This document shows positions 1 to 64,000 of a stretch of 64,000 nucleotides of DNA, piece after piece. The first letter of the stretch is position 1. The number at the start of each line of letters is the position of its first letter. The notes under the pieces were generated by a model, which saw nothing but the letters and a program-made list of their open reading frames with translations, had not been told where the DNA came from and searched no databases. Made by a program: the position numbers and the translations under genes. The DNA is from a virus, in the IMG/VR virus record IMGVR_UViG_3300027733_000030, positions 96,001-160,000 of that record; one strand, given 5' to 3'.

Positions 1-3000
1 AGCGAATGCAAATCCATAAATACCTGCCATTTCCTGCATTCTAAATCCAGCTTCTCCAGCTTGAAAAGAAGTAGCACTAGGCTCCAATGGAGCTCCCGCA
101 GCGACTATTCTTGGAGGCATGACTTTAGACATCTTTGGTGGTCCATAAGATAAATTAGCATATTGCGAGTTAACATCTTTAATTGAAGATCTAACCATGG
201 CCCCAGCTGCACCAGTACTTCCTGCCCTACTAGCTAGCATGGAGTTAGTGGAATATACGCCTGCAGCGCCCCCAATCGCACCAGGTGTAGGTGCACCACC
301 CCCTGTCATTTCAAAGCCACCAGGAGCTCCTCCGCGCGCGCTTGTGCCCATGCCAGCAGTGAATCCCACTCCATTTACATAACTAGGAGTTTGTGCGTAT
401 GCTGAGGCATCGTATGCGCCCGACTGTCCAGCTCTGACATAATTAGATAGCCCTTGTGCTGTTTCATTCTCATGCATTAATACTTGCGGTTTTAGGACTT
501 TTCCAATAGTCATATTTGCCAGTGGCACTAGTGGGCCAAATGGACCAGAGAAATATTCTCCAGTAACAGGATACGGCCTATCATCATGGTGTTTACGTTC
601 AAATCTATACGGATCTAAAGGTCTTAGCGGTGAAATATCATTGTAGAACAAAAACTTTTCTGCCGGACTACCGTAAGTATCACTTGTAAACATGGCTCCT
701 GCTTGAAGTTTACGGTACCATGAAGGCCTATAGTATTGAATCTTTCCACCTTTAAATGGAGTATTACCAAGTGGCCACCATCTACCCTGTCTGATTGGAA
801 CTTCGCCTTCAGTTAATTGCTTTTTCTTATCCTCATAACTCATTCCACCTGGAGCTATTCCAGCAGATAGCGATTGAAGTTCGACTGCACCTTTTGCAAC
901 CTGCCCAAGAACTAATGGAGAATATATTCTTTCTCCTCTTTCGTCTTTACCCTTGGTCATTCCGCCTAATGTTCTGTCTACCGTTAGGGCAGTGACTCCT
1001 GCTGCGTATAGTGGCAATACTCGTTTTCCGACCATACCTCTGGCAAATAGATCTAAGGGTCCTTTAAAGTCTGAAACATTTAATTGACCACCCAAAGTAC
1101 CAAAGTATCTATTTAATCTTTCAACACCTTGTGAGATAGGAACGCTTCCTAAGGAATAGCTTTGTGGATCAGAATATGTTGTTAGACCTACCGCACTTTT
1201 TATTGCTCCCATTGGATCTCTGCCAAAGACAGTCCCAAATGTGGGTACTACTGTAACGCTTTGTCCGGAACCCAACGCATCAACAGCTAGGTCATCAACA
1301 ACATGCCCGGCTGTTCCAAAAGCTTTTTTGCCCGCTGAGAATAATGGAGAGAATTTTTTACGAATACCACTACTAATTTGATTTATTTCACCCTTAGAGA
1401 AAGGATCAAAGGTTTTTTTTAAGCTTGCGTTTTTGCTAGAAATGCTAAACATTTCTGCTGCGCCTGCTCGAGCATTTTGTATGTTAGTAGCTGAGTGTTG
1501 GAATGTTTTAAACGCACTAATGTTAAACATGCTTGAAAGTGCTGCAGCTTGTGCCTCAACTCTTTGAGATGCGCTAATTACTCCACTCTTGACTAGTTTA
1601 TCAACAGCTGTCTGCATTTCGATAAAAATATCTGCAGAGCTTCCTCCGCCTAATTGCATCTGATTAGTCTGTGAAACATATCTGAATATTTCATTTTTTA
1701 ATTCGTCTAATCTAGTTGTAATCGTCGGAGACTTTTCAGCCATTTGAGACATTGAATTAAGATTAGTCTCTTGCATTAAACGTTGGATTCTTGATGAAGA
1801 TGTGCTTAAGAAAGTTGGATCTATTCCTTTTGCCCTTAATTGTTGAGCGGTTAAGTTTTGTGCTGCTAATAAATCTTCTGCAAATTTAGTTGCTTCCGTA
1901 CCAGATTGAATTGCACTAACTTTTCTTCCACCAAATGTAAACAAATCAGGTCTACTAGTTTCAAGTTCTTTAACTACTTCGCTAGGAGTTCCATATTGAA
2001 AAGCCTGTTTACGTAAAGATTGATACCCTCTTAAAATATCTGCTTCGGCAAAATCATCTACCGCATTCCCCAAATTATCAAATACACCAAGTTCACCGTT
2101 CTTGCCAGTAGATAATTTTAATATTTTTTCTTTTCCGCCAGAATTATATTTAACATCTTCACCAGATAATAGTCGAGACATAACACCATTGTTATTTAAA
2201 TCTGTTGAACGACCTTTAAATCTAGAAGCTAAATTAAACATAGAGTTTGGCTGCTCTGAGTCAATACTCATTTTTCTTTTAAAGCGTATTGCTCTTTCTC
2301 CGCCAAGAATTCTGTCTAAGAATTTTGAACCACTTGAATCTCTAATTTCATTAATAGTTTCGCCCTGCATGTTTGCTGCGTAGCGAGTATGTCTAGTTAA
2401 TAAGTCTGTAGTATTAGTTGGAATAGCTCTATAGGTTCCATTCATTACTGAACTATGCACTGCGTCAGATAAATTATCTGTCTGGAAAGACATTAACTTA
2501 CCCTTGGTTCCCTTAGTCTTGAACCACATATGGAAGTCTGCCTTACTCTGAGCTCCTTCCGGCATGAATGGCTGCACTGTTCTAGACGATACGTACTGCA
2601 GTGGTGATCGATTTGCCATCTCTGCAAATGATCTATAGCCAAATAAATCAGCTGGGTTGAATCCCAATATTGGAATTTTGAATTCTGATGCAAAGAAGTT
2701 TGCTGTTTTAGAGAAGGTTGACTTAACGGAGGTAAAGTCTAATATTTGACCCGATCTACTTTTGTATACTCCGTCAAGTTTACTGAATCCAATAGATTTA
2801 GATACTGGGTCGTTAATAGCCATTCGTGAAGCTAAGTCATGAATGACTTTCTGTTCCTCTGGTCTCATATGCGAGAATCGACCAGATTGACGAGCTTCGT
2901 CAATTGTTAAGGATTTTAATCCAAATAAGTTGTATCCACCACCAATGACACCAGAGGTCATTTGTCGGTTTTTAATTAAGAAACCTCTTAAATCAGTAAA

Positions 3001-4992
3001 TGCGTTAGGATCAAAACCACGATTCTTTAGTGCGCCAGTAACTACATCATTAGATACTTGGCGTCCGGCGTCGTCCGTTAATTTAATGCCTAGGGTCTGG
3101 GCTGTTTTTCTTTGTAGGAATTCTGTTTTAGCTGCGGTTTGTGGGCCAGTAAAATCATGATAAGACGCCTTCATAGGCTTCAGAATTCCACCACTAACTG
3201 TAGTTAAATCATCTCTATAAAATTTATTCCAATTTTTTTGGACCTTATTATTTAGACCTTTTTGAAATTCTTTAGAAGAGAATATATCTCTAGCATCTTC
3301 TACGGAAGCTCGAAGAGCATCTGGTTTAATTGCATCTTCAAAAGTTTTTCCACCAGAAATTCCACGATATCTTTTAATTATTTTTGCAAAGAAATCGTCA
3401 CTTAGATTCGCTGCGTCTGCGCCATCTTCATATATTCTAGTTTTACCAATTGTTATAATATTGGTACTATCCATATTTGCTTTTGGCATTCTGACTTTCA
3501 AATAGTCAGTAAATTGTTTGGCTTCCTTACCTTCTAACCCTCGTGAAATTAATTGATTTTCTAAAAGATCTTTAAAGGCATCGCGTTGATGACCATAGCC
3601 AAATTGAGATCTAGTAACAGCTCCATCACCAGGTCCTCCGCCACCCATGATTCTAACTCCTGTTGCAAGGTTTGATAGCCTACTGGAGTGCTGCGACTGG
3701 ATCCTCTCCATTGCCCCTTTAAGGGACTGTGCAGCGTCTGGAGTTCCACCCATAGCCTTTAATACGTTAGCGTGTGCTATTGAATTTTCTAGGGCATCAT
3801 AGCCTTGACCTAAAAGTGTAAATTCAGATTTACCTGCCTTAAAAGCTTCGGTCAATCCTCTAGTTCCAGGCATAAGGTCAAATACACTTTTTCCAGTGTT
3901 ATTCTTAAAAAGAGCTTTGAATCCCGCATTTTTGATTTGCGACCTAGATGCCCCTTGAGCAACAGCAGCTTCTTTGGCTTGTGTTACTCCATGTCTTAGA
4001 CTATAAAGGTTTTGTACAAAACCTTGTTGATTATCATAGGCTCTTGTAGCGGAACTTAAGGCTCCAGATGTTTGTGCCGAAGTCCTAAGGAATTTATTTG
4101 TTAGCGTTGCAAAGTCATGCCCTACGTCTGCTAAAGTTTCAGTTATATCAACAAAGCCTTTACTTAATTTTTTGTTGAATGGAGTGAGATTGCGCATATC
4201 ATTCATTGAATAGCGAAGACTATTTAATGAACTACTACTAGCAGATCCGGCAGCGCCTACAGCTTCAAATGGGGCAATCATTGTTGCCATCATAGTTAAA
4301 GATGATTTAGTAAAATCACTAATAACGTCTGCTGGGTTATACCATTTTACTTTTCTTTTTCCTTCTTCGCGATTACCAAAAATTGGATCAACAATTGCTT
4401 TTTGTGCACCGTACATTGCTGGAAGTTCATACGGCATTCTACGACCTGCGCGCACTAATCTTTGTTGCAATTCGTCCTTATAGGCCCATACTGCTGTAGG
4501 CTCACTTAAGAAGCCAGATCCTGCAAGATTTTTTTCTTCCTTAGTTAAATATTGGTAGCCAAATCTTTCGCTAATTTTTCCATCGTAACCAGTACTTAGT
4601 TTGCCAGATTTATCAAAAGCTACTAATTTGCCATATAAATCTTCACCACTATCAACAAACCTACTAACACCTTGGAGCTCGTCTAAATGACGACGAATTT
4701 GAGTTGCACTTTCCACTATTCGAGTTGCTAGTGGGTGACCTGCTTCTGAGGAAGTTTGCAGGAATTTTCCTAGTTTTAATCCGCCTTCTCTAGTTAACTT
4801 GGAGGCGACTGTAGCTGCCACCATAACTGTAGCAGTCGAGGCAAGAAACCTCATAATTGGGTGACCGTTTAGGGCGCGACTGACCATGCCGGAGTTTGGG
4901 GCTACGCCGTCAGATTCCCCTTCACCTACAGGAATATCTCTAGATGTTACGCCGTATCCTAAGTTTTGTATTGGTCCTGGATCGCGTATCAA
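1..4992 (-). CDS. Very large tape-measure-like or tail-associated virion protein (>1660 aa, truncated by the window edge)
   Basis: Not in the ORF track. TTG start at 4992 follows an AAGGAG RBS. I found no in-frame stop in the many lines I checked down to base 1 (sampled, not exhaustive). N-terminus MIRDPGPIQNLGYGVTSRD; Ala/Gly-rich helical composition. Lies directly downstream of tube and chaperone genes, the usual tape-measure position. Confidence 0.75.
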   Translation of the reverse strand, partial: MIRDPGPIQNLGYGVTSRDIPVGEGESDGVAPNSGMVSRALNGHPIMRFLASTATVMVAATVASKLTREGGLKLGKFLQTSSEAGHPLATRIVESATQIRRHLDELQGVSRFVDSGEDLYGKLVAFDKSGKLSTGYDGKISERFGYQYLTKEEKNLAGSGFLSEPTAVWAYKDELQQRLVRAGRRMPYELPAMYGAQKAIVDPIFGNREEGKRKVKWYNPADVISDFTKSSLTMMATMIAPFEAVGAAGSASSSSLNSLRYSMNDMRNLTPFNKKLSKGFVDITETLADVGHDFATLTNKFLRTSAQTSGALSSATRAYDNQQGFVQNLYSLRHGVTQAKEAAVAQGASRSQIKNAGFKALFKNNTGKSVFDLMPGTRGLTEAFKAGKSEFTLLGQGYDALENSIAHANVLKAMGGTPDAAQSLKGAMERIQSQHSSRLSNLATGVRIMGGGGPGDGAVTRSQFGYGHQRDAFKDLLENQLISRGLEGKEAKQFTDYLKVRMPKANMDSTNIITIGKTRIYEDGADAANLSDDFFAKIIKRYRGISGGKTFEDAIKPDALRASVEDARDIFSSKEFQKGLNNKVQKNWNKFYRDDLTTVSGGILKPMKASYHDFTGPQTAAKTEFLQRKTAQTLGIKLTDDAGRQVSNDVVTGALKNRGFDPNAFTDLRGFLIKNRQMTSGVIGGGYNLFGLKSLTIDEARQSGRFSHMRPEEQKVIHDLASRMAINDPVSKSIGFSKLDGVYKSRSGQILDFTSVKSTFSKTANFFASEFKIPILGFNPADLFGYRSFAEMANRSPLQYVSSRTVQPFMPEGAQSKADFHMWFKTKGTKGKLMSFQTDNLSDAVHSSVMNGTYRAIPTNTTDLLTRHTRYAANMQGETINEIRDSSGSKFLDRILGGERAIRFKRKMSIDSEQPNSMFNLASRFKGRSTDLNNNGVMSRLLSGEDVKYNSGGKEKILKLSTGKNGELGVFDNLGNAVDDFAEADILRGYQSLRKQAFQYGTPSEVVKELETSRPDLFTFGGRKVSAIQSGTEATKFAEDLLAAQNLTAQQLRAKGIDPTFLSTSSSRIQRLMQETNLNSMSQMAEKSPTITTRLDELKNEIFRYVSQTNQMQLGGGSSADIFIEMQTAVDKLVKSGVISASQRVEAQAAALSSMFNISAFKTFQHSATNIQNARAGAAEMFSISSKNASLKKTFDPFSKGEINQISSGIRKKFSPLFSAGKKAFGTAGHVVDDLAVDALGSGQSVTVVPTFGTVFGRDPMGAIKSAVGLTTYSDPQSYSLGSVPISQGVERLNRYFGTLGGQLNVSDFKGPLDLFARGMVGKRVLPLYAAGVTALTVDRTLGGMTKGKDERGERIYSPLVLGQVAKGAVELQSLSAGIAPGGMSYEDKKKQLTEGEVPIRQGRWWPLGNTPFKGGKIQYYRPSWYRKLQAGAMFTSDTYGSPAEKFLFYNDISPLRPLDPYRFERKHHDDRPYPVTGEYFSGPFGPLVPLANMTIGKVLKPQVLMHENETAQGLSNYVRAGQSGAYDASAYAQTPSYVNGVGFTAGMGTSARGGAPGGFEMTGGGAPTPGAIGGAAGVYSTNSMLASRAGSTGAAGAMVRSSIKDVNSQYANLSYGPPKMSKVMPPRIVAAGAPLEPSATSFQAGEAGFRMQEMAGIYGFAFA

Positions 4993-5009
4993 TCTAACTC
5001 CTTAGATTA

Positions 5010-5633
5010 TTATCCCCATAGTTTTTGAGCAATGGGGTCTTCATATGTAGATGCTCCTGGCATCTTAGACAGATTGTGTCTTGCTGCATGCATTTTTTGC
5101 TTTTCTAATTCTTCTTCAGGATCTATTAATTGAAGAGTTAAACTAGTAGATTCAATGCCGTTAATGCCTTGCTTGATTTCTATTATTTTTTCAGCTAGAG
5201 CAACTCTTTCCGCCAACTGGGAGAAAGTCATTTCATCTAATTGCTCTGGACTGTATGCACTTATAGTAGCGAGAACAAAGGCTTTCATTAAATTTTTAAC
5301 TTCTGTAGCTTCTTCTCTTTTTTCTTGAAGAATTCTTTTAGCTAATTTTGCAGAAGTTATTCCAGATATATCTAATACCTCCTGAGCTAAAGAAGAAACA
5401 TTCCCAGGAGGTATTAGAGCAATATTAAAATCTTCAGGATAGACAATGCTAAATTCTAAGACTAGATCTTCAACATCAGCTGAAGAAAAATCTTCTAGAT
5501 CTTTATAATAAAGAATTTGACCATATTCTTTAAATGTTAGTTCTCTAAAAACTACATCTTTATTTTTAATGTTAACAGAATAAATATTTCCATATTTATT
5601 TTTAAGATCAAAAATTAATTGGCTGTCCAACAT
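5010..5633 (-). CDS. Putative tail assembly chaperone 2
   Basis: 207 aa between tube genes and the tape-measure-like gene. Shares the YG.(I/V)Y...I...(V/I)(F/W)R.L...EY pattern with the upstream neighbour. Confidence 0.55.
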   Translation of the reverse strand: MLDSQLIFDLKNKYGNIYSVNIKNKDVVFRELTFKEYGQILYYKDLEDFSSADVEDLVLEFSIVYPEDFNIALIPPGNVSSLAQEVLDISGITSAKLAKRILQEKREEATEVKNLMKAFVLATISAYSPEQLDEMTFSQLAERVALAEKIIEIKQGINGIESTSLTLQLIDPEEELEKQKMHAARHNLSKMPGASTYEDPIAQKLWG

Positions 5634-5637
5634 TTAA

Positions 5638-6180
5638 TTAGAGTTGTCTAACCTCAAGGGCTACAAAGCCTGAAGCTTCTAGCACTTCTTGAGCAATGAG
5701 CGATGGCATTCCAGCCATAACTCCAGATGCTGACTGTTTGTCATATTTAGGATAGAGTACGCATAGTTCAGTGATGGCTTCTTCATTCCACATATTTGCT
5801 TCAGCCGAAGTTAATTGTCCACCTTGGACCAATTGTTCCATTTTTTTAACAATCTGCTTATATTCAACTCTATTTAATACACGCCAAACGATATGCTTGT
5901 CATAGGAAATAGAAGTCACATAAACATCTCCATAGTGCTCTTTCCACTTTTTAATCATTCCAGCGTTAGGGCCACCGTCCCAGATCTCTACATCATCGTC
6001 AAGATCTTCAATAGCTTTTGATTCTTCCAAATCAATGTCAAATTCATCAGCTGCTTCTTGAGCTCTTACGTCTACCGCATCTACATCATCAGAATATGCT
6101 AGCGTTACCGCTTCATCAAAACCCAAATTCTGGATATCTTCTGGAGTATCTGCTATTACTACTTTTCTTTCGTTTGCCAT
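5638..6180 (-). CDS. Putative tail assembly chaperone 1
   Basis: 180 aa with acidic N-terminus; WKEHYGDVYV...IVWRVLNRVEY motif; syntenic position after the tube genes. Confidence 0.6.
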   Translation of the reverse strand: MANERKVVIADTPEDIQNLGFDEAVTLAYSDDVDAVDVRAQEAADEFDIDLEESKAIEDLDDDVEIWDGGPNAGMIKKWKEHYGDVYVTSISYDKHIVWRVLNRVEYKQIVKKMEQLVQGGQLTSAEANMWNEEAITELCVLYPKYDKQSASGVMAGMPSLIAQEVLEASGFVALEVRQL

Positions 6181-6255
6181 ATTAATGTTTCTCCTTAGTA
6201 TGTATCAGTACATAATATCATAAAATTACTTTTTTTTCAATTGTTAATCACTAGA

Positions 6256-7227
6256 CTAAAAGCTCCAACTTGTATTCGGATCACGTAGTACTTGATCAAA
6301 AGTGCGTGAATCTGGATTAGCATTAGATGGTGCGTCAGAATCTGAAGTATTATTGGCGGACATACCTTTCATGAAACCCAGATCTGCTTCTGTAAAATAA
6401 TAATCTCTAGCTATGAATTGATAACTCTCAGCGACTGGTTGACCACCTGGACTATAGTTAGTTGACATATTCATTAAGTTGACTTGCTGAAGAATTATTT
6501 TCATAGGACTGACCCTATTGTCTACTCTAATACTTCTTTGATTAACATCAAAAGACATTTGATTATTTAAATAACTAGAAGTACTTGAATCTTCCGATGT
6601 ATTAGCACTGAAAGGGCTTAAAGCAGTTTCCTCTAATCCATAGAGAATTACGAAGTTAAATGGTGGATGGGCACTAAAGATACTCTTAGTATCAGCTGCT
6701 GAATCAGCTTTTGCTGGGTCCGAAGTAATCCTATCTAATTGACTGTAGGACCAATATTTTTCTATATTTTTTTCATCTTCTGATGAAAGTTGCGAATCTA
6801 ATCTTGAAATAATTGAATCTTTAGGAGTTCTGACATCTTTATTCATAACCCTAGACTTTGCAGCCTTTTCTAGCATTTCTGTCATTCTACGTGGATATCT
6901 AGTAAAAATAGTTATTTCACCACTAATTATTCTTGTACCTAACATCACCGTATCATAATTATATGACCAAAATCCGTATACCGGTTGCTTCTCTTGTCTT
7001 ACTGAGTAAGCAAATGAAGCTATATCTAATTCATCTTCCGGACCGAAAAGACCATCGATGTATACCTTTACATCTTCGCCACTAAAATAATAGTCATAAT
7101 AATTATTAAAAGTTTTATCATTATCGGGCGCGCTTCCTGCCCAAACTCTATCTATTTGATCAGATAGAGGATCATATTGCTTATCAAATTTCCAAAATTT
7201 TTTATTATCTAACCTTGGCTCTGGCAT
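6256..7227 (-). CDS. Tail tube-like paralog 3 (possible tube initiator or baseplate hub)
   Basis: FSGEDV...IASFAYSVRQEKQPVYGF...GTRIISGEITI and PPFNFVI align by eye with the other two tube-like proteins. Confidence 0.65.
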   Translation of the reverse strand: MPEPRLDNKKFWKFDKQYDPLSDQIDRVWAGSAPDNDKTFNNYYDYYFSGEDVKVYIDGLFGPEDELDIASFAYSVRQEKQPVYGFWSYNYDTVMLGTRIISGEITIFTRYPRRMTEMLEKAAKSRVMNKDVRTPKDSIISRLDSQLSSEDEKNIEKYWSYSQLDRITSDPAKADSAADTKSIFSAHPPFNFVILYGLEETALSPFSANTSEDSSTSSYLNNQMSFDVNQRSIRVDNRVSPMKIILQQVNLMNMSTNYSPGGQPVAESYQFIARDYYFTEADLGFMKGMSANNTSDSDAPSNANPDSRTFDQVLRDPNTSWSF

Positions 7228-7233
7228 TATTAC

Positions 7234-7971
7234 CTACTGTCTAACAATATGTTCTATCATATTTTGATTATAAAATTCTGCTAGTTTGTCAGTGGCTTCA
7301 TCGCCAAAGATATTTCTAGATATTTGTACATCTCGCTGAACTACTTCTGGACTTCTGGTTGAATCTGTTTCGGATCCAATATCCATTTTAACCATTGGTT
7401 GAATACCACGAGCCATATAAGTATACGTCTGCTCTGTGATTAAGTCATCAATAGATATTGTTTGACCTTCATCTACAATAGTAATACCAAATATTTTCAT
7501 TTTGGCAGATTGTCCATACTCATTGAAGAATGAAATAACAATATCAAAAGGAGGCAACATGTCTGCTAATGGAGCAAAAAAACCATTTCTTCTTCCTAGT
7601 AGTTCTCTATATTTTTTAATTTTATAAAATGCATATTCGTTAAATACAGTAAAGATTAAACTTCCAGCTATTGTTCTTCCGCCCTTAATAAAACCCCTGG
7701 CATTAACATGGCCAAGAGTTCTAACGGGTGAATTTTCCCTATGTATTGAATATGATAACGTCTGTAGTTCTCCTAATTCAATTATATCGCCTTCATTGGT
7801 AATTCTTCCATCTTCACCTATAACAGGAATGATCATAGTTGCTACTGCATCCGCTCCTGAAAATGATATATTTTGAAGAGAGGCATTTGGATCATATGTT
7901 CCGCGAGGACCTTGATCTTCTGTCGGTTCAATAATTGCTTTTGGTTTACCAGTATAAATTTGAGTAGTCAT
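7234..7971 (-). CDS. Tail tube-like paralog 2
   Basis: FSGADAVA...LQTLSYSIHRENSPVRTLG...GGRTIAGSLIFTVF...D.LPPFDI.I.F.NEYGQ; clear paralog of 8048-8725. Confidence 0.7.
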   Translation of the reverse strand: MTTQIYTGKPKAIIEPTEDQGPRGTYDPNASLQNISFSGADAVATMIIPVIGEDGRITNEGDIIELGELQTLSYSIHRENSPVRTLGHVNARGFIKGGRTIAGSLIFTVFNEYAFYKIKKYRELLGRRNGFFAPLADMLPPFDIVISFFNEYGQSAKMKIFGITIVDEGQTISIDDLITEQTYTYMARGIQPMVKMDIGSETDSTRSPEVVQRDVQISRNIFGDEATDKLAEFYNQNMIEHIVRQ

Positions 7972-7984
7972 TATTCCCTGTCCT

Positions 7985-8024
7985 TAAAATGAAATGTGCA
8001 CGGAGGAAGATCCCCCGTGCACAC
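7985..8024 (-). terminator. Probable intrinsic terminator after the major tube gene
   Basis: GTGCACGG/CCGTGCAC inverted repeat followed by a T-rich tract on the minus strand. Confidence 0.6.
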
Positions 8025-8047
8025 CTGTCAACCTAGAGTATTTATTA

Positions 8048-8725
8048 TCAGGGTCTGATAATATCTGACTTAAGAGCATTTGACTGAATAAAGTCAAGAG
8101 CATCGGCGTCAGCGTTGTCAATAAGACCGTCTGTTTTGATTGTGTACATAGGACCGAGTTCACGAGCAACATAAGTCATCGTTTCTTCAATGACGATGTC
8201 ATCCATCGAGGCGCCTGAACCTTCATTCAAAAGTTCAACACCGTAGATTGATCTAACGGCAGCTTGGCCATACTCATTCACAAATGTGATAGTAATATCA
8301 AAGGGAGGAATCTGGTCAGCGTAGTAAGGAACTTTCTTTACAACACTGAGAGCCTGATCATTGACATCAGCTATTCCGCGATACTTGTAAGCTGTATCGC
8401 CAGGAAGCGCATTATGACTTCTTGTGTAGAAGACCTGTGTTGGGTCACCATTTGCACGGTTCTTGTCCAACATTGTATACAATGCGGGGCGATCAAAAAC
8501 TGTGAAAATCAATGAGCCTGCAATACCTCTTTTTCCTCTTGAGAATGAACGAGGATTAGGTGAACCCATTGTGTAAATGGGAGCTTTTTCTCTAGTGACA
8601 GAGAAAGTAATGCCCGAAAGAGCACCAATTTCAATTCCACCAAAAGTGGCTACAATGTCTGCACCTGAGAAGGTGGTGTAGGTATTTAGGTATTTATTTA
8701 CTGATGTATAATCTTCAGTTGCCAT
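8048..8725 (-). CDS. Major tail tube protein
   Basis: Immediately downstream of the sheath gene. TFSGADIVATF...GITFSVTREKAPIYTMG...RGKRGIAGSLIFTVF motif set typical of contractile-tail tube proteins. Confidence 0.8.
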   Translation of the reverse strand: MATEDYTSVNKYLNTYTTFSGADIVATFGGIEIGALSGITFSVTREKAPIYTMGSPNPRSFSRGKRGIAGSLIFTVFDRPALYTMLDKNRANGDPTQVFYTRSHNALPGDTAYKYRGIADVNDQALSVVKKVPYYADQIPPFDITITFVNEYGQAAVRSIYGVELLNEGSGASMDDIVIEETMTYVARELGPMYTIKTDGLIDNADADALDFIQSNALKSDIIRP

Positions 8726-8750
8726 TTTGAATTACCCTCCAATCGGTATA

Positions 8751-10022
8751 TTATAAATTAATGGCTACCTGGACTTCGATTGTTTTAAGTTCGAAGGCAG
8801 GTGTTAAAATGAGGTCAACAATCGCTTTATTCTGATTGGGAACATACGAAACTGTAAAATCGCTTCCCAATAAAGCACCCATGAGCTGCATTCCTCTTAA
8901 ACCGGAAGTAATTGCTGTTTCCATCGCATTGCGAACTTGAATGTTCGATGGCTCACCAATAAACTTCTGGCAAACTTGTCTAATGACAAGAGAAGCTTCG
9001 TCAACAATTCTCTTTGTTGACAAACGCGTGTAGTCTGATGTTGTCTGACCGAATGTCAAACCTTCACCAAAAACTGCTACTTTATTAAAGTTAAGAACAA
9101 CAGTATTGACACCCTTTGTGCTCAAAGCTTGCTGCTGAGTTCTTGTTGGGGCATAGCGAAGAGCTTCGACATTATAAAGTGGCTTATTGACCACTGAACT
9201 ATACGAAGGAAGTCTACTCAACGAAGCTGCCAAGAAGGCTGCGCCATTTGAATAGCCAAAATCTGTTGTTCCCGACTTATAGTTAACTGGCTTAATTTCA
9301 GTAGCAACGATAGAAATATATGGTCCGACTGACTTCCAGGCATCGCCTGCATCTCTGTCTGGCAATCCAGTCAAGGACAACTTAGTTGCCGTTTGGCTCG
9401 GAGTCATTCTTTCATAGGTGGCAGTTCCGCCAAGAGTTGTACTGGCCAAGAAGGGCTTAACGCCCATAATTCCCAGACAAGGGTTAGTATTCTCTGAGAT
9501 TGTCTTAACTGCAACGCCAACTTTGTAGGCCCAGTTTGTTGCATAGGCGCTATTGTTATCTGCATGGAAGCCATATTCTCTGTCATCACTGGGTGTGGCA
9601 GCGTTTGCATTCCAGTCATTGGCTTCTGAGCCACGACCCCAAGGGATAATCATGTCTGGGACTGCTGATTCTGCTGCGACAAAGGCTGCATCAAAAACAG
9701 ATCCACCAAAGGTTGCACTTGTTACTGTGCACAGTGTGTGATTAAATACTGTATCACTTGGGAGCGGGACAATGAAAATTCTTTCAGCGCCAGCAGTGAC
9801 CAGTTCGAGGAATGAGCGGTGTGCGTCTGATCCGCTACCGAATGCGGTAATTGCGTCAGCTTCGTTTGACACTCTAACTACGTCAAGGTCGGGAACTCCA
9901 CCAGTGCCGTCAGCGGTGCTGCGCTTCGCAATAGTTACAATTCTTGGACCAACAGGTGCGTCTTGTCTCGACACACTGTAAAAACGATCTCTTATTAAGG
10001 TTGTTACTCCAGGTATAGCCAT
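8751..10022 (-). CDS. Tail sheath protein
   Basis: 423 aa. C-terminal sheath domain: GVNTVV...VFGEGLT...YTRLSTKRIVD...FIGEP...PAFELKTIEVQV. Confidence 0.85.
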   Translation of the reverse strand: MAIPGVTTLIRDRFYSVSRQDAPVGPRIVTIAKRSTADGTGGVPDLDVVRVSNEADAITAFGSGSDAHRSFLELVTAGAERIFIVPLPSDTVFNHTLCTVTSATFGGSVFDAAFVAAESAVPDMIIPWGRGSEANDWNANAATPSDDREYGFHADNNSAYATNWAYKVGVAVKTISENTNPCLGIMGVKPFLASTTLGGTATYERMTPSQTATKLSLTGLPDRDAGDAWKSVGPYISIVATEIKPVNYKSGTTDFGYSNGAAFLAASLSRLPSYSSVVNKPLYNVEALRYAPTRTQQQALSTKGVNTVVLNFNKVAVFGEGLTFGQTTSDYTRLSTKRIVDEASLVIRQVCQKFIGEPSNIQVRNAMETAITSGLRGMQLMGALLGSDFTVSYVPNQNKAIVDLILTPAFELKTIEVQVAINL

Positions 10023-10067
10023 ATTATTTTTAGACCTCCGATTAGGAATCTTTTAGAATCTTCATTT

Positions 10068-10073
10068 ATAGTA
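10068..10073 (-). promoter_or_regulatory. Candidate late-promoter core TACTAT upstream of the sheath gene (also at 18074, 22161, 24940, 45332 on minus; 47204, 63504 on plus)
   Basis: The same hexamer, mostly as (T)TACTAT(A/T), sits in the short intergenic gaps 20-110 nt upstream of several operon-leading genes, in the sense orientation. Confidence 0.5.
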
Positions 10074-10135
10074 ACAGGTAAGTTATAAAAACAACTTCAC
10101 AAACATTTTATCTGAAGATAAATATATAGGTTTGA

Positions 10136-11068
10136 CTAGTAATTTGGGGTAGCGGATTGTTGCAAGTCAACTATATTTATGGTCACATCTTCATAATTTG
10201 GTGTAGCCAAAGATTCGACAATACCTTTCTCATATGCCATCCAAGTTCTGACATCCACAGCAACCTTCTGAATTCTATCATTCTTAATTGCAAAGGTTTT
10301 TTCAGTAGTCAACATATATGTAACGGTTCTTTTATGAAGGTCTTTACCATCCCTATTTATCTCAGAGTCAGATAACCTTCTAGAATAAATCAATTCTGAA
10401 ACACCAGCTGCTTTAAAGATTGGAGTGTACTCCAACATAAAGTCTTCAAATGCCTCTATGACCTGATCAGATAAGACTGATGCATCAAGATCATCTCTAG
10501 TTGTTGTAATGTTGTTATTCTGAAATGTCCCCACTTTTGTAAGAACTGAAAATGAAACTACATTTTGAAATTTTTGTCCATAAATAGTCACTGTATTAGC
10601 TAATACATTTTGTCTCATTCTAGGCTTAGGTTCTGTAGTATGAGTTTTTCTTAGTTCCAAAGAATATACTATGATTGCTGGAAATTCCTGTAATGCAGCT
10701 AGGCCAGAACTTGATGAAGCTGGGGCGGAAGATATCTCACTCACTTGACTACTGGCAGCCATAGTATCTGAATATGTAGTACTAGTTTCTCTATTGACGC
10801 CGCTTGGAAGTATCGGTATTGTTGGATAACTTTCTTCCCACACCTTTTTAACAAGACCTATAAATTCAAGATAACTTAAATTACCAGAGTATATTTCCTC
10901 TACGCCATTTTCATCTAATCTTCGATAACCTGGCGATTGCAATACCGTATCTTTTAATTGGCTAGCCCAAATTGGTTCAGTAAATCTGCTTTTTCTTCCG
11001 TGTGAAGGAAATCCTCTATTCATATATGTCATATTAAGCTCCTGGTCCTGTTGATAGGGCAAAGTCAA
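10136..11068 (-). CDS. Putative tail completion/terminator protein
   Basis: 310 aa between neck genes and sheath. FP(A)IIVY...FQNVVSF...FEDFM..YTP.F...GV.ELIY pattern plus synteny. Confidence 0.55.
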   Translation of the reverse strand: MTLPYQQDQELNMTYMNRGFPSHGRKSRFTEPIWASQLKDTVLQSPGYRRLDENGVEEIYSGNLSYLEFIGLVKKVWEESYPTIPILPSGVNRETSTTYSDTMAASSQVSEISSAPASSSSGLAALQEFPAIIVYSLELRKTHTTEPKPRMRQNVLANTVTIYGQKFQNVVSFSVLTKVGTFQNNNITTTRDDLDASVLSDQVIEAFEDFMLEYTPIFKAAGVSELIYSRRLSDSEINRDGKDLHKRTVTYMLTTEKTFAIKNDRIQKVAVDVRTWMAYEKGIVESLATPNYEDVTINIVDLQQSATPNY

Positions 11069-12653
11069 TCTTTTTGAGTCCTAGAGCGGAAAGGACTTCT
11101 ATATAGAATATTAAACTTCCAACAACAGAACTACTTACTTCTATATTAAAAGAATAATTAACTATAATTTTATCACTCTTTAAAGATTCCAATAAAGATC
11201 TTACATCGTCTACAACTTTATCATAACCCAGTTGACCTATAGCCTTATATGCGTACCCTCTGATTCTGCTAACCAATAAGGCTACAAGTCTCATTTGCGC
11301 TGCTTTATGCAGAGTAGATTCTGGATGAGAAAGAGTATATTCATTGGTTATATATACTTCAAAAGGAGTGGATCTTCTAGTTTTTTTACCCCTATAAATA
11401 CTGTTAACGCCTATATCGTCTAAACGTTGATATTCAGATTGAGATAAATCAGCTCCATATAAAGACATTGCACCTGGTATTCTAGTCCTAATTAGCCCCA
11501 TATTTAATGGTTTGGATGCTAGCATTCCTGCAACTGATGCAGCTATTGATGAGACATAAGATGTTTTAATTTGGTCATGTTGATATACGGCTTCGCCATA
11601 TACTGGAATAACAAATCTTCCATTATCTGAAGAAATTTGACCAGTCATATTTATTGTAGTTAATTTATCAGTTAAAATAGAATTAGATTCCAATAATTCA
11701 ATATCAGAAGATATAAGTCCGCCACTCCTTGATCCTATTACTCCAATTTGTACATAACCAGTAGTATTATGAAAATCTGCACAATAATTAGCTAATTGAC
11801 TTATAAAATCAACTCCACCTGTTTTAATGATAGATGTTTCCAGCGGAACGATAATATCAACAAAATCTAAGTCTTGAATTATAGAATATGTTTCTTCTAA
11901 TCTTTCATAATATTTCTCATAGAAAGTATACTGACTGGGTGTGGCAGAGTTTCTATCAAATAGAGTATTAGATATAACTCTATCTGAATATCTATCTACA
12001 TACTCAGACATGGGGGCTGTTGCGCAGATCATAATATCTCTAGCTCCAGCAGCGTATGCATCGAATACACCTCTTAGCAGGGGGCTAGAAAGGTCTGCTC
12101 CAAGAAGATCAATTGCACTTTGTATTGATCTAATGTTAATAGGATTATTAAATTCTATTCCATTTGCGTGACCAATTAATAAAATTGTACTTGTATTATT
12201 AGCATTTAGTTGCTGATAGTTTGCTTTATAATTAATAACGGTACTTTTATTAGGTGAAATAACTATCGGAGTTAAAGTGGAAGTTTCACCTTGGACTTGG
12301 AATTTTGCACTTATGCTTAAGTTCCCTGTAGAGTTAGTTGTTTGAGCTATAACAGAATAAATTCCCTCGTATAATTTATCTGGAATTTGATAATAAAAAG
12401 TAAATTCTTTAGAATTATTTTTCTCAATATATGTAGAGCCTGTCGGAACTTCTTCTTGAATTAAATAAGAATAAGGGCCATCAATTATCGGACCACTGCC
12501 GTATTCTCCTCTAATGACAGAAAAATATATATCTACGGGCGTTATATTCTCAGTTGGATCATATATATTTCCTTCTGAAATAAATATAAATTTGAATTGT
12601 ACCGACTGACCTCTGCTAACTATTAACATATTATTTCTCTCTAGTTGCGCCAA
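11034..12653 (-). CDS. Second tail sheath-like protein with an N-terminal extension
   Basis: 539 aa. C-terminus resembles a sheath domain (GVNSIY...AQMRLVALLVSRIR...IIVNYSFNI...LGLKKIDF); beta-rich N-terminal ~130 aa. Confidence 0.65.
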   Translation of the reverse strand: MAQLERNNMLIVSRGQSVQFKFIFISEGNIYDPTENITPVDIYFSVIRGEYGSGPIIDGPYSYLIQEEVPTGSTYIEKNNSKEFTFYYQIPDKLYEGIYSVIAQTTNSTGNLSISAKFQVQGETSTLTPIVISPNKSTVINYKANYQQLNANNTSTILLIGHANGIEFNNPINIRSIQSAIDLLGADLSSPLLRGVFDAYAAGARDIMICATAPMSEYVDRYSDRVISNTLFDRNSATPSQYTFYEKYYERLEETYSIIQDLDFVDIIVPLETSIIKTGGVDFISQLANYCADFHNTTGYVQIGVIGSRSGGLISSDIELLESNSILTDKLTTINMTGQISSDNGRFVIPVYGEAVYQHDQIKTSYVSSIAASVAGMLASKPLNMGLIRTRIPGAMSLYGADLSQSEYQRLDDIGVNSIYRGKKTRRSTPFEVYITNEYTLSHPESTLHKAAQMRLVALLVSRIRGYAYKAIGQLGYDKVVDDVRSLLESLKSDKIIVNYSFNIEVSSSVVGSLIFYIEVLSALGLKKIDFALSTGPGA

Positions 12654-13002
12654 CTATCCAATAATTAATTTTACCATGTCTGCCTCTTACTGCAGTTAGC
12701 GCATCAATCTTGAACATTGTATAGTTTCTTGTTGCTTTGGCGGAATAATTTTCATATATCCTATCACCCTCTTTGGGGTAAACAGTGTCTTCGAAGTAAT
12801 ATACTGCGTCATACCCAGTTAAAAGACCTTCGCTGTGCTCTTGTGTTGAGTTAAAATTAGTAGTACCTGATTGCCCAACTTGTCTAGTTGTGACTAATTC
12901 AAATTGGTTATAATGATTACCGTTTGGCAGAATTCTTTGAATATGGACATTATGTCCCCATTCCCTAAGAATCTTTTTAAATGTTTTTTTTACATCAATC
13001 AC
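12631..13002 (-). CDS. Putative head closure/neck protein
   Basis: 123 aa; ILREWGHNV...YYFE...PKEGDRI...RG..GKI.YW motif; position after the head-tail adaptor. Confidence 0.55.
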   Translation of the reverse strand: MIDVKKTFKKILREWGHNVHIQRILPNGNHYNQFELVTTRQVGQSGTTNFNSTQEHSEGLLTGYDAVYYFEDTVYPKEGDRIYENYSAKATRNYTMFKIDALTAVRGRHGKINYWIVGATREK

Positions 13003-13897
13003 GGCTTCTAAAACCTCTATTTGGCATTGGGTCTTGTTTAGCGGGGATAGTTCTTACTGCGCCATAAAGTTCTCTGTCTGTAAGATATGCAACTTTTCCG
13101 CCATCTACTTGTGGCATTTTACCACCAGAATAAACAGGACCAACAGTTGGAAGGCCTTTCATCTGGAATCCCATTGGACTAACTTTTGCAGATAGCATTT
13201 CTTTTCTAAGTGCTGTGGCAATTTGGCACCATGTAGTCGCATTATCTCTTGTTACTTTATTTCTTGGTATGGACTTGTTCGTCAGGTTAAAATCTCCAAG
13301 TCTTATGGATATTTCATCATCACCACCATAACCATATGTTCTACTTAACTCGCATGCGGTAGCAGCTTTGATATATTCGTATACAATAAATGCTAAATTA
13401 GTACCATCATCTGTGTCTATGAGACTATACAGACCTTTAACTTCATTTGAGAAATTGTGTGCGATTTCGCCTATTTCTAGCATTGTTGCGTCAGGAAAGT
13501 AAGAAAGTAATTGCTCAGGATCGATGTAAAGAGGTAATATATCTGGCGCAAAAGTGATCGTTTCATCATTTTTGAGAGTTATTGTTGGCTGATATTCTTC
13601 TACCGTAGAACTAACATACAATCTCTGTTCTACTACTACGGTATTAGAGTTTGCCAATAGTCCAGTGAATTTGACTGTATATGTATCAGCTATAGTTGGA
13701 GTATAATCAAAATAAAATATTGAACTAGATATTTGACTAGAAGTATCTGTAACAACAGTTATATTGGATGAATTCTTTATTATTACTTGTGGATTTGTTA
13801 CAGGAGATAATTCTATCTCATTTCCATTAGCGTCAATATCTTTAAATTTTACAGTTATTCTAACTGTATCGCTGACTACAACTCTATCTGTTGACAT
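12995..13897 (-). CDS. Putative head-tail adaptor with an N-terminal Ig-like domain
   Basis: 300 aa. Beta-rich N-half; helical C-half with an ISIRLGDF adaptor-like motif. Confidence 0.5.
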   Translation of the reverse strand: MSTDRVVVSDTVRITVKFKDIDANGNEIELSPVTNPQVIIKNSSNITVVTDTSSQISSSIFYFDYTPTIADTYTVKFTGLLANSNTVVVEQRLYVSSTVEEYQPTITLKNDETITFAPDILPLYIDPEQLLSYFPDATMLEIGEIAHNFSNEVKGLYSLIDTDDGTNLAFIVYEYIKAATACELSRTYGYGGDDEISIRLGDFNLTNKSIPRNKVTRDNATTWCQIATALRKEMLSAKVSPMGFQMKGLPTVGPVYSGGKMPQVDGGKVAYLTDRELYGAVRTIPAKQDPMPNRGFRSRD

Positions 13898-13912
13898 CTT
13901 TTACCTCTTAGT

Positions 13913-14365
13913 TTAAGCGTTAGACATAATAGTAACGTCGATTGTCCCTGCCGAGTTATCCTCTAGAATAATAGTTTCTGCGCTGGAAATGACATAGGCT
14001 TCATTCTTATTTATCGATATTGCTATATATCCAGAGCTATACGTATCTTCGCTATTTAAACTTGAAATGGCATACGCGTTTGCGTTTATTGTACTTATTT
14101 CTGAGGATCCGTAACCGTCAAACATTGCAAAAGTCATATAGGATGACGTCTCAGTGTTTTCTATTACTCCGCTTGGAGTAATAACGGAATGACTATCAAC
14201 AAAAACTAATGTGCTATTTACGGACGGTGGCGATATAACAATAACGCCTAATATGTTTAGGCCACCAAAATTAGTAGTTAATCCAAAAGACTGAGGAGAA
14301 ACTACATATACACCACTGTAATTGAAATGATCTTGATTATAGGTTATATCCCCATTGTAGAGCAT
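13913..14365 (-). CDS. Virion structural protein, hypothetical
   Basis: ORF with RBS inside the structural operon. Confidence 0.5.
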   Translation of the reverse strand: MLYNGDITYNQDHFNYSGVYVVSPQSFGLTTNFGGLNILGVIVISPPSVNSTLVFVDSHSVITPSGVIENTETSSYMTFAMFDGYGSSEISTINANAYAISSLNSEDTYSSGYIAISINKNEAYVISSAETIILEDNSAGTIDVTIMSNA

Positions 14366-14378
14366 CTAAATCCTTTTA

Positions 14379-16508
14379 TCAGAATGTTCCACAATCGAAT
14401 GTTATACCATCTATAGAGCCACCGGTAATCGAAACATTATTTGAGTTTTGAGTAGCAATTGTTCCCAAACCTAGAGTTGTTCTTGAGGCAGAAGCATCTA
14501 CATCGTCAACCAATGATCTACCAAATGAAGTAAATGTTGCTAAAGCTGCGGTACCAGACCCCGTAAAATATGGAAGCCTGTCTGCAGCAGAAGTCAAGCC
14601 TGCTATAGCGGCAAGTTCTGCGTCATAGGCTTGAACATCTGAGCCGATGGCTAGACCAAGGCTCGTGCGGGCGCCCGATGCACTAGTTGCTCCAGTTCCG
14701 CCATTAGCTAAGGCAATTGTGCTGCCATTCCAAGTGCCAGCTGTAATGGTTCCTACAGTAACTATGCTGTCATCGCCAGAATAGGTTCCACCAGCCACTG
14801 TAGCGAGTGTAGCGTTGTATGCCTGAACATCAGATCCAATTGCCAGGCCTAGATTAGTTCTGGCACCTGAAGCTGATGTTGCACCAGTGCCACCATTAGC
14901 CAAGGCAATAGCCGTACCATTCCAAACGCCAGTTGCAATTGTTCCAACTGAAGTAAGGCTTGAGGCAGTTACTCCTGAGCCAAGAGTAGAACCAGAAAGT
15001 ACAGAAGTCCCTGCAATCAACAATGACTTGCCAGTCAGAAGATTAAGATTTTCTGAAGACGTCCATGCGTCGGTTGCGTCAACCCAGTTAAAAGTCTTGT
15101 CTGTATCACCCTTAAGAGTGATGCCACCACCATCGGCACCTGCGTCTGTCGGGGAGGCGCTTGAGCCAAGTTCGATGTTCTTATCATCAACAGTTACAGT
15201 AGTTGAATTGATTGTAGTGGTTGTGCCGTTGACTGTTAGATCGCCGGAAAGGACAAGGGAGGTACCAGTGGCAGCTCCGATGTTTGGCGTTACAAGCGTT
15301 GGCGTGTTAGCAAAAACGAGTGCGCCAGAACCAGTTTCATCTGAAATCACTGAAATAAGTTCCGATGAAGAAGTAGCTGCAAAAGCTGAAAGCTTATTGG
15401 CAGTAAGAGCTACAGTACCAGTTCCATCCGGAAGGGTGATTGTGCGATCTGCGGTTGGATCACCAGCGGACAATGTCGTTTCAAACGCATCATCTGTAGT
15501 TCCTTCAAAGATTATTGTTCCAGCTGCATTGAGGTTAAGTCCATTAAACGATGGACTAGCAGAGGTTGCGACGCTCTGACCAATTGCAATTGTCGGAGTT
15601 CCACCTTCTGTTGCTGTATCATTTGAAAGTGTTACGCCAGTACCAGCAACAAGTGATGTTACATAGTTTCCTGAAGTATTAGTTCCAAGCGCAATTTCTA
15701 TAGTTGTCGAACTTGCTGCGGTTAAACGACCCTGGGCGTCAACCGTGAAAGTTCCGACCGATGAAGCACCGCCGTATGAGCCAGCTGTTACTGCAGTGTT
15801 GTCAAGGTTTAAGGTAAGCGTATCAGTTGCAGAGGCCACCGATGTTAGGCCTGTGCCACCAACTATAGTGAAGGTATCTCCACCCGAAATTGTTAAAGCT
15901 GCGCCACTGTCTGCCGCTGCTGTAAATGAAGTTGAAATAGAAGCTGTTCCAGCTGCTGTCAAGCGACCCTGAGCATCAACTGTAAAGGTTGGAATTGCGG
16001 TGCCTGAACCATACGAACCAGCTGATACTGCGGTATTGTCAAGATTAACCGTTATAGTATCTGTTGCGGTAGCTGCTGAACTAAGGCCAACTCCACCAGA
16101 AATCGTAAATGTATCGGAAGAAGCAATTGACACTGTGCCAGTATCGCCAGCAGCCGTAAATGAGCTCGATGCTGACGAAACAGCACCGTCTACATATGCT
16201 GTTGTTGCTACTGATGTTGAGTTGTTGCCAGCTGACTTTGTTGTTGCAGTTGCAGAAGCACCAAGGGCTAATGTTCCGGAAAATGTTTTATTTCCAGTAA
16301 TGGTTTGAGTTCCGGACAAGCCTACATAGGCGCCAGGGCCAGCAATAGCTTGAATTGTGGTTGCAGTTCCGCCTGCTCCACCTGATCCCTTACCGTAGTA
16401 AAGGACATCATCAGCTTCATTATATGCCAGCTCTGCGTTTTCAAGGCTTGAGGGTGCGCCAGCAGCGCCGCCAGATGCTCTTCTTTTGATTCTGATTGTA
16501 TTAGCCAT
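14379..16508 (-). CDS. Fibre-like virion protein with internal repeats
   Basis: Likely start ATG 16508 ([10 protein letters not shown]). Thr/Gly/Ala-rich, with duplicated blocks (NTAV.AGSYG..., [26 protein letters not shown] twice) and a C-terminal ITGGSIDG...DCGTF end typical of phage fibre proteins. Confidence 0.7.
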
Positions 16509-16510
16509 GA

Positions 16511-16849
16511 TTAGAAATTTCCTCCATCGGTAAGATTTTCTTCGGGGTGATTCACCCACACTGAACCATTGTAACGCAAAACGTTACCTGAGTTCACTGT
16601 GGTAATAGTAACGTCAGTCAATCCATTTAGAACTGATTGAGTAGTAATTGTATTTTCTGCAGATATTATTCTATCTTTAACTGTTAAATGACTGCCTGCT
16701 GGATTCAATCCTAAGACTGTTTGTATGGCTTCAATGGCGTCATTTGCATTAGCGTGCTGCTGATGGTGGGGTACTGTTACTGAACTAAGTGCATCAGACG
16801 ATGTAGGATTGATTAATACGTCCAATGCTGCGGGATACTGGGTGGTCAT
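16511..16849 (-). CDS. Virion structural protein (fibre or collar associated)
   Basis: 112 aa; YP..LD...NP...HHQQHAN.NDAIEA.Q..LG motif; ends DGGNF like its neighbour. Confidence 0.55.
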
Positions 16850-16858
16850 AAAAATCCT

Positions 16859-17269
16859 TTATAAGCTAAATATTTTATATTGTTCGTTACTCCAATTAAT
16901 TGTGATGGAGATAGGACTAGTACTAGCAGATACTGGAAGTCCAGTAGCTGTATCTATGTAGGCTAAAAGTCTTGATGTAGATCTAACTCCAGTATCTTTA
17001 TATAAAACTAGATAGGCAAAACCGCTAGTCCCGTAATCTTCTATTGTAATATTATCTGCGTCAAAGATACCAGAAGCTGTTGTTTTTCCGGTCAGTAAAC
17101 TAGTTGTCGCTACAACTGAAGCTTCACTAATGCTTGACAAAAACTCATGTGTACTTAAATTTACTGTATAAGTATTTTTAACTAAAGCAATTTTTATAGT
17201 ATTATCAGTTAAGTCAAATAAACCTTCCAATAAACCTTCTTTGGCCTTTGCATATAGTGCATTAGCCAT
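16859..17269 (-). CDS. Virion structural protein
   Basis: 136 aa, MANALYAKAKE...TIK.ALV; this pattern resembles minor structural proteins of actinophages. Confidence 0.55.
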   Translation of the reverse strand: MANALYAKAKEGLLEGLFDLTDNTIKIALVKNTYTVNLSTHEFLSSISEASVVATTSLLTGKTTASGIFDADNITIEDYGTSGFAYLVLYKDTGVRSTSRLLAYIDTATGLPVSASTSPISITINWSNEQYKIFSL

Positions 17270-18042
17270 CAGATGCCTACTTCTGAAGAAACGATAACTC
17301 TATATTTATATCCAGTCTCAAAATAAGTTTTACTATCCGTATAATAAGAGGGTGTCGCATCAGTTGATGGGAAGTCTATGTAAACATCTGGCTTCCATGA
17401 ATGCATCGAGACTCGTGCTGGAAGTGTTTCCCATCTTATTGGTGTTTTCTGTATTTTCTTACGCTGTGCTTTAAAATACTTACTAGTTAAGAAGTTTGAT
17501 GCTGGACGAGAGCTGAATGAAATAGTAGTTCTTCCATTGTTTTCATCATTTCCTATGTAGAAATCACCATTATTTGGACTAACAGATTCTATATAGAAAT
17601 TAGGATTTTTAGCTAAGATTTGATAGCCGGTTTCAATATCAGCTCTAATAGATTTATCCTCTACTAAAACCTCATTTAAAACAGTAGCTTTACTTTCTTG
17701 TAAAGTAGAAGGTGTTGCAGACTCTGTCTGACTCGTAAAACTGACTCTCTCTTCAGGAACAGTCATTCCTGAAGAATCTAATAAGCTTTGAACGCGGAGA
17801 ACATAGTTGGCATTGGGAGCTAAAATTACATCCCAGTATAAAGTTAAAGTTCTACTAATCTGATTGTAATCAGTAATAGTATTAATATCCCTAAATGGCG
17901 AACTTACCTGAACAGGTGTAGCTGCGTCAGTATAAACTAAAAAATTTGCATTAACTAAGGACGCTATTTTAATAGTCCTACCGAATTTAATGTTAACAGT
18001 ATTAACGCTTACTGTAGCGTTATCAATGAGATATAAGGCCAC
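17269..18042 (-). CDS. Ig-like virion structural protein
   Basis: 257 aa, beta-rich, directly after the major capsid gene. Confidence 0.5.
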   Translation of the reverse strand: MALYLIDNATVSVNTVNIKFGRTIKIASLVNANFLVYTDAATPVQVSSPFRDINTITDYNQISRTLTLYWDVILAPNANYVLRVQSLLDSSGMTVPEERVSFTSQTESATPSTLQESKATVLNEVLVEDKSIRADIETGYQILAKNPNFYIESVSPNNGDFYIGNDENNGRTTISFSSRPASNFLTSKYFKAQRKKIQKTPIRWETLPARVSMHSWKPDVYIDFPSTDATPSYYTDSKTYFETGYKYRVIVSSEVGI

Positions 18043-18091
18043 TCAACACACTCCAAATTTAAAACCTAATGTAATAGTAATAAATTAATTC

Positions 18092-18136
18092 AATAAAAAG
18101 CAGAGGGGGCAGTAGATTTCTCCACCGCCCCCAAGC
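18092..18136 (-). terminator. Intrinsic terminator after the major capsid gene
   Basis: GGGGGCGGT...ACTGCCCCC stem followed by CTGCTTTTTATT on the minus strand. Confidence 0.65.
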
Positions 18137-18176
18137 TTCAGGGTAATTTGTAACTATAACGACCCTAAGGTTTTTA

Positions 18177-19235
18177 TCAGGCTGTTTCGTTAGTAACCAT
18201 GACTTCGTAGTTACGGCTGAGTCTGACGTTCTTAGCAACAGTGATACCTTCACCGTCGCCCAGCATGATGATGTCATAACGCTCTTTCATCTTGAGCTGG
18301 CGAATATCGCGGCCCGGATCGTCGAACTGATCGGTGCTCATCTCGTCCTTGACGAGAATTGTTCCGACTTCATTGCGGTCGATGAGGAAGAGGTCTGACT
18401 TAGCTGCTGTTGCGCCACTCTTAGCTGTGAAGCTAACGAAAGGAGAAACAATAACGTTCAGTCCCATAGGAGCAGTCTGATTCAACGAACCCTCTGGAGA
18501 CTGAGGACGATAGCCCCAGCTTGTTCCAACGCCCGATGCTGAACCGCCGTGATGGAAGATGGCATCCTTGAGGAAGACCGACCACATGAGGGGGTGCAAG
18601 ATAAAGTCTGTTGGAATATGGTTTTCAGCCATGAGGACTGCAGCCATGTCAATGATGTCGTCCCACTTGACTGTCTTATTGGCAGAGCCATTAATGTCAA
18701 GACCGGTTGTGTCATCGTAGCCAGCGTCGTCGTTATCAAAAACGATTGTAGCTGCATCTTTGAATCGGCTCAGAGCAATTTGCTCCTTAAGGCGAGCCAT
18801 AGCACGGCCAGCTGCGCGAACATGCAGACCAACAATGTCCCAAAGTGAATCAGCGATTACTTCTTCCGTGAAAGAAAGCTTAACGCCCTTCTTCGAGACT
18901 TTGCCCTCTACCTGCTTTGCGAAAGCGAGTGCTTGTTCTGGATACTCTTGTCCTTCTGGGATCTCAGCAGCTTGAATAGCATTGACGGCCGGGAATTCCA
19001 ATGAACGTCCCTTGCCGAGACGAACAGTGGAAAGCAATGGAGTCACTAAAAGCTGTGGCTCTGCTGCTTCTCTGAGCGTACGTGAGAGAACTTTCGGGAA
19101 AAGTGCTGCTGCGTCTGACGATGCAAAAGCTTCCTTAATTGTTACTCTGTTGTCTGCGTCGATATACCCGTCCTCGGTCATTGCTGTCTCCCAAGCTGGG
19201 AGACCCGAGAGGAGCTCTTGGATTGTCTTAGTCAT
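18177..19235 (-). CDS. Major capsid protein (HK97 fold)
   Basis: 352 aa after protease and decoration genes. A..IPEGQEYPE, K.GVKLSFTEE.I.DS.WD, RAAGRAMAR.KE motifs; strongly biased codons. Confidence 0.9.
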   Translation of the reverse strand: MTKTIQELLSGLPAWETAMTEDGYIDADNRVTIKEAFASSDAAALFPKVLSRTLREAAEPQLLVTPLLSTVRLGKGRSLEFPAVNAIQAAEIPEGQEYPEQALAFAKQVEGKVSKKGVKLSFTEEVIADSLWDIVGLHVRAAGRAMARLKEQIALSRFKDAATIVFDNDDAGYDDTTGLDINGSANKTVKWDDIIDMAAVLMAENHIPTDFILHPLMWSVFLKDAIFHHGGSASGVGTSWGYRPQSPEGSLNQTAPMGLNVIVSPFVSFTAKSGATAAKSDLFLIDRNEVGTILVKDEMSTDQFDDPGRDIRQLKMKERYDIIMLGDGEGITVAKNVRLSRNYEVMVTNETA

Positions 19236-19273
19236 CTTAGGAATATTCCTCCTGTGTTATTGTTTCTTATTTA

Positions 19274-20050
19274 TTAGAGTGTCAGGTTGACGCGGAATGC
19301 ACCAATGACATTAGTTACATCTAGATTCGAACGAATACCGAGCTTACCATTATTAGGACCAGCCTTGGTAAGTTCATAAACGGTCTTCAACGCACCCGGA
19401 TCTGATGGAAGCTGCATGTAGCTGAGGAGGCCGTCATCAAAGTTTGTAGCAAACTTCTCGACTTCGACAACCTTACCTACTTGCAAGTAGCTGTATGCGG
19501 AGCTGCCACTGAAGAAATCGGTAGCTGCAGCCAATACTGGACGTCCCATTACATCGGAACGAACTACTGAACCAACTGTCACGTCATTGTTAATACCGCT
19601 GACCATTGGATACTCTACATAACCGTGTGTGATAAATCCAGCACCTTGCGAGGTACCCTTATCAAAAGGTCTGTAAAGATCATATTGTGCGCAGCCGATA
19701 GGAATCGAACGAGCAGGCACAGTAACTGTGTCAGTTGCTCCGGACGAGTAAGCGGGTGTTGCACCAGCTGTGGGGTCCCACGCTGTGTTGCTCATATTGT
19801 CGCCCCATGACTTGCTTGAGCTTGTACCGTTAGCGGGAACAACTCGGGCATCGCCATTTGAGTCGGCTACGACCGAAAGGATGGTTCCCTTCGGAATGAC
19901 AATTTCGAAGCGATTATCTTCTGTGTCATAATACCATGTGGGCAGACCGGGGTGTGGCAACAAGTATGCTGCGGGAGCTATGCCCTCAGAAACAACGAAG
20001 CGACCTGAACCGGTCTTACTATGTACTTTGCGAAACTTTGCTAAACTCAT
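19274..20050 (-). CDS. Capsid decoration/stabilising protein
   Basis: 258 aa between scaffold and major capsid genes; VIPKGTIL and IGCAQYD motifs; same codon bias as the capsid gene. Confidence 0.6.
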   Translation of the reverse strand: MSLAKFRKVHSKTGSGRFVVSEGIAPAAYLLPHPGLPTWYYDTEDNRFEIVIPKGTILSVVADSNGDARVVPANGTSSSKSWGDNMSNTAWDPTAGATPAYSSGATDTVTVPARSIPIGCAQYDLYRPFDKGTSQGAGFITHGYVEYPMVSGINNDVTVGSVVRSDVMGRPVLAAATDFFSGSSAYSYLQVGKVVEVEKFATNFDDGLLSYMQLPSDPGALKTVYELTKAGPNNGKLGIRSNLDVTNVIGAFRVNLTL

Positions 20051-20068
20051 TTTTTATCTCCTTAAATA

Positions 20069-29818: not shown

Positions 29819-31447
29819 CTAAGAAAGATATATATCTCCAATAGCGCCATCAGTTGGCCTTCCACTACCATATTTGATATTTCTTAAAATCATAGTATTT
29901 AAAGCTCCACCATTAGTTGTCACGCCAGCACTAAAACCATTAATACTTGATGTAACAACTCCACCACTAAACCAAGCTACTCCAGTTGGAGAAATAAATG
30001 ATAAAGTTGCCCCAGACCCTGCATATATACTACCGCCATATCCTCCTGGATCCCCGATGCTCCAGCCACCTATTGATCCAGATGACGCAGTTATTACTCC
30101 AGTAAAAGATGCTATGCCATCTGAACCTATTGAAACAGTATTGGTTCCTAACGCATTATATGCTTTTATTCCTGTTGAATTTATTTGCAGTCTTGCTCCA
30201 GAAGATCCAGTTTGAACATTTACAACACCTAGATTAATTGTTCCAGTAGTAATGACTCCACCACTAATTGCAGTTACATTAGAGTTTACTTGTCCCCCAG
30301 TAATTAAACTTGTTGCTGCAGTACCGCCAATAGTTAGAGTAGTTCCATTCCAACTCAATTGATCCTTTAAGGAAAATTGACCAACGTTGTCAACATAGAA
30401 CGCTGTGTTCGCATTATTGAAAGTTCCTGTTCCAATATACATTTTTGTAGAACTTATAGTTAGTCCTGCAATTGATCCACCAGTAATCGCATCACCATTA
30501 TCAAATGTCCCAGGGGTTGATCCATCTGCAAACTGCAGGGTACCTCTTATTGTTAATGATGTGCCATTCCATAAAACATAGTTAGTTGCATTTCCAGTTC
30601 TAAACTGACCATTAGAGTACCAGTAGTTGTATGTTGGGTCACCAATAGTCATGCCACCGTTACCACCGTTGATAGCTCCATTAATCTTTAATTGATTAGG
30701 GGCAGTTCCCACTGTAATGCTATCTGCGGATAAAGTCGCTGTTACGGAAACATCTGATCCAATTGATATACTATCATTGTCGTAAGTAATTCCATTTGGT
30801 CCGCCCAAACTAAAATGACCATCTCCTCTAATCTGCCAACCTTGTGTACCTGAAGTGTCCAGGTAAGTGGTTGATTGAATAATGGAGTTCGCTCCATTAA
30901 GATTGATGGTATGAGACCCAATTGTTCCGGCAGTTATTTTTGAGGCGGTTAAAGATCCAATATATTGATTGTCGATTAAGGGAGTGTGTGGGTCAGTTTG
31001 GACCAATGAAGTCCACGGTCCTACGTTTCCAGTTGTGTCGATAGTTCTTGCTCTACCCCAAAAAGGCGCAAGCCCGCCACCATCTTCTTCTAACTGGAGA
31101 TTACTTACTCTGACAGTAAATACGTTGGCGTCAGCAAAACCAGTTAATGGGCCATCTTCATCAGACATATTGGAATTTTCATATAATTCATATTCATATT
31201 TTCTTACGTCTAGATCTTGACTATAATCAAAAACAAACATAACATTTTCTAAACCAGCATAGAGTTTAAGATTAGTTAGTGCAGAGGGTGTTGTTGCGTC
31301 GGTTGGTACTTGAAATCTAATAGTGTCTGAATAATCAGAAAGAACATTTAAATCAGAGTTCTTAGCCCTGACGGTAAGAACGTATTCTTTTCCAGGTTTT
31401 AAATTTTCTATTTTCTTTTTTATAATAGCCATGTTATCTGATTCCAC
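29819..31447 (-). CDS. Tail fibre / host-specificity protein
   Basis: N-terminal FN3 motifs (NLKPGKEY..TVRA) and LTASKITAGTI beta-helix-like repeats typical of tail tip/fibre proteins. Confidence 0.7.
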   Translation of the reverse strand: MESDNMAIIKKKIENLKPGKEYVLTVRAKNSDLNVLSDYSDTIRFQVPTDATTPSALTNLKLYAGLENVMFVFDYSQDLDVRKYEYELYENSNMSDEDGPLTGFADANVFTVRVSNLQLEEDGGGLAPFWGRARTIDTTGNVGPWTSLVQTDPHTPLIDNQYIGSLTASKITAGTIGSHTINLNGANSIIQSTTYLDTSGTQGWQIRGDGHFSLGGPNGITYDNDSISIGSDVSVTATLSADSITVGTAPNQLKINGAINGGNGGMTIGDPTYNYWYSNGQFRTGNATNYVLWNGTSLTIRGTLQFADGSTPGTFDNGDAITGGSIAGLTISSTKMYIGTGTFNNANTAFYVDNVGQFSLKDQLSWNGTTLTIGGTAATSLITGGQVNSNVTAISGGVITTGTINLGVVNVQTGSSGARLQINSTGIKAYNALGTNTVSIGSDGIASFTGVITASSGSIGGWSIGDPGGYGGSIYAGSGATLSFISPTGVAWFSGGVVTSSINGFSAGVTTNGGALNTMILRNIKYGSGRPTDGAIGDIYLS

Positions 31448-32351
31448 CTATGGATACAAAAACTGCTTGATCACTAATTTGTTCTTTATTAATACTTAAG
31501 TATAAATTATAACTAAAAGAATAAGAAGATATTTTAATATTATTTCCAGAAGATATAATATTTTTATCGGTAATTGTTTGAAGTTCTAAATTATAATCTC
31601 TATAATTTAAATCATTATTTTCGTATAAAATAACATTTTCTTGCAATGTTGTATTGTAACAATCCACTACTATCCAGTCAAGTTCTAGGGCCATATTTGG
31701 AAACTCTACATTTTGCAGACCAGTTAATTTAAGTTTAAACTTTCCATAATCAGGTCCTTTATTGCCATATATTTGTATGCTTGGTCCTGTAAAAGTTAAA
31801 TACAATTTTGAACCTGGATTTGAGGAAAGACCATTATTCCAATCGAGATTTGGATTTATAAAAGAAAAGTTATAGGATGACTCCGATCCAGCAACAACGT
31901 CATAATCAGTTATATCTACTTCAGTAAATAATGAATTGAACTGAGCTTGCTCTGCTGATGTGACCTGGTAATCTTCAGAGCTCAATAATTTAACATATCG
32001 TAAGTTTCCAGTTTTATAATATATACTATATTGACTTATTGTTTCTATGTCTGCTTCATGATCTTCGGCTGCTTGAAAATATAACGTATCATTGTTAATA
32101 ATATTATTTACTGGAACCATTCCAGAGTCTGACCCAATAGTTTCATATACTACTAGATATGAAGAATGATCTTCTAAGAGATCTAAAGAACTATTATAAT
32201 ATTTTTCTATTTCCAGATCAGTTACATCTATAAATAGCCATGTATCTTTTAATATTTTATCATTAGGCGTGAACTTGTTGATAGTTCTTTTAACGAGCGG
32301 ATAAGAATAAGTTGTGGATTCTCCTTGTTTAAAATATTTAAACCATGTCAT
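31434..32351 (-). CDS. Putative tail or baseplate structural protein
   Basis: 305 aa; C-terminal beta-sandwich-like segment (FTG..IQIYG.KGPDYGKF). Confidence 0.45.
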   Translation of the reverse strand: MTWFKYFKQGESTTYSYPLVKRTINKFTPNDKILKDTWLFIDVTDLEIEKYYNSSLDLLEDHSSYLVVYETIGSDSGMVPVNNIINNDTLYFQAAEDHEADIETISQYSIYYKTGNLRYVKLLSSEDYQVTSAEQAQFNSLFTEVDITDYDVVAGSESSYNFSFINPNLDWNNGLSSNPGSKLYLTFTGPSIQIYGNKGPDYGKFKLKLTGLQNVEFPNMALELDWIVVDCYNTTLQENVILYENNDLNYRDYNLELQTITDKNIISSGNNIKISSYSFSYNLYLSINKEQISDQAVFVSIGGIR

Positions 32352-32352
32352 A

Positions 32353-34026
32353 TTAAATTACTTCCGTATATAGAATTTCATATTCATGAGTATTTAGTGT
32401 GGCGTCGTCTACTTCAATAGAAATAACTGTATCAAATACTGGAACTCCGCCAGGAATTATGTCAGATATAAATCCATCAACTGTAACTGATAGAGGTTTA
32501 ACTGCATATGAATTTTGAGTCGCGTTGAGTGCTCTAATGTTTTCATAGTCAATATCGGTAGATTTAATTCGATGCGAACCATCTGATCCAGTGTGCGCGT
32601 GCTCACTCAGATCAACTCCATCTATAGTAATTCCTTCTTTTACGAATATATCTCCAGTAATATTTCCTTTATCTTTTAATATATACTGAGGATGATCATC
32701 GTCTAATAGGCCATCAAGTTTGGAATGACTAGATAAGAATGTATTATTTCTATTAGTATTGCTATATATATTTCTAAATAATGAAGAATATAGATCGTTC
32801 TCGACTGTTTGTAGTACTTGTCTTTTCTGCACTGATTTATTTCCTAATTGAGAAATGTAATTTGCATACTTTCTTTTTTCGTGAATTAAAGACATCATAG
32901 AGTCTACGCGTGCAGACATCATTTCGAATCTTTGCATACAGTCTGCGTGGATTGAAGCAAAGTTACCTTTTATTAAATTAGTAGCAACTATTAATTCTCC
33001 AGATAAAATTGGATTATCTTTGGAAAATTTAGTTGTTAAATAATCAAATTCTAATGGATTAGATATATCTTTAGATATTCTCAAGGATGGACTAACAAAT
33101 CTACTATAGAAGATTTCACAATTATCTATTAGATCTCTTTTTAGGGAAGCTATTTGATCATTAATTTCAGCGTCAACTGCGTTTAGTCTAATCGCAAAAA
33201 AAGCTTGGAATTGAGCGGCTTGCTTCTTAGATATCTTATCCAGTTCGGCATTGGGTATTTCTCCTGGCTTTGAAACGATTGTTTTTGCAATCCGTTGCGA
33301 ATAATGTACTGCGATTTTCCCCCATGTGTCATATTGTAACGCGATTTGTTGCTGTGTTGGATTTTCATATTCATCCCCAAAATCAAGTAGTAGTGAATTT
33401 TTAATATAACTAATTTCATTTAAAAATAAGTTTAATAATTTTCTTAATTGATAGAAATATGAGAATGTTGCTTGAGCTACAGCTTGATCATATTCATTAA
33501 CTAATCTCCTTCCTGCGGTAGAGGCGTGTCTTTCGGCAAATAAGTACTCATCAAAACAGATGTACCTTGGTGGATTATCTTTAGCTACTGTATTAATATC
33601 ATCAACTATCGTTGGAATTGTTTCTATATTATCTTCTATAACTTGAGTACGAAAAACAGTTTCTTGTTTTTTATCTGGAATATTCATTAGGGGAGATGAT
33701 TCGTCCCAAATTCTAAAATGTGATTCTTCAAGATCTGGATCAAGATATGGATTAATATAAATTTTTCTTAAAAGATTATTTTCTATATTATCTTTAGTTG
33801 CAGCTAGGATATTTTCAGAATTTAATATTTGTTGTTTTACAGAATCTAATGGAATATAATAATCTGTTCTAAAACTATAATCTGAAGCGTTAGGTAGAAG
33901 TCCAGCTAAACGAGGTGGGATTTGATTTGCAGGGGCTTTATCCCTATAGAAAGTATCGCCAAATTTATAATCTGCGTATATCTCTTTGGCGTCAGTTGAG
34001 TAACTTTGGATATTGTTTATAGACAT
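32353..34026 (-). CDS. Putative virion structural protein
   Basis: 557 aa; long helical body and C-terminal H..LDGL.DDDHPQY and DLSEHAHTG motifs seen in trimeric fibre/spike proteins. Confidence 0.5.
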   Translation of the reverse strand: MSINNIQSYSTDAKEIYADYKFGDTFYRDKAPANQIPPRLAGLLPNASDYSFRTDYYIPLDSVKQQILNSENILAATKDNIENNLLRKIYINPYLDPDLEESHFRIWDESSPLMNIPDKKQETVFRTQVIEDNIETIPTIVDDINTVAKDNPPRYICFDEYLFAERHASTAGRRLVNEYDQAVAQATFSYFYQLRKLLNLFLNEISYIKNSLLLDFGDEYENPTQQQIALQYDTWGKIAVHYSQRIAKTIVSKPGEIPNAELDKISKKQAAQFQAFFAIRLNAVDAEINDQIASLKRDLIDNCEIFYSRFVSPSLRISKDISNPLEFDYLTTKFSKDNPILSGELIVATNLIKGNFASIHADCMQRFEMMSARVDSMMSLIHEKRKYANYISQLGNKSVQKRQVLQTVENDLYSSLFRNIYSNTNRNNTFLSSHSKLDGLLDDDHPQYILKDKGNITGDIFVKEGITIDGVDLSEHAHTGSDGSHRIKSTDIDYENIRALNATQNSYAVKPLSVTVDGFISDIIPGGVPVFDTVISIEVDDATLNTHEYEILYTEVI

Positions 34027-34034
34027 AATAATCC

Positions 34035-35891
34035 TTAAAACATCTTTCTAGAAATTCGACCACTAGAGTTCTTCTTTCGACTCATCCCAGTAGATAAAGC
34101 TTGAACTCTTCCAGTGATAAAATTACTGGGATTCTTTTCTTCTTCATCATCTTTAGTACCAGGTTTAGTCATAAAAAACTCATTAGAAAATGATTGAGTC
34201 TTATCTGCGTAGTTAGTTCTAGCAAAATCTCCATAGTTTTGGGTAATAGCCAATAGGGCTAACATTAGGGCATCGTGGGCATGGTCTACGGCTGATCCAC
34301 CCGCTTCAAAGACCGGTCTACCACTACTGGTCATTCTCACTACAACATATGAAATTAACTGGAGATACATTTCTTCATCATCTTCAGGAAATAGTATATT
34401 TTCACGTTCCAAATATTGACGAAGATTATCAACCATATAAGGTTTCATTTCTTTCTTAATCATTAATTTAGTATAAGGGTCTCGAACCTCTATAGACTCA
34501 CCAAATCCAATGCCCTTGACTCTTTCTTTCATTTTTGAAGATGGATTTTCTACGCCATGTTTTCTCAAAAGTTCTACTTGAACTTCCCCATATCCACGGT
34601 CAACATATATGTGCTTAGGATTAAAAATTTGATTAAGTTCAATGATTCTGTCTACCGCGCGCGTAAGCGTGTATTCTGACTTACTAATTTCTTCACGATA
34701 ATAAAGTCTGACCTTACCTCTGAATCTTGGATCCTCATAGTTGTCAGCACAGACTTCTAAAACAACTATATTTGTACCAGCTCCATATTTATCCCAGTCT
34801 ACCCCTATAACATGGAATGATCTGGCAGACATAATTTCAGGGTGATATTTCCACGATGGTGCAACAAATGCACGGTCGATAAACTTTCTTGGATAAACTC
34901 CTTCTGAGTCTTCTCCCCAGTCAGCTTCTATTTCATGTCGATATCCACTAGAAGAATATTGTTCTCTAAATTCTTCTTCTTGTTCTTTACTGAAAAATGG
35001 GTTACAGTATGAAGGAAACCAAAACTCTTTAAACCTTGCACTGTTGCACCATTCCCAGAATCTTTCTCTACGACCAGTTGGAGTAGATGCGCCGATCATT
35101 ACTTTGTCAGGTTGATCTTCTGCAGTTTTCTGGAGCATGGCATATAAGGCGTCAAGATCGTCCGCATGCATATAGTCCATTTCGTCAAGAACAATAAGAT
35201 GTGCTTCTTGACCACGAGCAACATCACTCCTTCCGCCGGACTTCATACCAGAAGTGAAGAATCTAATTGTTGATCCATTAGAAAACTGAATCATAAACTG
35301 CGGGCTAGTAACTTTTCTAGTAATAGAATTAGTTACTACTTCATTCTTTGCGGATATTCTTAAAATTTCCTGGTAGATAAGTTCTACCTGGGTTTTCATT
35401 GGCGCGATAACTAATGATCTTCCATCTTTATGAGTATAGCTATAGTGTAGCAATTGTATTGCAAGACTGAATGTTTTGCCAAGACGACGACCTGCTCTAA
35501 GAACTTTTCTCAAAGATGGGTCTCGCAAAATGAGAATTTGATATACTCTCAGATCTGCTTGCAAAAATTGTTTTGCCCAAACAACAGAATCTTTTGCAAC
35601 ATGCAGTTGCCTTTGATGTTCCGAACTAATTCCCGCAGCTAATAATTCTTTATCTAATTCAAATGGTTCATCTATAAGAAGTGATAATTCTTGATTAGTT
35701 AATTGCCTATTTAATACTGGTGTTCCATCATTCCAAGATAAATGGTTTAATTTATTTTCAAAAACCCATTCAATTCTATTAATTTGCTTTATTAATTCAG
35801 GATCCTGTGCTTTAATTATTTCAAGAAGATCTTCCCTTGACAGGGCTTCTAAAGATTCTCTAAATTGTTTTGTCTTACTTGATATAGTCAT
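34035..35891 (-). CDS. terL: Terminase large subunit
   Basis: Walker A RAGRRLGKT, Walker B LIVLDEMD, GASTP motif III, RNase H-like nuclease IGVDWD...DHAHDA. Confidence 0.95.
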   Translation of the reverse strand: MTISSKTKQFRESLEALSREDLLEIIKAQDPELIKQINRIEWVFENKLNHLSWNDGTPVLNRQLTNQELSLLIDEPFELDKELLAAGISSEHQRQLHVAKDSVVWAKQFLQADLRVYQILILRDPSLRKVLRAGRRLGKTFSLAIQLLHYSYTHKDGRSLVIAPMKTQVELIYQEILRISAKNEVVTNSITRKVTSPQFMIQFSNGSTIRFFTSGMKSGGRSDVARGQEAHLIVLDEMDYMHADDLDALYAMLQKTAEDQPDKVMIGASTPTGRRERFWEWCNSARFKEFWFPSYCNPFFSKEQEEEFREQYSSSGYRHEIEADWGEDSEGVYPRKFIDRAFVAPSWKYHPEIMSARSFHVIGVDWDKYGAGTNIVVLEVCADNYEDPRFRGKVRLYYREEISKSEYTLTRAVDRIIELNQIFNPKHIYVDRGYGEVQVELLRKHGVENPSSKMKERVKGIGFGESIEVRDPYTKLMIKKEMKPYMVDNLRQYLERENILFPEDDEEMYLQLISYVVVRMTSSGRPVFEAGGSAVDHAHDALMLALLAITQNYGDFARTNYADKTQSFSNEFFMTKPGTKDDEEEKNPSNFITGRVQALSTGMSRKKNSSGRISRKMF

Positions 35892-35894
35892 AAA

Positions 35895-37427
35895 TCATCC
35901 ATAGTGGGCAGCCATCATAGCACCCTCTGATCCTAGCATACTTCTTGCATTTAATCTAGAGTTTTGAATAGCCATTACTCCTCGTGATCTTGAAGTTGCT
36001 GCTGCTTCTGTATCCTTATATCCCATGCCAAATAAAGGTTTATTGATATCTCCTTGCAAAGATTTTCCAGCGTCTTTAGCTAAGTTAATACCGCTCTTAA
36101 CAACTTCTCCTGCCATCTTACCTAAATCATATACTAAAGATGCTGTAGCAATTACGTTAAGTCCAGGTATAGCCATTGCTCCAGCTCTGGCTCCAAGAAC
36201 TTTCATGCCAGCTTTTGAACCCAATGCTTCCATGACTCCTTTTCCACCAAGTTCTTTGAAAACACCATTTTCTAAGACATGCTGTGCTGCTTCCATACCA
36301 ACCTTGCCCGCTATTTGTTTTTCACCCAAAGCTTCTGTCATATGAGCTACTGCTTTTTGTGCTCCTGTTAAAGCTTTTCCTTCTAAACCTGATCGAGTTG
36401 CAAATCCTTGTGCTCCTCTGAAATAACCAGCCATATATCTAGTTGCTTCTCCAGATACAGAAGATGCCATAAGATTTCCTCTAACTCCCATGGTTGATTC
36501 ACTCGCTCCTACAATTGTTTTACCTTCAACTTTTAAGGCGTTTCCGGTTAAACCTAACATTGATCTATCTGCATATGATCCACCCATTAAACTATATCTA
36601 CCCGCGGCATTCCCGATGCTCATGCCAGTGTCTTTGAGTGCTCCACTCTGCATAATTCTTTCTGCTGTATCTTTTTTCAAAAACCTTCCCATTTTTAATT
36701 CTTCAACAATGCCCGGATTATTCATTTTAGCTAAACTTCCAATATTTCTATCTACCGTTGCTAATTTTTTAGCGGCTCTTCTAGAACCACTTCTTTCTAG
36801 TAGGTCTGTTTTTCTACCAGCTGTGATGAAAGAAAGTAGGCCTGGACCAAATGCAGATCCTCCGGCAGCAGGGTCGACTCCTGCATTTGCTGCAATTTTT
36901 CTACCAAATTTACTATTACCCATTATATGGGCTGCACCGAATGGGGTATATGTACCACTTTCTTTGAAGACGCTTAATGAGTGGAATCTACCTAAGGCTC
37001 TAGGTCTCATTGTGATGTTATTAACTCTAGCACCACGTAGCCATCCAGCTTTTTCTACAGATTCTGCTCCAACAAGTTTACTAATTCTACCAACTTTAGT
37101 GCTTTCGGTACTTAATCTAGCAGCTCTCCTACCTAGTATGCCTCTTCCACCAGCTATTCTTCCTCCACCTATGAAGTTAGCTGCACTTCTTTCGGAAAGT
37201 ACACCAGCTTCATCCATAAGCCTAAATTTACTAGCCATGCGTGAGCCTTTTGCATATTTATAGTCCATGAATCCGCCACGCATTAAGGTATTAGTTCCTC
37301 TTGCAGTGCTGAATCCTACTGAAGTAGCAATACCTGGAATATTTTCCATCATTCGCATAGCTAATGGTGCTTGAACGCCAGACATGTCCATAGCTTCTTG
37401 CATTACTTGCTCTCTCATGACTGCCAT
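35895..37427 (-). CDS. Basic Gly/Ala-rich protein, putative internal/ejection virion protein
   Basis: 510 aa, K/R/G/A/M rich, hydrophobic segment near the C-terminus. Confidence 0.45.
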   Translation of the reverse strand: MAVMREQVMQEAMDMSGVQAPLAMRMMENIPGIATSVGFSTARGTNTLMRGGFMDYKYAKGSRMASKFRLMDEAGVLSERSAANFIGGGRIAGGRGILGRRAARLSTESTKVGRISKLVGAESVEKAGWLRGARVNNITMRPRALGRFHSLSVFKESGTYTPFGAAHIMGNSKFGRKIAANAGVDPAAGGSAFGPGLLSFITAGRKTDLLERSGSRRAAKKLATVDRNIGSLAKMNNPGIVEELKMGRFLKKDTAERIMQSGALKDTGMSIGNAAGRYSLMGGSYADRSMLGLTGNALKVEGKTIVGASESTMGVRGNLMASSVSGEATRYMAGYFRGAQGFATRSGLEGKALTGAQKAVAHMTEALGEKQIAGKVGMEAAQHVLENGVFKELGGKGVMEALGSKAGMKVLGARAGAMAIPGLNVIATASLVYDLGKMAGEVVKSGINLAKDAGKSLQGDINKPLFGMGYKDTEAAATSRSRGVMAIQNSRLNARSMLGSEGAMMAAHYG

Positions 37428-37429
37428 TG

Positions 37430-38053
37430 TTAATAGCCTCTTCTGGAGTTATGCATTCCGAGAACTACATCTCCAGATGCGCCTAAGTCATTCATCATCT
37501 GTCTAGTTCCCTTTTGTGAATATGGAGAGTTTGAAAAAAAGTCTGGATTATCTGATTTCATATAATGCATTGCTGCAGCTGCGGGAACTGCCATTCCGGC
37601 TATTGTTCCCACCCCTGCACCTAAGGCTGCTCCAGCAAATGCGCCCGCAAACATTCCTCCAACTCCTTTTTTAGCTCCCATAATACCCCCAGCCATTGTA
37701 CCTAAAACCCCTCCAGCAAATCCGCCAGCTAATCCCGTAGGTACGGGCCCTGGAATCATTGGATGTGTTCTCATGAAATCTCCAGGATTAGTCATTTGGA
37801 CAGCAGTACCCAAATTGCCACCAATACCAGCGCCCAATAGTGATCTTCCAGAAAACTTAGATCCAGTAAAATATCGATCTGCATTAGGATCGCCTAAGCC
37901 AACATCTAACACTGCATCACGTGCAGCTGGTCCAGCTTTCTTTGCAAAACCAGCTAATCCGGCGACTGCGCCAATTGCTAATAAAGATCCTTTACGTGAA
38001 CCAAGATGAGAAACTCCTCTACCTAATGATTCTAATATTCCCATGCCTGGCAT
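37430..38053 (-). CDS. Gly-rich membrane-active protein, putative ejection protein
   Basis: 207 aa with long GxxxG-rich hydrophobic stretches. Confidence 0.5.
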   Translation of the reverse strand: MPGMGILESLGRGVSHLGSRKGSLLAIGAVAGLAGFAKKAGPAARDAVLDVGLGDPNADRYFTGSKFSGRSLLGAGIGGNLGTAVQMTNPGDFMRTHPMIPGPVPTGLAGGFAGGVLGTMAGGIMGAKKGVGGMFAGAFAGAALGAGVGTIAGMAVPAAAAMHYMKSDNPDFFSNSPYSQKGTRQMMNDLGASGDVVLGMHNSRRGY

Positions 38054-38057
38054 TTAA

Positions 38058-41000
38058 TTATCCTCCAAAAAGATGATTATATTTATTTGGGCCCATTTGA
38101 GTATGGCCAATTTTTGCTCGATCTAGATTTCCTACAACTCCAGCGGTAGCTAATGGATCTTTTCTAAAAGAAGAAACTTGGCTGAATGCCCTACTTGAAT
38201 CTTCCATTTGATCTGTAGTAATTGCCCTTTCAGTAGGCTGCCTATCTAGCGTTTCGTTGTACAGTTGTCTTTCTCTATGTTTCTTATACATATAGTAACC
38301 AGCTGCAGCTACACCCACTCCTAAAGCGCCATATCCCAATTTTGCTTTATGGGATGCGTAGAACTCTGCCATTTTATTGATTTCAAGACCAGATTTACCT
38401 CGACGAATATTTTTTGTTATTGCTAAATTAGTAGATTTATCAGAACCCATTATTTCAGCTATTTCATTTGCATTTTTAACTGATCGAGATAATTTAGCTC
38501 CGCTTTTATCTACTATAACTTCTTCTGCTTTCTCTAAATCTTTTGTTTTACCAGCAATGTCTACTGCTTTTCTATCCATATAATTATTGATAACTACAAC
38601 ATCAGAGGTATGCCCAGTTGTTGCTATTGATCCAGTTCTGATATTAAGAAGAACGTCGTTAGATATTGGAGTTCCAGATTGTTCAAGGCTTGATATTATT
38701 TCAGCTGAAGCATCGCCTGCGTGACCAAAAATAATTCCTTTATCCATTATCCCTTCAGTCATGGACTCAATATGAGGCGTTAGTCCTTGGCTAGTATTTT
38801 TTGCTGCGTTTACATTATTAATCGCTTCAGTAATAGACGCATTAAAATCTGCTTCTTTTACCCCTGTTATTCTTGAAACTTCATTTTTATCCCCCATAAT
38901 GTCAAGAAGATGTCCACTAAAAATTTTAGTTTCATCATGAACCATTTGTCTATCTGCTAACCATACCGCATTTACAGTATCACCCTCTTGCCTTCTGGCT
39001 ATTGAAAGACCAGTATGCGCAATTGTTGTTTCGGTTTTCCCTAAAGAAGCTTGCGTTCTACTGAATGCTTCTTGTAAGATTTCTGGAGGCAACATCATTT
39101 TTGGAATTTCAGTAGTTGAGTCTAGAGCATTTAAAAGTTTTACTTCTTTTTGAGAATGAAAAAATGTCATTCCTAATTCTGCTGTTAAATTAGATTTAGC
39201 AGAGTGGGCAATGTGTTCTGCAGTATATCCAGCTGCTGCGCCTGCACGATTTGCCTCATGTCCAATTTTAGCAGTTGCATTTGCCATAATTGTAGAATAT
39301 GCTCTGTCATCCATAGATAAAATATGTGCGTATGGGTCACCAACTTTAGCAAATGCGTTTGCTACATCGGATGCCTGCTTTAAACTGTAATCATTTAACC
39401 CCGATTGAAATACTGACTGTATTGGGGCCTTACCTCGCGCGAGTCTCATTTGGTCTCCATAGGATAGCCCCGTACCAAATTCTCGATAAGTAGTACCGAA
39501 TGTTTCAGTTAGATCTTTAGCTGTCATGCTATTTGCATTTACGGCTTGCATTGACCTTGAGATATGAATTAATTCATCAGCTTTTGAAGCTCTTTGAATG
39601 CTAATGCTTGTGTCAACAATTGCCTCTGCTGCTAAATTTCTTACGCCAGTATGTTTTACCCCTCCAACAACAAGATCACCTAAATTTGTTCTTGATCTTG
39701 CAGATTTAAGTATTTGATCAATAACATTTCCAGCGTGAGTTTCATCCACCAGTTGCTTTCCTTCACCAGTGATAAAATGATATCCCATTCCGTTATCGCC
39801 TTTAGTATATTCCAGAATACCTTTCTTGGTCATATCAGTTGCGCTAATTACATTGGCGCCCACTCTCTGATTAATATCTTCCGCAGATAATGAAAGTGAT
39901 ATTCCCTTTTTACCTTCTGCTGTAGTTAAATAATTAAAAACATTCTGAGACATGTGTTCAACGCTGGCTATATTGGTTGTTGGAGTTATAGCGGAAGACT
40001 GTAGAATTTTTGATCTGGCAAATGTACCAAATTCACTTTTCTTCAATCCTTTTGCCATTGCTTGTTGTGTAGTCAAACTGCTAGCTTCATGCTCAGCCAT
40101 TGCTTGTATTTTTAATTCTCCATTTTGAACATATCTAGCTATATGGGACTGTAAATGAACGTCTGTTTCAGCAATGTGAGAACCCTTAGTTATCAAATCA
40201 AATAAATTGTTTGCCTGTCCATCTTTTTCTATTAGTTCGAATAAATTAGTATTCAATGCGATGTTTTCAACGCTACCGTATGATGCAGATCCTCCAATAT
40301 GGGTTCTTGCTAAAATCTCATGAGAAAATAAATTATTAACAAATGCCTTAGATCTTTCGCTTATGTCGGCATACTTTCCGGCATCAACGAGTTCTTGAAC
40401 CTGACCCTGAAGATGTGATCGAGTAGCCTCCAAGGTATCTATCACATAATTTCCTTGGGCTCTTCTCTTTGCAAATTCGGTAAAAGCTTTATTTATTCCC
40501 GTGTGTTGCGCAAAACCTTCTTGTTTTATTGCGGTATCAATCATTTTGTCAATGTCAAAATTTATATTATGTCCAGCAACTCTGTCTGCTTCTAATAATT
40601 TGTTGAAAAATCTTTCAGTTGCATCTAGATAATTTTTTCCACCTTCACCCATTTCAGACAAGGGAATACCTTCTGCTTTTGCTAGGAATTCACTCAATGG
40701 ACGAACTCCATCATTCATTGTAGTTACCCTCAGCCCTGCCGTTTGAGGTGATTTAAACGCATACTGAAAATCCTTTAATTTAGTTATTGGATCCCTTAAT
40801 GTTTCTGGCATGCTTATTTTTCCAGTATGATCCATGGTCATTTCAGCCATGGACATAGATCTAACATTTGAGAATTCAGTAACTCCTGTAGTTTCAACGT
40901 CAAATGTAAGTATCTTTAATTTTTTGCCTTGTGTTGGAGCCGATCCGAAAATTTTAGATGGTCCATTAACATTAGCATTTTCAAACAGATCTTTTACTGT

Positions 41001-41579
41001 GCCATGAGATAAAATACTTTGTCTTCCAACATTTAACGCATCCAATCCTTTTGCATCAGGATTAAAGTTAAGCATCATTCTATTTAAAAGGATTTGCATG
41101 GGATGAAGTTCACCTGTTTTTGTACTTCTTAGTTGGTTAACTTCAAATTTATAAGCTTTACGATATAAGTTTGAACTTGGCATTTCTGCGGATGGTAGAC
41201 CTTCTTTTTGAATAAGATGACCCATTCTCAGAACATCATCTCTGTACTGCTTATATAGTCGATCTGCTACGTCTCTATTTAATACAGTTAAATCTATCTT
41301 ACCTTGCTTTTCCATTAACTGAGCATTTACTTTTAAACCTTTTGCGTGGTTAAGTTTATTACTCAAAGCTAAATGATAATCTTTTTCAAACTTTGCATAT
41401 CTTCCAAGAAAATCTTGTTGTGTTCCAAAAATTTCTTCTAAAGAGTCAGCTGAAATTGCTCTTTGTTGAAAATATGAATTAGCAGTTATTGTACCTTTTC
41501 TATTTTTAACTTGGGCAATTTCGCCCATGCTTTTTACTAAGCGTTGCCTATTTGAAATCCCTCCTCTTAGAACAGACAT
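38058..41579 (-). CDS. Large protein with a DEDDh (DnaQ-like) 3'-5' exonuclease domain and a C-terminal hydrophobic anchor
   Basis: ExoI ILTFDVETTG, ExoII AGHNINFD, ExoIII-like SHIAETDV; hydrophobic LGYGALGVGVAAAGYYMY followed by KKHRER. Confidence 0.75.
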   Translation of the reverse strand: MSVLRGGISNRQRLVKSMGEIAQVKNRKGTITANSYFQQRAISADSLEEIFGTQQDFLGRYAKFEKDYHLALSNKLNHAKGLKVNAQLMEKQGKIDLTVLNRDVADRLYKQYRDDVLRMGHLIQKEGLPSAEMPSSNLYRKAYKFEVNQLRSTKTGELHPMQILLNRMMLNFNPDAKGLDALNVGRQSILSHGTVKDLFENANVNGPSKIFGSAPTQGKKLKILTFDVETTGVTEFSNVRSMSMAEMTMDHTGKISMPETLRDPITKLKDFQYAFKSPQTAGLRVTTMNDGVRPLSEFLAKAEGIPLSEMGEGGKNYLDATERFFNKLLEADRVAGHNINFDIDKMIDTAIKQEGFAQHTGINKAFTEFAKRRAQGNYVIDTLEATRSHLQGQVQELVDAGKYADISERSKAFVNNLFSHEILARTHIGGSASYGSVENIALNTNLFELIEKDGQANNLFDLITKGSHIAETDVHLQSHIARYVQNGELKIQAMAEHEASSLTTQQAMAKGLKKSEFGTFARSKILQSSAITPTTNIASVEHMSQNVFNYLTTAEGKKGISLSLSAEDINQRVGANVISATDMTKKGILEYTKGDNGMGYHFITGEGKQLVDETHAGNVIDQILKSARSRTNLGDLVVGGVKHTGVRNLAAEAIVDTSISIQRASKADELIHISRSMQAVNANSMTAKDLTETFGTTYREFGTGLSYGDQMRLARGKAPIQSVFQSGLNDYSLKQASDVANAFAKVGDPYAHILSMDDRAYSTIMANATAKIGHEANRAGAAAGYTAEHIAHSAKSNLTAELGMTFFHSQKEVKLLNALDSTTEIPKMMLPPEILQEAFSRTQASLGKTETTIAHTGLSIARRQEGDTVNAVWLADRQMVHDETKIFSGHLLDIMGDKNEVSRITGVKEADFNASITEAINNVNAAKNTSQGLTPHIESMTEGIMDKGIIFGHAGDASAEIISSLEQSGTPISNDVLLNIRTGSIATTGHTSDVVVINNYMDRKAVDIAGKTKDLEKAEEVIVDKSGAKLSRSVKNANEIAEIMGSDKSTNLAITKNIRRGKSGLEINKMAEFYASHKAKLGYGALGVGVAAAGYYMYKKHRERQLYNETLDRQPTERAITTDQMEDSSRAFSQVSSFRKDPLATAGVVGNLDRAKIGHTQMGPNKYNHLFGG

Positions 41580-42292
41580 CAGCTATCTTTATCTTCTTCT
41601 ATTGTGATGTAATCATCTTTTTCATAAGTACCAAGCTTCTTCTTAATAAGCTTTTCTCTTTCGATCTCAATATGCTGAACTTTATGAATAATGTCTGAAA
41701 TTGCTTGAGCTGTATCAAGTTGAGTCTGCCCAATTTTTGCCTTAGCTTCTCTAGTTGCCAATAGTTGATTGCGCAAATCTTTTCTACGCTTATGCAAACG
41801 ATCTTCTAATTCTACGGCTAAGTGAAGTTCTTTTTTGATGATTGGTTGGCCCTGATGGTCAATGCCAATAATGTTTTCTTGAATGAAATGTTCTTTTGCA
41901 AGTAATTTAGTTTTACGAATGTATTGAACTTCTTGATCCACTAGATCTCTAATCATAGATACTTCAACTAAGTTATCAGCTTGTACATCAAGTTGTTCCA
42001 TGTATTCTGCTGTGAACTGGGCAACTATTGACATTTCGATAGGACATGGATTACCCTTAGGTGCAAGATTCTCCTTGAGTAGCGGGCATGTATCTGCGAA
42101 TGTACACTTAGTTGCTTCGCAGTTCATGGGGATGGAGGAGAACATTGAAGTCCTAGTTTTTTGCGGACGAACTAATTCAACTGCCCTATTTTTTTCATCA
42201 TCAGTCCATGTTTCAGGAAAAAAAAGATCTGGTCGTAAAGACTCAAACTGTTTCAGGAAATCACTTTTACTTGCTTTTTCTATATTAGACAT
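41579..42292 (-). CDS. Cys4 hypothetical protein (possible terminase small subunit)
   Basis: C-x4-C-x5-C-x13-C cluster followed by a long coiled coil. The function is inferred only from location near terL. Confidence 0.4.
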   Translation of the reverse strand: MSNIEKASKSDFLKQFESLRPDLFFPETWTDDEKNRAVELVRPQKTRTSMFSSIPMNCEATKCTFADTCPLLKENLAPKGNPCPIEMSIVAQFTAEYMEQLDVQADNLVEVSMIRDLVDQEVQYIRKTKLLAKEHFIQENIIGIDHQGQPIIKKELHLAVELEDRLHKRRKDLRNQLLATREAKAKIGQTQLDTAQAISDIIHKVQHIEIEREKLIKKKLGTYEKDDYITIEEDKDS

Positions 42293-42455
42293 TTAAATCA
42301 ATCCATTCGGTACTATAGGAACTATCTGAATAAAACCTTTGTATAGTGACACTCTTGCAATGAGAACAATAATCATCGCGAACTAAACAGTCACTTTTGA
42401 AATCATAATATTCGCTAACTGTTTCAGTTTTTTTGTCACATCTAGGACAATTCAT
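42285..42455 (-). CDS. Small zinc-ribbon protein (56 aa, below the ORF-track cutoff)
   Basis: My translation: MNCPRCDKKTETVSEYYDFKSDCLVRDDYCSHCKSVTIQRFYSDSSYSTEWIDLNV*; overlaps both neighbours as in coupled genes. Confidence 0.65.
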   Translation of the reverse strand: MNCPRCDKKTETVSEYYDFKSDCLVRDDYCSHCKSVTIQRFYSDSSYSTEWIDLNV

Positions 42456-42855
42456 CCAAGGCTTTCATTAAACCTTTTTGCAGTTTGCCTGCGAGGTCTG
42501 CGTTCTGTGCCGCATTAAAAAAAATTCCAATTTCTCTAATTTCATCAGAGTTTAAATACGAAGATAATTTATATCTTGCGCCTTTGCATACTTCACAATA
42601 AGTTTCTTGGACTTCATTATAACAGATGCATTTTTCTATAATATCAAAAAATTCTAAAGACTGAGCTATTTCAAACCATTTGTTTTTAAATAACTTTTTA
42701 GTCTGTTCTTTATAGGCCCTCAATTTATGGGAATCACTTGATAATAATGTTCCCATATCTAAGGAATGTTTCATGAGATCATTAATACTTTTATATAAAA
42801 AATTAGCTAGCTGAAAATCACCATTAACATCTGTAAATTTTTTCCAATCATTCAT
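42442..42855 (-). CDS. Hypothetical protein with a CxC...CxxC motif
   Basis: 137 aa; CIC...CEVCKG. Confidence 0.6.
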   Translation of the reverse strand: MNDWKKFTDVNGDFQLANFLYKSINDLMKHSLDMGTLLSSDSHKLRAYKEQTKKLFKNKWFEIAQSLEFFDIIEKCICYNEVQETYCEVCKGARYKLSSYLNSDEIREIGIFFNAAQNADLAGKLQKGLMKALDELS

Positions 42856-42879
42856 AACATACTACATCTTTCTTTTTAA

Positions 42880-43158
42880 TTAAACGTATCTTCCAGACCC
42901 CTTAGGAGTAGACACTGGATTTATCGCACCGGCTCTTCTTTTATTAGCCATCATCATTCCTCCGACAGCTCCACCACCCATAGCGTACCTAGCACCCACT
43001 TGCATTTGTCTAGCTCTAATCATTTCATTATGACCTTTGCCAGCTAGTGCTGCTGCATTTTTTATTTTTTCTGCGCCTTTTGCTCCTGATCCCAGGTACT
43101 TTACAGCTCTTTCCGAATCCATCATTAAGGCTTTTCCTATAGTATTTTTCCAACCCAT
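42880..43158 (-). CDS. Small basic Gly/Ala-rich protein, paralog 3
   Basis: RQMQVGARYAMGG segment matches RQAQVGMRYAGG in the neighbour. Confidence 0.6.
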   Translation of the reverse strand: MGWKNTIGKALMMDSERAVKYLGSGAKGAEKIKNAAALAGKGHNEMIRARQMQVGARYAMGGGAVGGMMMANKRRAGAINPVSTPKGSGRYV

Positions 43159-43508
43159 TATGCGAACCTGCCTACGCCTCTACCGGTTTGCATCGGTCCA
43201 CGATATGATGTACGAGATTGATTAGAATTAGGTCTCATGGCCATTGCTCCGGCAATTCCAACTGCACCACCTGCGTATCTCATTCCAACTTGTGCTTGTC
43301 TTAGAGAAATAGTTGCTGCTTTATGTTTTGCAGCAAACTCAGCACTGTATCTAGCTGTACTAGCAGTTGTTGCCATCCTTTTTTCGGCCATTCTACCTAA
43401 TTTTCCAGCACCTCTTGATCCTCTTTCGATAAAAGCAGTAGCTCTTCCTACCCCCATACCTGGGACTCTTTCAGCTAGTCTACTAAATATTTCGCCATAA
43501 GCTGCCAT
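43158..43508 (-). CDS. Small basic Gly/Ala-rich protein, paralog 2
   Basis: 116 aa; cationic, with a hydrophobic C-terminal helix and a G.GR tail. Confidence 0.6.
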   Translation of the reverse strand: MAAYGEIFSRLAERVPGMGVGRATAFIERGSRGAGKLGRMAEKRMATTASTARYSAEFAAKHKAATISLRQAQVGMRYAGGAVGIAGAMAMRPNSNQSRTSYRGPMQTGRGVGRFA

Positions 43509-43510
43509 AA

Positions 43511-43798
43511 TTATCTCCCGTACATTCCGGTAGGTCTACCACCTGCAAATTTATCTGTACCACGACCCCTACGGCCCTTCATCGCATATCCTCCAAGAGA
43601 AGCAGCGCCTAAGCCCATAGCTCCAGCTCTTCCGGGATGCTTCATAGCGTACTGCGCCATTCTGCTATTTTTAGCAAAGGATCTAACTCCTGATGAGGCG
43701 CCTGAGGCTGCGTCAGTCATTCCCTTAGACGTCATTTTTGAAGCCTTTGCGTGATAAGTTTGCTTTAGCCAACCTGTTGGACTTTTTTTAAGTGGCAT
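43511..43798 (-). CDS. Small basic Gly/Ala-rich protein, paralog 1
   Basis: 95 aa, same architecture; GGAG RBS. Confidence 0.6.
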   Translation of the reverse strand: MPLKKSPTGWLKQTYHAKASKMTSKGMTDAASGASSGVRSFAKNSRMAQYAMKHPGRAGAMGLGAASLGGYAMKGRRGRGTDKFAGGRPTGMYGR

Positions 43799-43811
43799 AG
43801 TAATTCTCCTA

Positions 43812-45257
43812 TTAAGATGTTTGAGATCGTATTCTTTTTATTGGTTTTTGCATGTCAAAAGTAAAGCTTTTATTAACATAGTCGATATGGAATATAGTAC
43901 CTTTAGGTACGTTGCTATGCACAATTGTTTTCGCTAAAGGTGTTTCTATAACATCTCTTCTTACTTGAGCTATGCCACGAGCACCTTTGATGGTATCGAT
44001 TCCACGTTCAATGAGACCATCAATCACGTTATCAGTATAGGAGACAGAGATTCCCTTTTTGGAGAGCTTATCCGCAATCACAGACATCTCTAATTCAGCT
44101 ATCTTTTCGCAATCCTGTCGATTCAAGTGATTAAAAACAACTATTTTATCTATTCTATTAATAAACTCTGGTCTGAAATATTTATCAATCGCTTGATGGG
44201 TATTTCTTTCCACGATAGATCTAACTGGTATCTCTGAAGTCTGACGCTCAAAGACAATGCTTCTAGCAAATCCTGTTCCAGTAGAAATTAAATTATCAAC
44301 TGTTTTCTCATTGCCTAAATTGGTTGTCATGATAATGATTGTATTTCTAAAATCTACTGGTTCACCTTTATTATCTGTAACTATTCCCTCATCAAATATT
44401 CTCAAGAATGTATTCCAAATATCTTGATGTGCCTTTTCAACTTCATCTATTAAAACAACTGAGTAAGGATTTTTCTTAACTTGATTAGTTAACTGCCCGC
44501 CTTCGTCGTGACCGATGTAACCTGGAGGAGAACCTAATAGCTTTTGGTTCTCATGCTTATGCTGGAACTCTCCACAGTCCATTCTTACTATCTGAGAGTC
44601 GCCACCAAACATATAATTATTCAGCATGTTTGCTAAGTGTGTTTTTCCAACACCGGAAGAACCCGCAAATAAGAATACTCCTAATGGTCTATTGGAATCA
44701 TGCAAATCAGCCTGTGATCTAAATAAAGCTGAAACTATTTCTTCTATTGCCTGATCCTGACCTATCACATTTGATTTCAAGAATCCCTCTAATCCTAAAA
44801 ACTTTTGTTTTGGAATCTTTTTATTCTTTGGAATAACCTCTTTGACTGTTTTTCTTTTAACATTTCTTTGGGCTTCTTGTAAAAATTTCTTTACTTCATT
44901 AAGATCATAATCTTCATCCTCAGGAGAAATCTCTAATGGGGCAGTCGAATAAGCGATGCTCACCCAGTAATCGATATCTAAACCAGGATTAAGCATAACA
45001 CATCCTGCGTAGATTGCTTCGAGAGCTCTTTCTGCGGCTGTACGAGACATTGCGTTTAACGAAGACGCAACATCAGTATTTAAATTAAAAACTACATACT
45101 GTAAAACTTGCTTGCGAAGATCTTTGCTTTTTTTATGTTTAATGACAAATGCTTCTACATCTTCAGTGGGAATGATTTTAAATTTTACGTTAGCGTGCAA
45201 CTCGGGTACAAAGATTTGGTATATCTGCATTAGCAACTTCTTTCTTTTATCTTGCAC
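43812..45257 (-). CDS. ClpA/ClpB-family AAA+ ATPase with only the D2 module and a novel N-terminal domain
   Basis: VIGQDQAI, RPLGVFLFAGSSGVGKT, LLGSPPGYIG pore loop, VVLIDEVEKAH, FRPEFINRID. Confidence 0.9.
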   Translation of the reverse strand: MQDKRKKLLMQIYQIFVPELHANVKFKIIPTEDVEAFVIKHKKSKDLRKQVLQYVVFNLNTDVASSLNAMSRTAAERALEAIYAGCVMLNPGLDIDYWVSIAYSTAPLEISPEDEDYDLNEVKKFLQEAQRNVKRKTVKEVIPKNKKIPKQKFLGLEGFLKSNVIGQDQAIEEIVSALFRSQADLHDSNRPLGVFLFAGSSGVGKTHLANMLNNYMFGGDSQIVRMDCGEFQHKHENQKLLGSPPGYIGHDEGGQLTNQVKKNPYSVVLIDEVEKAHQDIWNTFLRIFDEGIVTDNKGEPVDFRNTIIIMTTNLGNEKTVDNLISTGTGFARSIVFERQTSEIPVRSIVERNTHQAIDKYFRPEFINRIDKIVVFNHLNRQDCEKIAELEMSVIADKLSKKGISVSYTDNVIDGLIERGIDTIKGARGIAQVRRDVIETPLAKTIVHSNVPKGTIFHIDYVNKSFTFDMQKPIKRIRSQTS

Positions 45258-45362
45258 ATATAAGTATATAGGATAATATTATTATATATTAACATATAAG
45301 AATATATTATTATATGTTAACATATAAGTATATAGTAAAGGGGGGAAGGGGGGAAGGGGGGG
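45258..45362. repeat. AT-rich direct repeats plus G6-AA-G6-AA-G7 at the strand switch (origin-like)
   Basis: TATTATTATAT(A/G)TTAACATATAAG twice and ATATAAGTATATAG twice, directly followed by three G tracts. Confidence 0.6.
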
Positions 45363-45557
45363 TTATGGCTAGCTTATCACACGAAATCAAGTCGTGTCTA
45401 GCCTCAGTCATTTTTCTTGTAATCTTCTATGCTAGGATGATCTTCTATGCACGGCCCTGCGAAAGACCAGTACTTAATTAGGTCAATTGGTCTATTAAAT
45501 CTTTTATTTAATAAGTACAACGCCAACTGAAATTCTTCTTTTTGTTGTTCTTGCGAC

Positions 45558-45586
45558 TTGCTCATTCAATCTCCTTAAGATATAAT
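45558..45586 (+). promoter_or_regulatory. Sigma70-type promoter
   Basis: TTGCTC-17 nt-TATAAT upstream of the 45609 ORF and recA. Confidence 0.6.
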
Positions 45587-45608
45587 ATATATATCAATTA
45601 TACCATTA

Positions 45609-45926
45609 TTGAAAGGTTATTACCAGGTGGAATACCCCCAGCATAACGAAACAAATTCTATTCCTAATAAAACACCAAAACCAGTGGACATCAAAGAAGT
45701 GAATCGCGCATTAATAGTCTTACGTGAAAACTCAATCTCAATGCTCGACTTAATCGAAAAAGATCTTTATGATTTTTATTCAACGGATGTAGAAGTTATC
45801 AAGTTTGTTGATAAAGAACTTATGAAAAAAATTGTTCAATTCAAGCAAGATGTCAAGAACATTGTTGTATACTCTAAGAACCTGCAGACGATGCATGAAG
45901 AACAAGGAAGATTATTCTATGACTGA
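45609..45926 (+). CDS. Hypothetical protein
   Basis: 105-aa ORF overlapping the recA start. Confidence 0.55.
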   Translation: MKGYYQVEYPQHNETNSIPNKTPKPVDIKEVNRALIVLRENSISMLDLIEKDLYDFYSTDVEVIKFVDKELMKKIVQFKQDVKNIVVYSKNLQTMHEEQGRLFYD

Positions 45927-46944
45927 TGAATTCGATATGGAGACTGGCGAGATTCTTATTCCCGCAGCTAAAAAAGTTATTGATAAAGAAGAATCAAAAG
46001 TATTAGAACTCGCAATCGCACAACTTCAACGTCAATACGGAGCTGGATCAGTCGTTAGACTCGGCTCAACTAATATCAAACCATGGGACTCAATCTCCAC
46101 TGGAGCACTTACTTTGGATAGTGCACTTGGAATTGGTGGTTTCCCGCGCGGGCGCGTAGTAGAAATCTATGGACCTGAGTCATCAGGTAAGTCTACTCTC
46201 GCTCTAGCAACAGTAGCCAAGGCCCAGCAGATGGGCCTCACGTGCGCCTACATCGACGCTGAGCATGCTTTAGACCCAGTCTACATGCAAGCCGTAGGAA
46301 TCGATCTAGACAACCTTCTACTGGCTCAACCTGATTATGGCGAGCAAGGCTTCGACATTGCTGACAGACTCCTGCGCACAGGGGAAATTGGCGTCATCGT
46401 CATTGACTCAGTTGCAGCATTAGTTCCTAAAGCTGAGCTCGATGGCGAAATGGAACAAGCTCACATGGGCTTGCAGGCCCGTATGATGGCTAAAGCTATG
46501 CGTAAGCTTACTGGACTCGCTGCCCAGCACAACACTCTTATTATATTCATTAACCAGCTCCGCAACAAAATTGGAATCATGTTTGGTAACCCAGAGACTA
46601 CTCCTGGTGGAATGTCATTGAAGTTCTATGCTTCAGTCCGAATTGACGTCCGCAAAAAAGAAGATCTTAAGGACAAGGCCGGAAATCCAGTTGGCGTCAA
46701 AGTCAAAGCTAAGGTTATTAAGAATAAGATGGCACCCCCAATGAAAATCGTAGAGTTCGACATCATCTATGCTCAGGGTATCGACGAGTACGGATGTATC
46801 TTTGACATCGGAATCGACAAGGGTATCTTTACCCAAAAGGGCGCATGGGTCTACTATAATGGCGAGAACTTTGCCCAAGGTAGAGATAACGCTATTGAGA
46901 AGTTAAAGGCTTCTCCTGATATTGTAGGTGTGATCAAAGGCTAA
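45919..46944 (+). CDS. recA: RecA recombinase
   Basis: Likely start ATG 45919. GGFPRGRVVEIYGPESSGKST, IDAEHALDP, VIDSVAALVPKAE, FINQLR, GNPETTPGG..LKFYASVR. Confidence 0.97.
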   Translation: MTDEFDMETGEILIPAAKKVIDKEESKVLELAIAQLQRQYGAGSVVRLGSTNIKPWDSISTGALTLDSALGIGGFPRGRVVEIYGPESSGKSTLALATVAKAQQMGLTCAYIDAEHALDPVYMQAVGIDLDNLLLAQPDYGEQGFDIADRLLRTGEIGVIVIDSVAALVPKAELDGEMEQAHMGLQARMMAKAMRKLTGLAAQHNTLIIFINQLRNKIGIMFGNPETTPGGMSLKFYASVRIDVRKKEDLKDKAGNPVGVKVKAKVIKNKMAPPMKIVEFDIIYAQGIDEYGCIFDIGIDKGIFTQKGAWVYYNGENFAQGRDNAIEKLKASPDIVGVIKG

Positions 46945-47150
46945 TGAGTTTTATTCCAATATCTTGCGAGGACTGCAGCTTCCCGCCTAACTTTATTGTT
47001 CTTGAATTAAAAGACAAGGTAAATATCCCATACTACTCCATCAAGTGCCGTGACTGTGGTGACTGCTGGGACGAACCGAATGAAAATTTTTTTGAAAATA
47101 CACAGCCTTCTCTTTACGACGGAAATTTTTTTGAGAACGATGACAAATAG
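46944..47150 (+). CDS. Small zinc-ribbon protein
   Basis: CEDC...CRDC. Confidence 0.6.
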   Translation: MSFIPISCEDCSFPPNFIVLELKDKVNIPYYSIKCRDCGDCWDEPNENFFENTQPSLYDGNFFENDDK

Positions 47151-47243
47151 CTTACGCCTCTATCTCGAGTTCTCGCGTTTGTTTGCCGAACTGAAATAAC
47201 CAGTACTATTACAGTATCTCATCTTTAAGAAAGAATGCTGTAG

Positions 47244-47534
47244 ATGGAATTTATACGTAGAATATTAGAGTTCTTTTCAGGTTCGTCCATGAAGCGAAAT
47301 GGCAACATGATCAACTTTGTCTATGACCTAGAAGATGACAACACTCAGCGTGTCGTCACCATCCATGCCGATCCTAATGGGTTCATGATCTTTACCATCT
47401 TCTCAGTCGAAGAATGGCAGATGATTGAAAGTATTGGCGAACTATCGGAACGTGATGTTGAAGACATCGTACGCGAAATATCAGAAGACGAAAGCCTGAC
47501 AACAATCACCATCGATCCCACGGAGTTTGAGTAG
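47244..47534 (+). CDS. Acidic hypothetical protein
   Basis: 96-aa ORF preceded by a TACTAT motif. Confidence 0.6.
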   Translation: MEFIRRILEFFSGSSMKRNGNMINFVYDLEDDNTQRVVTIHADPNGFMIFTIFSVEEWQMIESIGELSERDVEDIVREISEDESLTTITIDPTEFE

Positions 47535-47562
47535 ATTTCGCCCGGAATAAATAAGATATATA

Positions 47563-47603
47563 CAAAAGAGGTGCTACCCCCTAAAGGGTAACACCTCTTT
47601 TTG
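47563..47603. terminator. Bidirectional intrinsic terminator
   Basis: CAAAAGAGGTGCTACCC...GGGTAACACCTCTTTTTG between convergent genes. Confidence 0.8.
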
Positions 47604-47622
47604 TTTTTATCACAGGGTGCTA

Positions 47623-47841
47623 TTAGTAATCATAACCGGATTCGTAGCCTAGCTCTTCCCACACTTGGTTTCCATATGAGGAACCATAGTCCTTTACAGT
47701 CATTGCAAAGTTTGTATTAGCCATGCCTCCGAAGGGGTTTACCCATTGGAAACAGTCAGGGCATCTTGTATTGGCTCCTGAGAGGTCTTCATTGACAATA
47801 TATTCTGTACCACAGTGTGGGCAGTCCATAAATGATTTCAT
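47623..47841 (-). CDS. Zinc-ribbon protein
   Basis: CPHC...CPDC; AAAGGA RBS. Confidence 0.65.
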   Translation of the reverse strand: MKSFMDCPHCGTEYIVNEDLSGANTRCPDCFQWVNPFGGMANTNFAMTVKDYGSSYGNQVWEELGYESGYDY

Positions 47842-48330
47842 GATTGTTCCTTTGTGATTGTAAGCATGGGATGCTGTGTGTGAATCATTCCCTATTGGGA
47901 ACGTCTTGAACTATATCTACTACACGGCGTCTCTGTCAACCTATGTTAGAAAATATTTCAAATTTTTTGGGGCGAATCTCTATATGGGAAAAATTATTAG
48001 GGAAAAATTTTTGGACTGAAATGGTTTTCAGGTGTTGCGGGCTTTTCTAATCTCGAGGGTCATTTGTTTCTAATCTCGAGGATATATAAACATATATAAA
48101 CTTATTAAGGTAAAAACTAGGGAAAATTTATGGGGTGGTGATAGTGAGTATATGTGTGTACCTTAATTTTTTAACGTGCCCACCCCCCCATGGGGTCATA
48201 TGCTCTAGTAATAAACGACAATAAGCGGTCGTCCATACCCCTACGTATGGTGCAGGTATCCAGCATAAAAGGACAGCATAGGTGAATACGTTATCGCCGT
48301 CAATGAAACGTAGTATCAAAGGAGAATATA

Positions 48331-48630
48331 ATGATTACATCAATGTTTGATGTTATAGGAAAGTATGCAGTAGATAGTGAGGGGAACATGTTACCCATGC
48401 GTAAGGAGACAGTAGCTATGTACTGCGCACACACGGGTAATGAAATCTGGGTTAAGTCAACCCTACCTGGTGCAGACAGTACAGACGTACAACGGTTCGG
48501 ACATGTGCATACTAACACTGCATGGTTCAACAGCCAGTACAATAACCGCATGGTACTCATAGTTAGTGTCATGAAGTATGACTATAACATGGGTATTTGG
48601 TACTGGTACAACGAGGTACACAGCGCTTAG
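48331..48630 (+). CDS. Hypothetical protein
   Basis: AAAGGAG RBS; 99 aa; followed by the first hairpin repeat. Confidence 0.6.
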   Translation: MITSMFDVIGKYAVDSEGNMLPMRKETVAMYCAHTGNEIWVKSTLPGADSTDVQRFGHVHTNTAWFNSQYNNRMVLIVSVMKYDYNMGIWYWYNEVHSA

Positions 48631-48858
48631 TTATTATACATACCTAGTAGGGTAGGTATGGAGAAGGTGGTTCCTCAGGATCTTATGATTCTGGGGAACT
48701 TCCTTTTTTGAGGATAGGTCATTGTCCTTTAGTAAGGTTCGCCATGGGCCAACGGGTTCACCTCCCGCCAAAAGGTAGACATGGAAGATGGTTTTACCAT
48801 TCGTAATAATCACGTTCAATACGTTAAGTTGAACAAAGGCATGTTTCTAGGAGGAATC

Positions 48859-49128
48859 ATGTTGTCATTCATCAGTAAGAAGGTCACATTCATTGTGGCT
48901 GCAATTGTTGCAGTGTTGTTGGTATTGGAGCCAACAACCGACTTGACAATGGCAGCATTGCGCTTGCCAAGCAAGTTTGTTTGGATGCTCTTGGGCCTCC
49001 TCTTCAGTATCGTTAACTGGGGAATGCTGATCCTTATCGCCATTGGTTTTGGCATTGGATTCATCATTAAGACCCGGACCATTGACTGGTCTGAAGTTAA
49101 GGGTTTCTTCAACAAAGAAGAAGCCTAA
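48859..49128 (+). CDS. Small membrane protein
   Basis: GGAGG RBS before ATG 48859; two to three hydrophobic helices. Confidence 0.65.
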   Translation: MLSFISKKVTFIVAAIVAVLLVLEPTTDLTMAALRLPSKFVWMLLGLLFSIVNWGMLILIAIGFGIGFIIKTRTIDWSEVKGFFNKEEA

Positions 49129-49252
49129 TTAAAAGGGGGTGATGGTCCACCTCTTTAATAAAGAAGAAGGTTGTTTCCCCTGGGGCATTTGCCTTGGGGG
49201 AAACTTCTTTTTTTGAGGATAGATCAATGGGATCAGTCCAAGAAAGGAAACC

Positions 49253-49498
49253 ATGGAAAGAGGTACGTACACGTATCGGACACTCAGGGGTAATGACCTG
49301 GTGTTCCAGGTTGGAGGAAGCATGACGTATTGTCGTGTTTTCAGCCAACAAGGTGAGCTGGTCCACTACTATGGATCAGTTACACCTCCCAAGGTCAGTG
49401 AACAGGATGGTCAAACCATCGTCCTGTTTGAGGACTTTGAGGATGGATCGCGACGCCTTCATGGTGTTGCAATCCGTCCAGTCATTACCTTAGCGTAG
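49253..49498 (+). CDS. Hypothetical protein
   Basis: AAAGGA RBS; between repeat copies 2 and 3. Confidence 0.65.
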   Translation: MERGTYTYRTLRGNDLVFQVGGSMTYCRVFSQQGELVHYYGSVTPPKVSEQDGQTIVLFEDFEDGSRRLHGVAIRPVITLA

Positions 49499-49647
49499 TG
49501 GCTAGACAAAGGGTAGCGTCTTACCTTGCATACTAGCAAAGACGCACCATAGAAGAAGTTGTTCCCGGGGATTTCGGTCCTCGGGAACTTCTTTTTTTGA
49601 GGATAGGGGAAAGGCCCCTAGCTCATTCTCTTGAAAGGGGAATTGTT

Positions 49648-49791
49648 ATGAGTCAAACATACGAATGTGCAGAAGGAATGTGTCAGGATGTAGTGTCCTG
49701 GTCACTATCCGGGGTGCTTGCAGCAGCGGGCATCGTAATCATCACTGTGTTCGTTGTTACGGTGATCATCGGAGAAATCCGACGCAAATAG
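49648..49791 (+). CDS. Single-pass membrane peptide
   Basis: AAAGGGG RBS, MSQTYECAEGMC..., one hydrophobic helix and an RRK tail. Confidence 0.55.
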   Translation: MSQTYECAEGMCQDVVSWSLSGVLAAAGIVIITVFVVTVIIGEIRRK

Positions 49792-49922
49792 GAAAGTAAG
49801 TTAGTAGAAGGTTTGTTCCCGGGGATTTCGGTCCTCGGGAACTTCCTTTTTTTGGCATAGGCGCTAGGCCTCTAGCTACAGTCAACTAACACTGTTGTAA
49901 AAAGTTAGTAAGAAAGGTAATC

Positions 49923-50126
49923 ATGTCAAAAGGACCATGGGAGGAAAACTCCATGTGGACTCCGGATCTCCAAGATTCGGAGCTTGCTACGGATGTAGCC
50001 CATACATGTTTGAGGTGTCAAGAACTGGAAGCTGAATTAGAAAAGTGGAAGGACACGGCGCGTACATGGATGTGGACAGCTGCAGACGCATCAGGTGTGG
50101 ACATATCGGATGCGTTAGACAATTGA
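49923..50126 (+). CDS. Hypothetical protein
   Basis: AAAGG RBS; CLRCQELEAELEKWK coiled coil. Confidence 0.6.
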   Translation: MSKGPWEENSMWTPDLQDSELATDVAHTCLRCQELEAELEKWKDTARTWMWTAADASGVDISDALDN

Positions 50127-50274
50127 GCAATGCTCACACCAAGGAGTAGTGATCCTATACATACTTATATAATTCACTAAAGAAGGAGGTTCTCGGGAGA
50201 TATTTCCCGGGAACTTCCTTTTTTTGAGGATAGACCGCCGGTCAATCTCACCAGCTGATGGAGGTCAGCAAACT

Positions 50275-50451
50275 ATGAAACATAAACCAACTCTAGGATA
50301 TTTTAATATCCTCGATTGGGAGATGGATAAGATTGCATGCAAGTCATGCAGTGCTGTCTTGGTCTCTCAAGGAAGTCAAATATGTGACTCATTTATAGGA
50401 AAGGATCTTATCTGTCCTATTTGCGAGTTGGACATTGACGACGCACAATAG
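50275..50451 (+). CDS. Small zinc-finger protein
   Basis: GGAGG RBS; CKSC...CPIC. Confidence 0.6.
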   Translation: MKHKPTLGYFNILDWEMDKIACKSCSAVLVSQGSQICDSFIGKDLICPICELDIDDAQ

Positions 50452-50788
50452 TAATAGTCAATGAATAAGTAAGTAAAAGAAGGTCGTCCCTGGGGAGAAA
50501 TCCCTGGGGACTTCCTTTTTTTGCCGATAGATCGTTGGCCCTTAAACAGGAGGTAGAAATGTAATGAATATCACCGTTGTTGAAACGGTGGGATATTCCA
50601 TTGTTTATGGAGAATCCTACCATTTAGTAATAATAGACCCTTCTCTACCCCCCGCCTAGGAGTATTGCTTACTGACCTTAGATTCCTTTTTTTGACGATA
50701 GGCCATTGGCCTTTAGTCACACGTAAGGTTCCACGCCAGGGCCAACAGTATGTGCTCTGTAGAAAAGCACACAGAAAGGGAGGGAGAG

Positions 50789-53188
50789 ATGTCATATTTC
50801 CATGGCATTGTGGTCCTCGCTGGAAGGTGGCTTCGGCTGCTGACTGGTGCAGACCATGTCCCGGGTACCACCGTCAAAGAAGAGTTTCAGGGAGGACAAT
50901 ATGTCCCCGCGTTCCTGGAGCACTTCTGGGCAGGTCGGTACCGCGTCGAGGTGCGTAAGCTGTTCAGCCGTAAGGTTGGATCGTTGGAAAGCGCACCTGC
51001 CGTCACCAATAAGGAGCTGTTCTCTAGCGAAGTAATTCGTTGGAGCAACTCCTCGGACCAGTACATGTTGCGCATTAAGGGCAACAATGGCTGGCTTGCT
51101 AGCTTCAAGGAAATCGGTCTTCTGATCGCTAACTCCAAGAAGATGAGCAAGAGGTTAGTAGAACTCGTGCGCATGTCGTGCATGTGGCTCTACATACCCG
51201 AGGACAAAGCCCTTGAGGTTGACGTCATCGATCACAAAGCGTTGGGCATGCCTGACGAATATGTGGACGGTGCGACGTTCATCACCCGTGGGCTCGCAAT
51301 CAAGTGCGTGAAGTCGAATACTTCGGCAACACGTGCTTGGCGGGCTCGGATGATCTGGAACATTCGCAATGGCAGTCTTGTCGTTGTGCAGTTCCGGATG
51401 CTCTGCGCGCTTGGAGAGATCAAAGGCAATGCCGTGATCACTCCTCGTAAGCAGATGCAAGGCTACGAAGTTCGGACGTTTGCGCCGAATATCAAGGCTG
51501 AGATCCGAACCACTGGGTGGCAATGGGTCACATTGGAGCCGTCTTACGGGACGATTCCAGTGAAGTCTGACGATCTGACACATTCCATTTACTGGGATGT
51601 TAAGGGTCTGTATGACCACGACTCACTCCTGGCATGCCTGGAATCCTCTTTGAAGCAATTCAAGGAGGACTTGGTGGCTGGCAAACGCTCTGAATGGATG
51701 GAGAAACTCGCTGAAAGCAGTGGGTCTATCCTACATGAAGAGTCGGAGGTAAAGTATGCAAAGGATCGTGGCCTAGTTGGCAGGATTCAGCATGCGGTTG
51801 CTCAACTTAGTAAGTTGGGTGTACCTCTACACGCCAGTCAAACCCTGATGTTCCTCTCGGTCAATGGTTTGCGAAAGCAGCTGTTGGGCGACAATCGTCA
51901 GGGTGAGGTGTGGATGGACAAGTCTCGTCACTGGTTTCCAGTGTCGTGGGCTTATGCCGCTCACATCTATACCAAGGAAGTCCTCGAAATCGGTGGGTTT
52001 AAGATGCCCACTGGTAACGAAGGCTTCTTCCATGAGGCTACCCACAGCTTCGTGGTACCTGGCCAGTTCTTGAAGGATAACTTTGAGAACTGGGGAGGTC
52101 CTGACTTGGATGATACTGTAAAGGTGCATGTGCGCCGAGTATCAGACAAACAGGGCAAGGTCAAGTTGATGGGAATTGTCATGCGCAATCCGAATGATTT
52201 CGGTGAGTATGCGATGATTCCACTCAACGAAACCGGACCAATATTCCACGACTATGGTGCTGAGCCCCCGCTGGTGGATCTGCAGGAACTATCTAGTAAG
52301 GTTCCGCAGTTCACAAAGCTGAAGAAGCATCTGAACATCGGATCTCTTCCGGCGATCACTAATCCACGTAAGCGTGGTGACGTGTTCTCGCTGGAGGATG
52401 AGTCGGCTGTTCGGCTTGCATCACAGGCTTTTCCACCAGGAATGGGCGGAACGGTCATCCCAAAGATGATCTGGTACGCTCAGTTCGGGAAGCCCATTGA
52501 GGAGTTGGTTGCAACTAACGAAGACATCGTTGATGTTCTTCAGCAGGGGCAAGCTTCTCTGGAGGATGTGCAGTTGATCAAGCAATGGATCGACAACACA
52601 TTCACCACAATGGGCGAAAAGCTCAACTGGGAAATGGACCGCTTCTGGTTCATGACCCGGATGCCAGCACCGTTGGCAGAGTTATGGGAAACCTCATCCG
52701 AGGAAGTATCGCCTTGGGTCACACTCCATAAGGAGCGTGAGAACCTTGTGCGTCAGTACATTAAGGAAATGACGGATTGGCTGAATAGTCAAGTCGTTAT
52801 GCCCGAAGTGCTGGCAAACATCAACTGGACTCCAGAAGAGCGCGCAAACGCTTGGAGGGAACTCCAGAAGATCAAAGAGGTTCATCAAGCAGCTCGAAAC
52901 AGTAGTCTCACCTGGTGTGATTACTTCGTAGAGCTGATGACCAAGAGCGATGAAGAGCATGGTAAAGAACGTACTGATCGTAAGATCTTGCGTTTGGCAC
53001 ACCAAGCCATCCTCGCGAAGGCTCAAACGCCAGGAGCAAACCATGATCAGTGGCTGTTCTCGTTCAACGCTAAGAGCGAAATGCAACCGTACATGTTCTA
53101 TGTGCGTGCTCTCAAGCGTGTTCAAGACGGAACCTATTCATGGTTGCCCGCATCAGCAAGTCCGATTATTGAGGACATAGGGAGCTGA
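50789..53188 (+). CDS. Putative single-subunit two-barrel (YonO / cellular-RdRP-like) RNA polymerase with an atypical catalytic loop
   Basis: Likely start ATG 50789 after GGGAGGGAG (799 aa). YVDGATFITRGLA resembles the RdRP DG.G.IS..LA motif; QFRMLCALGEIKG resembles Q.R..G.KG; SFVVPG...WGGPDLDD resembles VVFP...SG.DLDGD; MRNP follows. Confidence 0.65.
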   Translation: MSYFHGIVVLAGRWLRLLTGADHVPGTTVKEEFQGGQYVPAFLEHFWAGRYRVEVRKLFSRKVGSLESAPAVTNKELFSSEVIRWSNSSDQYMLRIKGNNGWLASFKEIGLLIANSKKMSKRLVELVRMSCMWLYIPEDKALEVDVIDHKALGMPDEYVDGATFITRGLAIKCVKSNTSATRAWRARMIWNIRNGSLVVVQFRMLCALGEIKGNAVITPRKQMQGYEVRTFAPNIKAEIRTTGWQWVTLEPSYGTIPVKSDDLTHSIYWDVKGLYDHDSLLACLESSLKQFKEDLVAGKRSEWMEKLAESSGSILHEESEVKYAKDRGLVGRIQHAVAQLSKLGVPLHASQTLMFLSVNGLRKQLLGDNRQGEVWMDKSRHWFPVSWAYAAHIYTKEVLEIGGFKMPTGNEGFFHEATHSFVVPGQFLKDNFENWGGPDLDDTVKVHVRRVSDKQGKVKLMGIVMRNPNDFGEYAMIPLNETGPIFHDYGAEPPLVDLQELSSKVPQFTKLKKHLNIGSLPAITNPRKRGDVFSLEDESAVRLASQAFPPGMGGTVIPKMIWYAQFGKPIEELVATNEDIVDVLQQGQASLEDVQLIKQWIDNTFTTMGEKLNWEMDRFWFMTRMPAPLAELWETSSEEVSPWVTLHKERENLVRQYIKEMTDWLNSQVVMPEVLANINWTPEERANAWRELQKIKEVHQAARNSSLTWCDYFVELMTKSDEEHGKERTDRKILRLAHQAILAKAQTPGANHDQWLFSFNAKSEMQPYMFYVRALKRVQDGTYSWLPASASPIIEDIGS

Positions 53189-53549
53189 CGCAGTACTCCT
53201 TGAGATAGGAGAACATCCTAGTTAGGTTTACATAACTAACTGGAAGAAGGATGCCCCTGGGATTCAGTAGAAATACTGTTTCCTGGGGGCTACCCTTATA
53301 AAATTAATTTGCTATGAACGAGGTAGCTCTCGTCTGCGACATTGAAAGCAGTACCTGTGGGATTAAAAAGACCGCTAAATGAGGAGGTTGTTGGGAAGAA
53401 ATTCCTGGCAACCTCCTTTTTTTGAGGATAGTTCACTAGCCTCAAGCGCAGAACCTGAGCGCTCTATAAAGTATGGGTGACGCTGCAGGAGCTAAATCCT
53501 GACAGGAATTCCAACCTTGACAAATGGAATCAGCCAAGGAGGCACAAAA

Positions 53550-53918
53550 ATGGAAGCAATCAAGACAGCAAAGGATGGCCGTCAGTACACGGTCATCAAT
53601 GGCAAAGCAGTCTTCATCAAGGGTTCAAAGCCCGTGGTGAAAGCTGCTGTCGAGATGGCACCGGCACCAACGCCAGCACAGACCAAGGGCATTGCCTGCG
53701 GTAATTGCAGTGGCAAGCACAGCACTGTTCAAGAAGTGCGCGCATGCTTTGGCGTGACCGTCGTCAACACCAAGTGGACAGCTCGTCCTACTGCAGTTAT
53801 TACTGACCTTGACAAGAAAGTCATGGTTACCTGTGGTTGGGGCAAGGCAAGCCACAAGGTCGAGATGACCAAGGCCGATGCCATTGCATTCCGCAACACC
53901 TGCGAGCAGCATCGCTGA
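53550..53918 (+). CDS. Hypothetical protein with a CxxC-x2-H-x7-C motif
   Basis: AAGGAGG RBS before ATG 53550; CGNCSGKHSTVQEVRAC. Confidence 0.65.
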   Translation: MEAIKTAKDGRQYTVINGKAVFIKGSKPVVKAAVEMAPAPTPAQTKGIACGNCSGKHSTVQEVRACFGVTVVNTKWTARPTAVITDLDKKVMVTCGWGKASHKVEMTKADAIAFRNTCEQHR

Positions 53919-53920
53919 TC

Positions 53921-54151
53921 ATGGCTTACAACCATCACAATCAGCACTGCGGTCTCAGGGCAGATGGTTGCGAAGGTTTCATCTTCAAGGGCAATGGGCG
54001 ATTCGTCGCTTACCCCTACAAGATGCTCCTTTGCGCCAGCTGTTACGAGACATGGTTGCAGCGGAATTCCGAAGGTAAGAAGAAGGCGTCTGACAAGCGC
54101 AATCTCAAGAACCTTCGAGACAGCCAGCCCACACTCTTCGACCAGGAGTGA
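53921..54151 (+). CDS. Small Cys/His-rich protein
   Basis: ATG 53921 directly after the previous stop; CGLRADGC...CASC. Confidence 0.55.
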   Translation: MAYNHHNQHCGLRADGCEGFIFKGNGRFVAYPYKMLLCASCYETWLQRNSEGKKKASDKRNLKNLRDSQPTLFDQE

Positions 54152-54245
54152 GCTGAAGAAGACTGAAGTCCCACTACACATCAAGTGTAGGAGGGACTTC
54201 TTTCTTTGAGGATAGACTATTCGGGTCAGTCCACAAACGAAAGGA

Positions 54246-55010
54246 ATGATCATGTACAAACCATTCAAAGAAGGGTGTGATCACGAAATGACAGAACCAT
54301 CTGCTATTGGAGGCAAAAACATAGGCCTTGAATGGGAGATAGTTAATCATTGGAGCCACTGCACAAAATGCTGGGGCACCAAAGTGACGCAAGAAATGCT
54401 GTGGATCGGAGAGGGTCCAGATCCCCGAAATGAGGAGGAAAGTGCTATGGACAAACCATTGTATAAGGTAGCCTTTACAGGTCATCGCCCCAACAAAATT
54501 GGGGGATACAATGCAAAGACACCAATGCGTGTTGCTGTTACTGAAGCCATTAACAACGCTCTTGCACGAGCAGTGGCCAAGTATGGTGAGACACATGAAG
54601 TGGTTGTCATCAGTGGAGGCGCTCTTGGCGTTGATACCGATGCAGCACGGGAGGCTCATAAGATGGGTCTTCGGTTCATGATTGCAGCACCTTGCCGAAA
54701 TCAGGACATTAAATGGCCTGCTGAAAGCAAGTTGACCTACAAGAAGATGTGCGGATTTGCAGATGCAGATCTAGCTCGTACTCTTGCTAGCGACGGTGAA
54801 ACTATTGAAGACGGTGTTATATACGTCTACAATGGTGAATACACCACGGCAAAGGTCATGCAGGACAGGAACATCTGGATGGTAGATCACGCTGACAGTG
54901 TGGTTGCTATTTGGGATGGCACGTCTGGTGGCACGGGAAACTGTGTGGGTTATGCTCGCAACAAGCAAAAGCCCATGGTTGTAATCAACCCCACTAAGCT
55001 GCTTAGTTAA
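54246..55010 (+). CDS. SLOG-superfamily protein (YspA/DUF1273-like)
   Basis: VAFTGHRP, ISGGALGVD, RN.WMVDHAD.VVAIWDG.SGGT.NCV.YA. An alternative start at ATG 54447 has a GAGGAGG RBS. Confidence 0.85.
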   Translation: MIMYKPFKEGCDHEMTEPSAIGGKNIGLEWEIVNHWSHCTKCWGTKVTQEMLWIGEGPDPRNEEESAMDKPLYKVAFTGHRPNKIGGYNAKTPMRVAVTEAINNALARAVAKYGETHEVVVISGGALGVDTDAAREAHKMGLRFMIAAPCRNQDIKWPAESKLTYKKMCGFADADLARTLASDGETIEDGVIYVYNGEYTTAKVMQDRNIWMVDHADSVVAIWDGTSGGTGNCVGYARNKQKPMVVINPTKLLS

Positions 55011-55326
55011 TAGTTTAGTAAGTTATCGAAAGGTTGTTCCCGGGGAGAAATCCTCGGGGACTTCCTTTTTTATCATAGACCATTACACTTAAATTCTTTT
55101 TTTATGATAGGCACTTATTCTAAATCCCTCCGTGGATTGGGATAGGTTCCTAGTCCAGTTCTCTTTGCCTGTATTCTAAATCCCTCTGGGAGCATGCTGG
55201 CAAAAAGAAGGGGTTGTTTCCTTCCATAAAAAGAAGGGAGCAGTCCCCCCAGAGCATCTTCTGGGTAATAAAAAAGAAGGGTGACAATCCCGTCATCCGT
55301 CCAACGCATCAAAAGGAGAATATACC

Positions 55327-55725
55327 ATGCGTTTCATAGTTGCTAAACTCGGCATTGTTTCCGAGAAAACTGGAAAGACTCAAGTTGTCTTTCTGCCCGA
55401 AAACCAAGATGCCCCTGTTTGGGTGTCTGCTTGGTTGGCTACCTCGTTCGTTGAAGAGCAGGTTGTGCCCGGCGTCGAAATCCTCGCGGAATCGGCGTCG
55501 CTAACCAAGTTGGAAACGTCGTACGAAAAGGACGGCGTTGTTGTGGGGTTGAAGTCCCCTCGTCGTTCGGTCATCTTCGGTGGTACAGTTTCGGCTGTTG
55601 CCCCAGAAGGTAACCCGTTGCCCGAAGTCGTCTATGCTAAGTCTGAATCTACTTCGGCTTACGTTCAGGCGTTTCGTGCTAAGCAGGCAATGAAGTCTGC
55701 AGATTTGGGTACTGACTCGTTCTGA
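55327..55725 (+). CDS. Hypothetical protein (beta-rich, possibly OB-fold)
   Basis: AAAGGAG RBS; strongly biased codons; followed by a terminator. Confidence 0.65.
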   Translation: MRFIVAKLGIVSEKTGKTQVVFLPENQDAPVWVSAWLATSFVEEQVVPGVEILAESASLTKLETSYEKDGVVVGLKSPRRSVIFGGTVSAVAPEGNPLPEVVYAKSESTSAYVQAFRAKQAMKSADLGTDSF

Positions 55726-55751
55726 GTCTTGTGCCGTACTTTGTCCGTTTC

Positions 55752-55800
55752 GCGGGCTCACCTCAGAGTAATATCTGGGGTGGGCTCGCCTTATTTTTTA
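55752..55800 (+). terminator. Intrinsic terminator
   Basis: GCGGGCTCACCTCAGA/TCTGGGGTGGGCTCGC 16-bp stem with G-U pairs, then TTATTTTTT. Confidence 0.75.
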
Positions 55801-56010
55801 ACGCCCTGTCTCAGGACCCCTCGCTTCGCTCGGGATCGCTGAGCCAGTGCGGGCTTCGCCAATATGGTGAAGTCATATCTTTTTTTAAAATAGAACCTAG
55901 ATCCTAGGTATCTATTCTAAATTTTTAAAATAGAATAGTAGATTAATCTATTGTTCAAACAAAAAAGAAGGGGAGTAATCCCACCAACAAAAGCCCTAAG
56001 GAGGCACACA

Positions 56011-56337
56011 ATGCACACATTAGGAATCATCCTAATCGGAATGGCCTTAGGTATAGCTATGCTGTATCTAACTAATTTCATTGTCAGTAAAGCAAATGCT
56101 CGTCTTAACTATGGACAGAAGGTCCGTTTTGAAAGCGAAGTCATTGGACATATTTCAGTTTGTCGTTATCACGGCGTCAAGAAGTATTTCTTCACAACAA
56201 AGAACTTTGGGCCATTAAACCCTACTTCTTTCTATGAACGTGAAGATGCAATCTCAGCATGTCGCAAAGCTCATCTTGATGAAATGCTCAAAGAACAAGC
56301 TGAACGTCCTAAGCAAACATCGTTTCCAAGAGCGTAA
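56011..56337 (+). CDS. Hypothetical protein with an N-terminal transmembrane helix
   Basis: AAGGAGG RBS before ATG 56011. Confidence 0.65.
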   Translation: MHTLGIILIGMALGIAMLYLTNFIVSKANARLNYGQKVRFESEVIGHISVCRYHGVKKYFFTTKNFGPLNPTSFYEREDAISACRKAHLDEMLKEQAERPKQTSFPRA

Positions 56338-56567
56338 ATTCTTGGTTAGCCTTCTTGCGGGCTATTCCTCTCAGAAGGAATCAAGGGATTGGATCATATG
56401 ATCCTCTCCCAGCAACCAATCTTCCCTCCCAGGTTGAGCGTCCTTGCCATATACCCCCCTTTCGTATGGTAAGGATGCTCCCTGAGGGAGTTTATAGATC
56501 TTTGGTAATAACTTTTTTTTAAAAAAATAGATCTCTTCTAAAAAGAAGGGTTAGTAAAAGGAGAAAA

Positions 56568-56750
56568 ATGAATAAAATTACACTAAAAGTAATGATGGCA
56601 GTATATGCCGGATCATTCCTTGCTGGATTCATCTACGCATTCGGCACAGAAATGCAAAAACAAAAGATGGAAATCAAACATACTCCATCAATTGAATTCC
56701 AAAATCTAGTCAACCACTACAACAACAAACAGAAAGAGAAAGTGTCATGA
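56568..56750 (+). CDS. Small membrane protein
   Basis: AAAGGAG RBS; one hydrophobic helix. Confidence 0.6.
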   Translation: MNKITLKVMMAVYAGSFLAGFIYAFGTEMQKQKMEIKHTPSIEFQNLVNHYNNKQKEKVS

Positions 56751-56950
56751 AAATCGTACAAACAGCCGGAAAACTCTTCGGCAAAACCGTAGCCGTCAGT
56801 AAGAATGCGCCTTCAAAGACTGTCAAAGTCAGCAAAGCTGCATCCTCAAAGACCAAGAAGGCTCTTGTAAATGCAAAAGATGACTTGGTCGCCGGCTTCA
56901 ATCAAGGTGCACAACGGACTTCAGATTCTGACGTCATTGACATCAAGTAA
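56747..56950 (+). CDS. Small basic protein
   Basis: Lys/Ala/Ser-rich; ATGA overlap with the previous gene; followed by a terminator hairpin. Confidence 0.6.
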   Translation: MKIVQTAGKLFGKTVAVSKNAPSKTVKVSKAASSKTKKALVNAKDDLVAGFNQGAQRTSDSDVIDIK

Positions 56951-57122
56951 TAAAACCTTTGTTGGGAGTATAGCAACATCGCTATGCTCTCAACAAAAAA
57001 ATTTACAATAGTATTCTAAAACTATTGTGAACATAGAAAAAGAAGGGACTTGACAAATGTCATATCCCAAATAATCAAAAGTAATTACATCCCCATTAAA
57101 CACCTAACAGAAAGATATACTT

Positions 57123-58154
57123 ATGAGTATCCTTAGTCAATTCGGACTTAGTTCCGACGATTTCAGCATTGTTGCTGATAGTCCAGAGTTATTTGAGTCC
57201 AACGGCAAAACTACCAAGCTCATTGCGGGCAAAGAAGTTAGCTACAATGTCACTATTGCTGGAAAGAAAATTCCTGCATATGTCACACTTGAAAGCGCAA
57301 AGTTGACTCGTCTCTCGCTCCTTGAGCAACAGACTCGCAACGGTCGTGCCTATTGGCTCGCTACTGGCATGTTCAAGCCTGTCAAACTCAACATCGATCT
57401 TTTGATTGATGGTTCGCGCATGAACATCGTTGATCTTCTTCACACCATTGTGAAAGAAGCATCTGGTAAGCAAGATCATTCTCGTGAGCAGTTTGTTCGT
57501 GACCTTCGTAACATGGGCATGAACTTCGCTGACGGAATGCCTTTGTTCTTCCAACAATTCGGTGCAAGCTTCGAAGCATTTGAATCTGCTGTTACAGCAT
57601 TCAAGCAAGCAGGAGCAACTGATGACCTAGCACGTATGGTCGGCAAGGGTATCAACCCAGGTCGTATTCGTGCTGCTTACGCTCATGAACAAGGTGTTGA
57701 AGTCACCTCGTTCGAACTCGGTACAGTTGATCGTACCAAGTCTGTGCGTAATCAGGGCTTTATCGATCTCGGAGATGCTGTCTTTGAACAGTTCCTTCGC
57801 GTCGTCAAGTTCACCAAAGAAGCAAATGTTCTCAAGAATGAAATCGAAAAGAACATTTCTACTTGGTCACAGGCACAAATCAAGTCTGCTCAAGAGCAAA
57901 TCAAGAAGTTTGAGGATATGGCTAAACAATATACCTCGAACTGGGCAGGTGCGCAACAGCGTATCGTCCAACTGCCTAATGGCAAACTTGAGAACAAAGA
58001 TCAGTTTGATCCAGTAAACGCCCCTTGTGGTCGTTTCACTATGCTCGTCGACAACAATCCTGTTGAAGTCGATCTGTGGACTAACTCAGCTACTGCAAAT
58101 ACATCAACAGTTGGAACTGAAGTTTCAATTCTTGATGGCAAAACTGGGTTCTAA
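57123..58154 (+). CDS. Hypothetical protein (343 aa)
   Basis: Long ORF with strongly biased codons; family not recognised. Confidence 0.8.
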   Translation: MSILSQFGLSSDDFSIVADSPELFESNGKTTKLIAGKEVSYNVTIAGKKIPAYVTLESAKLTRLSLLEQQTRNGRAYWLATGMFKPVKLNIDLLIDGSRMNIVDLLHTIVKEASGKQDHSREQFVRDLRNMGMNFADGMPLFFQQFGASFEAFESAVTAFKQAGATDDLARMVGKGINPGRIRAAYAHEQGVEVTSFELGTVDRTKSVRNQGFIDLGDAVFEQFLRVVKFTKEANVLKNEIEKNISTWSQAQIKSAQEQIKKFEDMAKQYTSNWAGAQQRIVQLPNGKLENKDQFDPVNAPCGRFTMLVDNNPVEVDLWTNSATANTSTVGTEVSILDGKTGF

Positions 58155-58159
58155 TAACT

Positions 58160-64000: not shown

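Follow-up and report, generated by a model that had tools for sequence, protein, structure and literature searches.

Why should the small genes that surround a phage RNA polymerase gene be separated, one after another, by the same hairpin, T-run and ATAG box? The question is raised by an uncultured lake phage with a genome of ~200 kb, of which a stretch of 64,000 nucleotides (hereafter, the window) was analysed. We observed here the anatomy of the repeated unit, the covariation of its hairpin, a strand bias, a family-wide conservation, the restriction to one block, the lack of any sigma70 pattern, a predicted polymerase fold and mosaic junctions between relatives. On balance, we lean towards units that fuse an intrinsic-type terminator with a promoter that is not of the sigma70 type and is probably read by a candidate virion polymerase.

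The array of hairpin/T-run/ATAG elements described in the initial annotation is real. It includes nine full units, in which a covarying hairpin precedes T6-7, a spacer of 4 nt and ATAG, often with another small hairpin after it, and six further ATAG tails without the family hairpin. The + strand contains all copies, from 48.6 to 59.3 kb, where they bound ~10 small genes and one phage RNA polymerase gene (nvRNAP1), the units lying on the coding strand and 3' of ORF ends. A search of the window with the TTTTTTNNNNATAG pattern returned 11 matches versus 0.48 expected, all on the + strand between 48.7 and 59.3 kb, and GAGGATAG occurs exactly six times in the window, as initially counted. Tails without the family hairpin had been proposed near 55885, 55925, 56525 and 59320; all four were found (55893, 55933, 56525 and 59321), although two of them (55893 and 59321) sit behind unrelated hairpins, and those at 50701 and 55110 come in addition. 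A covariance model (R1) built from 18 copies and scanned across the window matched only at array copies, except for one weak match at 26385-26419 (E 0.17), and gave no match at the tail locus. Between 45 and 64 kb, only two tRNAs scored above threshold with Rfam covariance models, the matches at units being sub-threshold and due to chance. The copies are the following.

48658..48735, + strand: unit 1 (G of ATAG at 48717); hairpin, T6, GAGG, ATAG, small hairpin; R1 56 bits; fold -35 kcal/mol; closes the upstream operon starting with recA, then an 89-aa ORF (48859-49128)
49161..49240, + strand: unit 2 (G at 49222); 14-bp inner stem, T7, GAGGATAG, then GATC-AATGG-GATC; 5' of an 81-aa ORF (49253-49498)
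49549..49624, + strand: unit 3 (G at 49606); T7, GAGGATAG, then GGGG-AAAGG-CCCC; R1 68 bits; 5' of a 47-aa ORF
49803..49878, + strand: unit 4 (G at 49860); same stem as unit 3, T7, GGC-ATAG; R1 56 bits; 5' of a 67-aa ORF (49923-50126)
50177..50251, + strand: unit 5 (G at 50233); continuous stem, T7, GAGGATAG, then GACC-GCC-GGTC; R1 68 bits; 5' of a 58-aa CxxC ORF
50474..50548, + strand: unit 6 (G at 50530); T7, GCCG-ATAG; R1 75 bits; then an ATG-TAA mini-ORF and a 21-codon ORF
50680..50715, + strand: hairpin-less tail (G at 50701); TTCC-T7-GACG-ATAG, then GGCC-ATT-GGCC; 88 nt upstream of the nvRNAP1 start codon
53245..53292, + strand: family-like hairpin 3' of the polymerase gene, without T-run or ATAG; read directly
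53375..53449, + strand: unit 7 (G at 53431); T7, GAGGATAG; R1 67 bits; 5' of a two-gene cassette (53552-54151)
54156..54233, + strand: unit 8 (G at 54215); differing stem, interrupted T-run (TTCTTTCTTT), GAGGATAG; R1 29 bits; 5' of an ORF with a YpsA/SLOG domain (54253-55010)
55024..55110, + strand: unit 9 (G at 55078); T6, ATC-ATAG; R1 65 bits; 32 nt on, a hairpin-less tail (G at 55110; T7, ATG-ATAG)
55852..55933, + strand: AT-rich-spacer class; unrelated hairpin, T7, AAA-ATAG, small hairpin (55893); second, hairpin-less tail at 55933
56505..56550, + strand: longer-spacer, hairpin-less tail (56525); T8-A6-ATAG, then the hairpin CTCTTCT-AAAA-AGAAGGG; read directly
59247..59321, + strand: tail (59321) behind an unrelated 17-bp hairpin; T7, ACAA-ATAG; R1 23 bits

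The first half of the unit has the character of a terminator that is maintained at the RNA level. Its stems of 11-14 bp, extended by an outer GG:CC helix and followed by T6-7, fold at -26 to -35 kcal/mol with U6-7 directly after. In an alignment of 40 distinct copies that was fitted to the model, 95.8% of the cells are paired and compensatory changes affect 10 of the 18 pairs, which was reached by none of 500 shuffles, slid controls being far lower. G-U pairs account for 17% of the pairs in unit hairpins, and for 65 of 66 distinct copies the RNA of the + strand folds more stably than the reverse complement does (mean difference of 9.3 kcal/mol). This covariation and G-U strand bias indicate that selection acts on the + strand RNA, in line with the plus-strand-only G-U pairing reported initially. 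The conserved pairing of the stem was also correctly described, but its unpaired bulge is rather a 2x2 internal loop, where TT or TC faces the TT of ACTTCC, and GAAGG, which was thought to bound the hairpin with CTTC(C), pairs in fact with CCTTT on the T-run side by using G-U pairs. The units display a GC-rich stem-loop and a U-run on the coding strand after a stop codon, as expected for intrinsic terminators, and they rank at the top of 47 terminator-like sites (15.1 expected).

This architecture is shared by 28 related viral contigs with nvRNAP1 proteins that are 94% to 26% identical, and its consensus drifts by clade (GAGG-ATAG, ATGG-GTAG, ATGA-CTAG) while the T-run and TAG are retained. 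In a complete relative of 210 kb (G008), 19 of 19 copies are on one strand in a block at 115,974-126,013 that immediately precedes nvRNAP1, none lying outside this block and no control matching; in a close relative (G001), 14 copies are found within 5.7 kb of a 134-kb contig. The initial annotation proposed to regard the elements as ordinary duplicated terminators if RNA 3' ends mapped to the T-runs without 5' ends near ATAG and if bulge and ATAG were not conserved in related phages; relatives do retain the motif as well as the internal loop, which argues against this view.

The second half of the unit, its tail, looks like a promoter. The spacing between T-run and TAG is fixed, and an A is present at -3 in 93% of the copies. 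Since hairpin-less copies still keep 7-8 T (50701 and 55110 in the window; 119,748 and 116,452 in G008), the T-run is part of both the terminator and the TAG motif. Of 134 copies, 90 are followed within 80 nt by a Shine-Dalgarno sequence and a start codon (median of 40 nt). The second small hairpin noticed at ATAG is enriched as well, albeit in 57% of the copies only: 77 of 134 have a stem of at least 4 bp starting from the A or G of TAG, versus 30 +/- 5 in shuffles.

The initial annotation proposed that the elements are fused terminator/re-initiation or RNA-processing units and that a phage enzyme probably reads them. This is supported by the terminator score, the fixed tail spacing, the lack of a sigma70 pattern, the position of the tail before translation starts, the predicted polymerase fold and the conservation in relatives, and the two branches of the proposal deserve to be weighed. 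If the units were processing sites, the polymerase would ignore the hairpins and produce a long transcript, and an endoribonuclease would cut the single-stranded U-run/GAGGAUAG between two hairpins, which would shield the new 3' and 5' ends. Indeed, structured elements flank the conserved, unpaired segment on both sides, the RNA strand is the one under selection and 5' hairpins are more frequent than in shuffles. Moreover, T7 early mRNAs offer a precedent, RNase III cutting at intergenic hairpins to yield single-gene pieces. However, hairpin-less copies keep the full T-run and spacing, and the hairpin with U7 is a full terminator signal that goes beyond a protective stem. Two invariant blocks at fixed spacing around a variable spacer are typical of a protein-DNA site, and the published analogue, Thermus phage P23-45, has mapped primary starts. 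We thus regard RNA processing as rather unlikely.

If the tail is a promoter, which enzyme reads it? No conserved hexamer is found among the copies at +15 to +20, TANNNT is present in 24 copies versus 30 expected, and a sigma70 scan gave 42 sites versus 37.6 expected, i.e. no enrichment, with no site at units. It is unlikely that the units are early promoters for the host RNA polymerase, guided by an unusual sigma or a phage-supplied specificity factor, an explanation that would also cover a phage-modified host polymerase. In its favour, TTGAGG, TTGACG and TTGACA in the clade of the window resemble a -35 hexamer, and early phage genes are usually host-read, as in the PeSL cassettes of T4-type phages; T4 gp55 even reads a lone -10-like box. 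Yet, no -10 element occurs at any fixed distance, the sigma70 scan detects nothing at units, other clades have T-run-ATGG-GTAG without TTG, and three polymerase candidates are found among the genes of the phage family itself. The signal does not look bacterial and its reader is probably a polymerase brought by the phage.

The initial annotation already placed a polymerase inside the array, and the corresponding ORF has a predicted two-barrel RNA polymerase fold. Two features that bear on the choice of the reader are the following.

50789..53188, + strand: nvRNAP1, a 799-aa single-chain two-barrel RNA polymerase candidate
55203, 55229, 55272, 55963, 56541, 57038 and 60059 (55203..60068), + strand: seven copies of the AAAAGAAGGG motif

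The nvRNAP1 protein contains the invariant motifs GGPDLDD, NSKKMSKR and RNPNDFGE. Sequence searches of Pfam, PHROG and PDB gave no match, and its predicted structure (AF2 pLDDT of 87.7) retrieved with Foldseek QDE-1 (E 6e-7), RDR2, P32 gp64 (7.5e-4), P74 gp62 and P23-45 gp96. This makes nvRNAP1 a candidate two-barrel RNA polymerase with the predicted QDE-1/P23-45 gp64 fold. A T7-like promoter/RNAP pair was ruled out by the lack of a Pfam RNA_pol match and by the predicted two-barrel fold. The tail before nvRNAP1 is shared by 17 of 32 related loci, where it likewise precedes the nvRNAP1 homologue. An 860-aa paralogue (nvRNAP2) is a second non-virion polymerase candidate. The third lies in the tail module, where a 1622-aa ORF of G001 overlaps with the stop of the 2052-aa ORF before it. 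Five of six homologues contain GGFDLDD, and the GGFDLDD tail-module protein is present in 5/5 genomes tested; its profile matches the catalytic core of nvRNAP1 moderately (hhalign probability of 73%, E 3e-5) and its predicted structure reaches a pLDDT of 40 only. One conserved motif and a moderate profile match hence make it a candidate virion polymerase.

The AAAAGAAGGG motif matches seven times in the window versus 0.19 expected, always on the + strand. It fills the block between nvRNAP1 and the paralogue in the window and in three relatives (G006, G007 and G008). In G002 and G003, it is no more frequent than expected by chance. In the genomes that have nvRNAP1, this block precedes the paralogue gene. 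Such a distribution suggests a candidate promoter class linked to nvRNAP1. In G002, a contiguous array of 10 ATAG units persists without nvRNAP1 (the genome is 85% complete, which makes this absence strong for the syntenic stretch only), and units are also present in G003 without nvRNAP1 in the assembled part, the assembly breaking at the array. As these two genomes keep the array without nvRNAP1, which is tracked by AAAAGAAGGG instead, the reader of the array is probably the tail-module candidate rather than nvRNAP1. Promoters for nvRNAP1 or its paralogue, with the array as a middle-gene or auto-amplifying regulon, are quite unlikely. The array surrounds the nvRNAP1 gene, and the P23-45 gp64 promoter (GGTCTAGGGGC; TATAGG variants) also has an invariant TAG followed by G/C, but G002 speaks against this view for nvRNAP1, the paralogue sits behind a motif that tracks nvRNAP1, and the scheme is circular, since the nvRNAP1 gene itself depends on the signal. 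A three-polymerase relay with private promoter classes is possible but doubtful: the virion polymerase would read T-run-N4-TAG to produce nvRNAP1, which would act on the AAAAGAAGGG promoters of the following block to turn on nvRNAP2. In such a relay, one T-tract would serve as U-tract of the preceding terminator and as upstream promoter element, and nvRNAP1 with its promoter block would be an optional, exchangeable module, because some family members lack both.

Could the units only terminate or attenuate transcription? One upstream promoter would then give a falling gradient, and the TAG box and small hairpin would be part of a leader or of the stop signal. The terminator half is the best supported, and seven conserved P23-45 terminators share a 26-nt motif (PMC10770324). 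This is nevertheless very unlikely: hairpin-less tails exist, tails lie at a constant distance upstream of start codons, and six to nine strong terminators in series before the polymerase gene would silence downstream genes, which favours a restart signal.

Relatives also point to a role of the units in gene exchange. Between the window and one relative (L001), flanks are 92-93% identical but enclose 6 versus 13 cassettes, and homology breaks at units, which are junctions of mosaic cassette exchange between related phages. Recombination sites of the integron attC kind would account for imperfect hairpins with unpaired bases around single-gene cassettes of variable content, but are highly implausible, since the GTTRRRY core is absent from the consensus, no integrase is found among the neighbouring ORFs scanned, the T-run and terminator geometry is left unexplained, and homologous exchange between 60-80-nt repeats suffices, as for PeSLs.

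For the fused terminator-promoter that we favour, we infer termination, initiation, start site and reading enzyme as follows. The long GC-rich hairpin and U-run would end the upstream message as an intrinsic-type terminator, and the A/G-rich tract 5' of the hairpin could pair with the U-tail to give a fully paired 3' end. A promoter of fixed geometry, different from the sigma70 type, would consist of this same T-run (-15 to -8), the spacer of 4 nt and the invariant TAG (-2 to +1), which follows an A in the clade of the window. It would be read by a phage RNA polymerase present at the start of infection, most likely the tail-module candidate virion polymerase and not nvRNAP1, whose own gene lies inside the array behind such a signal. 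Transcription would begin at the G of TAG or a few bases upstream, and most messages would hence open with the small hairpin, the Shine-Dalgarno sequence and start codon coming ~40 nt later. The ~10 small ORFan genes and nvRNAP1 would be expressed as monocistronic mRNAs that carry hairpins at their 5' and 3' ends. Besides, the 60-80 nt of sequence shared by the units may make them sites where cassettes are gained, lost or swapped between related phages.

Phage single-chain two-barrel RNA polymerases (YonO, crAss-like gp66, P23-45 gp64 and gp96) are recent discoveries and, to our knowledge, promoters are known for very few of them. The array offers testable promoter candidates, which could serve as in vitro transcription templates and as a natural series to study specificity: over 130 naturally occurring versions of a single candidate promoter-terminator unit, with polymerases 26% to 100% identical, and a second motif (AAAAGAAGGG) that comes and goes together with one polymerase gene. 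The units may also provide small accessory genes with a regulatory insulation that allows their shuffling between phages. If confirmed, the dual use of the T-run would make this signal unusually economical, and it might be turned into a compact part of synthetic gene circuits.

Among known systems, T7-type promoters are similarly short, highly conserved and AT-rich upstream, with ATA before the G start and a terminator made of a hairpin and U-run, but nvRNAP1 does not belong to the T7 family and the motif is shorter with a variable spacer. As at T7 RNase III sites, intergenic hairpins divide the region into single genes; however, those sites are cut in a double-stranded stem and have no U-run or restart signal, whereas the conserved block is single-stranded here and the T-run is kept without any hairpin. 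PeSLs are small composite terminator/promoter cassettes flanking single ORFan genes in the hyperplastic regions of T4-type phages, which gain, lose and exchange cassettes at these motifs (PMC2839356, PMC4122927). The array agrees with them in architecture and position, combining a stem-loop terminator with a candidate promoter between small genes, and in the turnover of cassettes at units (6 versus 13 in the window and L001). Their promoters are strong, sigma70-type and host-read (PMC2839356, PMC4122927), unlike the array units with no -10 or -35 pattern. Finally, P23-45, which is with PeSLs the closest system, has virion (gp96) and non-virion (gp64) RNA polymerases that are both two-barrel enzymes (Nat Commun 2024, PMC10770324). 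Its virion polymerase reads a short, near-invariant, pyrimidine-rich promoter (TTATTCCTTTA) that alternates with conserved hairpin-T6 terminators ~300 bp apart (PMC10770324 and supplement), in a pre-early array that includes the non-virion polymerase gene and where the T-tract of one terminator extends into the promoter (stop 340, start 346; PMC10770324). The TTATTCCTTTA motif, which ends at the start site in P23-45, was not found here, where the tail reads (C)TTC(C)-T7-N4-ATAG and only the TTCCTTT core is similar; nearly all copies join terminator and putative promoter at a constant distance, with one T-run that seems shared; and further differences are a DxDD instead of a DxDxD metal loop, the presence of a 5' hairpin and that of another, paralogous non-virion polymerase, nvRNAP1 resembling the P23-45 proteins at the fold level only. 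Nonetheless, both phages have a block of small genes with alternating stop and start signals, mapped in P23-45 and deduced from sequence here, and a non-virion two-barrel polymerase (predicted here) encoded inside the array; the counterpart of the tail-associated polymerase of P23-45 would be the tail-module candidate.

Between 48.6 and 55.1 kb of the window, every small gene of the plus strand is followed by the same hairpin/T-run/ATAG unit. The initial annotation had proposed that the small genes are bounded by such repeated units, which is borne out by nine full copies in this interval. From 5' to 3', the unit begins with an A/G-rich tract (AAAGAAGG) and a 2x2 internal loop, followed by a GC-rich inner helix (11-14 bp, 4-nt loop), ACTTCC, T6-7, a variable 4-nt spacer, which is GAGG in six copies, and ATAG. 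The T-run, the spacer and TAG, hereafter the tail, also occur apart from this hairpin.

Units, tails and hairpins of the array in the window
48717, 49222, 49606, 49860, 50233, 50530, 53431, 54215 and 55078 (G of ATAG), plus strand: nine full units
50701, 55110, 55933 and 56525, plus strand: tails without a hairpin
55893 and 59321, plus strand: tails behind unrelated hairpins
53245-53292, plus strand: hairpin without a tail

In the window, TTTTTTNNNNATAG has 11 matches, all on the plus strand, versus 0.48 expected, and the looser pattern TTTTTNNNNNTAG has 22 versus 6.8 expected. A role of TAG as the stop codon of the upstream ORFs is ruled out, the ORF ends preceding the hairpin. In searchable papers, the motif strings matched only unrelated primers. 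Two G-rich hairpins at 59330-59357 and 60082-60109 (G8-CCCGCGAAGCG-G7 type) are located directly 3' of TAG tails, and likewise in the related locus L007. Another motif, ATTCTAAA, is found on the plus strand at 55117, 55173, 55914 and 57013, between the tails and the sites of a second repeated motif, AAAAGAAGGG; it is also present in the related loci L004, L006 and L007 and in the related genome G002.

Of 66 distinct copies folded from the window and its relatives, 65 give a more stable RNA when read from the plus strand than as the reverse complement (mean difference of 9.3 kcal/mol), with G-U accounting for 17% of the pairs. A covariance model, for which 18 copies of equal length were used and the structure was given by hand, matches the window within the array block only, except for a weak match at 26385-26419 (E 0.17), and has no match in a tail-gene locus. 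Among 40 distinct model matches, 95.8% of the cells are paired, a percentage that leans towards the model to which these copies were fitted, and 10 of the 18 pairs display compensatory change; such values were reached by none of 500 shuffles and were far lower in slid controls. The hairpin had initially been described as keeping its pairing across differing stems, which holds, and as carrying a bulge, which is rather an internal loop, the partner of GAAGG being CCTTT on the T-run side. Moreover, 77 of 134 copies have a second small hairpin whose first base is the A or G of TAG, versus 30 ± 5 in shuffles. A MAFFT alignment of 32 units was out of structural register, with only 7 pairs from RNAalifold, and was superseded by the covariance model. 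At the units, an Rfam search gave only sub-threshold chance matches.

Arrays of this kind accompany relatives of a polymerase gene found inside the array (nvRNAP1, ORF 50789-53188, plus strand). G001, a related contig with a 94% identical polymerase, carries 14 units within 5.7 kb and no further one of this form in the rest of its 134 kb; the same units are carried by contigs with a polymerase at 90%, 66%, 59% and 58% identity. Conservation of the bulge and ATAG in related phages had been set beforehand as part of a test. In the 28 viral loci retrieved by a profile search for polymerase relatives (identity down to 26%), every clade has the hairpin and, after it, a T-rich stretch, a short spacer and TAG, often followed by a small hairpin. 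The consensus changes by clade.

Consensus of the unit by clade
Window clade: CTTCC-T7-GAGG-ATAG
Polymerase at 43-56% identity: GGTTTTTCTTTT-ATGG-GTAG
Polymerase at 36% identity: T8-ATGA-CTAG
Polymerase at 26% identity: T7-9-ACGG-GTAG

Copies with a hairpin in related loci are oriented with the genes in 80 cases versus 10 on the other strand. The complete genome G008 (210,302 bp) has 19 copies in total, every one of them on the same strand and within 115,974-126,013, with nvRNAP1 immediately downstream; a control pattern gave no match. Of 32 loci, 17 have a tail in the 400 nt that precede the polymerase gene.

We infer that termination, initiation and the start site are all located at the units. 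The window contains 47 terminator-like sites versus 15 expected, with the units ranking at the top, and the distance from TAG to a Shine-Dalgarno and start codon has a median of 40 nt. The main rival is RNA processing between the two hairpins. An earlier idea, that a unit joins two promoters, one like that of the P23-45 virion enzyme (TTCCTTT) and one like that of gp64 (TAGRCC), is kept only as a lead. The sigma70 reading with TTGAGG as -35 was rejected because the -10 is absent and TTG is missing in other clades; the sigma70 scan was at background (42 versus 37.6) without any site at the units, TANNNT showed no enrichment downstream of TAG (24 copies versus 30 expected), and no position is conserved between +15 and +20. 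Finally, the integron attC reading was rejected since the core site is absent and the scanned neighbouring ORFs include no integrase.

The units also delimit exchanged cassettes. On either flank, the window and the related locus L001 share 92-93% identity; in between they carry 6 and 13 cassettes, respectively, their homology blocks beginning and ending at units, and single cassettes reappear at other positions in L004. The small cassette ORFs belong to no Pfam family. A 140-nt 5' leader ending in GGAGGAATCATG (48718-48858) is reused before different genes in L001 (4239-4383 and 6570-6697), and leaders are therefore exchanged together with units. The cassette ORF 54253-55010 combines a Cys-rich N-terminal part with a YpsA/SLOG domain (Pfam PF06908, E 2e-12) and contains an internal Shine-Dalgarno and ATG at 54447; this arrangement suggests possible separate production of the SLOG part, as in L004.

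The window is phage DNA: it encodes recA, a ClpB-like ATPase and a terminase of the T4 type, and has virion genes in a long minus-strand series. No GenBank phage matched 48.6-55.2 kb by megablast. The 799-aa product of nvRNAP1 had no match in Pfam, PHROG or PDB sequence searches, and its homologues (>100, about 780 aa) are all unnamed. Its similarity to known polymerases was detected by fold search only: an AlphaFold model (30-sequence alignment, pLDDT 87.7) retrieved QDE-1 (E 6e-7), plant RDR2 and Thermus phage P32 gp64, P74 gp62 and P23-45 gp96 with Foldseek. These matches make it a candidate single-chain two-barrel RNA polymerase, with GGPDLDD, NSKKMSKR and RNPNDFGE as invariant motifs. Between unit 6 and the putative promoter tail of the polymerase gene, an ATG-TAA mini-ORF and a 21-codon ORF (50554-50630), ~90% conserved in L001 and L004, may form a leader controlling the polymerase gene. 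The divergent intergenic region before recA (45256-45365) contains overlapping AT-rich repeats (ACATATAAGTATATA...) and then three AAGGGGGG runs, and may be an origin or promoter region. Further downstream, ~700 nt without ORF (58160-58850) terminate in a T-arm and acceptor like those of a tRNA (GGTTCGATTCC ... CTCCACC), where ARAGORN and Rfam made no call; 58302-58756 shares 92% identity with a contig in which the polymerase itself has only 58%, and the stretch may be a structured RNA gene.

As to the enzyme reading the tails, nvRNAP1 behaves as an optional cassette: some relatives lack it in their assembled sequence and yet have the array, the tail-module protein and a paralogue of ~860 aa, nvRNAP2 (hhalign 98.8%; 13-17 kb downstream of nvRNAP1). 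Indeed, G002 has the latter two and a contiguous ten-unit ATAG array (95,984-106,841), with PcfJ-like genes inside the array in place of nvRNAP1 (region 92,000-123,000, L044, L045), and G003 looks alike. The T-run/TAG signal is therefore probably independent of nvRNAP1. The signal also precedes the nvRNAP1 gene, and its reader must therefore predate nvRNAP1 synthesis. The remaining readers would be a candidate virion enzyme or a host enzyme, the motif arguing against the latter. The tail-module protein, candidate for the former, has 1356-1691 aa in relatives, with GGFDLDD in 5 of 6 homologues. Its profile matches the catalytic core of nvRNAP1 (73% probability, E 3e-5), the single-sequence hhalign comparison is weak (probability 1.7%), and an AF2 model of a fragment (6-sequence alignment) was too poor for use (pLDDT 40). 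By its distribution, AAAAGAAGGG may be a promoter read by nvRNAP1. G002 and G003 have one chance-level match each. The motif has 7 copies in the window (55,203-60,068, plus strand only, versus 0.19 expected), 8 in G006 (59,085-72,356), 5 in G007 (38,710-51,197) and 6 in G008 (101,047-112,715). In all four, the copies are confined to the gene strand and to the block separating nvRNAP1 from nvRNAP2.

In phage P23-45, mapped starts and stops of the pre-early block alternate every ~300 bp, the virion polymerase promoter TTATTCCTTTA has the start site at its 3' end, conserved hairpins followed by T6 form the terminators, in one place a stop (340) and the following start (346) overlap, and the non-virion polymerase gene is located within the block (PMC10770324). 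T4-type PeSLs are composite terminator/promoter cassettes with sigma70 promoters that mediate modular shuffling (PMC2839356, PMC4122927). The window array unites the logic of both systems, from which it differs by its motif, its fused fixed geometry and an added 5' hairpin.

What the first reader, a model, noticed from the sequence alone, without database searches (positions are those of the whole stretch)
50789..53188. Divergent single-chain two-barrel RNA polymerase candidate with a non-canonical, apparently reordered active site
Seen: in order, YVDGATFITRGLA, VQFRMLCALGEIKGNAV, then about 260 aa later SFVVPG...WGGPDLDDTV and, about 25 aa after that, VMRNPND. Established: cellular RdRPs (QDE-1/RDR6 type) and phage YonO-like RNAPs have DG.G.IS..LA and Q.R..G.KG in the first double-psi barrel, and a (K/R)xP motif before the DxDGD catalytic loop in the second. 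Inference: this is a member of that superfamily in which the loop is DxDD (no Gly) and RNP comes after the Asp loop, suggesting a circularly permuted second barrel or a new subfamily. It may transcribe phage DNA or copy RNA. No other RNA polymerase or sigma factor is visible in the window.
Basis: partly seen in the sequence, partly recalled or inferred. Interest (0 to 1): 0.85.

Follow-up and report, generated by a model that had tools for sequence, protein, structure and literature searches.

The report
Phage RNA polymerase, rewired catalytic barrel
An unannotated gene of an uncultured freshwater phage encodes a one-chain relative of the cellular RNA polymerase core in which the metal-binding loop is one residue short and two strands of the catalytic barrel are encoded out of their usual order; it is probably the middle enzyme of a three-polymerase transcription relay.

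Summary
Observation confirmed. ORF 50789-53188 (799 aa) has no Pfam, PHROG or PDB sequence hit. Its AlphaFold model (pLDDT 91) matches QDE-1, RDR2 and P23-45 gp64/gp96. D439/D441/D442, R466-x-P468, K212 and D582 are invariant in 150 homologs down to 16% identity. RxP follows the Asp loop in all 265 homologs that span it; 259 read DxDD and 6 read DxDGD. Coevolution, a barrel-only fold search and a segment-swap test against canonical 0305phi8-36 gp99 agree on strand order 1-2-5-6-3-4. Hairpin-T-GAGGATAG repeats cluster up to and just past this gene; AAAAAGAAGGG lies only between it and paralog B. Best model: an early DNA-dependent RNA polymerase in a phage relay, like P23-45 but with three enzymes. 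Activity, template and promoter use are inferred, not shown. No paper describing the family was found. This scan noted the same family earlier in other genomes.

The parts
50789..53188 (+). Single-chain two-barrel RNA polymerase-like gene (paralog A), 799 aa
51173..51541 (+). Barrel B (residues ~129-251), canonical double-psi barrel with D160-G161, R203, K212, K236
   Evidence: Free DPBBs align here over ~80 of 86 residues; conservation
51938..52225 (+). Catalytic barrel A (residues 384-479), inferred strand order b1-b2-b5-helix-b6-b3-b4
52094..52114 (+). GGPDLDD loop (D439, D441, D442): DxDD in place of DxDGD
   Evidence: Invariant; 259 DxDD and 6 DxDGD among homologs
52184..52192 (+). R466-N-P468, the RxP (ribose-selecting) motif, after the Asp loop
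   Evidence: Invariant; aligns to RSP of gp99 after the swap
52532..52534 (+). D582 (EDIVD), invariant; probably the equivalent of eukaryotic RdRP motif 7 (from recall, not shown by alignment)
48663..50530 (+). Six class I elements (variable strong hairpin, T6-7, GAGGATAG-like, often a second small hairpin), one between each small early gene: T-runs at 48703, 49207, 49591, 49846, 50218, 50515
50660..50713 (+). Class I element directly upstream of the polymerase gene (GACGATAG variant, weak first hairpin)
   Evidence: a copy sits ~90-105 nt before the gene in most 45-94% relatives
53381..55110 (+). Last class I elements (53416, 54198, 55065, 55096), with a YspA/SLOG gene (54246-55010) among them
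55202..57047 (+). Six class II motifs AAAAAGAAGGG (55202, 55228, 55271, 55962, 56540, 57037); candidate promoters read by this enzyme
   Evidence: 6 found vs 0.07 expected; in 3 relatives nearly all copies lie between paralog A and paralog B
1..4992 (-). Giant tail-module (tape-measure-like) ORF running off the window; in the sister genome the next gene is the 1622-aa paralog C with GGFDLDD...RQP

Best explanation
The gene encodes an active, single-chain, DNA-dependent RNA polymerase of the two-barrel superfamily (QDE-1/YonO/gp64 branch). Barrel B supplies D160, R203, K212 and K236. Barrel A keeps its six strands, but the chain threads them 1-2-5-helix-6-3-4, so the ribose-sensing Arg466 is encoded after the Mg-binding loop, and the loop binds metal with DxDD. 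Shown: fold similarity, invariant residues, motif order. Strongly inferred: the strand order. Inferred: catalysis. In the phage life cycle (inferred) it is the middle step of a relay. A tail-module paralog C is injected and reads the class I hairpin-T-GAGGATAG units near the presumed genome end, which include this gene. This enzyme (A) then reads the class II AAAAAGAAGGG block, which ends in paralog B. B serves later genes. Odds by step: two-barrel fold 0.97; transposed hairpin 0.85; active DNA-dependent RNAP 0.8; this exact promoter assignment 0.5.
For: Model pLDDT 90.8. Foldseek: QDE-1 E=1e-7, RDR2, gp64. VIA Z 13.1 to RDR2 (rmsd 5.9, 581 aligned), Z 9.3 to gp62 (rmsd 5.2, 405 aligned), Z 7.4 to gp96. 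Atlas features point to PF05183 clusters. Invariant acidic and basic set. Coevolving pairs fit b1-b6, b1-b5 (parallel register), b2-b5, b6-b3, b3-b4 and Asp-loop-b4. In the barrel-only model, free DPBBs span their whole chain but align only to residues 386-451, 52 of 86 residues, leaving the RxP hairpin out; barrel B aligns ~80 residues. Moving 457-482 back restores the alignment to canonical gp99 only at 416-419 (score 23.8 vs 17.5 elsewhere, shuffled maximum 15.5). Six homologs have a full DxDGD and still RxP after it. The RxP Arg marks rNTP-using enzymes and is replaced in PolD (PMC7708050). Gene position near the presumed genome end with a YspA neighbour mirrors 0305phi8-36 gp99. Two motif blocks each end at a polymerase gene. 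No sigma70 region 2 in five related genomes, and no excess of sigma70-like promoters in the region.
Against: No activity data for any member. No model coordinates, so the convergence of the residues on a metal site was not measured. The DxDxD spacing is described as universal (PMC7708050, PMC10770324), so DxDD could bind metal poorly. The barrel-only Z-scores are low (2-3) and serve only as range evidence. Coevolution depth is modest (Meff 121). The swap test rests on one canonical sequence; the same test with a YonO profile gave no clear peak. No transcription start sites are known. Class I elements also continue for 2 kb after the gene, and one relative (G005) lacks exact class II copies.
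Confidence: 0.72

Rival explanations
1. Same active DNA-dependent RNAP, but it reads the class I hairpin-T-GAGGATAG elements itself (self-amplifying loop after priming by host or virion RNAP), or the motifs are not promoters (class I only terminators, class II RNA leader or factor sites).
For: Class I elements surround the gene on both sides and have strong terminator-like hairpins with T-runs. An RNA contig of a relative covers a class II motif and the 40 nt before it, although contigs cannot show starts.
Against: The gene itself sits behind a class I element, so another enzyme must act first. The TTGACG in that copy has no good -10 partner. Sequence conserved downstream of the T-run is not needed for termination. 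Class II is confined between paralogs A and B in three genomes.
Confidence: 0.12
2. An RNA-templated or primer-making enzyme: it copies the short cassette RNAs like eukaryotic RdRPs, or primes DNA replication.
For: The best structural matches are RDR2 and QDE-1, and QDE-1 uses both RNA and DNA templates (PMC2950127 abstract).
Against: All characterised phage members of this branch (YonO, gp64, gp96) are DNA-dependent transcriptases (PMC5467207; bioRxiv 2022.12.01.518664). Three paralogs, each tied to a motif block or the tail module, fit transcription. There is no replication-gene neighbourhood next to the gene.
Confidence: 0.08
3. A catalytically dead or repurposed polymerase fold (nucleic-acid binding, or an NAD/ADP-ribose counter-defence role with the NADAR and SLOG neighbours).
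For: The metal loop is non-canonical. NADAR/SLOG domains are fused to, or lie next to, many homologs.
Against: Exactly the expected catalytic residues are the invariant ones across 16% identity, in all three paralogs, and DxDD and DxDGD interchange within the family.
Confidence: 0.05
4. The barrel is a true circular permutant, or R466-x-P is a convergent motif in an unrelated extra hairpin.
For: Sequence similarity to canonical barrels is weak, and the YonO swap test was noisy.
Against: b1-b2 still come first and match gp99 b1-b2. The native segment order ACB is not a rotation of ABC, and the rotated orders score no better than native. The RxP segment is followed by a conserved G-E strand that covaries with the Asp loop, as b4 should.
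Confidence: 0.1

Closest known systems
Thermus phage P23-45 gp64 (non-virion RNAP; PDB 8F72, P74-26 gp62 8F5M) with gp96 (tape-measure-fused virion RNAP)
   Same: Single-chain two-barrel fold (Z 9.0-9.3 and 7.4). Non-virion RNAP gene in a pre-early block near the genome end, a tail-module paralog, and two motif classes (bioRxiv 2022.12.01.518664).
   Different: P23-45 enzymes have DxDxD and a conserved DPBB-A. Here the loop is DxDD with a transposed hairpin, there are three paralogs, paralog C is a separate gene next to (not fused with) the tape-measure-like gene, and identity is 8-13%.
Neurospora QDE-1 and plant RDR2 (cellular RdRPs, PF05183; PDB 2J7N, 7Y7T, 7W84)
   Same: Best whole-chain structural match (Foldseek E 1e-7; Z 10-13, 480-600 aligned). 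Same DG, QxR, KG and later Lys motifs in the first barrel.
   Different: Canonical DxDGD with KxP/RxP before it; eukaryotic RNA silencing role; no PF05183 HMM hit here; 9-12% identity.
Bacillus phage 0305phi8-36 gp99 (ABS83659.1; YonO-like, annotated by PF05183, not assayed)
   Same: Related ~219-kb myovirus (major capsid 38% identical). RNAP gene just inside the terminal repeat with a YspA/DUF1273 gene two genes downstream. Barrel segments align after the swap.
   Different: gp99 has the canonical order RSP...GGADTDGD. No rewired-family match in that genome or in three other cultured relatives (an empty search without a positive control).
SPbeta YonO
   Same: About 800-aa single-chain two-barrel DNA-dependent RNAP whose Asp triad is essential (PMC5467207).
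   Different: Canonical RSP...DNDGD order; no significant profile similarity; transcribes late genes and has no paralog relay.

Membership tests
Two-barrel polymerase superfamily | Two six-stranded barrels forming one catalytic core | tested here: met
   Model-level: whole-chain matches to RDR2, QDE-1, gp64, gp96 and phi14:2 gp66; six strands in the second barrel
Two-barrel polymerase superfamily | Basic/accessory residues in the first barrel (DG, QxR, two Lys) | tested here: met
   D160, G161, R203, K212, K236 invariant or >90% conserved
Two-barrel polymerase superfamily | Three conserved Asp in the loop before strand 6 of the catalytic barrel | tested here: met
   D439, D441, D442 invariant
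Two-barrel polymerase superfamily | DxDxD/DxDGD spacing of the triad | tested here: not met
   DxDD in the query and in 259 of 265 homologs; DxDGD in 6
Two-barrel polymerase superfamily | Canonical double-psi strand order 1-2-3-4-5-6, RxP before the Asp loop | tested here: not met
   RxP after the loop in all homologs; order 1-2-5-6-3-4 inferred
Two-barrel RNA (not DNA) polymerases | RxP arginine for ribonucleotide selection (PHT in PolD) | tested here: met
   R466 and P468 invariant; role from PMC7708050
Two-barrel polymerase superfamily | Three Asp and the Arg converge on one Mg site | tested here: inconclusive
   No coordinates available; only indirect coevolution of W435 with E473/A475
Two-barrel polymerase superfamily | Mg-dependent, template-directed NTP incorporation | not testable with these tools
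   Needs biochemistry
YonO-like / PF05183 RdRP family | Significant profile match to PF05183 or YonO | tested here: not met
   No Pfam hit at E<0.1; hhalign to YonO family probability 0.24%; only language-model features and fold point there
P23-45-type virion/non-virion RNAP relay | Paralogous RNAP in the tail module | tested here: met
   In the sister genome and 4 other relatives; lies outside this window
P23-45-type virion/non-virion RNAP relay | Distinct conserved motifs upstream of successive gene blocks | tested here: met
P23-45-type virion/non-virion RNAP relay | Virion packaging of paralog C; each motif is a promoter of a given enzyme | not testable with these tools
   Only contigs available, no 5' ends; no cultured member found
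Eukaryotic cellular RdRP (QDE-1/RDR) | RNA-templated synthesis in a silencing pathway | not testable with these tools
   Phage context gives no support

The most novel reading that the evidence does not exclude
A widespread family of phage RNA polymerases is active with a non-circularly rewired catalytic barrel (one psi-loop replaced by hairpins) and a DxDD metal loop, and these lake phages run a three-enzyme relay (injected C, then A, then B), each non-virion gene closing a block marked by its own promoter motif. It would be a natural exception to both the motif and the topology regarded as universal in two-barrel polymerases.
Probability: 0.45. Interest if true: 0.88.

Novelty: new variant of a known kind. 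Interest (0 to 1): 0.74.

Why it matters
The catalytic double-psi barrel and its DxDxD loop are treated as the invariant core of all cellular transcription. A natural family of several hundred proteins that keeps the catalytic residues but changes the strand order and the loop spacing tests which features catalysis really needs. It also gives a living example of barrel re-threading, relevant to how these ancient folds arose. The family is missed by DxDxD and Pfam searches, so phage-encoded transcription is under-counted. An 800-residue enzyme with an 11-bp candidate promoter is easy to express and assay.

Tried and rejected
Sequence searches found nothing: Pfam, PHROGs, PDB sequences with single sequence and profiles; cultured-phage tblastn with three family members; GTDB genomes; four cultured relatives with the family profile (no positive control). 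YonO profile comparison and swap scan were uninformative. The barrel-only wide fold search gave no Z above 3.1, which does not show a new fold. Circular permutation was rejected. A sigma70 promoter at the TTGACG copy upstream of the gene (lead from e1-5802470) was not supported: no matching -10. My first idea, that class I repeats are this enzyme's own promoters, was demoted after the paralogs and the class II block were found. The RecA look-up did not identify a host. Rfam gave only two tRNAs. Metatranscriptome contigs over the gene are short and of low depth and cannot exclude DNA. Ten paper searches found no description of a DxDD or reordered two-barrel RNAP; the library lacks most subscription papers. 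No complex prediction was run (the dimer exceeds the size limit). The tree is midpoint-rooted and dropped two paralog C rows, so it gives no direction for the DxDD/DxDGD change.

Full report
Observation. The window is part of a large contractile-tailed phage: tail sheath, capsid, portal and terminase genes lie on the minus strand to the left, and small genes lie on the plus strand to the right of about 48 kb, where GC skew flips. The major capsid protein is 38-44% identical to those of Bacillus phage 0305phi8-36 and its kin. Runs that hold the stretch are freshwater metagenomes. Four complete relatives carry WhiB genes, which suggests an actinobacterial host (inference).

Family and conservation. 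The protein has no Pfam, PHROG or PDB sequence match. It has 134 homologs at the 90% level and 277 at the 50% level by profile. In 150 of them, spanning 16-91% identity, the only invariant columns are G161, K212, D439, D441, D442, R466, P468 and D582; D160, R203, K236 and E473 are above 90%. Of 265 homologs that span the loop, 259 read DxDD and 6 read DxDGD, and all have RxP after the loop, mostly 25-58 residues on. The DxDGD forms fall in at least two separate, well-supported places in the tree. So the two spacings interchange, and the reordering does not depend on loss of the Gly.

Fold. The AlphaFold model has pLDDT 90.8 and pTM 0.86. Foldseek ranks QDE-1 (E 1e-7), RDR2 and P23-45 gp64 first. 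VIA gives RDR2 Z 13.1 (rmsd 5.9, 581 aligned), QDE-1 Z 10.2, gp62/gp64 Z 9.3/9.0 and gp96 Z 7.4. Stand-alone double-psi barrels align only to residues 129-251, over about 80 of 86 residues. From the QDE-1 structure paper (PMC1750930), the first barrel supplies Gln and two Lys and the second the Asp triad, which fits R203-region/K212/K236 and D439/D441/D442. The RxP arginine selects ribonucleotides and is absent from PolD (PMC7708050), so invariant R466 argues for RNA synthesis.

How the second barrel is rearranged. The model has strands at 384-395, 412-415, 420-423, a helix, the Asp loop, then strands 443-452, 458-466 and 474-479. Three tests bear on their identity. (1) Coevolution in 219 sequences (Meff 121) gives 390-445 and 392-443 (b1-b6), 394-420 and 396-422 (b1 parallel to b5, the psi-loop crossing), 412-421 (b2-b5 hairpin), 446-462 (b6-b3), 459-478 and 461-476 (b3-b4), and 435-473/475 (Asp loop to b4). 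(2) With the barrel folded alone (pLDDT 93), designed and natural DPBBs align from their first to their last strand onto residues 386-451 only, with about 52 of 86 residues matched. Two strands are thus missing in the middle and two are left over at the end. The Z-scores are low, so only the ranges count. (3) 0305phi8-36 gp99 has the canonical order. Moving segment 457-482 back into the family profile improves the alignment to gp99 only when it is placed at 416-419, the b2-b5 turn (score 23.8, E 5e-4, against 17.5 elsewhere and 15.5 for the best shuffled target). RxP and the Asp loop then align together. The YonO version of this test was noisy. The order is therefore 1-2-5-helix-6-3-4: the b3-b4 hairpin has been transposed, which is not a circular permutation. 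I could not measure distances in the model.

Genomic role. Two repeated elements flank the gene. Class I is a variable strong hairpin, a T-run and GAGGATAG, often with a small second hairpin. About eleven copies punctuate the small genes from 48.7 to 55.1 kb, one of them about 90 nt before this gene. Relatives of 45-58% identity have the same layout with ATGGGTAG, concentrated in this block. Class II is AAAAAGAAGGG: six copies at 55.2-57.0 kb against 0.07 expected. In three near-complete relatives it occurs, with one exception, only between this gene and a second paralog about 15 kb downstream, the last copy 65-95 nt before that paralog. A third paralog of 1246-1659 aa, with xxFDLDD and RQP, follows a giant tape-measure-like gene. 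In the sister genome (94% polymerase, 96% capsid identity) it starts about 1.6 kb beyond the point matching this window's left edge. Earlier first-reader notes on this genome report both paralogs just outside the window (not readable here). None of five related genomes has a sigma70 region 2. In 0305phi8-36 a canonical YonO-like gene holds the same position near the genome end, with the same YspA neighbour.

Mechanism. By analogy with P23-45, where a tail-borne RNAP transcribes pre-early genes including the non-virion RNAP and each uses its own motif (bioRxiv 2022.12.01.518664), the simplest reading is a relay. Injected paralog C reads class I units, each a terminator followed by a promoter, and so makes this enzyme. 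This enzyme reads class II and makes paralog B. B serves later genes. The fold, conservation, motif order and motif distribution are shown. The strand order is strongly inferred. Catalysis, template and promoter assignment are inferred. I reached the relay reading after earlier scan notes pointed to the paralogs, and then tested it on five genomes.

Novelty. The protein works like a YonO/gp64-type single-chain RNAP but fails two features treated as defining: DxDxD spacing and canonical barrel order. It is a new variant of the two-barrel superfamily, not a member of PF05183 or the YonO family by profile. Ten literature searches found no description. The scan has recorded this family in at least four other genomes; those notes are not independent evidence.

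Noticed in passing
window:57123-58500 +: The 343-aa gene of unknown function and the non-coding stretch after it are covered by high-depth contigs (100-600) from relatives in three river metatranscriptomes. The 58.2-58.8 kb stretch may be a structured RNA; Rfam has no match.
   Followed up: partly
window:54246-55010 +; homologs P0105, P0112, loci L052, L053: A YspA/SLOG gene follows the polymerase. In other clades SLOG and NADAR domains are fused to the polymerase N-terminus, or NADAR is the next gene, suggesting co-expressed ADP-ribose counter-defence.
   Followed up: partly
window:47900-48250: Strand switch and GC-skew reversal between structural and early genes; probably the genome end or terminal-repeat junction, as in 0305phi8-36.
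   Followed up: no
L003:13483-13570: Four tandem 25-nt copies of the class II motif directly after the polymerase region in a 58%-identical relative; the window has three close copies at 55202-55281.
   Followed up: no
window:55117-57020 +: TATTCTAAA occurs about 25-50 nt upstream of several class II motifs; it may be a second promoter element.
   Followed up: no
window:59330-59362 and 60082-60113 +: Two similar G/C-run hairpins (GGGGGGGCCC...GGGGGGTAC) in intergenic DNA; function unknown.
   Followed up: no
window:43812-45257 - and 45832-46944 +: Phage-encoded ClpB/C-like ATPase domain and a bacterial-type RecA next to the early region.
   Followed up: partly
window:38058-41579 -: 1173-aa protein with only a weak DNA-polymerase exonuclease-like match.
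   Followed up: no
window:62486-62562 and 62854-62927 +: tRNA-Arg(TCT) and tRNA-Asn(GTT).
   Followed up: yes
L045 (G003:165300-168882 -): In one relative, paralog C appears split into a 338-aa N-terminal gene and a 1358-aa polymerase-containing gene.
   Followed up: no
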